From contig NMRA01000468.1 of NCBI GenBank assembly GCA_002633005.1, forward strand, positions 62,001-126,000: a stretch of DNA of 64,000 nucleotides, given 5' to 3'. The notes under the pieces were generated by a model that was given only the letters and a program-made list of their open reading frames with translations, did not search any database and was not told where the DNA came from. A program made the translations under genes and the position numbers. Source of the DNA: Phoronis australis (lineage: Eukaryota; Animalia; Phoronida). Numbering within the stretch: position 1 is the first letter of the stretch; every line of letters starts with the position of its first letter. Shown piece by piece: positions 1-64,000 of this stretch.

Positions 1-854
1 TCTCCAAACGCTTCCTTTTTCCCACTTTTTGGAGATGTTACTACTTTTTTCAAATTCCTATTTCTTGTCAAGATTTTGTCGACGAGTAAATTTCTTGAAT
101 CTAACAACGAAATATCTAGTTGTCAGAACTAAAATAAACTGCAATAATCATGGCTACTGTTGGATCGCACAATGGCTCCTCTCTGACACCAAGAACTGTG
201 ATATTCCAAGAAGGGCTGATTGAAATAACGGTGTCAAAGCTGGATATTAAATGCAGAGGAGAAGCTATGGATTGGCTGGAATTATTTGGATAAGTTTGGG
301 TTTACACATAAGTGTTCTGCATTTGATAAATACCTTCAGTGGTTTATCCATCCGTTCAGGTATATCTGCATTGCAATTTCTTTCCAGATTATAATGTTAG
401 GGCATAACCCAATAGAAGTTTCTGACCATCACAATTTCACAAATTCAACTTTTAAATACGCAATGGTCGCTCTAACTGTTCCTACTTTTTCCTTCTTTTT
501 TGTGAAGTGACTTTCCTATTTTTTCCTATTTTTGTGAAAAACTCTTGGGAGGCTTGTTAAGTTTAAGGGATGTTGATTTTGCGGTGAATTTTTTGTTATT
601 TTGGCATTACGTAATAAGCCTGCTACATCAAAATTCACAATTACCTCGAACTAAACAATATGCCAACTCTAGTGTAGACATCAGGTACAACTTAATTCAA
701 ACGGCAATTTTGTGCTGGTGGTTATTTGTTGTCTGTGTGTGCTGGGAGGGTTGTTTGTGTGTTTGTGTATGTGGGCCTACCATCTTTGTTAAACGTAAGA
801 TTGTATGTGTGCAAGTAAGAGTGCAAGCAAGTAAGGTACTGTAACATGTGTATT

Positions 855-980
855 CTCGTTGGCATGCTCGTTGGCATGCTCGTTGGCATGCTCGTTGGCA
901 TGCTCATATTAGTGGCATGCTCGTTGGCATGCTCGTTGGCATGCTCATATTGTTGGCATGCTCGTTGGCATGCTCGTTGG
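855..980 (+). repeat. 12-bp intronic minisatellite (CTCGTTGGCATG)n
   Basis: Direct tandem copies with two interruptions; it produces the spurious WHAR/MLVG/MPTS ORFs. Confidence 0.95.
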
Positions 981-1403
981 CTTGTATTTCACGTTGTAGT
1001 TGGATGTATATGTTTTCATATGCTATTGCTTGCTTGGATGTTGGTCGCGTGAAGCCGTGTCTAAGATATCCAGAATTTAGCTAATGATTTAAGTATTAAG
1101 CACTTGAAAAAACAAGGATGGAAATTTTTAAAATAGCCGCGATGAGAGTGAAGCCTTATATTAACTCGCTCGTCTTGTGAAACGGAAATTGTTAGTTTGT
1201 ATTCAAGACAGTATAGTAACTGGAAAGGCACAAGAAAACATCCAATATGAAACGTGTGCATATTATTTAGGATATAGCCACCTGTGCACATAACTGAAGC
1301 TTTGACGCATGCGCGAAATACTTGAGCAAAAATTTGAAAAACGCTTGTGCCCACATGCGTTAGTGTGCTATATTCGTCTCATTGAATCTTTGTTACACCA
1401 CAG

Positions 1404-1550
1404 GGCTCCATCATGGACGACTGCTGTATGGTGGCCTGTTGCTATTCTTGCGCCTTGTGCCAGCTGTCTCGAGAGGTCGACATAATGAATAACACCACGG
1501 TGATTGTACAGGGAGGCGCCACCACCACCACCGTCACAAACGTCATATAA
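1404..1550 (+). CDS. Terminal coding exon of an upstream PLAC8/cornifelin-family paralog (earlier exons lie outside the window)
   Basis: Acceptor ccacag| then GSIMDDCCMVACCYSCALCQLSREVDIMNNTTVIVQGGATTTTVTNVI*; GS..DC...CC..C..CQ..RE is the PLAC8 C-terminal motif; near-identical to 19551-19700. Confidence 0.9.
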   Translation, partial: GSIMDDCCMVACCYSCALCQLSREVDIMNNTTVIVQGGATTTTVTNVI

Positions 1551-2510
1551 AGCACCTCCGGTGTATTACACCGTTCTCATGTGCTGCGTGTTAATCTACA
1601 TATGCTTGCTGACTTCAGCACCTGTATATTATAATAGGTTGCACTAAGCACACTTGGGGAGACCCAGTTTCAAGCTAGTATGTTTAAGTGAATTCAACAC
1701 ATGAAGAGTAAGGGTCATGAGTTCCGCCCGGTACATAGTACACTCTTAGAAGAGTAGCGTCTTCCTTTCGAATTGAATTATTTCTTATATTAGGCGCAAG
1801 GATCAACACACACACACAAGCACACGCACAAACACATGCGCGCACGAGCGCACACACACACACCCCCTCGACACTGCTTTTTGTAAGAAACTAACTTTTA
1901 AGTTAGTTTTACTTAAAAGTAAATCGTTCGTAGATTTCATTAAAAAGCTTGACAAAGACTGTTGTCTAATTTTCTTATAAACAGGTTTATTTTAGCACTA
2001 TTTAGCCGGGTCTTTAATTAATATACAACAACAGCACATTATCTTTTTGCGCTTTGGTCAGATTATCTCCACATGTAACGGTATAGCAACGCAGTATTTG
2101 CAAACGAACAAAGCATGACATGATAAATGTCGGGCATTAAAAGCAATTCCACGCGATTCGTTCTGTTTTTAATAGCTTTTCCTGCTTTACTTTTTAGTAA
2201 GGGGTCTCTTTGTTGAACTATTTTTGAGCGGACTCATGAAATGTTAATACGTTGTTAGGTAGTTCTGTTTGGGTCTTCTAATACATGAGATGGTACCACT
2301 ACCTAGTGACTGGGACACCAGTCACAATCCTCATCGTTTTTAGTTTAGAACTGAACAATGCAAATTTCTTCCATTTAAAATGTTAATAACGCTTTGTAGC
2401 TCAATACTGGTTAATTTTAACCAAGTAATCTAATGTTCATATTTCTATCAAGCATCGAATAATGCAGTACTACAAACCTACAAAAACCTCTGACTGAGAT
2501 ACTAATCGTT

Positions 2511-4595
2511 GCCGCCAGAGTACGCCACGCATAGACTGGCAGCTGCGGTACCAACCTCTCATCTCACGAGCACTTAGACTGCATCCCAGTATACAGCATG
2601 TCTGACGGTGTCTGCACTCTGGGTATGGCCCCTGGCGACCTTGCAACATACATGTAGGAGGATAAAACTGAGTTAGAAGAGGGATAAAAATTGAGCTAGA
2701 TAGAAAAATAGGGCCACTCTGCCTTCTAGTAGTGAGTGGGCCCTGATCCGTGAGTGAGTAGTTTTAATTCACTTGGCAATTTTATTTTCGTGTTTTCCAT
2801 CATTTTCATTTCAAACGTGAAAAGTTATAGCGTTTAAAGTTGCACAAATGAATTTGGTGAAACATGTGGTAGTAAACTATTGAAATTTTGAGTGTAATTT
2901 ACAATGCGTAATTATTCCATCAAAAATATTGTGTCTAGCACATTATTGAAACACTGTTGGTGACAATTATGGAAATCAAACTCAAAATTATTTTTGGCAT
3001 TTGCCATTCTATTTTTGTGCCAACTCAAGATAAGCGTGTTTGAGTGTATTATGGTTTATACATAAGTTTGCACTTGACAAACCCTAGATTCGAGCGCCAC
3101 AAATTCGAGTAAAAACTTTCGAGTTCATATATGAATTTTTATCCTCATGCTGAGGTTAAATGTTTAAACCAGGATTGGACAGGTATTCACGTGAGCCATT
3201 ATGTACACAAGCATAGATTAATATTGAGACACTTATTTTGAGTTCGCACAAAAGTAGAACAGCAAATGCCGAAAACTATTTTGAATTAGTTTTCGAGTAA
3301 AAATATTAGACACTGGTCCTTTGGCCCACTCAGTTCACTCGAACAGTTCTTTATACTAGTACGCATGGATGGTAGCCAGTCGATATTTTTCTTGAAGATG
3401 TTCTTTCTGCCAATGGGTCATGACCAAGATGATAAATATTCTACCGTTAAATTCATGAAAAGCTGCCCGAGTAGAAACTATTTCCCGAAAACATATTGAA
3501 TAAATAACAAAAACAAAACAGTACGTGTATTAAGGTTTAAAATGGTGATCANGCCGCCAGAGTACGCCACGCATAGACTGGCAGCTACGGTACCATCCTC
3601 TCATCTCACGAGCACTTAGACTGCATCCCAGTATACAGCATGTCTGACGGTGTCTGCACTCTGGGTATGGCTCCTGGCGACCTTGCAACATACATGTAGG
3701 AGGATAAAACTGAGTTAGAAGAGGGATAAAAATTGAGCTAGATAGTACTCGAGGTACCGGTCAAAATGAAAAATAGGGCCACTCTGCCTTCTAGTAGTGA
3801 GTGGGCCCTGATCCGTGTAAGATGAATGAGTAGTTTTAATTCACTTGGCAATTTTATTTTCGTGTTTTCCATCATTTTCAAACGTGAAAAGTTATAGCGT
3901 TTAAAGTTGCACAAATGAATTTGGTGAAACATGGTAGTAAACTGTTGAAATTTTGAGTGTAATTTACAATGCGTAATTATTCCATCAAAAATATTGTGTC
4001 TAGCACATTATTGAAACACTGTTGGTGACAATTATGGAAATCAAACTCAAAATTATTTTTGTGCCAACTCAAGATAAGCGTGTTTGAGTGTATTATGGTT
4101 TATACATAAGTTTGCACTTGACAAACCCTAGATTCGAGCGCCACAAATTCGAGTAAAAACTTTCGAGTTCATATATGAATTTTTATCCTCATGCTGAGGT
4201 TAAATGTTTAAACCAGGATTGGACAGGTATTCACGTGAGCCATTATGTACACAAGCATAGATTAATATTGAGACACTTATTTTGAGTTCGCACAAAAGTA
4301 GAACAGCAAATGCCGAAAACTATTTTGAATTAGTTTTCGAGTAAAAATATTAGACACTGGTCCTTTGGCCCACTCAGTTCACTCGAACAGTTCTTTATAC
4401 TAGTACGCATGGATGGTAGCCAGTCGATATTTTTCTTGAAGATGTTCTTTCTGCCAATGGGTCATGACCAAGATGATAAATATTCTACCGTTAAATTCAT
4501 GAAAAGCTGCCCGAGTAGAAACTATTTCCCGAAAACATATTGAATAAATAACAAAAACAAAACAGTACGTGTATTAAGGTTTAAAATGGTGATCA
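2511..4595 (+). repeat. ~1.04-kb near-identical tandem duplication (2511-3551 / 3553-4595) joined by a single N; probably an assembly overlap artefact
   Basis: Both copies start gccgccagagtacgcc and end aaaatggtgatca; there is an N at 3552 and a few small indels. Confidence 0.85.
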
Positions 4596-6302
4596 GCGTC
4601 TTTAGTCATATCTAAAGCGGTTTTAACCCACCCCCGTCTGTCACACAAAAACAACTTTTTGTTCAGCCTACTCTCGTCAGGTAGGTCATAGTGCGACACC
4701 TGGGTAGGGAAATAACTGACAGTTAGTTATTACTTGAGACTGTGCTCTACGAAGATGACTTGTCAGGGCGTGTCATTTTATTCCACGAGGATGGTATAAA
4801 GAAATAACGGACTGTCAGTTCCTTGCATGACCAAAACCATCTCTCATCTGTGTAGGCCGAGTTGAGACCAACTTTATAGCGGCATGTGGTCTAAACACAA
4901 AATATCGACAGAACACTGGTTTATTGTCGGATTAAACTGACAGCAACGATCGAGGGTCATACTGTGGAATTTTACGGTAATCTATTGTCAACGGAGGCAT
5001 GCCAGCAGGGGTATTCAACGTCATAGCATGACCTGAAAAGGCGTGAATTTACGAGGCAAATTTCAGATATTAAGCGTTCACGAAACGTGTCTGTAGCTCA
5101 GTTACTGCAAGGGGAACTGGGTGTGGAATATTGTCAACACTGTGACCTTTCCATGGGCATTTCGTTGAGTGGGGTTGAGTTCCGAAAACGCAAGAATCTT
5201 AAGAAGGAAGCTACTCCAGCCTGATCACGTGCTTCGCTTGCAATCCATGGTGATACCTCGCGAAATCTTGAAGTTGCGTCTTCGCGAGGCTCCTGCGTCT
5301 ACTTCTCGTCACCTAAGTTTCCTGGTGGGGGGTGCACTCAGTCAGGAGTACCCCCTTGGTTATGGGCTTGGCGAAATTGGCCTCTATGTTCACTAGCATG
5401 TCGAAAATTTATTTGCAGACCACTGTACCTGACTATCATTCCATCTTGTAATTCGAAAACACCCCTATGTAAAAGAATGGGTTCGTCCTATACATGTGTA
5501 TCGTAAGTCTGAGGCCAGTGGCGCGAAAGTACCGGCATAACGCAGAGCCTGTGTGCGGTGCACTACCACACTCTTTGCTGCCACTAAAAGGCGGCTCTGT
5601 CAGCATTTCGCGAAGTTTTCCAAGAAATTCTACTTCGCATTCGTGACTCTTTGACCTTCTCCAGTGACTGCTGTAGCAAGAGTGGATTACTAAATTGAGA
5701 TATTAGATTTCATCTGGCGAATAACGCCTGTAAAACTGTAAGTGTCCAAATTTATTCATTGAGTATCTGTGAAATGGAACTTTAGTTCATTCTGCTTTAG
5801 TCATCGTCGTGTTGTTTATGTGCCGTGGCCGGGCGTGGTGTGGTGCCATGATATTCGCAGTTATGCTGTACACTCCATCGTTGTAGTGCACACTTTTGTG
5901 TGTTAGTAGGTTGTGCACGTGTTCTATTATTTATGAACATGTTCAGTAGATTCATGGAATTGCCCGACGTGCCCTGAAAAATATTCTGCTGACAGGGTTG
6001 AACTCCGAGTCAGAATAAGTGTCATCGTCAGTCAGTAGGTCTATATGTTCACTGCCTTTGATTTGACTGGGTTATTCAGGATTTTGATATTAGACAGGAT
6101 TGGGCCATTCAGAAACTTGGGATTTTACGTTGTGCACATGTGTACCGACTGACCGCAAATAGGGCAACTAATACTAGCCCCTCGCCTTTTAGGCGGCGCA
6201 TGATCTCGCTTTAGGCGGGCGATTGATCCCACTTTAGGCGAGCATCTGTTGAATATATACACATTTACCGGTAGTTCTTTTGATTGATCACGTAGTCTAG
6301 CC

Positions 6303-6460
6303 AGCCTCCCGTTCAGTAACGCTAGGACCTCGCTAAAAGGCAAGACTTTGCGAGATTACGTGAGATATTGCCGTGCATTTTGAATGAGAACACGTGACTT
6401 TGACTAGCTTTTAGGTAGGTCCTAGCGTAGGTCCTAGCGTCTACTGAACGCACGCCAGGC
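6303..6460. mobile_element. MITE-like interspersed element; inverted copies at ~30008-30135 (partial) and ~33906-34063
   Basis: Terminal inverted repeats cgttcagtaacgctaggac ... gtcctagcgtctactgaacg; three related copies in the window. Confidence 0.75.
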
Positions 6461-6940
6461 CTAATTGTCTTGTGAGCCCAGCACGCGCGTTGTGATTGTC
6501 TGTAACATTATCCGTATAGGCCTAATAATGCAGCTTGGTCAGTGCTGCCTCATTCGTTGGCTCAAGCATTATTGCACGGGTTCACATGAGCGGCGATCAC
6601 ACAAGAAATCCCTAGCAGGTGCTGTGGACTGTCATTCCGCCGGCCGGAGGGCCGTTCTGGTCACTCACCGTCCGTTGAACACTAAGGAATTTATTTTTCT
6701 CCTGGCGAGAAAATCGTCTCGAAATAGGTCATTTTGGTCGATCAGCACATATGGGCAGCTAACTATAGGGGGTTTGGGGGCTATACTCTCCCCCACTTTT
6801 CAGTGCTGCCCGCCCATGCATCATACTCTATGAATTCTGCCGTAGTCTTTTATCACAGTGACAAGCTGTGGACCAGGTTAACTGTAGCCTGTGATCACCG
6901 GTGACAAGGTGTGGACCGGGTTTACTGTAGTTTGGGATCA

Positions 6941-7270
6941 CATAGGCGGATTTAGGTGCCCCCCTCCCCCTGGCTGCCGAAAAAAAATACAACGGCAAGA
7001 GCGTGAGGAAATATTGAGTTTAATTAACCCCCGTAAGTAACATGCGACTGATACAAGATTTAGCAGTGTGTGGTGCCTGAGTTTGTCCGGTTTCTTTATC
7101 TTTTCTCTTTTTAGCCCTGCGTTTGTTTTTCGGTAAAAAGGACCCCATCATCAGAAATTCGAGTCCTCTATATTTTAGGCTGGGTGCGCGCATGCAATCG
7201 TTCCTTGCCCGATTGCCCGAGATTAAATGTTGAGCCCCCCCCCCCTTATGATATCCTAGATCCGCCAGTG
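6941..7270. mobile_element. Short non-autonomous DNA element with CA(G/T)(T/A)GGCGGAT...ATCCGCC termini; relatives at ~44657-44818, with ends at ~13845, ~24440 and ~46374
   Basis: cataggcggatttagg ... tagatccgccagtg inverted ends with G/C runs; it interrupts a tandem repeat (gatcaccggtgacaaggtgtg at ~6895 and ~7350). Confidence 0.6.
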
Positions 7271-8715
7271 TTTCAAGACATGGACGGGGCTAAGGGTAAT
7301 CTATGGTCATAGTGAGGATGAATAAACCAGGCTAACTGTAGCCTCTGATCACCGGTGACAAGGTGTGACAAGCCTGGAGGAGTTACTGATATTGGCAAGG
7401 TGCCGGCAGGCGTGTACCAAAAATTGCTGAGAGACCCCCTATTGCGGGTGCCCGTTTTGCTAAGTCCAACCCCTTTTGCAGGGTAAATTTTTCTTCCTGA
7501 TCCCCTTTTGCGGGGTATTTTTTTCTGAAAATGGAAATTAAGGGACCTATCGGTCCCAGCGCACGTTCGGCAAAACGTACTGAAAAGGTTCCGCCTAGTA
7601 CCCGCAATTTTCGTTCACGCGTGCGGACACTTTGTCAATATGAGTGACGCCCGGGACGTCAAGTCTACATTTAAATTCTGCGAAAACATGTTAAGTCAGA
7701 CATTTTAGTGATACGGCAGACCCCATGTGTAAAAAGTCGTGTAGCATTGGTATGAAAGGCCGTGTAGCATAGGTACGAAGCTTATGTGTTTTGACCTTCA
7801 TTCATTCGCAGCTAGCTAGCTGGCTAGATAAAAGCCAAGGCCTTGTCGAGTATAGAACTTTATCTATTCTCAAATATGAAGTCAACATGAACTAAAAATT
7901 AATACAAACTTTTATTGACATTTTGGTCAGGCTAGTGTAAAACTTAGGGTCCTGTGGGACCGCATCTACAAGGCTGTACATTTAGCCAAATATTTACTAG
8001 ACTACAGGATTTGACTAAGCAAAAGTATGTAGTTTCTGAAACCAGAACTTCCATAGAACTTGATTGTTGACTTTATGCCAACATTCCATTAATGAGCTCC
8101 CGTGACCATGCCTTTTTAAATAAAATTTAGCGAAAGACAGGTGCATTTGTAAAAAAAACTGTTGCAATTGCATGATTAAGTTTCACACGATGTAAATTTT
8201 TAGGATAAAATCTCAGGAAGCTGTTACAGTTTTCGTAAGTATCGTTTAGTTTTCGTTTTATGCATCTTTGATTTTTTTCATGAAAATCATGCAAGTCGTA
8301 TCTACGTAACGGTAGATCCAGCAGATGGCGTTATCCAATCGGTTGTAAAACTCGTCTTCAATCTCTGTTCACATTGTCTTCATTCGCTCCTCGCATATAT
8401 CAATTACCTTATCAGCACCTCTTTCCATGTTGGGTGAACGGATTCCAACGCACTTCGTGTGAATATGAATCCAGTTATGACTGAGCACGATGTAAGGCTT
8501 GCCAATACGATTGTATGCTAGTGTACGTCATCATACACCATCATGCGTCGGAGCAGTCTGCAGGACCAAAGGATGTGAAAGTTGCGTTCAGTTTATCATG
8601 TTGCACTGCTGAGATTGAGAACAATGAACGTACAAAGCCCTGGGGACAATTGTCTGATTTGTTACTGAATACCAACCTTTTTCTGAAGACATATATGACG
8701 CGTAATCTAGCTCTG

Positions 8716-8961
8716 GGACCCGTTCCAACAAAACTGACTTAGCTAAGACAAATCTTAATTTTAGTAAATTTTAAAATAAAAGTTAAACTTGTCTGAAAAC
8801 CAATTCGAAAAAGAGATCTTAAGTTTTACTTAAGTGTTTGACGTAAGTTTTTTCTTAACTTGACTAATTTACCGAATGTGGAAGTTTAAAAGTTTGGAAT
8901 TCAAGACAAATCTTAAACTTAACTCAAAAATGAACTTAAGTCAGTTTCTTGGAACAGGCCC
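8716..8961. mobile_element. MITE with GG(G/A)CC(C/T)GTT termini and a CTG target-site duplication (PIF/Harbinger-like by inference)
   Basis: TIRs ggacccgttccaacaaaactgacttag / cttaagtcagtttcttggaacaggccc; CTG flanks at 8713-8715 and 8962-8964. Confidence 0.75.
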
Positions 8962-9008
8962 CTGGCCTATAGCTTCCCGAATGTCGGCGCCATGGTCCTT
9001 TAAACGTT

Positions 9009-9032
9009 TGACGTCATCCTTTGCGTATAAAA
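9009..9032 (+). promoter_or_regulatory. Candidate promoter of the PLAC8-family gene: palindromic CRE (TGACGTCA) plus TATA box (TATAAAA)
   Basis: TGACGTCA at 9009-9016 and TATAAAA at 9026-9032, ~400 bp upstream of the acceptor (9441-9442) of the first coding exon. Confidence 0.5.
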
Positions 9033-9453
9033 CGACTCACTCGATCCATTCTTGGTCCTTCTAAAGCAGGCTGACACACTCTCCCGTTTGCTGTGGGCAT
9101 CAGTAACTTCATCGGCAATTATTGAGATATTTAAAAGCGAGTTCATCAAATCACTGTTGCAGCGACTATAAAATAATTGAAAAAAAATAAAACAAGATAA
9201 TTTATCTATCTAAGTGTATAAATGATTTATTTTCAGCTTATTTACAGTTGATCATTATGCCAACGATAGACCCGCCTGGGTGCAGGGGGTCGGATAGACC
9301 CGCCTGGGTGCAGGGGGTCGGATAGCCAACATGTGTACTTAAGTTAATGGACGGATGGTGAAATTTCTCAATTCCCAGAGGTCTTCGTTGTACTTATGCC
9401 AAGATATTTATGGCGTGGAAATGTCGTCTCTCTTGTTTACAGAGTGACCAAAG

Positions 9454-12400
9454 ATGGCTCAGTTTAACAAAGAGTCTTACGGTTATGACCAGCCTGGACA
9501 ACCTCCGTCATATCAACCCGCATCAATGCCCTATGGCGCTCACGGGGACGCTGTCATGGCCCAGCCTATGGTATGTACTTTTTATGCGCCCACATATTTA
9601 TATGTGGACGCATTATGCCGTCATCTCCGTCCGTCCGTCCGGGCGGCGTCCGTCTGGCGTCCGGCGTCCGCTGCTTTATCTCCAAAATCCTTTGACATAC
9701 GTTCATGAAATTTGGCACATATGTTCCATTCATGAATGGGACGGCATGTGCGAACTTCCGGACGGATCCGACTGCCGGTGTGCCCCCTAGTGGCAATTTT
9801 AGTTTTTTACGCTTACCTTTGTATCTTCAAAAAGTCCTGAACGGATTTTCATGAAATTTGGTATGTAGGCACATATTAGTGAGATGACGCTATCCTGCCG
9901 TTTTCAGATGGATTCGACATAGTTTGCGCCACCTAGTGGCCATTTTTAGTGTTTTCGAGTCTGTTTTTGTGCGTCCACCCCTCTATCAACCAAACCGCTC
10001 AAAGGATGATTGTGAAAATTGGCATGTATATGCTTACTATGTAGAGGACGGTTGACGATGATTTTCCGACGATTTCGACNNNNNNNNNNNNNNNNNNNNN
10101 NNNNNNNNNNNNNNNNNNNNNNNNNNNNNNNNNNNNNNNNNNNNNNNNNNNNNNNNNNNNNNNNNNNNNNNNNNNNNNNNNNNNNNNNNNNNNNNNNNNN
10201 NNNNNNNNNNNNNNNNNNNNNNNNNNNNNNNNNNNNNNNNNNNNNNNNNNNNNNNNNNNNNNNNNNNNNNNNNNNNNNNNNNNNNNNNNNNNNNNNNNNN
10301 NNNNNNNNNNNNNNNNNNNNNNNNNNNNNNNNNNNNNNNNNNNNNNNNNNNNNNNNNNNNNNNNNNNNNNNNNNNNNNNNNNNNNNNNNNNNNNNNNNNN
10401 NNNNNNNNNNNAAATTTGTTTCTGGCATTCTAATGCTGTGCTAATCTCGTATGTTGGTAAATTTGTTTTTAATTCTATGTTTCTGTGGTGCTTTAAGCAA
10501 CTGATGTATAGGATGTGCTTGTATTATGAAGATCACTCACATTTTGCCCCTAGCCTATTGAGGAGACAATGACTATGCCTTTCCATTTTGCAAAGTACAA
10601 CATACTACATATATGCCCTCTACTGGCCACTTTATGGTACCAATAAACAACCCTAGAAGGATACCATATGCGGTGCAATTGTGGGCGCATTTCAACGCTC
10701 TGCGTTGCTCATGTGTTGTGTTTTTGTTCGATCTAACACCTTCCCTTCAGCCGGTTGCTTAATTCAAATGTGATATAAACTGCATGGTACAGTACATTTT
10801 ATCAAAGTTCTGGGGTAATTTGCATAAAAAGCAACCGATAAATCTCCAATAGTTACAAGTTGTTGTGCCACGTCGCAATCACAGATAACTGTTCAAAAAG
10901 GCTTGAGATTTGAAGTAAAGTGAACTGACATTGACATCCAAAATTTCACTGACACGTCTTCGTCTACTCAGACTTCAGTGGCTTCCTGTTCAGAAGTACG
11001 AGGATGTTCGTGTGATTAGTGTAATACTAGATATAGTGTCTGTTTCCAGCCTGTTTCGACCAGCACTGTCATTGTCCAGCAGCCAACACCAACTGTTATG
11101 ATACAAGGACCGCGCACGTGGTCCTCGGGCATATGCGCCTGTTGTGAAGACATGACCATATGTAAGTCTTTTACTGATCAGTAACCGATGACTTATAATA
11201 ACAAGTAATGACAACGGAACCCCCCGGGATGCCTTTATGTTGTTGCAACGATAAGCATGCAATATTGGCTCTTACGCCTGTGCATGTGTTTCTTTTGAAG
11301 TAGGCTAAGCGGTCCGGCTACAAATTTAAGTGCTAGCGAAAACGCAGTTTTGTGTTAAATCAAACCTCCAACAAAGCGCTAGCAAAATTGACATTTGGAA
11401 CCTTACTCAAGACAGCGTTTTTGCTACTGGTGAAAACGCGAGTATTTTAAACAGTTTGTGAACGGGGTTGGTAATTAACTAGGGGGGGGGCTTAAACGGA
11501 TATTGTATTTTGAGCACCTGCAAATGATTACACATACGCGCACCTAAGGTATCTACAAAAACTAGACACTTCCTAAGAGTGGAAGCATATGACGTTGAAA
11601 CTATGCTTTCGAATGTCACCAGCGTTCCACATCGCGTCACAGCTCAGAGAATAAAATAAGGCAAAGGTCAAAAGTCACAGCCTAGCGATTCCATACAGAA
11701 CAAATGACAAAATAATCAGCATTGTGGAAACGCGATTGCAAAAGGTCGCACAGTTTGTCTGGGCGTTGATTCTGCACGCCATTAGAAGAATTTCAATGCG
11801 TAGAAAGAGTGCATTTCAGTTGCCACAACCTGGTAGTGGCCTTAAGACACTTGTGGCAGTTTCCGTGGCATCAGCTTCCAAACGTCATCTAATAAATGAG
11901 GCATTTTAAGACCCAACTGGCAGACGATCACGTACGCACGTTGCCAATTTTTCTGTGCCTGGTATGTTGCACTTTGACAACTAGAAACATTAATGGCCAT
12001 CCTGTAGCACACCCACGTAATACAGGATCGTGTTAGCGTACATTGGGGATGTTGGATGTTTTCAAGGCGTTGACCGAAACTGCCACTAGGACTAGTCCTG
12101 TTTTCAACATTAAAAAATGTATCGATATAATGTCCGGGATGAGCGTCTGTAAAACTTGGAAAGAAACGAAACAAATCTCAAAATCTGACACATAAATGTT
12201 GATAACTTTCGAAAGTATGGTGCGATTTTGATTTTTTCAGTTTTGTGACGTGTCTATTTCCGAAGATGCATGTTTTATCTCCACAGCGAAAAAATTTTTT
12301 TTGTTTCCCACACCATTAGTACACGCGATCACGGTGGCTGTAAAAGGACGGCACGGTGGAGAAAGCAGGCCCGCAGTATCAAGCTGCCTTTCTCGTAACT

Positions 12401-15400
12401 GGAGCTCATAGGTGATCCAATAATGTTAAAGCTTTGAATAGTCTCAAGTGGCCCAAAGTGTCTAATCGACGCAATCTTCATATGACCACATTTACTTTCA
12501 AAGCACCGAACAATGTCAACAGATGTCAAAAAATTATTTATTATACTACTTCCGCCCTCTAATATGCTATTCCTCCGTCGTTCTGTCAGGCATTAAGAAG
12601 GTTTACGGTTATGATGTGCATCAACAACAGGAATTTTCTTCCAGTCTCTGTTAAGGAGAGCAACTGTTTCGCGAGTATAAAAACCAATTTTAGAACTGTT
12701 TTTCACAATTTTGACAATTCAATAGCCCTGAAACAATGCTGGCTTCCTCGCGAAAACGAAATAGCATTGTACCGATCGAGATGCGATCTTTTCCTCAACT
12801 GCGACAAGTTTAGGCAACTATTGATTTTAGTAACGCCTCTTCATACTAAACAATTTGTCACACGTATGGGATGGTGTTGTGACGTCAATGCCGCACCTTC
12901 TGGTCAAAACGCCACCAATTGGCCAGATTAACGAAAACGTCACAAGCCTAGCTGAAGTCCGTGAGATGCGGACGCAATGTCGCTAATTTTTGTAAGTTTT
13001 TGTTCCGGTATTAGACTCAAACTTTATTTGTTTGTCTCTCCAAAATGTTTGTGCGGTGACCATCAATCATATTTTCTTCAAGTGTGCCTCATCGAATGCC
13101 CGAGAACTCACTCTTTCATACCCTTAATGAAAACCAATTAATTTTAAATGCTTTCAATTCCTGTAATAACATCTCTACCAAAGTTACATTACTATTAAAT
13201 GGTAGTCTTAACTTCGACCTTTCTCTCAATGTCATTAAATTTTTATGCATCGCTTATCGATGCTTCTGATTTCCTTATGTGTACATGTTTGTGTTTTTAA
13301 TATGTTCGTAATAGCATATTATCTAAATATTTGAATACTTAAAATAGATACTACTTACATGTATATAGTTCTATGTATACTACTTTCATCTGTGTACTGT
13401 CTACAACCCAGATAGGATGCTTCGCGATTTCTGGGTTTGTCATTATTTTCCTTGTATGCCCTGTGCATTCTTAATAAATGTATATCACCGTGAAAAAACA
13501 GGACAGCACGGCAACTTTTTTCTCCGTTGCTAACTCTATCGATACACATACTATCTCTATCGTTAGACTTACTAACTTTATCCATAGACTTATTATTGAA
13601 TTGGGCAAAGCGCGATTGTATGCACAGGCGGCCCGAAAGTTGCGGGGGCCGAGAATGTGCACTTCCTGTTCGCAAGATCTATCGATGGACTAAAAGTACG
13701 GATTACGACTCCCCCTCAGGCTTTACCGCCCTTACTTACTGGCCTCAATACTCAATATTTCCTCACGCTTCACGTTGTTAATGTTTCATTTTGCTTGCGG
13801 CAGCCAAGGGGGGGCGACCCCCTGGGCCCCCCTAAATCCGCCTATGTGTAACTAATTCTATCAATAGACTCACTAACTCTATCGATAGACTTGCTAACTC
13901 CCTCGATAGTCTTACTATCTCTATCAATAGGCTTATTAACTCTATCGATAGAGTGTTCTATGGGTTAAAAGTTCGTTCTGGGTTTGTCAGTAACTGGGCA
14001 AACAAGATACACCTGAGCTAGTTTTCAGAGTCGGTCATTGCTAATACGTTTGTGATATTGTCTAAAATCATGGTTTTTAGATCACTTAACTGTTCCTTTC
14101 AAGTTTGGCTGTATGTTGGCTGTGGCTCAGGAACTCATCTGTAGGCACCGAACAGACTGTTGAACTGAAGGCAACCTTTTTTCATGTCAGTTTTACTAAA
14201 AATATTTTTCAGTAAATAATGTCTACCTCTAATTTTATTAATTAGTCGTGTCTTACTCTGGAAGTGACGTTTAAGGGGTTCAGAATTTCCCTGCCATTTT
14301 GTTTCCATATAGTCTGATTTTGAGCTGTCGAGTCAGTCATTGTTTTACCCCAGTTCGGTCGTTGTTTGCGTTTGTTTACCAGTCAGTCAATATGCCGCAC
14401 GGTTGCTGCGTACCGCAGTCGGTACTCATTATCATCTCACGCGCACGGTTTTTAAGAGTCTACGATTCTTCACTTCAGACGGTTACACCTGTCGGCAATA
14501 GCTTCCATTTTTGAAGGCGTGCTGACCTTTGTTTCGAAGTGACATGTTTTAACCGTCTGTTTATCGCAAGTGCAATCATGTTGTGTGCAGTTGCCAGAGT
14601 TTTTTTCTTATAAACAAATATTCAATAATTGCTATTTTACATTTCACTCCAGACATTCACATTTGATATGAAAATTGAATGTATAAACATACAGTGTGGG
14701 ATCTGAACTACCTGTTTGAATTCGTCTTCGTGCAATACGAATTCGTTGAAGAGTCGAGACAGTGAAAATGGATTGTCACTCGGATCAGACGTTTTGTTAG
14801 GCTCACTTTTGAAACTTTATGCTTTCGAATATAGGCCCATGCGCCTAAATGCGACCATATACAGCATATGGCCTAAAGACAGTGCGGCAGCAATGATGTC
14901 TCTCAGTTGGATGTACAAATCTGCAGCCCCTGTAACTTCACTGGGCGTTTCTAATCCGTGTTCTGCCACCGTAGTACACAACTCGTCGTTATTGCAGGGA
15001 CGGTCAGAATTAAATGTACACTCCTGTTGGCAGGCTAAATCTTTTTTTTCGTCTACAGCACAATGACAATCGCTTGCCCCATACGTTTCAGGAAGAGTGT
15101 ACATCAAAAATGGCCTCTCATATTCCTCTATTGCCAGATCTTGTGTGTATTCCACACACGACTTCCTTCTGCAAAATTACAACGCCAACTTAGTTTTTAC
15201 ACTACACGACAATCTCACTTGCCCAACAAAGTTATGACTGCAATGGCAATGTTATTTTTACAGGGAATCTTTAGCTATTCACTCCCAAAGGGTTACAAAC
15301 TAGCGTAAATATGAGATTTAACCGGAAACTCTAACACAGCCATTATCATTTTTCTTGGAAAATTTATAAATAAATATAACAATTATAAGGTTTACGGAAT

Positions 15401-18400
15401 TGCAGCTTTAAAAATTACATCATTCGTATATTCTAGTCATAGGGTATTTGAGCCTGAGTAATTCTGAGGCTAATCAACGATAAATCTTAAGATGTAATAG
15501 GTGCAGTGAGCGAGCAGATCTGTTTTGTAACTGAAAGTTGAAGGTTCGTCACAAGAAACGTCGCCAAACTTTTAAATTCATTTTGTCATCAAACTTATGC
15601 AGCTTCATACAACAACACCCAGAAAAAATGTACATGTCCTTTTGTTCATGTACGTACTCTATGAAACAGAATCTGATAAATTCTTTATCAAAATTGCTTC
15701 CATAAAGATACCTAGACCTTGGAATTCGCAAAAAAGGGAGATCCGAACATCAATGTTTTATTTTTTGAGGATCCTCTACTACGATCCAATAAAACGTTGA
15801 CTGGTGGTGCTTTCGCCATACAGCAAGCTGTTTTGTCCTCCAAGCACATCCTAACGTAAGAATTCTCGCTTCTGGCACATTTTAGACAGCATTAATAATT
15901 ATTACGAACGGCCCATATATGATAGCCTGCAAGGACCCTTGGGGCACTGTTTGGGCTTCAACTTATAATAACCCTCAATACAGACATTAATCCAAATGTT
16001 GTAACCCTTTTCAATGTCAATATTAGAAATATTACGGTTCTTTGATTATACCAGACATATTTTTCAATTAATAACGGCTTCACATAATTTTATTAATTTG
16101 TCGTGCCTTTTCCCGGCAGCGACGTTTAGGGATAGGGGGTTAAGAATTTCCCGCCATTTTGTTTTCGTATGGTCTGACTGTGTGACTTGTTGAGTCAGTC
16201 ATTGTTTTGCCTCGGTTGTTTAAGAGTCAGTCAGCATGCCGCACGGTTGCTGCTTACTGGGGTGTACTTGTTATCATCTCACGCGCACTTTGGTAATGCC
16301 ACTACACCGCTTTCCGAAAGATGACACGCTTCGCCGTACTTGGCTTGTTGGTGTGAAGAACGCTGCGTTACCGTCCACGCAACGTACAAAGCAGTGGAGG
16401 ATTAGTTTGTGGCAAGCATTTTCTGCCGCTGGATAACGAAAGAGATATGAACGCGGAATCTGTGAAGGTTCCTGCAAAACAAGCCCTGAAGAAGGGTGTC
16501 ATACCGTCGCTGTTGGTTCCCGGAAGTGTTCCGTCGTCAACCCTGAGAAGTGCATTTTAAGCGAAATGGCCCCGCGAGCTGTGACCTCTACAGTGACTGG
16601 AGGCGCGTCATCTACTGTCACCCGTGGCTCGACACGTTTACAAGAGCGTGCAATTCCGATAACTAGCAGTGATTTGTCCTTTGTTGGTGTTTACTGTAGC
16701 TCAAAGCCTGTAAGCAGCACCGCAGCGATGTTGAGTAGTGGTAGTGAACAAAGGCCAAGTTCGACATCCAGTGCCGAGGAGAACAGTTCGTACGTCGTCC
16801 AGTGGTCAGGCCGGTGAGCCAAACTTCGATAAGTTTTTGTGGACTTGACTAAAGTATATTGGAGCTATTTAGAAGATGCCAGGTGTGTAGCGAGTCACAC
16901 GGCGGGATGTAAGCGGTTTGGGTGCGCAGCCGGGTGGGAACAGCACAGGCATTCCATTGACTGAGGTCGGCGTAACAGTGCACATCTTGCAGTTGCACCA
17001 AGACAACTGTCTGTATTCGAGTCCCTCACTATACTCGGACTCAAACATATATCCACCCACAGCTAATACAAAGTAAAAGATTCCTAAATCCAACAAACGT
17101 AACTGAGTTCTCTACTACTGAACAATGTAACTTGTCGTAGAGTACTCGTCGACCGATGGGAAGTGGTGACGACAATTTTAGGAGACCAACACAAAAGCAA
17201 CGGAAGAACAGATCCTCACAGTAACTCGAAAGAACTAGAAACGGTCGGAATGAAGGGAAATTTCATAACTCCCTAAACGTCACTTCCGGAGAAGTGCACG
17301 ACTAATTGATAACATTACGGGCAGCCGTAATTAACTGCATTTGTCTGGGATAATCAACAAACCGTGTTTTTACCAAACATGACACGAAAAAGGGTTGCCT
17401 TCCCCTCAAGTTAAAAGAGTCCGTAATTATGCCAAACGGCATTCGGTGGACGGACTCCATACCTCCTACGACGTAGCCGTTTACAACGTCTGGCTTCAAC
17501 TTCCGGCCAGCAGGATCAATGACAGTTAACAACTGCCGAATTGTCTCTCGTGGTACAGTTAATCCATTCGCTAAGCGCTTCTGATACATAAGTGTATGGC
17601 CGTGCATCTGAAGCCCGGCTTGTTCTTCAACAAAACGAAGCACTTCATCTGTTTCCTACTGTCGCCGCTCAGTGCTAGGGTTCGTTTCATGAAAATTGTT
17701 TTAAGAGAGGGATTTGTCATATTGCTTCACACAGCTGTGTGAAGTGACCCAATTTCTGCCTGAGGTCTTTTCGCGTCAGCCTCAGCTACAACATTTGATG
17801 CGTCGTCAAACAGTATAGGACGTCACTTTAGAATACGCTTCAAGATCGAGAATTTCGCAACAGAATTCGCGACCACCGGTGAAAAAGTGATAGCCATTAT
17901 CGAGTCGACGCTTGGTTGAGATGAGAATCCTTGACTACATATATGGAGGATTCTATTGACAACGACGAAATTCATCAGAGAGAGTGTTTAGGCCCCCCTC
18001 CCGCCTGAAATCGTACCGCTTCTATACGAGTTTACGCTGAAGTTTATCTAAACAAAAATATTCTGTTTACAGGTTTGTGCGTGGCCTTTTGCCCTGTGTG
18101 CTATGAGTGTCACTTGGCATCCAAGATGGGCGAAAGCTGTTGCGTGCCTTGCTCTGTCCCAGGGTCACTCATAGCCCTGCGCGCCTATTTCAGAGGAAAA
18201 CACAACATATCGGTAGGTATAAAACTGTCGCATGCTGTCTATTTGTCACGCCTGCGCACACTGGCAAAAGTTTGTTGCGGAGGTTCCACACAGTTTATCA
18301 AAAGCCCTAAAAGCAGTGTTTTACTATATTTTACAGTTTTTAAAATATTTGTGAGTATTTTCATATGATGGATTATTTAGTTCAGGTCTGCCAACGCTTC

Positions 18401-19700
18401 GTAATTTCCCGCTTTTTTGGGGGTTTTCATACTTTTTCAATTATTCATACTTTTTATCAAGATTTGTTCATGGGTAAATTTCTTATATGTAGCGAAGAAA
18501 CATCTAGTTATAAGAACTGCAATGAAATGCAATAACCATGATAACTGTATCAGCTAAAATTTTTAGACTGTTGGATCGCACAATGGCTCCTCTTTGACGC
18601 CAAGGTGAAGTTCAAGTTTAAATTGAAGAGTAATAATCATTGTATTTTTGTACTTATCGATTATTTGCCAACCATGACCTTGGCCTGGATATGGGAACAG
18701 CCTGCGTGTGTGTTGGGAGGGGGGGGGGGGTTANNNNTCTGTTGTTTGTGTTTGCTGGAAGAGGGTTGTTTGTGTATGTACCTATCTCTGTTAAACTTCT
18801 GTATGTGTGAAAGTAAGAGTGCAAGCAAACAACGTACCATAGCATGTGTATGCATGTTGGCTTGTATTTTACTTTGTAGCAGGAAGAGATCTATTCCTGT
18901 TTGTAGTGAAGCCGCGTCTACACGTGAAGCCGTGTCTACACGTGAAGCCGCGTCTGCACGTGAAGCCGCGTCTACACGTGAAGCCGCGTCTACACGTGAA
19001 GCCGCGACTACACGTGAAGCCGCGTCTACACGTGAAGCCGCGTCTATATCCTGAATGAAGCACATTACCTAAATACTTAACACTTTGAAAAAACAAGGAC
19101 AGAACTTTTTAAAATAACCGCGATGAGAGTGAAGCCTTAACTCGGTGCCCGTCATGTGAAACGGTAATTATTAGTGTGTGTTCAAGACAGTGTATTAAAA
19201 AGAAAGGCACAATAAAACATTCAATAGCAAACGTGTGCGTATATTTCGGACACAGTCGCCTGCGCACATACATGAAGCTTTCTGTGATAGCAAGTATAGC
19301 AGCATATGTTAATAAAAACAACAACGGATATGAACTGGCTTGACATGTTTCGGCGTTTATTGAAACACCGTCATCAGATGAAACACATAGTGGCCACCGA
19401 AACATGTCAAGCCCGTTCCAATCCGTTGTTTTCATTAACAAATGGAGCTTTGACGCATGCGCGGAATACTTGAGCAAAATACGAAAAACGCTTGTACCCA
19501 AATACATTAGTGTGCTATATGCGTCTCATTGAATCTTTGTTATCCCACAGGGCTCCATCATGGACGACTGCTGCATGGTGGCCTGTTGCTATCCGTGCAC
19601 CGTGTGCCAGCTGTCTCGAGAGGTCGACAGAATGAACAACACCACGGTGATTGTGCAGGGAGGCTCCACCACCACCACCACCGTCGCAAACGTCATATAA
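9454..19700 (+). CDS. PLAC8/cornifelin-family cysteine-rich protein, 172 aa; coding exons 9454-9570, 11050-11161, 18073-18212, 19551-19700
   Basis: All introns are GT-AG with consistent phases (0,1,0); the joined protein reads MAQFNKESYGYDQPGQPPSY...TVIVQQP...PRTWSSGICACCEDMTICLCVAFCPVCYECHLASKMGESCCVPC...LIALRAYFRGKHNISGSIMDDCCMVACCYPCTVCQLSREV..., the canonical PLAC8 domain. Confidence 0.92.
9579..10079 (+). mobile_element. Helentron/DINE-1-like (HINE-type) non-autonomous element, running into the N-gap; related copy at ~60462-60900
   Basis: Starts in a T-run with the hairpin atgcgcccacata-ttta-tatgtggacgcat, then (GTCC)n, then internal repeats with tgaaatttggc and cctagtggc. Confidence 0.6.
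10080..10411. other. Assembly gap (N run)
   Basis: Run of N. Confidence 1.
13528..13955 (+). repeat. 21-bp minisatellite (~ctaactctatcgatagactta) split by a ~240-bp insertion
   Basis: Degenerate units at 13528-13595 and 13850-13955. Confidence 0.75.
14200..14450 (+). mobile_element. Truncated second copy of the left end of the THAP-bearing element
   Basis: ttattaattagtcgtg...gacgttta...gaatttccc...gccattttgttt...atgccgcacggttgctgc matches ~16088-16290. Confidence 0.7.
14850..17700 (-). pseudogene. Decayed integrase-core (DDE) transposase gene (Clr5/rve-type, IS3EU-like by inference), split by an insertion at ~16000-17410
   Basis: Minus-strand fragments in the expected order: VEEQ..GLQMHGHTLMYQK..NGLTVPRETIRQLLTVIDPAG (17640-17500), WH..DS, IWINVCIEGY, NSAPRVLAGY, NSLLYGESTTSQR, FDKEFIRFCF, RPFLMYTLPETYGASDC...AADLYIQLR; contains stops and frameshifts. 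Confidence 0.7.
16000..17410. mobile_element. Internally deleted Kolobok-like DNA transposon: THAP-domain remnant (+, from 16236) and Cys-rich P2X7-ballast/KolX-like remnant (-, ~16930-17040)
   Basis: ~150-bp imperfect inverted repeats (16000-16152 vs 17254-17405); MPHGCC..GC...LHRFPKDDTLRRTWL..(frameshift)..VCGKHF...LKKGVIPSL is a THAP C2CH signature; the convergent strand reads LSWCNCKMCTVTPT..ECLCC. Confidence 0.7.
18906..19046 (+). repeat. 18-bp intronic minisatellite (GTGAAGCCGCGTCTACAC), ~8 copies
   Basis: Direct tandem copies; it produces the spurious EAASTR/VKPRLH ORFs. Confidence 0.95.
19282..19451 (-). mobile_element. Palindromic insertion carrying a Penelope-type minimal hammerhead ribozyme core (19342-19377, minus strand)
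   Basis: Absent from the paralogous intron; flanked by gaagcttt/ggagcttt; the minus strand reads CUGAUGA-C-GGUGUUU-CAAU-AAACGCC-GAAA-CAUG-UC; the arms are inverted repeats. Confidence 0.6.
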
Positions 19701-22700
19701 AGCGCCTTCGTGTATTACACCGTTCTGCTGCGTGTTAACCTAAATATGCTCCTAAATTCAGCACCCGTATATTATAATTATAAGTTATACTAAGGACGCT
19801 TAGGAAGAAACAGTTTCAAGATATGTTCAAGTAACACCCATGAGTTCCATGGAGGACTGGTGCAAATAGTTGCGTTTTCCATTTGAATTTGAATCACTTC
19901 TTATAGTAGGTGCAAAGTGATATCAACCCACACACAGGCAACCACACACAGACACACACGCACACAAATACACGCCTTAGCACTGTTGCACTCGTTTTTT
20001 GTATGAAGTTATGTAAGTCGTTCGTAGAGTTAAATAAAAAGCTTGACTAAGACTGTAATATCATTTTTTTAAAAGCAGGCTTATTTTAGCACTATACTTA
20101 GGTAGGTCTCAAAACTCAAATGTTTGCCATGCAGTTGTGAAGTCGGGCACCATGGAAATCTTATCATATTGGGATAGCACTGGGTGGTACCTACTGGATC
20201 AAAGACGCTGGCGTTTATAATCCCTATACGCGACGGACCAGGGTGTGCGTGTGAAAAGTTGCATTGGTCCCGTAGGAGCACAATTAAAGCTATGGCTAGG
20301 GTCTCCCTTCGGGTATGACCAAAAAAGTCTTTTTAGAGCAAACGCCAAGGTTTATCCCTAAAATTTGTGATAACCCTTGGTAATAACCTAGACACTATTG
20401 TATTTTAAAATTTGTTACGAAATGGCTCGCAAGTGAGGGAAAGTTTATTTTTCAGAAAAGATAATTAGTACGAAAGAAGTGTTCTACACCAGCTGACGTA
20501 ACCTTAAGGCAACAGTTTGAGAAATGGTAGGCAATTAAAACAATGTTGGAAGCCTTTGGGAATGAAAAAAAAAGTTTTGGCAATTATTTTCATTTTGGTG
20601 AGACTTAACTGAATTTAGTCTCTTCGACTGGGAGGAGCATTGCATAAAACTGTTCTCAAATATAACTATTAAGTGGCATAAGCAAAGTACACTTAAACTA
20701 CTGATTTAAAAAACCTACTGCTTCAACTGGCGTGTGGTATCTGGTCGTCGACAAATACTGTTTTCTTTTTAGTTTTTTTTGGGGTGTTTGCCGCCCTATC
20801 GACCAAAACACTTTAAGGAGGATTAGGAAAATTGGCACGTGGGTTCCTCAGTGTTGGGAAGGGGACGACTGACGATGATTTTCAGTTGGCTCCGGCTACT
20901 GTGATTTCTTCTAGTGATAGTTTTGGTGTTTTTGCGTCCGTGGCAGTATCTCGTGAACCTCTTGCAGGTTTTGTATGTGCAAATGTATTTCAATGAAAAT
21001 GGCAACAGATGGCGTGGTCTTTCGTACGTAACCGACCACCACTGTGCTCCCAAGCGGCAGTTTCAATTTTTAATCAAGTGCATTTTTCGTTTGTTATTTT
21101 TGAGTTTTGGTGTCTGCTTCTCTATTGGCCAAATCACTCCAAGGATCATCGTGAAAATTGGCATGTGTGGAGGTGCTCGTCTGGAAGTGCGTGGCTGATA
21201 ATGAACGGGTCTGACTGATGTGGTGCCCTGTCGTGGCAATTTTATTTTTGGGGTATCCTGCTCGATACGGGGTCATCCCGGGTGTGTCCCAAATTCTATG
21301 TGTCCCGTTTCCCTATATACGGGCCGGGTTCTATGTGTCCCAGTTTTCTTTGCATCGGACGGGGTTTTGTTTTTTAGTGTGGTTGTGATTGTAATTAGGA
21401 CTACTTATGTATGTAAAGTAGCGCTACAGAGGTCAAAATTGCTTACCTTTTAATTGGATTGAAAATGGCCTCAACATAGTCATTTGGACAAACAATGGTC
21501 ATTTCTTATGAAACCTGCGCGTACTAGCTCTCCCAGTTTGAATGTTATGTATGACCTTTTCCTTCTGAAATTTGTGATTTTATGCCAAAGTGTCATGTGA
21601 CCTTGGCATTGAATGAGCTTGTAAAAACCGATAATAGATCAAGCAAGATTTTCAAATAAACTTGCGTTCCATCGCAGAAATTTAAGGAACACCGGTTTAT
21701 AACTGTATAAATATTCATGACTTTCACCTTTGCACTCGGGAATTAAAGAATAGAATCGAATTTGTTGACTGTTTTGCGACTATAGATTCTCCTCTAGGCG
21801 CATATTTTATTATTTTCTATAGTCGGTGATTTGGACTTTACTATTTAACTAATTATTACTGTTCTATGAGCGCCTTTACCGATTATAATTACGGAATTGT
21901 ACATTGCCTGCAATGAAAACTCGAGGTAGAACGTAAATCGATTATGAAATTAAATAGCAGTGCCTTTATTCGTGTTGTGTCGAGCACTCGTTGAGCTCTG
22001 AGTAAACACAAAAGATTTCATTGTGAAGGGTAAACACAACCTCTCTAGGAGACATAGATACGGCAACGCAAGCTAAGCAACGGCGAATGTAGCACGCTGC
22101 TGTCAGAGTAGACGGGGCTATCGACCGCATTGGGTGCTAGATCTGACTCTTGACTGACTTTTTGGCTCCCGAAAGGTAACTTAATGTAATACTAATCTCA
22201 GAATATACGATATAAGTTGTCTTTACCGTAGTTAAACCTGTGCGTTTAGTAGACATACAAAAATGTTTGCTTACAACAGTGTGATCTCGTGACAAAAAGA
22301 GTCGTCTACGAGGGATTTCATTGATGTGAGTGGTTTTCCCTGCTTTTAATGATACAAAATTCAATTACAGTGAAACTGGCAACTTTTGGGTCATCTATTA
22401 CATTTTCGAAGGTCATCGTGCCGGTGAGTTGTGGACTCTATTTCGTTGGGGGTGCGAGTTTTCAAAGCCCTCTTAGATCGTGTATGAGTACAGACACGTC
22501 GTACATAAAAAAACAGTTAACCTAGAAAAAGTGGATACTCGAGGAGTTCCACTTGACTCCAGTTCCGGTATCGCCAGTGATAATCCGTCTTGCAGTGAGC
22601 TTTGAGTGACGCACCAGTTGAACAAAGTTCACATTGCTGAGAATTGTATGTTTTCGTAAGGCGCCCCTCCAGAATGTCAACATAACCTCTTTTACAAGCG

Positions 22701-24699
22701 CTGGTTTGTTTGATGTCAGTCATATTTTGTGTACTCACTCTCGGGCCCGAACACACGCATTCAATACACTGTGGCTCACTGGGCATGTTCACATATAGTT
22801 ATTTTGTACTTGTTTAAAACAGTTATCTGAATCGTAGACTATGTCACAGTAACACATAATAAATACAAATCTTCTGCTAAGCAGGCCTCAGTGTAGGCCG
22901 CGTGTTGATCCTAAGTTCTGCGGTAGTGAAACTCACTATATATATAACAGGAAAGTGTCTGAGGCAGCTGTACTTTCACAAATGAATACCCTGTATTTAT
23001 TTATCAATTAGGTCTAGTTAGGTTGTGAAGCTAGTTTTTCATGAGCAATGCGATAACGGTAACTCCCATGACCGAAAAACGTCACATCGATTACAGCACT
23101 GAAAGTACACCTACAATAAAAATGAAATCATAAAATGTAGGACTAGTTCACTCTTCTCGTGAATTTTATGGAAGTGTACTGGAGAGTGACTTCCCTTGTT
23201 GTTTTTGTAAGTTAACACGAACGGGCCGGTAGTCCCATCCTACATTACGACTACTTTTTACAGCGTCGCCTACGATTCTCAATCAGGATGTCCCATCACA
23301 GTAGCCGAATACAGTCGTCGAGCAGCAGCACCTCGCAGGCCAGTCGAGCTGCGCCGCCTCCAGGCGCTGCTGCCCCGACTCGGGCTCCACCTGCCACTGG
23401 CCCAAGGGCGAAATCGCATTCAGTCGTACTCGGTTACGGACCGTTCGACGTCATTGCAGCACCACCGGCAAATTTGTACACGGGTAAGAGTGATAGGGCT
23501 AAAATGGCCTCGACCCGGCTACCAAGTTCATTTGCATATTTACCCGGCCCTAGTTGACAACAGTATGAAAATAATACTGAATAAGAAAGCGTGTTTTATC
23601 CTTTAAATCAACCTACAAAGAAGCAACCTACTTGAATAATGCAAAGTAATGGACTGATGAGTAATGAACTGTAGTAATCAATTATGACGAGACTGTAATG
23701 ACCTTCCTCCGTCAATGGACCTAATTCACGCGGCGGACATAAAAATCCAAAGCGAGGCTCTCTGCGATAAACAAAGTATAAGTTGACATTGCGTGAGTTA
23801 AATGGCCGGTCTGCCGAGTCCAACCTGGATATTAAATCTTAAAAATATATCAATCATTAACCACAGAGGCGTAGAAAAATACATTAGAGAACATGTTAAT
23901 GAACCAAACAGTTGTCTGACGAAAGGGTATAATTTTTTTTTCGGAAAACTGGGTTCGAAACATGAACAGTAAATATGACCAAATTGCGACGATCGTGGTG
24001 TTACGGATTAGGCATTATGCTGAATACAGGGTTACGTTTCTTCTTGTAAATTGGTCATCTGCTCGTATTGTTGGAGTTGAAGATATATTCGGCAGTGGTG
24101 GCTCATCGCATTTTGCTGTCATGTGCAATTAGTCTAATATGGTTTAATTTCAGTTGATCAAGAATAATAGCAGCACCTAGTTAGGTAGGCACTACCGGGA
24201 CTCAAAGTTGATTTGTCATTGATCTGAAAGAATAATTGATGTTATTAAATGTGTATATTTATTAAGATAAAAACCAGGCTCGTAATTGAAAATATTTAAA
24301 TTATTTGACCATTCATTTCGTGTGTTATGTTTCAAATATCAATCTGGACCAAATTGAATTTTAAAATTAAAACACCTAATTCTTTCGTCCAAAGCATATC
24401 TCGTTTTAGAGCTCAATTTCAGTTAACTGGACAGAACAAGTAGTGGATTTAGAGGGGGGCCAAGGGGAGCCATGCCCCCCCCCCCCCCCCNGAGGGGAAT
24501 TTTTGTCGCCGAATGAGGTGAAAAATCTACTAGCACCCCCGCCCTGTTGCAAGCTTTCATAGGCTCTGTCTCAAGTAGCATTTTGTGCTTTTCACATCGT
24601 CACCGGTGTGGTTACAGCCGGGTGATTTGAACTTCGGTGATCACTAGAAGGGGAATTTTAATTAGGCCTCGTGGGGGATTTTTTAATACTTTTGCGGAG

Positions 24700-25125
24700 A
24701 AGGCAATACGGCCGAGTTCGGTCCCAAAATCTAGGGATTGAGGGCCCTGTCCTTTTTGGAAAGAAAAATGCATCGTGTTTCAACCCGTAGTCATAATAAC
24801 ACAGCCTGGTTGGCCGAAGAGTCACCGGGCCGTTTGTTCAGTTGCTATGATGCTCGGCAACCGCCAGATGTGACAAAATATGATCTGACTTATCGAAAAT
24901 ATTCATTAATTTTACACGGGCATATTTTCCTTCGTTGCGGCGTATGGCAACGACCCAACGCTTCCGAATCTCAACGTCCTTAGGGATTGTAAAACAGACA
25001 TTTGAGTGTCCGTATTTTTTTGAGCCGTTCGAGCAACGCGGAATACAACTATGCGCATAAGCGAGCTATCGTAGCGAGACTCGTTTTGGAATGCGCTTCC
25101 TGTCGGCGTGAATTAGGTCTATACG
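24700..25125 (+). repeat. ~430-bp interspersed repeat; second copy at ~40720-41150
   Basis: Shared ggattgagggccctgtcctttttggaaagaaaaatg ... gtgaattaggtctatac. Confidence 0.85.
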
Positions 25126-27521
25126 TTGACATGACATGGCCGAATGGAAAACACAGTTGGGGCTTTTTCAGCAGAGAAAATTTTAATGTCAGCGATGCGA
25201 CCTTTCGTACCTACGATTTTCGATTACCATTTGAACTGTTTAGTCTGTGAGCTAGCCAATCTATCTATCTTGTACAATTCGTGTCATGTTAAGGTCACTT
25301 CCTCTTCGTTTTTCGTCAACAGGACCGGACAACTTGCGCCACCATATGGTCTCCACCAACAACAATCCCCAGTTTGTGGGAAATGGCTTGCGGTCCTTCG
25401 AACAGACTAGTCAAATGTCTTATCTAACGAGGCCTGCACCTGAATCGAAATTCCCTCTTGCCAAGAACGGAAGGATTGGGGAGATCGGTTGGCCAGTGGA
25501 ATATTTCAAAGTTGTTAAGGGAGTGTAACTAAGGGCGTGCATAGGAGAGGATCCACGAGGGAGTCTAGACTTCCCTGTTGGTCACTTTTACGTTGTTGTA
25601 ATGGAGTAAACGGCAAGCACGCCCGAAAGTTGTCCCTTGTCGAACCCCCTGGGCAAAATCTTGGGTCCACGGCTGGTGTGATGTAAATTCAATTCAACAC
25701 TCACTCGAATTATGGAATACTGTAATGAACGCCGAAGGCACAAAAACTACAAAACTGGCAGTCTCTTAGTAGAAAACGTTAAGTGAAATTTAATTGGCGT
25801 GAGAACATATCATGTTCGAGTTGCATGAGAGAAAATTCATTTCCTGTCCACATAAATTTATGTGTCGCTAGTGAATTGTTGATTTGACTTATGCACACTC
25901 AGTCATAATGCAATATTTTCCTTGGCTGTAACTTCGATCTTTGCTTTGATGTGTATGAATCCATACACAAGTGATCAAAATGTAGTAATCCGCCCCCATA
26001 TATTGGTACCGCCACAACTAATACATGTGATGTATTACATACGTAGTAAACTATAACAGTATAGGGGTGAATTTTTAGAAATCTTATACACATCTTGAGC
26101 ACATGTGTGTGTGAATGCGAAGTGCTTGTCGTTGAAATCCCATTTTTATTGTTGCTGAAATACCGTGATTATTTATGTGAGTGCAGAGGAAGGCTTGTTT
26201 TAATCAACTTATGTTATAATTGACGACGCAATGATTTTTGTGCGCCCTTGCGTTTATTTTCCAGGCTAGACAGCGTGCAACTGCTCAGATTTGCTCAAAT
26301 AATTTGCTTGTGCAATGATTTGACCGATGCATTCGACCAAATTCTTTGTTAGGCCTACTTTTTTCTCATACGACTTTGTAGTTGTTTGCTGTTCAAATTA
26401 TATTACGGCAACTCTTCAGTTGCTTCGCACAACAAACGTGATTGCCAGATATGCCATTTTTCGATTTAAAAAAAGGTTTACTACGGTGCCTTCAGATTAT
26501 TGTAAAGTTACTAAATGTTTCTCATGATGGCTACACAGTACAAGTTGTGTCAACAATGAATTCAAATTTCTTACTATTAATTATTGTTTCAGAGAGTTCA
26601 TAATTATATGTAAAACGAAATTCCATGTTTAAGTCATGTTTTGTGCAAATCTGCTTAAAGTCGATTACCGTAGCCTTATTTTTGTCCTAATTTTAATCGT
26701 TCTTGTAATTTAGCATTAAACTATTTTGTTTTTACGACTGATGTCTTTGCAGGGGTAATATTTACTACTCTCGTTATATGGTTATAAGGTATGTGATGTT
26801 ACATCGAGTCACCATTAGAGAGAGAAAGTCAACACCGTGTACATTTTTCGTTAAGTAACTGAGCGAAAAACTACGATAGGGTCAAAATGTTTAGATAAAC
26901 TGCTAGCGTCCTATTTTGTCAGAGATGACCGAGGAGGTAACTTTTGTAGACAAAGACAGATGGTACCGATACTTCAAATCTCTAGTGGTATACAACAGTT
27001 GGTCAAGTACTCCTAGAATGGGTAACCCGCGTTTTAATTGTTGTGTAAAACATTTGCTCAAATTTAATAACTACATTTACGTGAAATAAAATGTTACCAA
27101 ATGGCTTTGATTCTCTATGACATTCACTGGCTTTGAAAAGGTGTAGTGCTTTCTAAGTGGAAGCTCATGACTGCCAACTTAGGCGAAATTTCCTGTGGAC
27201 GTTTGTGCTCAAGGCGTTGTTGGACTTCTCTGCAAACGAAGTGGGCCAGGATCCTATTCTGCAGTGCAAAATACTCGGGAATGAAAGGTGTGAGATCAAG
27301 AGCTTTGCTTATAATGTATGGTGATATCTCGCAAAGATTTGCGTGATCGCTCCAAACTCTCAAGAAACCACCCTTACGAAACGCATCTCTGGTGTAAATC
27401 ACAAAAGCTGACTGTTTTTTCTGACGCTTTGATGTATGAAGTACGAAAGCATAATACGTCTGTTTAATCTATCATTGTTATTGCTTCCCCCACCGCCGCT
27501 CCTGCTACACCAAGGCTACAT

Positions 27522-27957
27522 TGGCCGGTTGCATGAAACAGTCCCAAATGGGGACTCAACTAAGGACCCAAACTCTATTTGCGTATTTGTGTGTTTATGG
27601 ACTCACAGACGCAATATTTTTCCTATCGTTTCATCTTTATGAGCTCCTCTTTGATTAATGACGTTTTCTGATGATATGACTAAAACTGAGCCCAGAGTTC
27701 TCTGAAAATAAATAGATACTCAGTCCTTGAATTGGAAGTGTTGCACGAAAAGATCCCTAATTATTTTCGATAATATTGACAATTCAACGTAAAGTTTACT
27801 CTCGATTTGTATCAAAGACAAGAGTTGACTTGGTAATTAAACTAAAAATAATGCAAGAATGGACAATAGATGTTTGCACAAGCCCACTAATACGCAATAG
27901 TTTTATGGAACTTAGTTGAGTCCCTATTTGAGACTCAGTGCTTCATGCAACTGGGCA
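27522..27957. mobile_element. MITE with ~40-bp terminal inverted repeats
   Basis: tggccggttgcatgaaaca.gtcccaaatggggactcaactaag / cttagttgagtccctatttgagactcagtgcttcatgcaactgggca. Confidence 0.75.
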
Positions 27958-29172
27958 CTGATTCTCAAGGATATATCTGAAAGGGATTTCTAGCAGTCAG
28001 AATGACGTCAAATACCGTCTTCCAGTTCAATAAGAAGCCACAACCTGCTTGATAGCGTCACTTCTACATGACCTTGCTGTGAATGTAAGTCCAATCATCA
28101 GCTTTTGGATATCGTGCGTCACTCTCCAACAGGTGTCTCTGTTTTCTACTCCATTAAGATGACAACTCGAGTACTCGTTCTCTCTCACTCAGTAAAAGAA
28201 TCATTGCGTGCAAATAAATGTGCTACAAAAAATAGTCGATTAGAGCCTGCGACAAACAATCCTTTCGACAAAGAAATTCTGTCTCAAAAACTCCTTCGGT
28301 CGTTATGCTGTCTGTGTCTGAATGAGCAAATCAGCCGAAGGGGTTGCGCGTTTTTAAGTGAATCTTATGATGACGCAAATTTTTTTACCGTTCTACCATT
28401 CCAGTTCTTCTCACCTCAGTGGAGAACCTATAAAATAATCATATTTCGATAAACCATGTTTATTTCACCAAGAATGCTTAAGCTTAATTTAATTTCATTG
28501 AGGCGTTGGGTCTTTAGTAAACTTTAGCAACCTGAAACGAAGTCGTGACAAGAATTAAACGGTCTGTCGATTGAATGAAACACAGTCTGATCATGTGTCA
28601 CTTTTCAGATAGAGTTACATACGCTAATCTGACACAAAACATCTGTAAATAATCGCCTTACTTTATTTTTCGTATCATAGCAATGGCATAAAACAGCGTC
28701 TGAAAAATCACGTTGTAAAGAACTGAGCTGCACCACATTCTGGGAAAAGAAATAACCATACTAGCACTTTAGGGATGGCGGTGACTTGTGGGAAGGCAGA
28801 GTGCTTGCGCACAAATTACCATATGTGTGCAACGATAATTCAATGAAAGTGACTCCTACAAAGATCTGTAAGAAGGTAAAAATCATTGGTGAGGCAGACG
28901 TTATCAACATATGCACCCAACCTCCCCCCACTCGATCGTCTCTTTAGTCCCCCCCATGTAGTCACAAGTTCACAAGTCGCCCCCCCCCTCCTCAGTTCCC
29001 ACCTTGTTCTAATTTGTTCTGATCTTTAAGTTGTTGAGGATCACCATTCTTTGTGGTAACGATGATGGTCGCAACTTTTTTGGCTATTTTTCATCAAAAT
29101 TAAATTATGCTGACTCACAGTTTAGTACTAAAGGGTTATGACCTACAACACCACAATTTTACATGTACTTAC

Positions 29173-29295
29173 GCTGCAACGGCTGCACAGGTAACAAAGA
29201 CCAACTTCTCTTAAAAGAACCGCTGCACTCCATGACGCGGTTGTCGGCACAAAAATGCTGGCCGGGTCTGTGCAGTACGCCGTCGTATTTGCATC
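29173..29295 (-). CDS. Candidate isolated coding exon (Cys-containing, VWC-like start) of an unidentified minus-strand gene
   Basis: Strong acceptor ttttgtcttgcag and donor gtaagt; 123 nt; the phase-1 frame reads CKYDGVLHRPGQHFCADNRVMECSG...; a second frame is also open. Confidence 0.3.
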
Positions 29296-32200
29296 CTGCA
29301 AGACAAAATCCACGCCTGTTGTTCGACGGGTTTTTGCGTTTCGTATATTACTCTGATGATGTTTCTATTTGCAGAGCGTCTGCATGTCACGTGTCCTTGC
29401 AAATGTCCATCGTGTGGGACCTTATCAGAAAGTCTGGCATTCAGCCAAATATCTATAAAGCTATAGAATTTAACTCCTTTGGAAGCAGAAACTCTGTAGA
29501 ATTCGATTTTCGTTATTATACCAATCTCTAATTTTTTTGGTCACATGCCCATCGGTCTTTCTAAGTAAAATTTAACATAAAAGAGAGGCATGTCCATACG
29601 AACAAAACGCAATCAAGAACCTAGCCAAATTTCCTTTGCTATAATTGCTCAAGAAGTTGCTGTTTTCTAAAATTCCATTTTGCATTATGCAGCTTTCTAT
29701 TTGATTTTTAAGGGAAGTTATGAAAGTTTAATATTTGAAATTCCCTCATGCAGACGTGGAACATTTGAAAAACAATTCCTATCACAGTTCCAGAGAGCAG
29801 TGAACAAAACAGTATTTGAAACTTACACATGATTCTGTTCAGCCCATTTCTGAGCTATAACATTCCGAATTTTGTACATTTTCTAGGGTCCTGCTATAAA
29901 CCTGCCTTCCTTCAAAAAACAACTCTTGACTTTGACCAATTGTCGTTATAAAACTGATCTCAACCTGTTTTAGTCGCTTGCGAATTTGAAGCTTGTTAAG
30001 TGATTGAGGCCAGGCATGTGTTCAGTAACGCTAGGACTTAAACAAAATCTAGTCAAAGTTACGTGTTCTCATTTAAAATACACGGCAATATCTTACGTCA
30101 TCTCCCGAAGTCTTGCTTTTTAGTGAGATCCTAGGCTCGGCAAGATGGCTTGTCACGGCGGTTCGTTTTACAAGCCAAGTATTTTCTCAGCATCGATTCA
30201 AATAGTGACAAATTGTCAGTCCTCTTCACCTGAGTAGGGAACAAGTTGCCCAGTTTTATCTCGGTAAGTGATTTAAATCAAACGTCATAATGTCTTTGAT
30301 GGAAGGTGGATTTGCCGCGGCAGGATTGTCTGACATTCGTGACCTAAAAATTGTAGCGCGCATTTTTATTTCGGAACTAGTGCATATGAAAATAATATAA
30401 ATCATTTCAGGTCTACTGCAGACTGGTCTCGATTTATTGGGAGCGTAGAAATAACGCAGCAGTGATACGTGCCCAAAAACTGAACCACTCCGTTGTCACA
30501 CTTGAACGTGAATCCCTCGCGGTCCGTCCATTGAGCGCCGTCAGGCTTCCTCCAGGAATCTGTTAGGCAGTCGCCGTCATACCGAGACGCTGATCATGAA
30601 ATAAGACCAGAATGCTGTTAATAATACACGAACCGATACCGACAGCAGACGTATTTGTTAGTCAATCTTCACTTATGACAGTGAAGTGAAAATTTATTTT
30701 CTTGAATTTTATTTCAATAACAACCCATATTAATTAATAGAATTCTAGTTTGTTTATTTTCACCTTAATAGGGGATTTTTCATTGACGATCTTTAGAGGA
30801 ATGAGAGCAAGAAACCGACTTCCACTTGATCCTAACTCAGATTTGGTGGACAAATAGAGAAATAAATTCCATTACCAATCCTTCCCAATATTTGGTTAGT
30901 TAAAGTTCACTAGAGTCTAGCTTCTTAACATCAACAAGGATCGAAATTCTTCCGCTTTACCAGTGAGTCGCACTTATGCAACTGCGGCCTCTGCGGTGGT
31001 AACTGCATGGGACATGATGTCCTTCATCTATGGATATTTCAAGAGGTTTGACTTTTCCGCAAACCAGTGAAATTTTGCCGGCATTGTGATAGCAGGAAGC
31101 AGTAGTAAAATTAGGGGTAAGTAGACGCCCAATGCCCACCGTATCACCTTGAACACTGAACGTAACTTACGGTGCGTAGGCGCGTTCAAATGCCAAAATG
31201 TGGTTGGCTATGCCAACGTGCGCCTACGCCACACTGCAGCACTGGCAGGAAGGGTGTTGAAATGCTGTTTTTATCACGAGGTTGAAAGGTGGCACTGAAT
31301 AGTTAGGTTGTGGCCGCGGTCAATTTGCACTCCCAAAATGTTAAAATCTAGGGCTAGGCCAGGCTTGGGGGCATTTTTCAATTAGGTATTGTGTGTAGGC
31401 CAAGTGAATGTTTTTTTGTTGTATTTGTGAACATGCTGGGAATGAAAAAAGGCCAGTTTCTCGGCTGTAGCTGCACTCTTCTTCAAGATGGTGGCCCCCT
31501 GTTGCAGTTGTGCATTGCTGTGTAGCAACTGAGAAATTGGCCGCGATTTCAGGTAGCCCTCAAACAAGCCAGATTTGCAAAAAAACTAGTTGGTTGACAG
31601 TACTTTTGGACCACATTTTTGGAGTCGGTAGGAAATTTGCTTTCGGAATCTAATGTTGGCTTTAGTCGTGCATCGGCAGGAAAGTGGCGATTTTGGGGTG
31701 AAAAGTGCCGATTTTGCATTTTTTTGCCCTCATTTTTCTTAGTTCGGCTTGGTTTCCACTGGGAGTGAATGGGTCAAAAATACAAGAGAGAATAAAGTTT
31801 CTGTGCTCATCTGTAGGGCTTGTGATGTGAAATGACTCAAAACATTTCCTTATTTGCATGCAGTTTTGGACAAAGTGAAGAAAGGGTGAAGAGTGCATTG
31901 ACGTGTGTTCTGACAGGCAAACCCCTGTGAGAACTGTTCTGTGCCCCCAAACCTCCCACGCGTTTGATCTGTAGGTGGCGCTGAACGCGTGACGTGATCT
32001 CCTTCTGAGGGGAAAGTAAATCTCAATATGGCGCGGCTTTTTGAAAGTCAGGAGATGTAAAATAAAATATGTTCCGTTATTTGCATTGTTCCGTGGCAAT
32101 GCCGCTAAATTCATTCTAGCCGTTAAGTAGAGTAGACGCTGGATCAATTTGAGGACAGGAAAGACATCATTATCGACCGTGTAAGCATATAAGCACATGC

Positions 32201-34604
32201 GCCTGTATTTTAGAAATAATGGGCTTTTAAAAAGTTAATTTTAGGCGCATGCGCCTACGCTTCTTGTGGCCGCAGACAGGTGGCTCTTGTGCATGTGGAT
32301 GAAACTGAATGTTTCGTGTGACTTTTCAGACATTTTAAATACTTTTCGATTCATTAATCGTCGCCCTTTGCAAATTCCATTCACCTTTCGTTAAGTTAAC
32401 GATCCCTTGTCGGCCTGCATAACTTATGTTAAGGTCTATTGAATTTACTCCTCGGTTTTACTCAAACGTTTTTGTGTAATTTCTATCAGCTAGGACCCGA
32501 GGTCCTAAGTATTACATTGTCATTGTATTTCTGGTAAACCTTCATGTGTAAAACGAAGTTATGAAAATAACTTTCGTCCAACAAATTCGTACCCCTGGCA
32601 GCAGTTTTTGCTACAAGCTGCGTCAAAAGTGTTCCTCAAAATCATGGGTGTCAAATAACAATTTCAGTATAAGTGTTTCAACATTATGGCCATTTTAGAC
32701 TTGTCACGAGAATGGTTCAAAACGGGCACTGGAGCGAGATTTTGCTAACTGTTTAAGTCGCTGCTTTATTAAAATCTCTTGGAAGCCTGTTCAAACCGCA
32801 TTTAAACAGACATTCCATATGTTTTTACACTCTGCTGCGCGCATTAGAAGGATTCAAGCCAACCAAACACCACTGTTGAATTGGATTCCGCAATCTGCTG
32901 CTTGGGTTTACTTTCTACCGGAAATATTGAACATAAGGTCACTTCCCAAAATTTATTGAAAGAAAACATTAAAAACACAACCATAAATTGTATTCTTAAA
33001 TCATCACTTGAACAGTTCCTGCGCTAACGCATCCTCAACGCGTTTATTTAAAAATTACAAAGTAGGAACACAAATCCCTTGTAGATTAAAAATAGAAAAT
33101 AGACAAAAGAATCGTGTCGATGGGATGGGCGATAGCGATATTCAATCGTGATAAATGGAAGTTGTAAATCAAAAGCAGACCAGCATGCATAAATACACGT
33201 ACGTCGCTTACCAAAATGAGAAAGTGCATGAAATAAATTACGTTCGTGCAGAAACGCACGTCCGTGCCTCCCCAGTTTTGATCCCTCCCTCCTGTATGTT
33301 GTTCGTCCTAATTCCCAATTGAACGTCCGTACTTCCCAGCTTATGATGTACAATTTTTTAATGTTCTTGAGTTTGGGGTGATGAGAACTAAGTTACACGT
33401 AATTTACGCACGGTGTATATACACAAAACGTACCGAGAGTGGCGTTGTTGAAATAATGTCCCACGAGATATTACTCCGCGTGTAATCTGTGGAATAATGT
33501 CGAGTAAGGTTCCCCTGAAGTGCCATCCATTCTGTCCTTTCCCCTCCGCCTCACACTTTAATTCAATGTTGTGCCCCCTCTGTTCCTCCGCTTCCTCCGT
33601 CGATTTGAAACTAATTCCCTCCGTTCCTATCTCCCAACTGTGTCCCCGTATGTTCCCCGTGAATTTTAGTAAAAGGTCTACATTCTCAAGAATTCGCCCC
33701 CTCCCCACACCCCCCCCCGGGCCCCCCTCCCATTTCAGGGCTGGGTGCGCGCATGGTCTCGCCGTTCGCAACCTTCACCCATTCATAGCGTAATCGTGTA
33801 CATGTACAAACACTTGTAAATATCTGGCGTTGTCAAAGCTTATTGAAGTAGGGTAACTTGTTCCAGAGTAACTTGTGCCACTTCTAATCGCTGTGTGGCC
33901 GCAAACCTGGTGTGCGTTCAGCAACGCTAGGACCTACGCTAGGACATACCTAAACTCTAGCTTAAGTCACCTGTTCTCGCTTAAGATACACAGAAATATC
34001 TCACGTAATCTCGCGAAGTCTTGCTTCTTGACGAGGTCCTAGCGTTACTGAACGGGAGGCTGGGGAAGTCGGAATAACTATCTGCTGCCGTTACATACAG
34101 ACGGGTCTTCTTTTGCGCGCCGTATTCGCGTCAGTTGTCCATTGTCTTGCTCAGTGATGCAACTTCCGCGTTACCCTAGTAATCGGATATGCGTATGTGT
34201 GGACGCTCTACTTAAAGTGGTGTACCTATAAGTAGCACTAGTGTGAGTTGTTCCATGTAAGTCTGTTTGTGGACATCTGTTGGGTACAGAAAACAGTTAT
34301 AAATTTCTTAAAATTTACTTGTGGCAGCTAACAGTCGTATTTCGGGGGGCCAGTGGTTTTTGGTACATCGCGTTAATTGTGGTCGGGCACCCTTATGACA
34401 TCCGGCAGCGCTGTAACAGTGCTTTCGACCACCTGCCACCGTTCAAACGTTGGGTTCAAGGTTAACACTTTTTTACTCTTTAATGGACGCAGTGAATGTC
34501 AAAATATTATAACAGGTAAACAAGAATGCACCATTAAGTTTGAATTCTGTCAGAAAGTCGTGATTTGAGGTAATAAAAACGTGGCAACCGTAACAGCAAA
34601 ACGT

Positions 34605-34611
34605 TATAAAA
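34605..34611 (+). promoter_or_regulatory. TATA box of cationic-protein gene copy 1
   Basis: TATAAAA ~30 bp before a CAGT initiator-like site and 78 bp before the ATG; the paralog has TTTAAAA at the equivalent position (~43994). Confidence 0.55.
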
Positions 34612-34682
34612 TGGCCATCGTTGTTTACTTGATGCAGTCGTGTGCTGGCTAACAGAAAGGACGACTTCATTGTTCAAACACG

Positions 34683-36866
34683 ATGAAACTGGTGAGGCAT
34701 TTCGAGGGTTGGTCGCGTAGTATGCAGTCTTCTGCAGCTGCTGTCTGAAGATAAGTTCGGTTGGGTATAATTTAGCAGAAACCCGGCGAAGCGACAAGAA
34801 ATCTCAGTTGTCTGTGCTGATTGGCCGTAGTAGACTTCTAGTCCAGAGTTGTTCTTTTCTTTTGTAAAACAAACTTGAAAATACTTTTTTTATGGATGCA
34901 GATATTTTCGCAGGGCGCACTCTAAAACGTGCGTATGTGGATTTGAAACCACAATCTCTCTAGGTCTATAAATAACGCCGCTAATATTGACGGTGCCCCA
35001 CCTGAAATTAAATTAGCTGATAAAAATATTAATCAATAAATAAAGATTGTAAATTCTAAAACGAGATTCTGTTTAAGGGCCGTTTGGCGTTATTGTTTTT
35101 GCGGGATTGATGCTAACTGAACTGTCTTCCAAGATTGCTTTTCTAGTAGACTCTCGTGGATTTCTACAGGAAAACTGTTGAAGAGCCCATCTATAAACTC
35201 TTTCGCTTTATTGATAATGTCATTCAAATATTATTTTGTAGGTGTTCATATGCGCGCTACTCGTCTGTTTCATCGGGCTGCTCCGAGCTGAAACTGAAGG
35301 AGTGTACGAAGTAAAAGAGGACGATGTTGAAGTAAACGATCGTTCGCTGGAAGAAAGTGTTGATGAAAATGAAGATGGTGACAACGAATCTGAAATCATG
35401 GCTCGCTCGCTAGAGGACGCTGACGAAGAAGACGATGAGTCGGAGATAGCTGTTCGTTCCGAAAGCGACGCAGACGACGAAGACCAGCAAGCAGACGACA
35501 GCCAAGGTGATGATAAAGAGACGGTCCTTGTTGAGCGAGGGAGGAGGAGAAGGAGGAGGAGGAAATTAAAGCGATGCAGCAAGAGAAGATCTGTCACCCT
35601 TTTTGTTAGATTCAGAGGACGCCTCTACAGGCTCCATAGACCAATTTTGGGAACAATTTGCCTTCAACCTGGGTAAGTAAATTGCTGCAATATGCCTTTT
35701 TCCCGCAAACATCTCTAATGCCAGAGATCATTTGGCGATTCTACGACGCATGCGTGATGCAGGCCTAATAGCCCAGACTGTACTCCTACTCTGAATCAAC
35801 ACTCACGCGGAAAAGTGTCTAATAACACAATTGACCACTTTATGACATGAACTCGCATTCATGTTGTCGCCATCTTTAAGCTTTATTATGGCAAAGTTTG
35901 TCGTAATTAACTACCTTACAGTTTTCAAAAAACACGAGGAAATGGAAAAATAAACCTGTAAAAACCCGCCTTAATAACCAAAAGGTTGTGAGACGGTATC
36001 CAGAGAGCTTAGCGCCTAAGGGATCAGTGACCGGTTGCTTGAAACAGTTCAACTAGGGGACTCGGGTATATTCTCGAACGTTTCAGGCCGTTTGCGTACT
36101 TAGTGCATTTACTGATGGTTTTCTCTTCTGCTATTTTTCTTCATTGCTGCTTTAGTACGTTTTAGGTTTGATACACGCCGATAGTAATTTATATGTATAG
36201 GGACCTTTTCACTGATGCAACACCTCTTAAAGGGGTGTGTTCGAAAATTAGTTTCATTGAATTTTAAGCTATATTTTTAGAAAATGTCATGAACTAAAAG
36301 GGAATTCACAATAAAAATAATGTAATAGGAAATGAAACATTGACGGGTAAACAAAGTCTATAAAGGCACTGAAAGTTCAGGGACCTTAGTTTCATGCAAT
36401 CGACCACTGGTGCTTAAGTGTGAAGCATGAATTTAAAACTAAAGCAGTTGATCAGTGGCGTGATAAAACCTACAAAGATGTCTGGACACAGGTTTGTTAG
36501 ATTACTTCAGTCAAACATGGCGGTGAGTGTTCAGGGGGTGTAAACCGTGGCAAAAACGCATTTTCTGTGGTTATACTATCGATAAAATCTTAGATTATAC
36601 ACTGATGTTGTGCAGTTAACAACGATAATATATTGACGCCATAATGTCACCGTTACCGGTTACCGTTGCGTGAAATTTCTTGTTGATTCGCAATTACATT
36701 AATTGTTGCATTGGTGTGAATCCCAGCTTCGTTTATTTGTAGCGCAAGATGCAGAAGATTCTTGTTTTTCCGAGGCACATGTCGCCAGAGCTATCTTCGC
36801 TTCCGTGTCCGCATTCGCAAGTTCTGGATCATCCTTCGCATTCCGCTTTGCCTCTGCCGACGCTAA
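34683..36866 (+). CDS. Secreted prepro-protein copy 1, 187 aa: signal peptide, acidic propeptide, Arg-rich six-Cys (cystine-knot-like) domain; exons 34683-34691, 35242-35672, 36743-36866
   Basis: ATGAAACTG|gtgagg, tttgtag|, GG|gtaagt and tttgtag| give MKLVFICALLVCFIGLLRA-ETEG...VER-GRRRRRRRKLKRCSKRRSVTLFVRFRGRLYRLHRPILGTICLQPGARCRRFLFFRGTCRQSYLRFRVRIRKFWIILRIPLCLCRR*; all splice sites and phases are conserved in copy 2; AATAAA at 37073. Confidence 0.88.
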
Positions 36867-38695
36867 AGAACTCGTAGGCGACCGCTCTGGTACACTGAAT
36901 ACGTATTACCAAGAGAGAAGCTATTTTCACAATGCAATTTGCGACAGTTATTTCAACTTACCACATAGATATTACAACACGTGTTGTCATATTCGATTCT
37001 TTGTCTTTGTTCTTAATTTTCGTCTAAAGTTTTTATTTTGACGTCTGACAGAGAATGACACGTCCAAGTTATAATAAACTCAGTTTTCATTGTACAATCT
37101 CAGTCTTTTCAATGGCGCAGACACGGGGTGTCCAGGGAGTCATTCAGCCATTTTTCTGTTGCTATAATCGAACGATTTAGAATACTCCTTATGCCTGTCC
37201 ATTGTCAGACTCTGCCTTGTCGTTATTTCGGGTCTGTCTCGGTCTGTTTCAATGTATTTGATTATTTAAAAAGAAACTTACAAAACGCAATTACACAAGA
37301 CGGTCATAGTTGTCGAAAGTTCTTGATTTCAAGCCAAAAACATTCGCATTCATCACAAAGCACGCGTTTGCATTGCTGATTAATATAATTGTCTACACTT
37401 TGGCTACAAAACATTAAACTTATCAAATTACATATTTCAATTTCTGAAACCATGTGTATTTTAAAACTTCGATTTTCGGAGCGTATTGTGTGTGCAAAAA
37501 TAATTCCCAGGTGCCCATATGAACAAAGGTAGTAATCCTGGTCGTAGCTAAGACGAAGTTTTCTTGGCAAACAATTCGTTAACATGGTTGGTGAAGACAG
37601 GTTTTCATCTTGAATATCCGCTACGGTTGAGCTAAAGTCAGCAGTAATACTTTTCTTTCACAAAAAATGCAGCGTCGCTTTTATAAAACGTGACGTCACC
37701 ACGATAGTCTTGTCTACATTCCGGCTAGCGACCTTGATAAAATGGCCACCAGGTGTTCGTTATAACAATCATGAATCTTTCATCAAAGACGTTCTTCCAA
37801 GGAAGACGAAGAATACCTGTTGGGTATAATTTCCGTGCATACGTTTATGAAATTACTCCATGATTCTAAAACAGCTGTGTGGTTTCATTGAGTAATAATT
37901 AGAATTTAAAAACACTTTAAGAAGTGCAACAAAGCTAGCACTGACTATAGCTCTGATTTAGACTACAAACACAAAGACGCCACAGCGTTAGCATTGTTTG
38001 GCTCTGGTATATGATTAGCGGGAATCTTGAGGTGGAGCGGAACTGGGCACATGTAAAAAATCAACGTTGATTGTTCTTTTGACAATCCAAGCTTCCTTAT
38101 GTGATCGGGACTATCAGCAAATTCAAAATGAGACATTTACATGTTTATTCAGAAGTACAATGACTATCCAGTCGGGGTATGTACCCGCGCAGTACGTTTG
38201 TAATTGTCTCAGTCGTGTCTACCCAGCCAGTTTTTTGTTCTGCCTCTTGTGTGTTTCCTTTTGCCTCTGAGGAAAAATAGTTGTAAACTTACCTGCTAAA
38301 ACTTGAACCAATAAAATCAATGCACAAACCTGTAAAAATAAAAAAAATCATTTCTGTTGAAAATGTTAAATTTTGGCGGCCATTCAGGATCTTTATCTAT
38401 TTTTGTACTGCTGAGCTAAAGAAGTGGGGATCGTGTGCAGTCTTCTCCGCAAACGCCGATGAACTCGCCAAAGCGTTAGTATGGCTTGTCGATTTTAGAC
38501 TCACTGGGTGGACTGCATAGTGGATTTCTCATATAGCAGTTTTGTAACGTAACAAATATAGCGAACGCTTTTTTAGCTTTGCAATGTTTTCACTTGTAGG
38601 TATAGCCTACAAATGGTCCGATGTTCATTTGTTGTGCAAATAAACAATGACGTTGCGTCTGTTACTTTCTTAACACAAGTATTCTTCGTAATCCG

Positions 38696-38934
38696 GGGTC
38701 TGTTTTATGAAAAGTCACTTACGACTCGAGACAGGCGATCTTAAGCTCCAAAGTAATTTTGAGCGCAGTGAAAAAAAAATATTTTACGGAAATTACAACA
38801 GTAGGCAGAAGTTACGTCTTTATTCTCAGAAACTTGCATTTTTGGTCAAATGATAATTATTTTTTTGAAATACTTGTGTAGAACTTAAAAGGTCGCACTG
38901 ACCTCTTAAAAGTCACTGTTGATGAAACAGGCCC
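38696..38934. mobile_element. MITE with GGG(T/C)CTGTTT termini, present only in duplication unit 1
   Basis: gggtctgttttatgaaaagt ... actgttgatgaaacaggccc; flanks CCG/CTG. Confidence 0.65.
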
Positions 38935-41658
38935 CTGGCTACACTTAATATCATTTGGTAGGCTAAAAAGATGTTAAGACTACGACAAGTTCACTACAAT
39001 CTGCAAACATTTTGTAAAACTCCGGTTTCGCATTCTCCGGCACAACACTGACCTGCAGCGGAGTAAACGTGCAGAATTGAAATTTCCTTTTTTACTTTAG
39101 CATCGATTTTTAAATTTCTTCCATTATGATGCTATTTGCTACTTGCTCGAATTCGCCATTATACTTGAAAACTACTATGGTTCTGCACCTTTTGTACACG
39201 CGCGCTTTCACGTTTGTGTTGTTGAAATGAATTCTAAAACCGGGGTAATTGTATCCTAAACAACAATGCGCAACATTTAATTTTGAAGCCTCACCAAAGT
39301 GTGCAAGTAATAAATTACTCGTCCAGACAGGGCACTAGATTGTACAGATTTCATCCGTAGCTATTGTATTTTGACAAACTATTCTCCTTGTCCAAATTTC
39401 AATAAAAATATACTTACTGCAACAGCTCGAATCATTTTTGCAACTGAAGGACAACTAGTGCCATACAAAGCTGTCAACAGACTATTTATAATAAGGACAA
39501 CGTTGTTGCTGTAATGATTTAATTTCACAAAATAGCATTTAGACAGGCTTTAATAGACAATTGCGTCCCGGATTAGATTAGATTTTTGTTTGGTTTGTTC
39601 AAAACACAGAACTATGTAAATAGTCGTTTCTGAAGATAATCGGTTCTACATTGTACGCCTGTGTTGTAATGTGACTGCAGGCTACGGTTATTACTGAGAA
39701 CAGACTTGAGCAGAAACCATTTCTTGTGCATGCCTGTCGTGATGTTGTTTGTCTGTAGGCGAACTTGCAAAATTCACAGTGAGCGTTCTGCAATTTCAAT
39801 TTATCTCATAAGACAGGCTTAATTAAAAGTTGTTTAAATAGAGCAACTTCACGTGGAATTGTGCATTGCGAGTGCGCATCTGTATTCCACTTTCGTAAAC
39901 GCGCCCTGATGGGAACGCGTTATTGGGCCAAAGGTAAGCTTTTGTGAATTCGAAAAAGCAGGAAGCCTACTTTAAAAATTTAGATTTTATAAAGACCTCT
40001 TCAATGATTTAAGTGACTTTATAATTCATTTAACAACAAGATTTAGGAATAATGTGTTTTAAAGTTTTCTTCAGTACAAAATTACGTAAACATGAATGAC
40101 GTTTTTGATTTTGACTTGGTATTGTGCCAACCGTCCACTCCCAGAGACGGTATTCGTCTTTGCTACTCGTCAATAGATGTCGTTTATGTCACACAAATCG
40201 TGTCGCTGACGCTGGCCGAGGAAATTTGTTGGTCTGCAAATTTAAGAACGCGAGGTTGGTAAATGGTGTGAGGACGGTATTCTATTGTAACGGTATTGTT
40301 CATTTTCATATGTTGATGATGAGTAAATAAACGTGACCGTCTCGTGTGACTCGATTTTAGTCCACCTGTCTAGACTTAGCCACCAAAATCGGACTGCAAG
40401 CCACAACAAGTCCGCTTTCCATAACAGACCACTTAACGTTATGAAATTGGTCACAAATTATGAGTTAGTCAAAATATCTGAATCAGCGCTCGACTTTTAA
40501 CGAGCTTTTTTCAGAGCTGCGCCGCCCATGGTGTAAAAGTTCGTCGACCAAAAAGGTCGATTCGAATCGCCATAGCGCCACCCTTGTAAATGCCTGAGTG
40601 TGGAGCCACTAGGTTCAGGATCAGGCCTGCCAATCGTGCATCCGCGCCGAATTCCTGTGCAGTTTGTGGACTTTTGTCTTGTTTACTTCACTTTTTGTTT
40701 CACTGAGGCGGATCATTTTTGAGAGGGGAATAGGGCCGATATTCGGCTCCAAAATCGACGGATTGAGGGCCCTGTCCTTTTTGGAAAGAAAAATGAATCG
40801 TGTTTCAACTCATAGTCATGAAAACATAGCCTGGCTGCGATCGAAGATTCTTCGGTCGTAATTGCTATGATGCTCGGCAACCGAGATGCGACAATTATAA
40901 TATGATCTAACTTTTCGAAAATATTTATAAATTTTACACGGCCATATTTTCCATCGTCGCGGCATATGACAACGACCCAACGCTTCCGATTCTGAACCTC
41001 CTTAGGGATTGTAAAACAAGACAGTTGAGAGTGCGTATTTTTTCAGCCGTTCAAGCAAAGCGGAAAACGCTGTGCCGATAAGCCAACAGAGCTATCGTAG
41101 CGAGCCTCGTTTTGGAACGCGCCTCCTGACGGCGTGAATTAGGTCTATACAAGCTGTATCAAGAGTTCTCCACAAAATCTTTGTCAACTAGGGAGTTTTA
41201 GAAAAGGAATATCCATGTCAACAATTTTTTGAAACGGATTATCAGTCCATGTCAACAGGATAGCTGTTTTTAGAGTTGCCATGAGAAAGGTTCAAAACAT
41301 CCACCCAATGGAGCAAGATTTTGCTAACTATATGTTGCAGCTACGGAGGCCCAAAGAGGACATCGCGCGTTTCTTTTTTAATAATTTCGGGATTTCGAGC
41401 TCTAATAGTCCTTGCAGGTACATCAAATCCGCATTTAAACAGGCCTTTCAACTGTTTTTACCTCTGTTGCGTGCATTTTGGAGGTTCAAACAAGCTAAAC
41501 ATTGTTGAATTGGATTCCGCAATATGCTGTTTGGGTTAATTTTCTACTGGAAAGAACACAAAACCACTTCTACATTCTTCTCAAAAGTTACTGAAAAAGA
41601 ATTAAGATTCTGTTCACAGCACTAGAAGGCGCGACCAACATCCAAGCTAGTATTAGTA

Positions 41659-41765
41659 GAGGCAGTGTGGCCTAGTGGGCTGCATGTTCGCCTCCTGTTT
41701 TCATTGTCGTGGATTCAAATCTGCTAGACCCTTGAGTCAAACCTCTGTACCCTCAACTCGGTCTG
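41659..41765 (+). mobile_element. Decayed tRNA-derived SINE head
   Basis: A-box-like gtggcctagtgg and B-box-like ggattcaaatc; no intact cloverleaf. Confidence 0.45.
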
Positions 41766-43099
41766 AATTTGTGTTGATGTGTGTAATATGTAATTAGTAA
41801 TAAACGAAAAATGGTTTCAGGTGCTTGGTGCAATTTGGGCCTGGCTGAGCGGACTGTGTACGTCTGATGAAACGTGTAACAGGTCACCTGTACTATGCTT
41901 TGTTCAAGAAAGTGTTGGTAGTGTAAATACAAGAACATTGTCTTACTGGGTGACAAAACAAGAGTAGCTTCACTCATTAGTTGTCAATTGAGAATGGAAT
42001 CTTATATATAGCAGTGTTCCCCCAGTATGAAGCTCCTGCGTTCCGTAGGCAAAAACTTGCGACTCATTTGCAACGAGAAATGACTTCGCCGATGGAACGA
42101 TGACAGTGATGTGAGATTATCATTACAACCTAACCGACCGATCACTTCAGTGGTCGCCACTTTGCTAAAGTGCGCTAGTAAGGTCCCAGGCATACTCGCG
42201 AAACACTCACGGGATTTTACGTAAATATATAATATAAAAATAGATGTTGAAATGTCGTGCTGTTGCCTATGGTTAAAAAGAGTAAAATAGTATACAGTAA
42301 AACGACGACCGTCGGTACTAAAATGTATTAAAATATTTCCCACGTTTCGAGCAGTACGCTCTTTATCGAGGGAATGACACAAGTAATTTTATGTAGTCTT
42401 GCCTGATCTCAATTTTCACGAGTTTCTCGCGTCACGACCCTTTCAGTGAAACAAGCCGGCAAACGGGTGTTTTCCATTACGGTATAATATATATTTCCAT
42501 GATTGTGGTCGCAATATATCTACCTTCCTTCGCGTACAGGCCGTGCCGTTCATCGGGTTAAAAGAAGAAAACACGAACATAAATAATCGTGAATGAGTAC
42601 TTAAATAGTTCTCACGGTAACGCATTCTTGCCGTATTCATTTAAAAAGAAATTCATGTCCCCTGTGTGTTAAAAATACAAAACAGACAAAAGAAAAATTT
42701 AATCGTGTCCATGCATGGGCGATAACATCATAACAGAGTGATTGATGGGAATCGTAAACCAAAGACAGATGAGCATTGTGAATGCTTTTATCAAGAGTGT
42801 CGCTTAGCCAAATGGGAAAGTACATGAAATAAAGTACGCCCGTGCTTCCCCTGTTTCAGATCTATCCTTCCCGTGTGATGAAGCAGGCTTCACACCCGTC
42901 CGTCATTCCTATTTTTCAGTTCGTCACATTGGAACTTCCGTGCTTCCCGTCTTATGATGTAGAATGTTGTAATTTTTGTGAGTTTGGGGTGACGAGAACT
43001 TAAGTACGCGCAATTTTGGCACGTAATTTGAACTTTGAAAATCTCGGTATACAGTTTTTAAAAGCATATAATAAATGATCTGCGAGCAAGCATTCCATA

Positions 43100-43545
43100 C
43101 GTATTTTTCACCGTTGGCCAATAATACAGAATCAGCTCAAGGTGTGTTCGGGCTTGTGTGGGTGAATCATTTGCTTAGCAGCCAAACGACTACTGTACAT
43201 ACCAAATGTGTCAGTGTTGGTACTGATGGTAAAGAAGCTGCTGATTACCTTGCAAAGCAAGAAACAAGTACACCCTGTTTTTCACCAGAACCCTGCACAC
43301 CAGTCTCATATAAGTATTGCAGGCCAAAGGTAAAACAGTGGGACAGGCGTATAAATTGTCAGCGGATGCAAGGAGACAAACTAAATTTATTTTTCTTTTC
43401 CAAGTCCTGTTGAGCCAAAGGGTTCCAAAATACTCTTAAGCTTAGGCTGGCTAGTCGACATGTGATCCAAGTAATTATGGGCACTGGAACTTAGCTCATC
43501 AACGAAAAATCACACAGCATGTGACCTGTTCAAACTGCATTATGT
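43100..43545 (+). mobile_element. Remnant of an RNase H-bearing non-LTR retrotransposon (I/Loa-group-like), only in duplication unit 2
   Basis: LVWV..H...VGTDGKEAADYLAKQ...SPEP resembles the RNase H C-terminus WVPGH.GI.GNE.AD.LAK...GPEP. Confidence 0.65.
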
Positions 43546-44058
43546 TTGTCCACCTCGCCGTTCCCGGCTAACTTTCACCCATCGCGTAATCATTTATAAT
43601 CAACACTTATAAGTATGCGACGTTTTCATAAACATTGGCACACCTGTCCCGTACAGAAAGCATTCTTTAATTTTCTCAAAAAATACCTAGTGCAGCCATA
43701 AGTCGCATTTCAGGGGGCAATCCGTTTTTGGTACATCGCTCAAATTGTGGTCGGGCACCCTTATGACATCCGGTAGCGCTGTTACATTGCATTCTACCGT
43801 CTGCCGCTCGACGTGACTGTAACGTCACAGTACCAAAAAGTTGGGTTCAATGTTAACACTACTAGTCCATGGTTCAATGACTGCAGTGACGGTCAACACA
43901 TTTTAACTGGTAAACAATAGGTAAACGTTTGAATTTTGTGGGAAAATCGTGATTTGCGGTAGTAAAAACACGGCAACCGTAACGGCACAACCCTTTAAAA
44001 TGGTCGCCGTCGTTTACCAGACAGTCATACACTAACAGAAAGGCGTACTTTACTGAGC

Positions 44059-46754
44059 ATGATGAAACTGGTGAGGCATTTTTCGGGTTGGTCAAACAGT
44101 CTTGTGCAGCGGCTCCCAAAACTAAACTGCACCTGCGTAATATTTCGAAGAAACCGCACTTGCATACTATTTCGAAGAAACTGAAGCTACAAAAAATCAT
44201 AGCGGTGTGTGTTGATTGTCCGTAAGAGGGCACTTGTTTAGATTGTTTTTTGTCAGGTAATCGTGAAAATACTTGCTTTCGACTAAGCAAATTGTGTGGA
44301 TAGTTATTTTGCACTGTAAACTCTTAGATGTGCATATGAGGATTTGGTGTCAATGATTAGTGATAGTTACAGTATTGAGGGTGCATCCTCTAAAGTTTAG
44401 TGGTAAATTTAATAAATAAATAAATTCTTGTATATTTTAAAACTAAAATATGTTAAAGAGACATTACCATTTTTCGACCGCGTCTTGGGATTGTTGCTGA
44501 ATATGACAGAACTTTTGAAGTTATTAGCTTTGACCACAGCTATAAAACAACAACATTCGAAATCAAGGCAGGTGACTTTAGGAATTATATTCGCTGTGTC
44601 ATTTATCGAGTGGGATTTAGAGCCTCCTGCGCAGACGGTTAGGTTAGTTCCCAGTCCAGTGGCCGATTTAGAGGGGGACGGGAGCCATGGCCCCTTCTAA
44701 AATTCTCCCAGATTCCATTTGGAAGTTTGGGTGTGCAAATGTTTGACGGACAAAATCTGGCTGATACCCTGCCCTGCCCCCCCCCCTCCTCTATCTCAAA
44801 ATCCTGGATCCGCCTCTGCAATTATTCTTGTCACACTGAAGTCATAAATTCCAAATGTCACGAACAGGCAGATGTAACTCGACTGACTTTAGTCTACGCC
44901 ACCTCAAGACTATTAAACAGCTGCGAACGACGAGTCGCTAATGTATCCCTAAAACTATATGACCTCGGGTAGTCTAGTACCCTCCAAAATATTTCCGCAA
45001 GGGGAGCCTTTAATATTAAGTTGACCTAAAGTGATGGCTTGACGAGGATATACTTTCATGAGTCACTAAAATAATCTTCCAAGATTGGTTTTTCTCGTGG
45101 ACTCTTCGTGAATTTCATAGAAAAGCTGTTGAAGAGCCATCTATAAACTTTTTTGCTTATTTTTATTGTCAGACAAATATTATTTTGTAGGTGTTCACAT
45201 GCGCGCTGCTCGTCTGTTTCGTCGGGCTGCTCCGAGCTGAAACGGAAGGAGTGTACGAAGTAAACGAGGACGATGTTGAAGTAAACGATCGTTCTTTGGA
45301 CGAAGGTGTTGATGAAAATGAAGATGGTGATAACATCGCTCGCTCACTAGAGGATGCTGACGAAGAAGACGATGGATCTGAGATGGCCGTTCGTTCCGAA
45401 AGCGAGGCAGACGACAAAGATGGTGAAGTAGATGATAAAGAGACGGTCCTTACTGAGCGGCGGGGGAAGAGTAAGAAATGTAGAACGAGAAGATCCGTCA
45501 CCGTTTTTGTTAGATTCAGAGGACGTCTGTACAGGCTCAAGAGACCAATTGTGGGAACAGTTTGTCTCCAACGTGGGTGAGTAAATTCTTGCTATAGGCC
45601 TATTTACAAACATCTCGAATAAGAAGCAGTTCACTTGGGTGTGCTATGCGTGCTGCATGCCTAATAGCCCAGACTGTGCTCTCACTCGGAATCACCACTT
45701 ACGCGGAAAAGTGTCTATTACCACAATTTACCATTTTATGACATGTACTCGCATGCGTGTTGTCACCATCGTTAAGCCTTTTTGTGGCAGTGCTCGTCGT
45801 ATTTATTTAACTGACAGTTTTAAAAAAATACGAGGAAATGAAAGATAAACCTTTTAAAACTTGCCTTGAAAAGCAAACAAAGGTTGTGAGACGGTGTCCA
45901 GAGGGCCCGGGGTAGCGCTTAAGGGATCTGTGGCCGGTTGCATGAATTATTTCAATTCTAGGGGACTCAGTTACGTTTCAGGGGAATTGCGGACTTTGTG
46001 CATACACGGATTGTTCTCTCTTCTGCTATTTTCCTTCATTGCAACTCAGTTAAGGTTTAGCTTTGATAGACACCGATAGTAAATTGTATGGTATAGGGAC
46101 CTTTTCACTGATGCAACGCCTCTGTTTTACTTTCATTGAATTTTCAGCTATATTTTTAGAAAATGTTATGAAGTAAAAGGGAATTCATAACAAAAGTAAA
46201 ATGATAGGAAATGTAACGTTGACGAGCTAACAAAATCTACAAAGGCTCTGAAAATTTAGGGACCATAGTTTCATGCAATCGGCCACTGGTACTTGAGTGT
46301 GATAAAACCTACAAATATGTCTGGACACAGGCCTACTAGATTACCTCAAGCAGGCGTGACTACATCACGTGTAGTGGCGGATCCGGTGAGTGTTCAGGGG
46401 ATGTAAGCACCTCTGAATAGCCATCTCCTCTTCAAAAACGCACTTTCTATCGTTATACTGTCGATAAAATCTTAGATTCTACACTGATTTGCTGGAATGA
46501 ACAACGATAACATATTGACGCAATGATGTCGCAGTTATCATTTTAGGTTACCGTTGCGTGAAATTTTCCTATTAATTTGCACTTATATGAATAGTTACAT
46601 TGGTGTAATTCTAGCTTCATGTACTTGCAGAGCAAGATGCAGAAGATTCTGGTTTTTCCGAGGCAGATGTCGCCAACGCTATCTTCGCTTCCATGTCCGC
46701 ATTCGCAACTTCAGGGTCGGCCTGCACATCCCGCTTTGCCTCTGCCGACGCTAA
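44059..46754 (+). CDS. Secreted prepro-protein copy 2, 172-173 aa, same architecture; exons 44059(or 44062)-44070, 45191-45576, 46631-46754
   Basis: (M)MKL|VFTCALLVCFVGLLRA-ETEG...TERRGKSKKCRTRRSVTVFVRFRGRLYRLKRPIVGTVCLQRG|ARCRRFWFFRGRCRQRYLRFHVRIRNFRVGLHIPLCLCRR*; donors gtgagg and gtgagt; AATAAA at 46952. Confidence 0.88.
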
Positions 46755-49099
46755 AGAACTGGAAAGCGACCGCGCTGTTCGACACCGAATACGTATTATC
46801 AAGAGTGAAATTATCTTCACAGTGCAGTTTGCTACAGTTGTTTCAACAGATCTTACAACACATGTAGCCATATTCGAATCTTTGTCTTTGTTTTCATTTC
46901 ATCTAAAAATTATATCTTGACGTATGACAGAGAATGACACGTCCACATTATAATAAATGCAGTTTTCATTGTGCAATGTCATTCCTTTCACTGGCGCAGA
47001 TGCGGGGAGTCCGGGGAGTCTCTCAGCCATTTTTGTATTACTATAATCGAACGATTTAGAATACGGTACCCCTTATGTCTGTCCATTGTCAAGACTCCGT
47101 CTGGTCGTTATCTTGGGTCTGCCTCGGTCTCTTTCAATGTATTTGGGTATTTAAAAAGATACTTAGAAAACTCACTTACACAAGACGATCATACTGGTTA
47201 TCGAAAGTTCTTGATTTCCAGCCAAAAACATTCGCATTCATCACAAAGCACGCGCTTGCCTTGCTGATTAGTATAACTGTCTACACCTTGGTTACAGAAC
47301 ATTTGATTTATCCAAGTACTTACTTCAATTCATTAAACTATATGTTTTTAAAAACTTTGGTTTTCGGGTCGTATTATGTGCCCAGAAATAATTCCCAGGT
47401 GTCCATATTAACAAAGGTAGCAATGTTGGTCGTAGCTAAGACAAAGTTTTCTTGGCAAACAATTCATTAAAGTGCTTGAATATCTAAGCCTACTACAGTT
47501 ACGTTTACGTCAGCAGCGATGCTTTTCTTTCACAAAAAAATGTTTGTTGCCTTTATAAAACGTGACGTCACTACGAACGTCTTGTCTACATTCGGGCTAG
47601 CGAACTTAATAAAATGGCCGCCAGGTGTTTGTCATGGCATGAATCCTTCATCAAAGATGTTCTTCCAAGGAAATTGTCCTTGCTTCAATCCACAGATGTG
47701 ACAAATTGAAAAAACGTAGTCGTTACCTGACCACGAATATTTGTAGGGTATAATTTCTATGAAATTACTCTATGGTTCTAAAACAGCTGTGTGGTTTCAT
47801 TGGTTAAAAATTAAGAATTCAAAAACACTCTAAGAAGTGCAATGAAGCTAGACAATTAAACAATACCCCGTAGGAAGCGGGGGGCACGCCCCCACCCCAC
47901 AAAAAAAATTCAGGCGTGAGGGTTAAACCGTGGCAACCGACATAGGCGTGGGGCCCGGGACAGGGTCCTAAACAACAATGCGCAACATTCATTTTTGCAG
48001 CCCCACCAAAGTGTGCGAGTAGTAAATTACTCGGAGATTCCAGACAGGGAACTAAGGTTGTACAGATTTCATCCGTTGCGATTGTTTTTTGACAAACCAT
48101 TCTCCTTGCCCAACTTCCAATAAAAATATACTTACTGCAACAGCTCGAATCATTTTTGCAACTGATCGAAGGACAACTAGTGCCCTGCAAACTCAACACA
48201 CTATTTATAGGAGTGACAACGATGTTGCTGCAATGGTTTAATTTCACAAAATATCATTTAGTAGACAAGGATTTTTGTAAGTTTTTTTTAAACACAGAAC
48301 TATGTAAATAGTCGTTTCTGAAGATAATCGGGTCTACATTATATGTCTGTGTTGTAATGTGACTGCAGGACTACAGTCATCACAGATAATAAGCTTGAGC
48401 TGACACCATCTCTTGTGCGTGCCTGTCGTGAAATGGTTTGTCTGTTGGCGAACTTGCAAAATCGACAGTGAGTGTTCTGCAGTTTCGACTGACTTATCTC
48501 ATAAAACAGGCTTAATTAAAAGTTGTTTAAATAGAGCAGCTTCACGTGGCAATGCGGGGGCGCATCTGTATTCCACTTTCGTATACGCGCCCTGATGGGA
48601 ACGCGTTATTGGGCCAAGTAAGCCTTTGTGAATTTGAAAAAGGGGAAGCTTACTTTAAAAAATTAGATTCTTAAAAGACCTCTTCAATAATTTAAGTGAC
48701 TTTTAAATTCAGTTAAGAACAACATTTAGGAATGATGTGTTATAAAGTTTTCTTCAGTGCAAAATTACGCAATCATGAATTACGTTTTTGATTTTGACTT
48801 GGTAGTCTTGTAAAACCTTCCACTTCCCAGAGACGGTATTCGTCTTTGCTACTCGTCAATAGATGTCGTTCATCACACAAAAGGTGTCGCTGACAGACAA
48901 TTTCTAGAATTTACGCTAGCCGAGGCGCACGTGAAATTTGTTGGTCTGCAAATTTAAGAACGCGAGGTTGGTAAAAGGTGTGAGGACGGTATTCTATTGT
49001 AACGGTATTGTTCATTTTCAGAGGATGATGATGAGTTGATCTCCATGACCGTCTCGTGTGTCTCGATTTGAGTCCACTTGCGTATCTGTCGTATAGTCC

Positions 49100-49208
49100 G
49101 ATTACCTCTCGTCGTCAGTCTCCAAAGGTCGTCCGCCATCTTGTTTCGCGTGCAGCGCAACCACGCGGGACTTAGCGTTCCAATTTGGAGTGCTCGTCTG
49201 CACGTTAG
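49100..49208 (+). promoter_or_regulatory. Candidate TSS region and non-coding first exon of FKBP4
   Basis: CpG-rich patch with a TCAGT initiator-like site, a CCGCCATCTT (YY1-type) motif and the donor ag|gtacta; the ATG exon at 51087 begins with an acceptor, so an upstream exon is required. Confidence 0.45.
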
Positions 49209-51093
49209 GTACTAACCTCTCGGGAGAAACACGCGTGGAAGAACTGAGACTAAAATTAATGCNCACCACAGGGGGATGGGGGGGGCTAATGTCCTCCCCC
49301 CCCACTTTTTTCAGTGCTGCGCCGCCCATGCCCGTGGTGTAAAAGTTCGTCGACCAAAAAGATCGATCCGAATTGCCATAGCGCCACCCGCGTAAATGCC
49401 TAAGCGTGGTGACAAATGCATTATTTCACAAAGTCAGTCTGAACAATTGTGAATCGAAGATAATAAATCTAGGAAAAGTGATAATTTAAAGTTTGTAAGT
49501 TAACACAAACTTTAAAACGAAGGAATTATTGTCTGACTTTCATGGTAACTTCTTGGCGATAAAGGTCGCCAAACACAATTTGATGTCGTAAGCACACATA
49601 ATATTCGACTGACTATTGGGCGTGATTTATGGTCTCAGAAATAACTGACCACACCATGTCACCATGGTCATAGACTGTCTAGCTACAAAGTTACTAACTT
49701 GTGTGCTCATCATGGTCTTTTGGAATAATGAACTGCCAGTTCTTTGCAAGACCAAAAGTTACTTCTCATCAGAGTGTGGAACACGTTGAGACTTTTTGGT
49801 GTTTTTTGATGTTTTACAGTAACATTGTGCAATTTTAACTAAAGTGATTATACGCAATCACTGAATCTGACGTGTTACTGAGTACGACAATTTCAGTTCT
49901 TGCCAAGTCGAACTCACACATGATTTTCAATACAATTATGAACTTTCAAATGCACGATTATTTTCATTGTAGAAATTTTCATTTGTAGGCCTATACTAAC
50001 ACCATTCTAATTTTTACTTCCTGCACTAGCGGTTCAGTATATGAAATTGCGCACGTCTTGTAGTACAGGCTGCTTGTGTCTGAGACTCTAAACAAATTTA
50101 GTGTATGCAATGAGGATGTTCATTCAGCAAAAATCAAAAGGATGACGTTGGTTCTGTGGTGATTAGTGTTGAGTGTGGGTACTGCTGCTACTGATGAGGA
50201 ACCCACAAGTGAGATGAAACCCTCGACAAACCGTACTCTATCGGTGACTAGGTCTTGATGGTAGCTTTAACCTTCATGCTTCTGATTAGCTTTTCCTTGA
50301 ATTATGTGTATTGTAGTGACCACCTATTAGTAGTAGTCTTAGCATGACCTTCATCTTTGTCACCACAGAACAGTCTTAGGTCTGCCATATGGGTTATTGT
50401 ATCTGCCATGTGGGTTATTGTTTCTGAAGGCATTCGAACTGACGTATATATCAACATAATTTTGTATGTCTGAATTTGTTCAAATTGTTGGGAGCATTAT
50501 TATGGTTGCCTGCTTTCTTGCCAAATCTCTATGGGTTTAGATCAGGTGATGACCTTACAAAACTGTGATCAGTCTGACTTAGGCTTTGGTAAGTTGTAAT
50601 TCTTATTAATACGTGAATTTATTATCTATGTGAGACCACTGGGTGGCATTGACAGCGCTGAAGCCTTATCCAACTGGTATTTCTAATTTTTGTGTTATGA
50701 TTTACGACTGATTCATGAAGTTGCAACAAAAACTTTTGTGGGATCTCCTTGTGGTATTGCTCATCTGCCTAGATAATTATTGCGTTTTTGATTAAAAATG
50801 AGCGAATCAGCAACAAGAAATAGTTGACAACTCAGAGGGGTTGGTGGAAGTGGTCGCAACTTACTGTATGGACATAGTCCAGTGTCAAGCACTGTTTGAC
50901 TGCCTTGTGCAATGCAAGAGTTTTTGCCTTCAGTTTGAAATATTTTTGAAAATTATGTTACATAGTTTGTTGCGCACCACAGTGGAAAGGCGCCTATGCC
51001 TTCTAGAAGGGAACTTAACTCATGTGGTCTATATCATAAGACGTCCTCTGAAGGCTTGTGCAGTATGGCAGATTTTTGCTCCATAGGTACACT

Positions 51094-54000
51094 ATGTGTG
51101 ACCCTGTTGACCAATCGTTGGAGGACAATAAGCCTGCGGTGACCTCTGTTGACGTCACTCCTACACAAGATGGCGGTGTGCTGAAGGAAATCCAAAGGGA
51201 GGGAGAAGGAACAGAATGTCCAGGAGTTGGTGACAAAGTCTCCGTGCATTACGTGGGAACTCTGTTGGATGGCTCAAGGTTTGACTCCAGTCGAGACCGG
51301 GGACAAAAGTTTGAATTTGATTTGGGAAAAGGTGAGAATGTGTACAATTCGGCTGGGTGTGTCGGCTGTTTTGTCAGCGGTCAGTAATCCATAACGCAAA
51401 AATGTATCATAAACATCTTAAATGTCAATTGTCATATAGTGTTTGATTTTAATTTATTTCTGTTTCTGTTGACAAAGGACGTTATTATATCCGAAAATTT
51501 CAGTTGATCCATTCTTGTTTTGTTTACCTATTTATATTCTCTATTTCTAAACTTAGTCTGCTGAGACCACAGACACGACATCTGATATGAAAACTATTTC
51601 GAAAGCTTTCATTGAGACATTTCATTATTTTTTACACCCAAACAAGATCAAGGCTTGTCGAAAGCTACATCACTCTTTAGCTGACTTCTGTGAAAGGTGT
51701 TATTTATTTCCAGGCAGTGTGATCAAAGCATGGGACCTGGGTGTTGCTACGATGAGAAAGGGCGAAGTGGCTAAACTGACATGTCGTGCAGACTACGCAT
51801 ATGGCGAGAGAGGAAGCCCTCCCAAGATTCCTGCGAATGCTACACTGGTGTTTGAAGTAGAGCTGTTCAGTTGGAAAAGTGGTAATTGGTTATGGACTCG
51901 TATTTGAAATTGGGATAAATTGAGAATGAGGCATGCGATGTTTACCGACTACAAGACTTGATATCAAGTTAAGCAAAAAAGCACACTCGTTCACAGTGCT
52001 AGTTGTTACATGGTGGCGTCACACTAGTTCACAGTGCTAGTGGTTACATGGTGGTGTCACACTAGTTCACAGTGCTAGTGGTTACATGGTGGCGTCACAC
52101 TAGTTCACAGTGCTAGTGGTTACATGGTGGCGTCACACTCGTTCACAGTGCTAGTGGTTACATGGTGGCGTCACACTAGTTCACAGTGCTAGTGGTTACA
52201 TGGTGGCTTCACACTCGTTCACAGTGCTAGTGGTTACATGGTGGCTTCACACTAGTTCACAGTGCTAGTGGTTACATGGTGACGTCTCTAAAACTGGAGC
52301 TACAATCCTCTTAACCTCAGTTCCGCGCTAGCAAACAACTATTTTGCTGTACAAATTCCATCCTGGCACCCCAAAGTCCCAATCGCTCACCAAATGCACT
52401 CAATATCGGGAGACCAAACTCCAGCATTGGTCCAGATAAGGAATCGTGTTACCATGCATGTAGATGGGTTACCAGGTATGGATTATTTCCGGCGTGTGCT
52501 TGTGTGTAGTTTAGGGGGGCAAGCCTGACATTTGTGAGCGGGTTTGGTTTTTCGTTTTCCTGGACTATGGTTTAGGAGGATTGAAGCTGGAATTTACAGT
52601 CACGGACATAGAATGGTTTCCAGCCCCTCATCTTGAGTCAGTGTAAGTTATTGTTGACACTGGCTTCAAGCTATGAGTTTTGGTCACATTTTCATTATTA
52701 TTTGCGCCATGAAGAGATTGTCATTTAGACTGTTATGGGCATTTTTTTAAATTTGTGACATAGATTTGAATTCAAATACAGCAGCTGCAATTTCATGAGG
52801 TGGCTCAAAATGGGAACATGATATGTTGTCGTGTGTACCATGTTCTGAAGGCATGATGAGAACACTGTTGTTCATACTTTTTGGCAAAACATTTTAGAAA
52901 GAAATTTTCAGACATCAGCATGTTTCACTGCTGCTACTTTAGCGCTGTCCTGTCAGACTTTCGTAAATGTTCTCCCTTCAATATCCATTTAGGGGAAGAC
53001 ATTTCACCGCAAAAAGATGAAAGTATTGTACGGCATGTGTTGAAGCAGGGAGATGGATGGAAAACACCAAACGACGGAGCGTCAGTTAAAGGTACGTGAT
53101 CATTTCCATCATGCGAGACTGTGACAACTTGCCTTGCATTATGGGTCTTCCGAATGTGAATAGCAGGGAGTGTGAAAGAATTTGCTACTCATTTTTGGTT
53201 AATATGTCGACACTTTGAATCGTTGTTTCATACGTGTGGGACCGTTGGGAAATGTTTAAAGGTGTCAAAAGGGCATGTGACCATTTTTGCTTTTACTTTA
53301 AAGTAAAAATAGGTCTCTGGTTATCTTGGAGAGACATTCATCCGTGTTTATTACTGTACACCCAGCGTGTATTTACTGTCCATGGGACGCCCTAGCAAAA
53401 TGTCCCGTGTATTGGGTTTGCATTCACTGCAATTGAACAAACATGTTAATCCTATTCGCCTATGCAGGTTATTCATGTCTGCTCAGTGAAAACGAATGCA
53501 GAACCAAGATGGGGACACTTTGCTGGGGTCTTTATGTCACTTTCAGTTGTTCCATATATAGTACGTTTGTACCAAATGAAAACAGCAATTAAACAGATGT
53601 CTCATGGAGATAAACCTGTGATCTGCATTTTTGCTAAGGGTAACATCAAAAACGGCTCCTTTCCCCTTTAAAAGTGAGACAGTATCTACCTTCGGTGCCC
53701 CAAGAACCTGTACCTCCATGACGATATGTGTTGGAATAGCTCAGCTGGAAAAACATAATGTCTGTCAACTCCACCTGGCCTGGACGTACTACGATTTTTG
53801 AAAATTAGTGGGCTAAAAATTCTCCAATTTTGAACAGTCACTAATGATTTCTCAAATATCAGACACTATTTTGTATTAGCAGAGTTTGAAAATAGACTAG
53901 TTAGTGCACAGCATTGTCAACACACACCAACGGAACATTTTCATTCAGACCCCTGTGCCTAAATATGTGCAGTATCACTGAGCCGTGAATGTCTATAATT

Positions 54001-57000
54001 ATACAACATTTCACCAAGTTAGGGATATTGATGGTCTTATTTACCACTTTTATCTAGCCACAACTGAATTTTTTGGAAAAGTAACGATAATTTCTTTTCT
54101 TTGTCTGTTTCAGTGCATATTATCGGTCGGCACAACGATCAGACTTTTGAAGACCGTGAACTCGAATTCAACATCGGTGAGGGCTTTGAGCATGGAGTCG
54201 TCGAGGGTGTAGAGATTGCGCTCAAGAAGTTTAAAAAAGGCGAAAGGTCAAAGATAGTTATAAAATCTGGGTACGCATTCGGGGTAGAGGGTAATGCGGA
54301 CTACAACATTCCTGGAAACGAAGTTGTGCAGTACGAGTTGACATTGCTTGAGTTTGAAAAGGTGAGTTTGTTTAGTGATCTTTGTTACACTTGTCAATTC
54401 TAGTCGACTAGCAAATGTCAAAACTTTGTTCTTATTACCGAGTGAGCCCTTTTTAATTTGATGCTGGTAATACCGTGACTGGTGATGTTTTTTGGACGTC
54501 TTTTACAAAAGTGATGCCCCCTAGGTGCAATTTTGTTTTTCTCCCATCCCTAGTTGTTTCCCCGAAACCCCTTTTATGAAATTAGGCAAGTGTATTTCTA
54601 TGAATGTGACCACTGATGAGTACAACTTTCAAGTATATACGACTATTGTTGTGCTCCTAGTGGCAATTTCATTTTCAACGTTTTCCACTTTCTTTAGAAT
54701 TCCTTGACTAATTTTCATAAATTTCCAGAAGTACCTTTGAAAAGGGAGAACACTGCTTTTCTGCTTTAAATAATCTTAAAAATTCGGTCTCAGAGAGTGT
54801 AACTAATTTATTCAATTTTCTGTTTTTGTCACTGTTTTGTTGTGATGATAACGCATAGTGTAAGGGTCACACTACAGATTTGTTATGGATTTTGTCATAG
54901 GCAAAAGAATCATGGGAAATGGATGCCGAAGAAAAACTTGAGCAATCAGAGGTTGTGAAGACGAAGGGAACTAATCTATTCAAGGTAATGTCAATGTGAG
55001 AATACAGTGAAGTGGAACTTACTCCAACTCAAGAGGTGGACACAATATGACTGCTGTATTCATGATCATAGTCCCTCACTTACAAATAGGGTTCATGGCC
55101 CCCATAAACTCTGTTTGTGAACTTGTGCCCATAGTCACAAACACACTCACCAACTGCCAAACCACGGCGCCGTACTCGCAAAATATGGCTTACGCATCCA
55201 AATTTAGGTCACGTGCTCGCAAACATGGCGACTGCACAGTTCGCTGTACATATGAGACGTGATTATAAGTTAGGAGTTACGTAGGTTTGTTAGTGCGACA
55301 GTCATGTTGTTTCCACCCCTTGAGTGGATGAAAATGTTTCGGTTTTACAATGTTTCGGTTAAAAAGTAACTTGTTGCCTTGAGAATTGTAGCCATGAAAA
55401 TGACATGATCTCAGTCTATTTTTCTATCAATTGGTGTGCAGAAATTCTCATTTAACTTTTAGATTTTTACCCAACACAGTATGAAACCTCTCTCCTTAAG
55501 TTACTCCTGCAACTTGAACTGACGCACAGACAGATGGTGTTATGACATTCTCTTCATGTGTTTTATAACCACAGGCTGGAAAATTCAAACTAGCCATCAC
55601 GCAATACACGAAAATTGTTGACTGGTTGAAAGACGAGTCGGGATTGTCAGACGAACAGGAGGCGAAACGCAAGACTCTGCTATTAGCTGGTCATCTCAAC
55701 ATGGCGTTGTGTTACCTCAAGACCAACGACCAGTTCCATGCAATCAAGTCCTGTGACGAGGCACTCAAGCTGGACCAGAAGAGTGAGAAGGGACTGTTCC
55801 GCAGGGGCCAGGTAGGGGCTGGTTGATGTAGGGACGTGACTACCACGTTGTGGAGTTGAGCTAACATGTATTCAGAAAGTGATTGGAACAGACCGGTTTG
55901 TTGGGGTAGTTCTTCACTCATTTAGCAGACAATACGGCGCACAAGTGCAATTTGTCAAAATTCTCAAATAAAATAAAATCAAGAAAATTCCAGTTTATCA
56001 TTAGCTTGGTTGGTGCTGTGTAGATGTCGTAAAGTAACTTTTGGCTAAGTTTCCATTATTTGCAACATGCAAATCGACCGTTAGAAGACAGAAAAATGAC
56101 AATTTTGGCAATAATATAAATCAAGCATCTTTGTTCATGGTATACAGTTATTGTGCCTTATGACATACAAAGCCACATCACACAATATTACCTATTGTAT
56201 AGTTTCAAAGCAATTAAGCTAGCTTTGGCGTGGCCCACTGTCTGGTGCGTTCTTGCAGAAAAAGCTACTGTTCACTCGTGGTTTGTGTGTGTGTGTGTGT
56301 GCATGTGTAGTGTGGTTGGTGAGTTGGTAAGATTTGTTATCCAGTAGCGGTGTTTCCTGTTCCCATGTTTTATGTCACGCATTCATTGTGTTACATTGAA
56401 TGATGAGACTAAATAGTCGAGAATGCTCGTTACCTCAACAAAGGGCTGTAATGAACAGTTAAAATTATGCAATACGAAGGAAAGTTGTGTTTTAAACCAC
56501 CAAAACATCTTCATGAGGTTTTGTATCAAAAATTGACCTTTTGAGCTAAAGAGGCTTAAGATTATCCCATTAGAGCAGTTTTTGTAGATCTCTAAGGAGT
56601 TAGGATAACATATTTTTCTGGTGATTTTGAATGAATTGGTAACTAGTCGGGTAATCATCCCTTTCACGTCCATTGTAGGCTTACTTGGAATGTAACGAGT
56701 TCGAAAAGGCCGTGGCTGATTTCAAAAAAGTTCTTGAGATTGACCCTGAAAACAAAACTGCCAAAAACAAGTTGACTGTCGCACAACACAAAATAAAACA
56801 GCAACGAGAGAAGGATAAGAGAACGTATGCTGGAATGTTCACAAAGTTTGCTGCAGCCGACGCAAAAGTAAGTGACCTCTGTTGGGAGGAGATGTTTTTT
56901 CTAGATTTGTCATAAGCCATTTGCTTTGTTCGTGACATTTTTGATGAATGTTTTCAGCTTGTCTTTTTATTCAGAAAATACTTCAAACGGTCAACCAAAA

Positions 57001-58804
57001 GCCTTGTGGATCAACTCTTAAAACACAAGCCTGGGAACACATAGGGGTCACAAAGGTCATCTGTGCTCTAGTGCCATTCTCTTGCTCATTTATATCTGTG
57101 CATGCCAGTCAAAGGACTATCACCAATTGTACAGTCACAAATGTATCACGCTTTTACGGTTATCCAAGACATTTTTGATATATTAGCAAAGAACTTGAAA
57201 CTCGGATTGTCTCAAACTTGTGGTTAAAAGTGGCAAATATGATTACTTGAACTCAACTGAATGTGTATATCGAGCATTCACGTTATTCATATCACGGTCG
57301 TGACTCGTGTGTGTTATTTCAAGAAATCCAGTCACGAGAGCCGATCCGCAGCACTAGAGGAGCCTATTGGCGAGTGGTCGAATGAGATGGCAGAGGGCAT
57401 GATGCCTCTTCAGGAGGAAGTGGCGGCCTTTGGCGAACAAATGCCCGAACGTGCCCCCACGGGTCTTAACAATGTTATAGAGGAGTGACAATCTCGAGGT
57501 TAGAATGTAGGGCTTGTTATTGAGTTTTTAAAGCCCAGTGCAGCACCCTGAGTTGTTGTCTTCACTTTCTGTTCACCTGGGCATGGAATATAATCTTTTT
57601 ACTCAAAATCAAACTCAAAAATATATTTGTCATTTTCCGTTCTCCTTTAATACAAACTTAAGACAATTAGTTATAGGAATGTTTAGCACTACGTTGTTAT
57701 GATGTTTTGGACCCAATCTTACGCCATGTCTATTCTTATTTCCGGGTTTAAATTGCGTCATCTACTGCCATGACACGTTATCACTAAACATCATGGATTA
57801 CTCAAATCACTGTTTAATACAAATTCACTCTTGATGATCTCTAGAGTCGAGCTAAAAACTCGAGTAAACACTTCATTTCGAGTAAAAACTCCAGATTTCG
57901 ATTTCACGTGTATAGCTTTAATGCGAATGTCATCAAATGCTGCAAAATAACATAATACATTTACCCATGTAAACAATAAGGTGCATGAGCACAGAACACA
58001 GAACCGTTACTAGGAGTTCATACCAATGTAGAAAGGAAAATGTTAGAAATTATTTCAAGTTCAATTTCGTGTAACAAGATTAGACAATGAGCCGTGATTT
58101 CTTGTAATGCCTTCTGTTCATGCCTGGAAGTATTATGTTGAAAGTGAACAGCCTTACTGGGGAAAGGCAGTGTTTGTTTCAACACAGTTTTTGGAGTAAG
58201 AACTTGGCTGTGGTTGAGTTAAATTTAGGCAACATTGTTGATCAGGCAGTTTGGTACTTGGGTCTTCGTTAACATTCATGACAAAATAGTTTTGTTGGCC
58301 TACAGAAACATCCAGATTTCCCAGGCATTCTAAATATGGTCTTCTGTACGCCATTTTGTTTTTGGGGTGGAACTCTATGTCAAGGTTTTTCTACAGTGGC
58401 TAACTAGGACGTTATTTTCCAGGAGATCAAATGTAGATTAATGATTGCTCCTGTGATAAGATGCTCCATTGTAAAGTTGTATTTCAGTTTCAATATGACC
58501 TCTGAAACGGTGCTGGTGGGCTTTGAAAAGATTTTTTAAGTTGTAGAATTTGGCATCATTGTAACTCTGTTGCAAAAGCATTTTGTAGTGTTGCTGTGTT
58601 TAAAAAAATTGGTTTTCTTTTTCGTTTTCAGAGAAATGATTATTTCGTTTTATTCACGGTGTTGATTGCTCTGCATTATTCAATTTCTGTTATTTGTAGA
58701 AAAAGACTGAAGACGAGTCTACAGCCAAAGAAAATGGCAGTGAATCACATGAATCTGATGGAGCTGCCCCCTGCAGTGAGGGTACAATGGACACGGGTGC
58801 CTAG
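51094..58804 (+). CDS. FKBP4: FKBP4/FKBP52-type peptidyl-prolyl isomerase (two FKBP domains plus TPR); exons 51094-51331, 51714-51881, 52993-53091, 54114-54361, 54901-54984, 55575-55811, 56679-56867, then 57324-57488 or 58700-58804
   Basis: [11 protein letters not shown]...[35 protein letters not shown]|[17 protein letters not shown]...[24 protein letters not shown]; [23 protein letters not shown]; [10 protein letters not shown]...[10 protein letters not shown]; GT-AG introns with consistent phases. FKBP4 versus FKBP5 orthology cannot be resolved in an invertebrate. Confidence 0.95.
51982..52285 (+). repeat. 38-bp minisatellite, 8 copies, in an FKBP4 intron
   Basis: (CACACTAGTTCACAGTGCTAGTGGTTACATGGTGGCGT) x8, head-to-tail with no spacers. 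Confidence 0.95.
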
Positions 58805-59943
58805 TCACTGTAAACGTACCTCAAAATAGTGAATAGGATATAGAGTTTTGCTATGATCAATAGTTAATTGCATACTGACTGTGTACCATGTAGGTTATCC
58901 TATGAATGTGGATTAATGTCATTTTTACTTAGCTTCTGCAAAATTATGCCTTGCCCTGTAGTGATTTTCGTATTAGTTTTGGAAAATTTGCAATTGTTCA
59001 TGTATCACAGGTTACGAAAAATTAACTCACATTGCATTTTAATTATGCTATTCTTGATCTTCATGCCGTCTGGTGGTCACATCCTCCTTAAAAAGATTAC
59101 CGAGTCCACATCAGCTGAGACCTGGAAGTCTGTGGTCGTTGTACAGACTCTTTAGTGCACGGAGTAATCAAGACCATGCTTTGACCTCAAATGAAACCAA
59201 ATCCGACCTGTTTCAGTGAATGCATTCTGTGTTAAGTCTTGACTGTAAAGGAATATGGATGTATTCCATGTTAGTGAGTATCTACAAAATGTATCTGTAT
59301 CTGAGTTATAATTACATTCTGGAGTATTTGTATATATTGTATTATGTAGCCTTGTCCAAACATTATGTTTTATCTGTCTCATCTGTAGATTTCCATGTGT
59401 TCATCTTCCAGTGCCGTATGTTTTAAGGAAACTATTGATGTCTATTTTGAGATTTTATAAACTCATTTTGAATAAGTAAGGTTAAAGTTGAACTGACAGT
59501 CACACCGGCTGGTCAGAATAGCCAAGTTCAAACTGAAATGTAGTAAGAATGATGTCGTTTGTTGAGCCAAAAATAGCACATATGGCCTCCATCCCATCCA
59601 CAGCATATCCATAGAAAACACTAACTTGCATAGTAAACTAACCGCATTTAATGTTTGTTCATAGGCTAAAACTAGCGTGAGTGTCTTTTTAATATCAATA
59701 TCCTTTGATAAATGTTTATTTCCCCTTTGTGTGACAAAAGAATTTGCAATTTTACGAAACGTTGTGTACTCTCAGGTCGTGGTTTCTGTTGTGTCTTTTC
59801 ATGAGTGTACAAGTAGATTGCTGCTGTTCATAGGCAGAAAATTTTTCTGCAATTTTGTATTTTTAGCATAAGTTGTGAACACGAGATCGATTCTTTGCCA
59901 TAATACTAAGATGGCATATTTTGTATGGTGTGCCATTTCATCA

Positions 59944-60040
59944 CATGGGCGGCGCCCCGTAAGGGACATTTTTTCAGTTCTGTGCCGCCCATGGTCTATG
60001 AACAGTGCACCACACTTTTTTCAGTGCTGCACCGCCCGTG
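59944..60040. mobile_element. Very short CATGGGCGG...CCGCCCATG element family; also at ~6748-6819, ~40505-40529 and ~49264-49330
   Basis: Recurrent ttttcagtgctgc.ccgcccatg end and inverted catgggcg start. Confidence 0.55.
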
Positions 60041-62538
60041 CATCATGTGTGTAATTCTGTCATTGACGTGTTTTGCAATATTCTGTTTGTCTGTAATGTG
60101 TGTACTATCAAAATAGCAATTTGTTAATGTTTATTTTTTTGGAATTATGTGACAAAGTGATCACTTTATGTGACTGGATCATTGTTTACAATAGAGCAGC
60201 TCAAACTAAAACTTCTTGATTGAATTTCATAGGTCATGAACTACCCTGGGATGTGTTATGGGCCTATACTTAAAAGTATTGACATTCAGACCTAATCACC
60301 CAGATAAGTGAAGTCTAGTCTCCCTATTCTGTTGCTCAGGCAGTTTCCTCAGTATAGGTTGAGTCATATCAAAGAAAATGTTGCAGTGCCCCTATTTCTC
60401 TTTTAACACATTTTTTAGCATTACAATTGTGAAAAAAGTTCAAATTTCAATGACTGGTTTAGTTTTTATGCATCCACGCATTTATATATGTGCATTTTGC
60501 CTGTCGATATCCGCTGTGCCCTCTAGTGGCAATTTAAATTTTTTATGTTCACCTTTGTATGGAGTTCCTTCGGCGAATTTTCATGAAATTTAGCAAATAC
60601 ATAGCATTTAAAGAGACAACGATGTCTTCTTACTTATGGACGAATTAGACGTATTCTGCGTCACTTAGTAGCGTTCTTACTGTTTTCGAATCTCGTTTCT
60701 GGTGATTGCCTCTTGGCCAAACCACGTTACAGATGATTACGAAAACTGGTATGTGTGTTTCCACTGGGAGGAGGACTACTGACAAGGATTTTTAGAAGGC
60801 TCGGAGTACTGTGGCACTTAGTAGCAGTTTTTTTTGCGTCTATGGCTGTATCTAATAAATGCCTTGCAGGAACTCCATCAAATTTGACTTGTCACAACTG
60901 CTGGGTGCTACTTTTGGACGGATCCCAGGACTACTTTGTCCTAAACTAATAACAGTTTTCCTCTATATCTTTGTTGTCCTTGAAAGGTTTACCCGAAATT
61001 TGGCAAATAGGTTTCTATTAAGGAGACGGTGACATTCTGCCATTTTCGGATAAATTCGAAGTATTGTGCTCCAGATGGATATTTCTATCGCTTGATATGT
61101 TGTCCTGACATCCCCATATTCCTTGTCCGATCTAATACATCAGTACAACTAAAATGCAGCCGATACTAAAACGTGTTACAACGAGCTCAAAATGACACAG
61201 ATGTCGCTGGTGGTGAACTGTGGTAGCATAAGTGTAAGCCAGACCAAAATGTGCTCAGTTTTGGGAGTAAATACACCTGTATCATGCTGTATTGAGTATT
61301 ATATCGTCTCGTGGAACGCCCCCTCACGGAAATGTCTGCTTAACTGACCATTTAGAACGCAGCATTATTGACACACCTTCTTTTCCAAGCCGCCATTTTA
61401 CCCGACAAACAACACGTTGCCGGGTAAAACTTATTGTTTGTCAGTCGACATTACGCAAGAGGGCGGAGCTTGCGATAGGTCAATTATAAATTGGCCGTTC
61501 TGTTACGCCGCGAAAGGGATTATCACATTTCCGACGTTTGCTTCGGTGATTGTTAAAAACTCGCGAGAAATAATCCTGAGGTTATAACTACTGAAGATGA
61601 ACTCAGTTATGAATTATTTCACATAAACGAATAAATTTAAGTTAGTGTAAGGCCGAGCCTCCGGATCAATCTGGCATTGCAGTGGGGGATGTCGGGACTT
61701 ACGGAGTGCTTTCAGAAACTAATCCGCATGGGAGCTGCGACGTTGGCCAAGGCGCCAGGACAGACACCAGGGGTGTCCTGGGGCATAAATTATTGCTCCA
61801 TACTACAAGTAATTTGTAAAGAATAAAGTCCTATGTTATATACAACAAATCATTTTTGTACAAAACCCTGTTACAGCTCCTAGTATGTGAACCTTGCGCT
61901 TTCTTTAGATAACAAAATTATTATTATATGATAGATTCATTGTCCACACACCCATTACCTCGACGGACACATTTTGAACTAGTGAGAGGAATAGTTGCCT
62001 CCTCGGCGCAATCCTGGGTACGGGCCTGTGTATGCCTGCGGCATCCAGCGAGAGCCTAATCAAATGGCCATATGAAAGACCTCGTCGTCGTTGGCCTAAT
62101 AATACGTACAATACACAGCCAGTCTCCGCCCGGTTGCGCCAAACGGTCACGATGATAGGGACACTTCTAAATTTACCTAATAAATACTATTTCTGTATAT
62201 CATGAACGTCTTTGTGTATTCACAGATGTTATGTTTCTTATATGGACTCCTGTTTGACAAAAAGCTGAATATTTTCAAAAAACAACGTGAGAACTGTGAG
62301 ACCTTTTTTCAATAAATATAGGGACTTTTCCCGTTAATTAAGATCGTTACATAAAAAATTCTATGATTTATTTTCAATGATACTAATAATTCAATCTATA
62401 GTTTATTTAGGTGAACATTAAACCTTAAAACTGTGTTAGGAACGAAAACAAAACATTATATGGTTGGTTGCCACAAATGCTGTAAAGGGTAAAGGAGCAA
62501 TTGTTGAGTGTGGCCTATTTCACATACAGGGTATTGTA

Positions 62539-62611
62539 GGGCGCGTGGCCCAATGGACAAGGCGCCTGACTACGGATCAGGAGATTCCAGGTTCGACTCC
62601 TGGCGTGCTCG
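62539..62611 (+). tRNA. tRNA-Arg (anticodon ACG)
   Basis: Full cloverleaf: acceptor GGGCGCG/CGTGCTC, anticodon arm CCTGA-CTACGGA-TCAGG, T arm CCAGG-TTCGACT-CCTGG; Pol III T5 terminator immediately downstream. Confidence 0.95.
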
Positions 62612-63037
62612 ACTTTTTGCATCCTATACTTCGATACACCTGATAAAAGTGGTCCATTCTACGAATATGAAATACACAATCCAGGATGGTTTACAACAGC
62701 GAAAATGTTTTCACAATAGTCGAAATGCCTCAATGCCAAATTAGCAAGTGAATCTGTTCGTGCCAACCACTTCTCAATCAGCCTGTGGGCCGCCGCACGA
62801 CAGAATATTTCAGTCAGAGAAGTTCATCCCCGTCAGATGTTCTAGAATTTACCATATTCAGCAATTACAGGTGTACCTATGATTCATGAGTTGGGTGGTC
62901 GGCATTTTAATTGCTTTCTCGTAAAAATCATCTCGACTTAGGAATGGAAATAAAGCAACATTACCAGTTCGGGGAGGGTTTGCAAAAGTTCACAAATGCA
63001 GTGAAAATTCCAAAAATATTTCTGCGTATTCTCAAGA

Positions 63038-63110
63038 CGGTGCGTTGCCAAATGGACATGGTGCTTTACTACGCATCAGGGTATTCCAGGTTCGACTCCT
63101 GGCGTGCTCC
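63038..63110 (+). pseudogene. Degenerate tRNA-Arg(ACG) copy
   Basis: The 3' part (attccaggttcgactcctggcgtgctc) is identical to the upstream tRNA; D and anticodon stems are mutated. Confidence 0.8.
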
Positions 63111-64000
63111 GTTTTATTTTTCGTTTTAGTTTCCCTCCTTCAAGTCCGTTCCTGAAAAAAGTTGTTCTACGAATATAAATTATACAACCCAGGTGTAGCC
63201 ATAGCAACAAAAGAGTCACACCACAGACTGTGGCCCACAGGACGAAATAAACGTTTGAGAACACAACGGATATGGTATTGGGATGTTTGGCGGAGCGAAG
63301 GTCCCTCGGCTCTGAGGAACGGTGGGTAGTTGGGCCCCCATTAACGTAGATTCGGTTTTGGAGGCCCAGGTTACCGCGTCAGTGAGCCCGGCCCCAACGA
63401 TGAACAACAAAAAACGAAGGCACCGTATGCCGTTCTATGCGCTTACGCGGACAACGATTTATTTCGGACTTTCGTTGGATGAGACCCGTTCCATCCTTCA
63501 ACATTCCTGTAAATCCGCCCGAGTAAGGCTCTTCAACATCTCGTCTATGGCAAAACATATTGGTGTGAATAAACTGCAACTATTTTGCTCGTAAGCATCA
63601 CGGATAAAAGAAAACAGGTGTGAGTTCCAATCGATTTGTTTCAAAACTGACGCCGGCTGAAAGACAAGTGGGCGGACTAGAGTCATCCGAACTTCAAAAA
63701 CATGTCATCTGAGATAAATTTCAATTTTTCCGAGCGGTGCAGCGATTGCAATCTCTTTTAGTAACAACAGAGCTCTAAGTAGCCCCCCATTTGGCGAAGG
63801 GGACAAAAATGTCCGCCACAGAGAAACAAAAAGTCCGAGAAAACGAGACAGAAGTACACTAGAGCAAAAATTCGGTGAATGCACAGTTCATAGCTCTGAA
63901 CGTCCCCAGTTTTCCAGGAAGAAGTCCGCATTCTCAAAAATTCGAACCTATATATTTTAGGCTGAGTGCGCGCATGGAAAAGTTTCTTCCAAAAAAATTA

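Follow-up and report, generated by a model that had tools for sequence, protein, structure and literature searches.

A tandem pair of predicted secreted precursors in Phoronis australis with a charge-balanced pro-region and a putative six-cysteine knot

The 64,000-nt stretch of Phoronis australis DNA that we analysed (the window) contains a tandem pair of predicted three-exon genes (Table 1). The predicted coding length is 564 nt for copy 1 (187 aa plus TAA) and 519 nt for copy 2 (172 aa plus TAA), and the two proteins are 81% identical. All introns are GT-AG (4/4), phase 0 first and phase 2 second in both copies. The initial annotation had placed the phase-2 donors at GG↓GTAAGT (copy 1) and GG↓GTGAGT (copy 2), and we found both there. 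Frames are intact, and splice sites and stop are common to both copies, which confirms the pair as a prediction. The proposed 9-nt first coding exon is backed by the same 9 nt and donor in both copies, and an in-frame stop directly 5' of exon 2 in each requires a separate first exon. The frame of exon 3 rests on splice phase, shared cysteines and shared stop, because this exon has no codon-position bias and its remaining two frames are likewise open. The pair is an example of a gene type overlooked by ORF-based annotation.

Table 1. Predicted features of the tandem pair (positions in the window)
Feature	Position	Strand	Remark
First unit of tandem duplication	32791..40603	.	Matching blocks broken by unshared insertions
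Copy 1 TATA-like box TATAAAA	34605..34611	+	78 nt 5' of ATG; consensus match only
Copy 1 coding exon 1 (Met-Lys-Leu), phase-0 donor	34683..34691	+	Same 9 nt in copy 2
Copy 1 exon 2, remainder of predicted signal peptide (residues 4-19)	35242..35289	+	Hydropathy, AlphaFold helix; cleavage point inferred
Copy 1 acidic pro-region (residues 20-101, net -33)	35290..35535	+	Predicted disordered
Copy 1 polybasic linker, Cys I (115), finger 1, Cys II (143), phase-2 donor	35536..35672	+	
Copy 1 exon 3: Cys III-VI (150, 160, 183, 185), finger-2 hairpin, stop	36743..36866	+	
Copy 1 AATAAA polyadenylation-type signal	37073..37078	+	Sole AATAAA within 530 nt scanned
Second unit of tandem duplication	41423..49409	.	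Matching blocks broken by unshared insertions
Copy 2 TTTAAAA, counterpart of TATA-like box	43994		Consensus match only
Copy 2 coding exon 1 (Met-Lys-Leu)	44062..44070	+	
Copy 2 exon 2: signal peptide, pro-region, basic linker, Cys I (100), finger 1, Cys II (128)	45191..45576	+	
Copy 2 pro-region, net -28	45239-45457	+	Inside exon 2
Copy 2 exon 3: Cys III-VI (135, 145, 168, 170), finger 2, stop	46631..46754	+	
Copy 2 AATAAA	46952..46957	+	Counterpart of copy 1 signal

The matching blocks of the two duplication units are 65-87% identical, and no third copy was found in the window. FKBP4 is a neighbouring gene; two of its exons had best matches of 59-63% identity and one match to a named arthropod at 48%, and these placed no host lineage. 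NF-kB-like sites numbered 0 and 1 upstream of the copies, compared with 26 in the window. This is no excess, and we count it against an antimicrobial-effector reading.

We found that the pair is under purifying selection. Comparison of copy 1 with copy 2 gave a dN/dS of 0.42 (Fisher p 0.002) at a dS of 0.25. Indels in exon 2 were all in frame (3/3); of the gaps in intron 2 and flanking sequence, 8/33 were. Coding identity (87-89%) was slightly above aligned non-coding identity (76-85%). The mature region had a dN/dS of 0.49, not significantly less than 1 (p 0.06), and exon 3 alone had a pN/pS of 1.03 on 13 changes. Of the exon-3 changes, 5/9 fell within residues 173-179; clustered changes of this kind are frequent in defence peptides.

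The cysteine-patterned exons exceed chance. The window has 10,482 acceptor-frames, and a loose C..C..CxC exon pattern was found at 2 stops among them; both stops belong to the pair's own exons. Shuffled controls gave 0.2 per strand for the loose pattern and 0 matches in 30 shuffles for a strict one, both patterns having been drawn up after the sequence had been inspected.

Predictions support a prepro layout in both copies, with a signal peptide, an acidic pro-region and a basic C-terminal domain. The signal peptide is predicted from a 12-residue hydropathy of 3.43 and an AlphaFold helix across the first 19 exon-2 residues. The copy 1 pro-region consists of acidic units of 17-21 aa, each ending Arg↓Ser, and is disordered in the AlphaFold model. 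As the initial annotation had counted, the last 85 aa of copy 1 hold 31 Lys/Arg and no Asp/Glu; the last 80 aa of copy 2 hold 28 and none. Net charges of pro-region and tail are -33/+32 (copy 1) and -28/+28 (copy 2), leaving the secreted part at -1 and 0, respectively. The copies differ in the length of the pro-region (82 vs 73 aa) and of the tail (86 vs 80 aa). Charge balance was retained in both copies despite these independent length changes of both halves, an observation that is new here. Its presence in two diverged copies strengthens the earlier idea that an anionic piece masks the cationic tail, and makes masking by the pro-piece directly testable.

Candidate processing sites are present. 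The linker ahead of Cys I is polybasic, with R-x-K/R-R sites in copy 1. Both copies also have Arg-Arg↓Ser just past Cys I and R-x-R-R just past Cys III. Cleavage at these internal sites would nick a knot, which we count against a knot-type effector. The acidic pro-region, basic processing site and cationic amphipathic mature part, behind a signal peptide identified by hydropathy, are the parts of an anionic-pro-piece precursor.

The cysteine spacing C-x27-C-x6-C-x9-C-x22-C-x-C is identical in both copies, as described initially. The predicted secreted protein has six knot cysteines, of which the last two form C-x-C, in agreement with the definition of cystine-knot growth factors in the portion of PMC4079206 available. 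That the tail folds as a growth-factor-type cystine knot is likely but unproven. The knot-like domain claimed earlier is plausible; a specific tie to Spaetzle has less behind it than was claimed, since the Spz-diagnostic Pro13 and aromatic residue at 133 are absent, as is the Gln that Spz shares with neurotrophins.

AlphaFold models of the separate exons agree in part with this fold. Exon 3 alone gave a hairpin whose two strands cover residues 13-24 and 27-38 (pLDDT 67-79 there), with Cys IV facing Cys VI. Exon 2 alone gave a low-confidence helix at finger 1 (pLDDT about 50) and no hairpin, although the finger 1 pattern is beta-like. The exon-encoded halves folded as two chains scored 0.00, without weight either way. 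Beta-type hydrophobic moments were 2.5-3.1 at both fingers, an Arg-Gly pair lies midway between Cys I and Cys II in both copies, and strand 164-172 is an alternation of Arg with hydrophobic residues. Fingers 1 and 2 do not align with each other, so that internal duplication was not seen.

Foldseek listed 47 rows (TM 0.2-0.55). Cystine-knot growth factors made up 15/47, influenza polymerase 13/47, and all rows had E 2.5-8.4 in a search that lacked a control hairpin. The growth-factor rows span four families (TGF-beta, neurotrophin, glycoprotein hormone and VEGF; one of the 15 presumably belongs where we placed it). These weak rows include NGF, NT-3 and BDNF/NT-4, and no Spaetzle chain was among the 47 listed. 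In both copies Cys V sits between two Leu residues, against the rule, quoted in the accessible part of PMC4812194, that hydrophilic residues flank Cys V in cystine-knot growth factors.

The initial annotation recognised no described family, and our exon-by-exon searches likewise gave no relative. They covered Pfam, the PDB, protein sets of 5.8 billion and 1.84 billion, the ESM Atlas and three DNA collections; each exon was searched alone, which gives low power throughout. Pfam had no family for either half (33-40 aa, giving little power), and BRICHOS had no Pfam match in the pro-region, which is low-complexity and predicted disordered. A word search with exon 2 left 0/157 candidates at E 0.001. 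Neither exon 3 nor residues 100-144 of exon 2 had a usable match in the Atlas, and nothing in a viral fold library reached E 0.001. The best PDB sequence matches (E 0.08-0.3) were taken as chance, among them one that paired finger 1 with a defensin-5 chain weakly and without significance (E 0.08). The single match of an exon-3 profile among 1.84 billion representatives was a tandem-repeat ORF with six summed stretches and was rejected. Viral contigs gave 0/78. Prokaryote genomes (1/51) and metagenomes (1/81) gave short shifted-frame matches in apparently ordinary bacterial genes, which were also rejected. No such family was found in the full-text literature within coverage, subscription journals lying outside it.

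From composition we infer an antimicrobial effector function. Our preferred reading, to which we give a probability of roughly 0.4, is that a neurotrophin/Spaetzle-type scaffold was cut down to two amphipathic hairpins rich in Arg; stored in charge-neutral form, it would act as an antimicrobial effector once a convertase had released it. Splicing of the two tandem genes would yield secreted precursors in which the charge of an Arg-rich six-cysteine tail is matched by that of the acidic pro-region. The tail would form a knot (I-IV, II-V, III-VI) whose ring has 11 residues and from which two long amphipathic fingers extend. The pro-region may shield the host cell and hold the hydrophobic domain (+21 to +32) in solution until a convertase cut at the polybasic linker frees the tail. 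By composition and analogy, the fingers could then bind anionic lipids or LPS and permeabilise microbial membranes like arenicin-type hairpins. The fuller version, that a 71-residue knot of this type became a direct antimicrobial with two arenicin-like hairpins and an exactly charge-cancelling pro-region, and so a lineage-specific effector class from a signalling fold, is doubtful. If knot and killing are both real, a receptor-signalling cytokine fold was recruited as the weapon itself, and a poorly sampled animal offers a new scaffold, rich in Arg and locked by disulfides, for antimicrobials that tolerate salt.

We consider it unlikely that the pair encodes a structural or adhesive protein, its zero-charge precursor stored as a coacervate and its cleaved beta domain assembling on polyanions in mucus, cuticle, cement, mineral matrix or egg coat to serve as a matrix or gamete-surface protein. 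The near-zero net charges, a hydrophobic fraction of 0.47-0.49 with long alternating strands, and a family not expanded past two copies in the window are consistent with it. Many adhesives carry His, Gly, Tyr or Ser-rich tracts. The pair has none; its one domain is compact and non-repetitive, and a cleavable pro-region is typical of peptide effectors. The related knot of coagulogen, used in a clotting gel, is a precedent for such a role (PMC2586362, seen in excerpt).

An unknotted antimicrobial precursor is improbable. It would have two disulfide-closed hairpins (Cys I-II and IV-VI, with III-V), perhaps separated at the internal dibasic sites that both copies carry. Cys I/II and Cys IV/VI would each close a symmetric hairpin, and the defensin-5 match of finger 1, not significant, points the same way; cuts at the internal sites would, however, give fragments with odd cysteine numbers. 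C-x6-C-x9-C-x-Q-x-Y and P-x-C-x-C agree with neurotrophin/Spaetzle order, the family motifs being in part general background, and W-x-x-L-x-I-P in copy 1 maps to superfamily positions 130-136.

A divergent neurotrophin/Spaetzle-type ligand of Toll, Trk or p75, its basic surface merely tethering it to heparan sulfate, is similarly improbable. The layout is that of Spz2, Spz5 and neurotrophins, in which a signal peptide and a disordered pro-domain precede a furin-type site and a knot at the C terminus (in the available parts of PMC9427763 and PMC2772990), and highly divergent neurotrophin forms are to be expected (PMC4812194, in part). Against it stand 80-86 aa without an acidic residue, a short knot span, missing family motifs and the failure of exon-wise searches to find a relative, when Platynereis neurotrophin is 37-40% identical to human (same excerpt). 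A wrong gene model or decaying pair, with exon 3 joined otherwise or the copies young and unselected, would fit the exon 3 pN/pS, its three open frames and a coding identity that barely exceeds non-coding, but is very improbable given frames intact at that dS, in-frame indels, the overall dN/dS, and six cysteines, four splice junctions, stop and AATAAA common to both copies.

On sequence grounds the protein is neither Spaetzle proper nor a canonical neurotrophin. Like the Spaetzle family (Spz1-8, including DNT1/Spz2 and DNT2/Spz5), it has a predicted signal peptide, a pro-domain predicted to be unstructured and putative cleavage ahead of a six-cysteine C-terminal domain, with precursor coding spread across several exons. 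Pro181 (copy 1) and Pro166 (copy 2) lie two residues before Cys V behind a hydrophobic residue, as at 135-136 of Spaetzle; Pro136 of Spz is one residue farther from Cys V than in the pair. Spz2-type members have C-x6-C and C-x-Q-x-Y. Unlike Spaetzle, the pair has Leu rather than Phe/Tyr at 133 (if the last Pro is 136, with no gap), no additional Cys next to Cys V through which a covalent dimer could form, a net charge of +21/+23 with acidic residues absent, and no Pfam match, each half scanned alone. The knot is about 30 aa shorter (it would span 71 aa, compared with about 102 aa for DNT1), and no Gln lies between Cys I and II, where numbering would place Gln44 (DNT1 539) of Spaetzle and neurotrophins. 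Reports of Spz come almost exclusively from arthropods. Pro13, which alignment numbering would place shortly past Cys I, is Spaetzle-diagnostic (PMC2772990, partial text); the first Pro of the pair is 22 residues past Cys I.

Neurotrophin-like features are the presence of only the six knot cysteines and, as in NT2-type neurotrophins, an aliphatic 133, hydrophobic 135 and Pro136. At neurotrophin positions 130/133 (Trp130, Ile/Val133), copy 1 has Trp and Leu, and copy 2 Arg and Leu. The comparison is above all with divergent invertebrate neurotrophins (sea-urchin NT2, acorn-worm NT and protostome NT); the C-terminal strand looks no less similar to an invertebrate neurotrophin than to Spaetzle. 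In contrast, neither copy matches the consensus [GSRE]-C-[KRL]-G-[LIVT]-[DE]-x3-[YW]-x-S-x-C (from the part of PMC2772990 available), Cys III and IV are separated by x9 in place of x11, the core is 71 vs about 120 aa in Platynereis, and the charge is extreme.

Among antimicrobial peptides, arenicin, tachyplesin and protegrin share the alternating Arg/hydrophobic strands and Arg-Gly turn. These are single hairpins of 16-21 aa, whereas the pair has two predicted hairpins in 73-86 aa, and arenicins sit behind a BRICHOS domain that the pair was not found to match. By eye, finger 1 resembles arenicin-1, in which an Arg-Gly turn likewise joins strands where hydrophobic residues and Arg alternate (Table 4 in PMC6780910, an excerpt). 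The acidic pro-region ahead of a cationic mature part is shared with strongylocins, centrocins and alpha-defensins, whose type of pro-piece is 15-30 aa long, compared with 73-82 aa here. Coagulogen has more disulfides and a different precursor layout, and gave no match in PDB sequence searches with single exons. Short anionic pro-pieces neutralise the cationic mature peptides of sea-urchin centrocins and strongylocins (PMC10608444, in part), and the same role is suggested for those of cecropins and alpha-defensins (PMC6780910, same excerpt). Coagulogen/coagulin is a case of a Spz-like knot serving outside receptor signalling.

We found that the tandem pair of predicted genes (copies 1 and 2) is real and apparently undescribed, and that the charge design of its predicted products is striking. 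The copies encode 187 and 172 residues, respectively, each across three exons with GT-AG introns (predicted splicing). Reading these exons reproduced the charge and the six-cysteine spacing (Cys I-VI; C-x27-C-x6-C-x9-C-x22-C-x-C) that the initial annotation had reported for both copies. Both sit within a tandem duplication (unit ~8 kb), with a TATA-like box and one AATAAA each at equivalent positions. The proteins are 81% identical (dS 0.25, dN 0.11, ratio 0.42; Fisher p 0.002). Three indels separate the two versions of exon 2 (12, 15 and 18 nt), and 3/3 are in frame, compared to 8/33 gaps divisible by three in intron 2 and the flanks.

The predicted prepro layout is of a familiar kind. A putative signal peptide occupies residues 1-19 (hydropathy; helix). 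The pro-region, predicted to be disordered, is built of acidic units of 17-21 residues, each closing with Arg|Ser, and is followed by a polybasic linker with convertase-type sites. Further dibasic sites lie right after Cys I and after Cys III. Assuming cleavage after residue 19, the pro-region has a net charge of -33 (copy 1) or -28 (copy 2) and the tail +32 or +28, leaving the predicted secreted precursor at -1 or 0. This balance is kept although pro-region and tail both differ in length between copies, which is suggestive of matched charge (n=2 copies, no statistical test).

Most likely, the precursor would be secreted in a charge-neutral state and lose its pro-region to convertases, leaving a flat two-finger domain, with hydrophobic as well as Arg-lined faces, to attach to anionic surfaces. 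Excerpts of PMC10608444 and PMC6780910 describe cationic peptides neutralised by anionic pro-pieces, and excerpts of PMC4410394 and PMC6780910 describe disulfide-closed Arg-rich hairpins that permeabilise membranes. We favor a knotted antimicrobial effector (predicted; probability roughly 0.4). A matrix or gamete protein seems a less probable product. A receptor ligand is unlikely: in the available text of PMC9427763, PMC4079206 and PMC4812194, receptor-specific ligands otherwise share this layout, but the mature domain here has 21-23 basic and 0 acidic residues, which fits a surface-binding role better.

Exon 3 folded alone (AlphaFold) gave, at a mean pLDDT of 66, a hairpin that runs from Cys IV to Cys VI, in a register that we take to be that of finger 2 of growth-factor knots. 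Foldseek returned no match to this model at E 0.001. Among the 47 matches listed, 15 were cystine-knot growth factors of four families (weak matches, without a control), 13 were one viral polymerase, and none was a Spaetzle chain. An Arg-Gly pair marks the midpoint of finger 1 (Cys I-Cys II), whose moment is beta-type, but this finger modelled alone (AlphaFold) gave a low-confidence helix. The tail, its halves modelled separately, probably forms a growth-factor-type knot. Hairpins without a knot are improbable.

That the gene model is wrong is very unlikely. The exon-3 cysteine pattern (search patterns drawn up after the fact) occurs nowhere else among the window's 10,482 acceptor-frames and is rare in shuffles. 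Counting against the model, exon 3 alone has a pN/pS of 1.03 and is open in all three frames. One alternative frame is Ala/Ser-rich and continues beyond the stop. Exon-3 changes cluster on finger 2's second strand (5/9 within residues 173-179).

No relatives of the pair were found in searches that each used one exon (33-144 residues). Three nominal matches were dismissed as chance. The window is animal-type sequence (GC ~40%, many introns). Two exons of the neighboring FKBP4-type gene had only distant best protein matches (59-63% identity), so the phoronid host seems thinly covered in protein collections, and all negative searches for relatives therefore carry less weight. The C-terminal tail of the FKBP4-type product presumably resembles mollusc and annelid orthologues. 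Pfam gave no match for two pieces that we take to resemble PLAC8/cornifelin-type genes, and no support for two others that we assume resemble a degenerate transposon protein of the integrase type from marine invertebrates. The dispersed repeat families are 78-86% identical, and one occurs on both strands.

Positions of features in the window
Feature	Position	Strand	Remark
Exon 3, copies 1 and 2	36743-36866 and 46631-46754	+	both open in every forward frame
FKBP4/FKBP52-type multi-exon gene	51095-57490	+	two FKBP domains, TPR repeats (Pfam)
Minisatellite	51982-52286		~38-nt units, inside FKBP4 intron
Exon-like pieces (PLAC8/cornifelin-like)	9448-9708 and 18009-18368	+	by eye
ORF pieces (integrase-like)	14817-15176 and 17302-17655	-	
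Diverged duplicate blocks	1-2001 and 18387-20095		
Tandem pair	2511-4595		units ~1,040 nt, 94% identity
Dispersed repeat family	6301-6459, 30028-30134, 33906-34063		
Second dispersed repeat family	24697-25124 and 40721-41150		
Assembly gap	~10080-10415		339 N in window

The initial annotation had noted a cysteine pattern of the Spaetzle/neurotrophin knot type. At the diagnostic positions in the available text of PMC2772990, both copies have the Spaetzle Pro136 and lack its Pro13 and aromatic 133; the neurotrophin Trp130 is present in copy 1 only, and the neurotrophin consensus motif and the Gln common to both families are absent. The knot spans 71 residues, compared to ~102 in DNT1 (Spz2; excerpt of PMC2586362). 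Because of the missing sites and short span, we did not place the protein in Spaetzle or neurotrophin. Outside arthropods, the accessible part of PMC7773633 describes Spaetzle from a single clam only. By sequence, the protein looks like a remote, reduced member of the Spaetzle/neurotrophin superfamily; the fold itself is likely a known one, and its use is likely new.
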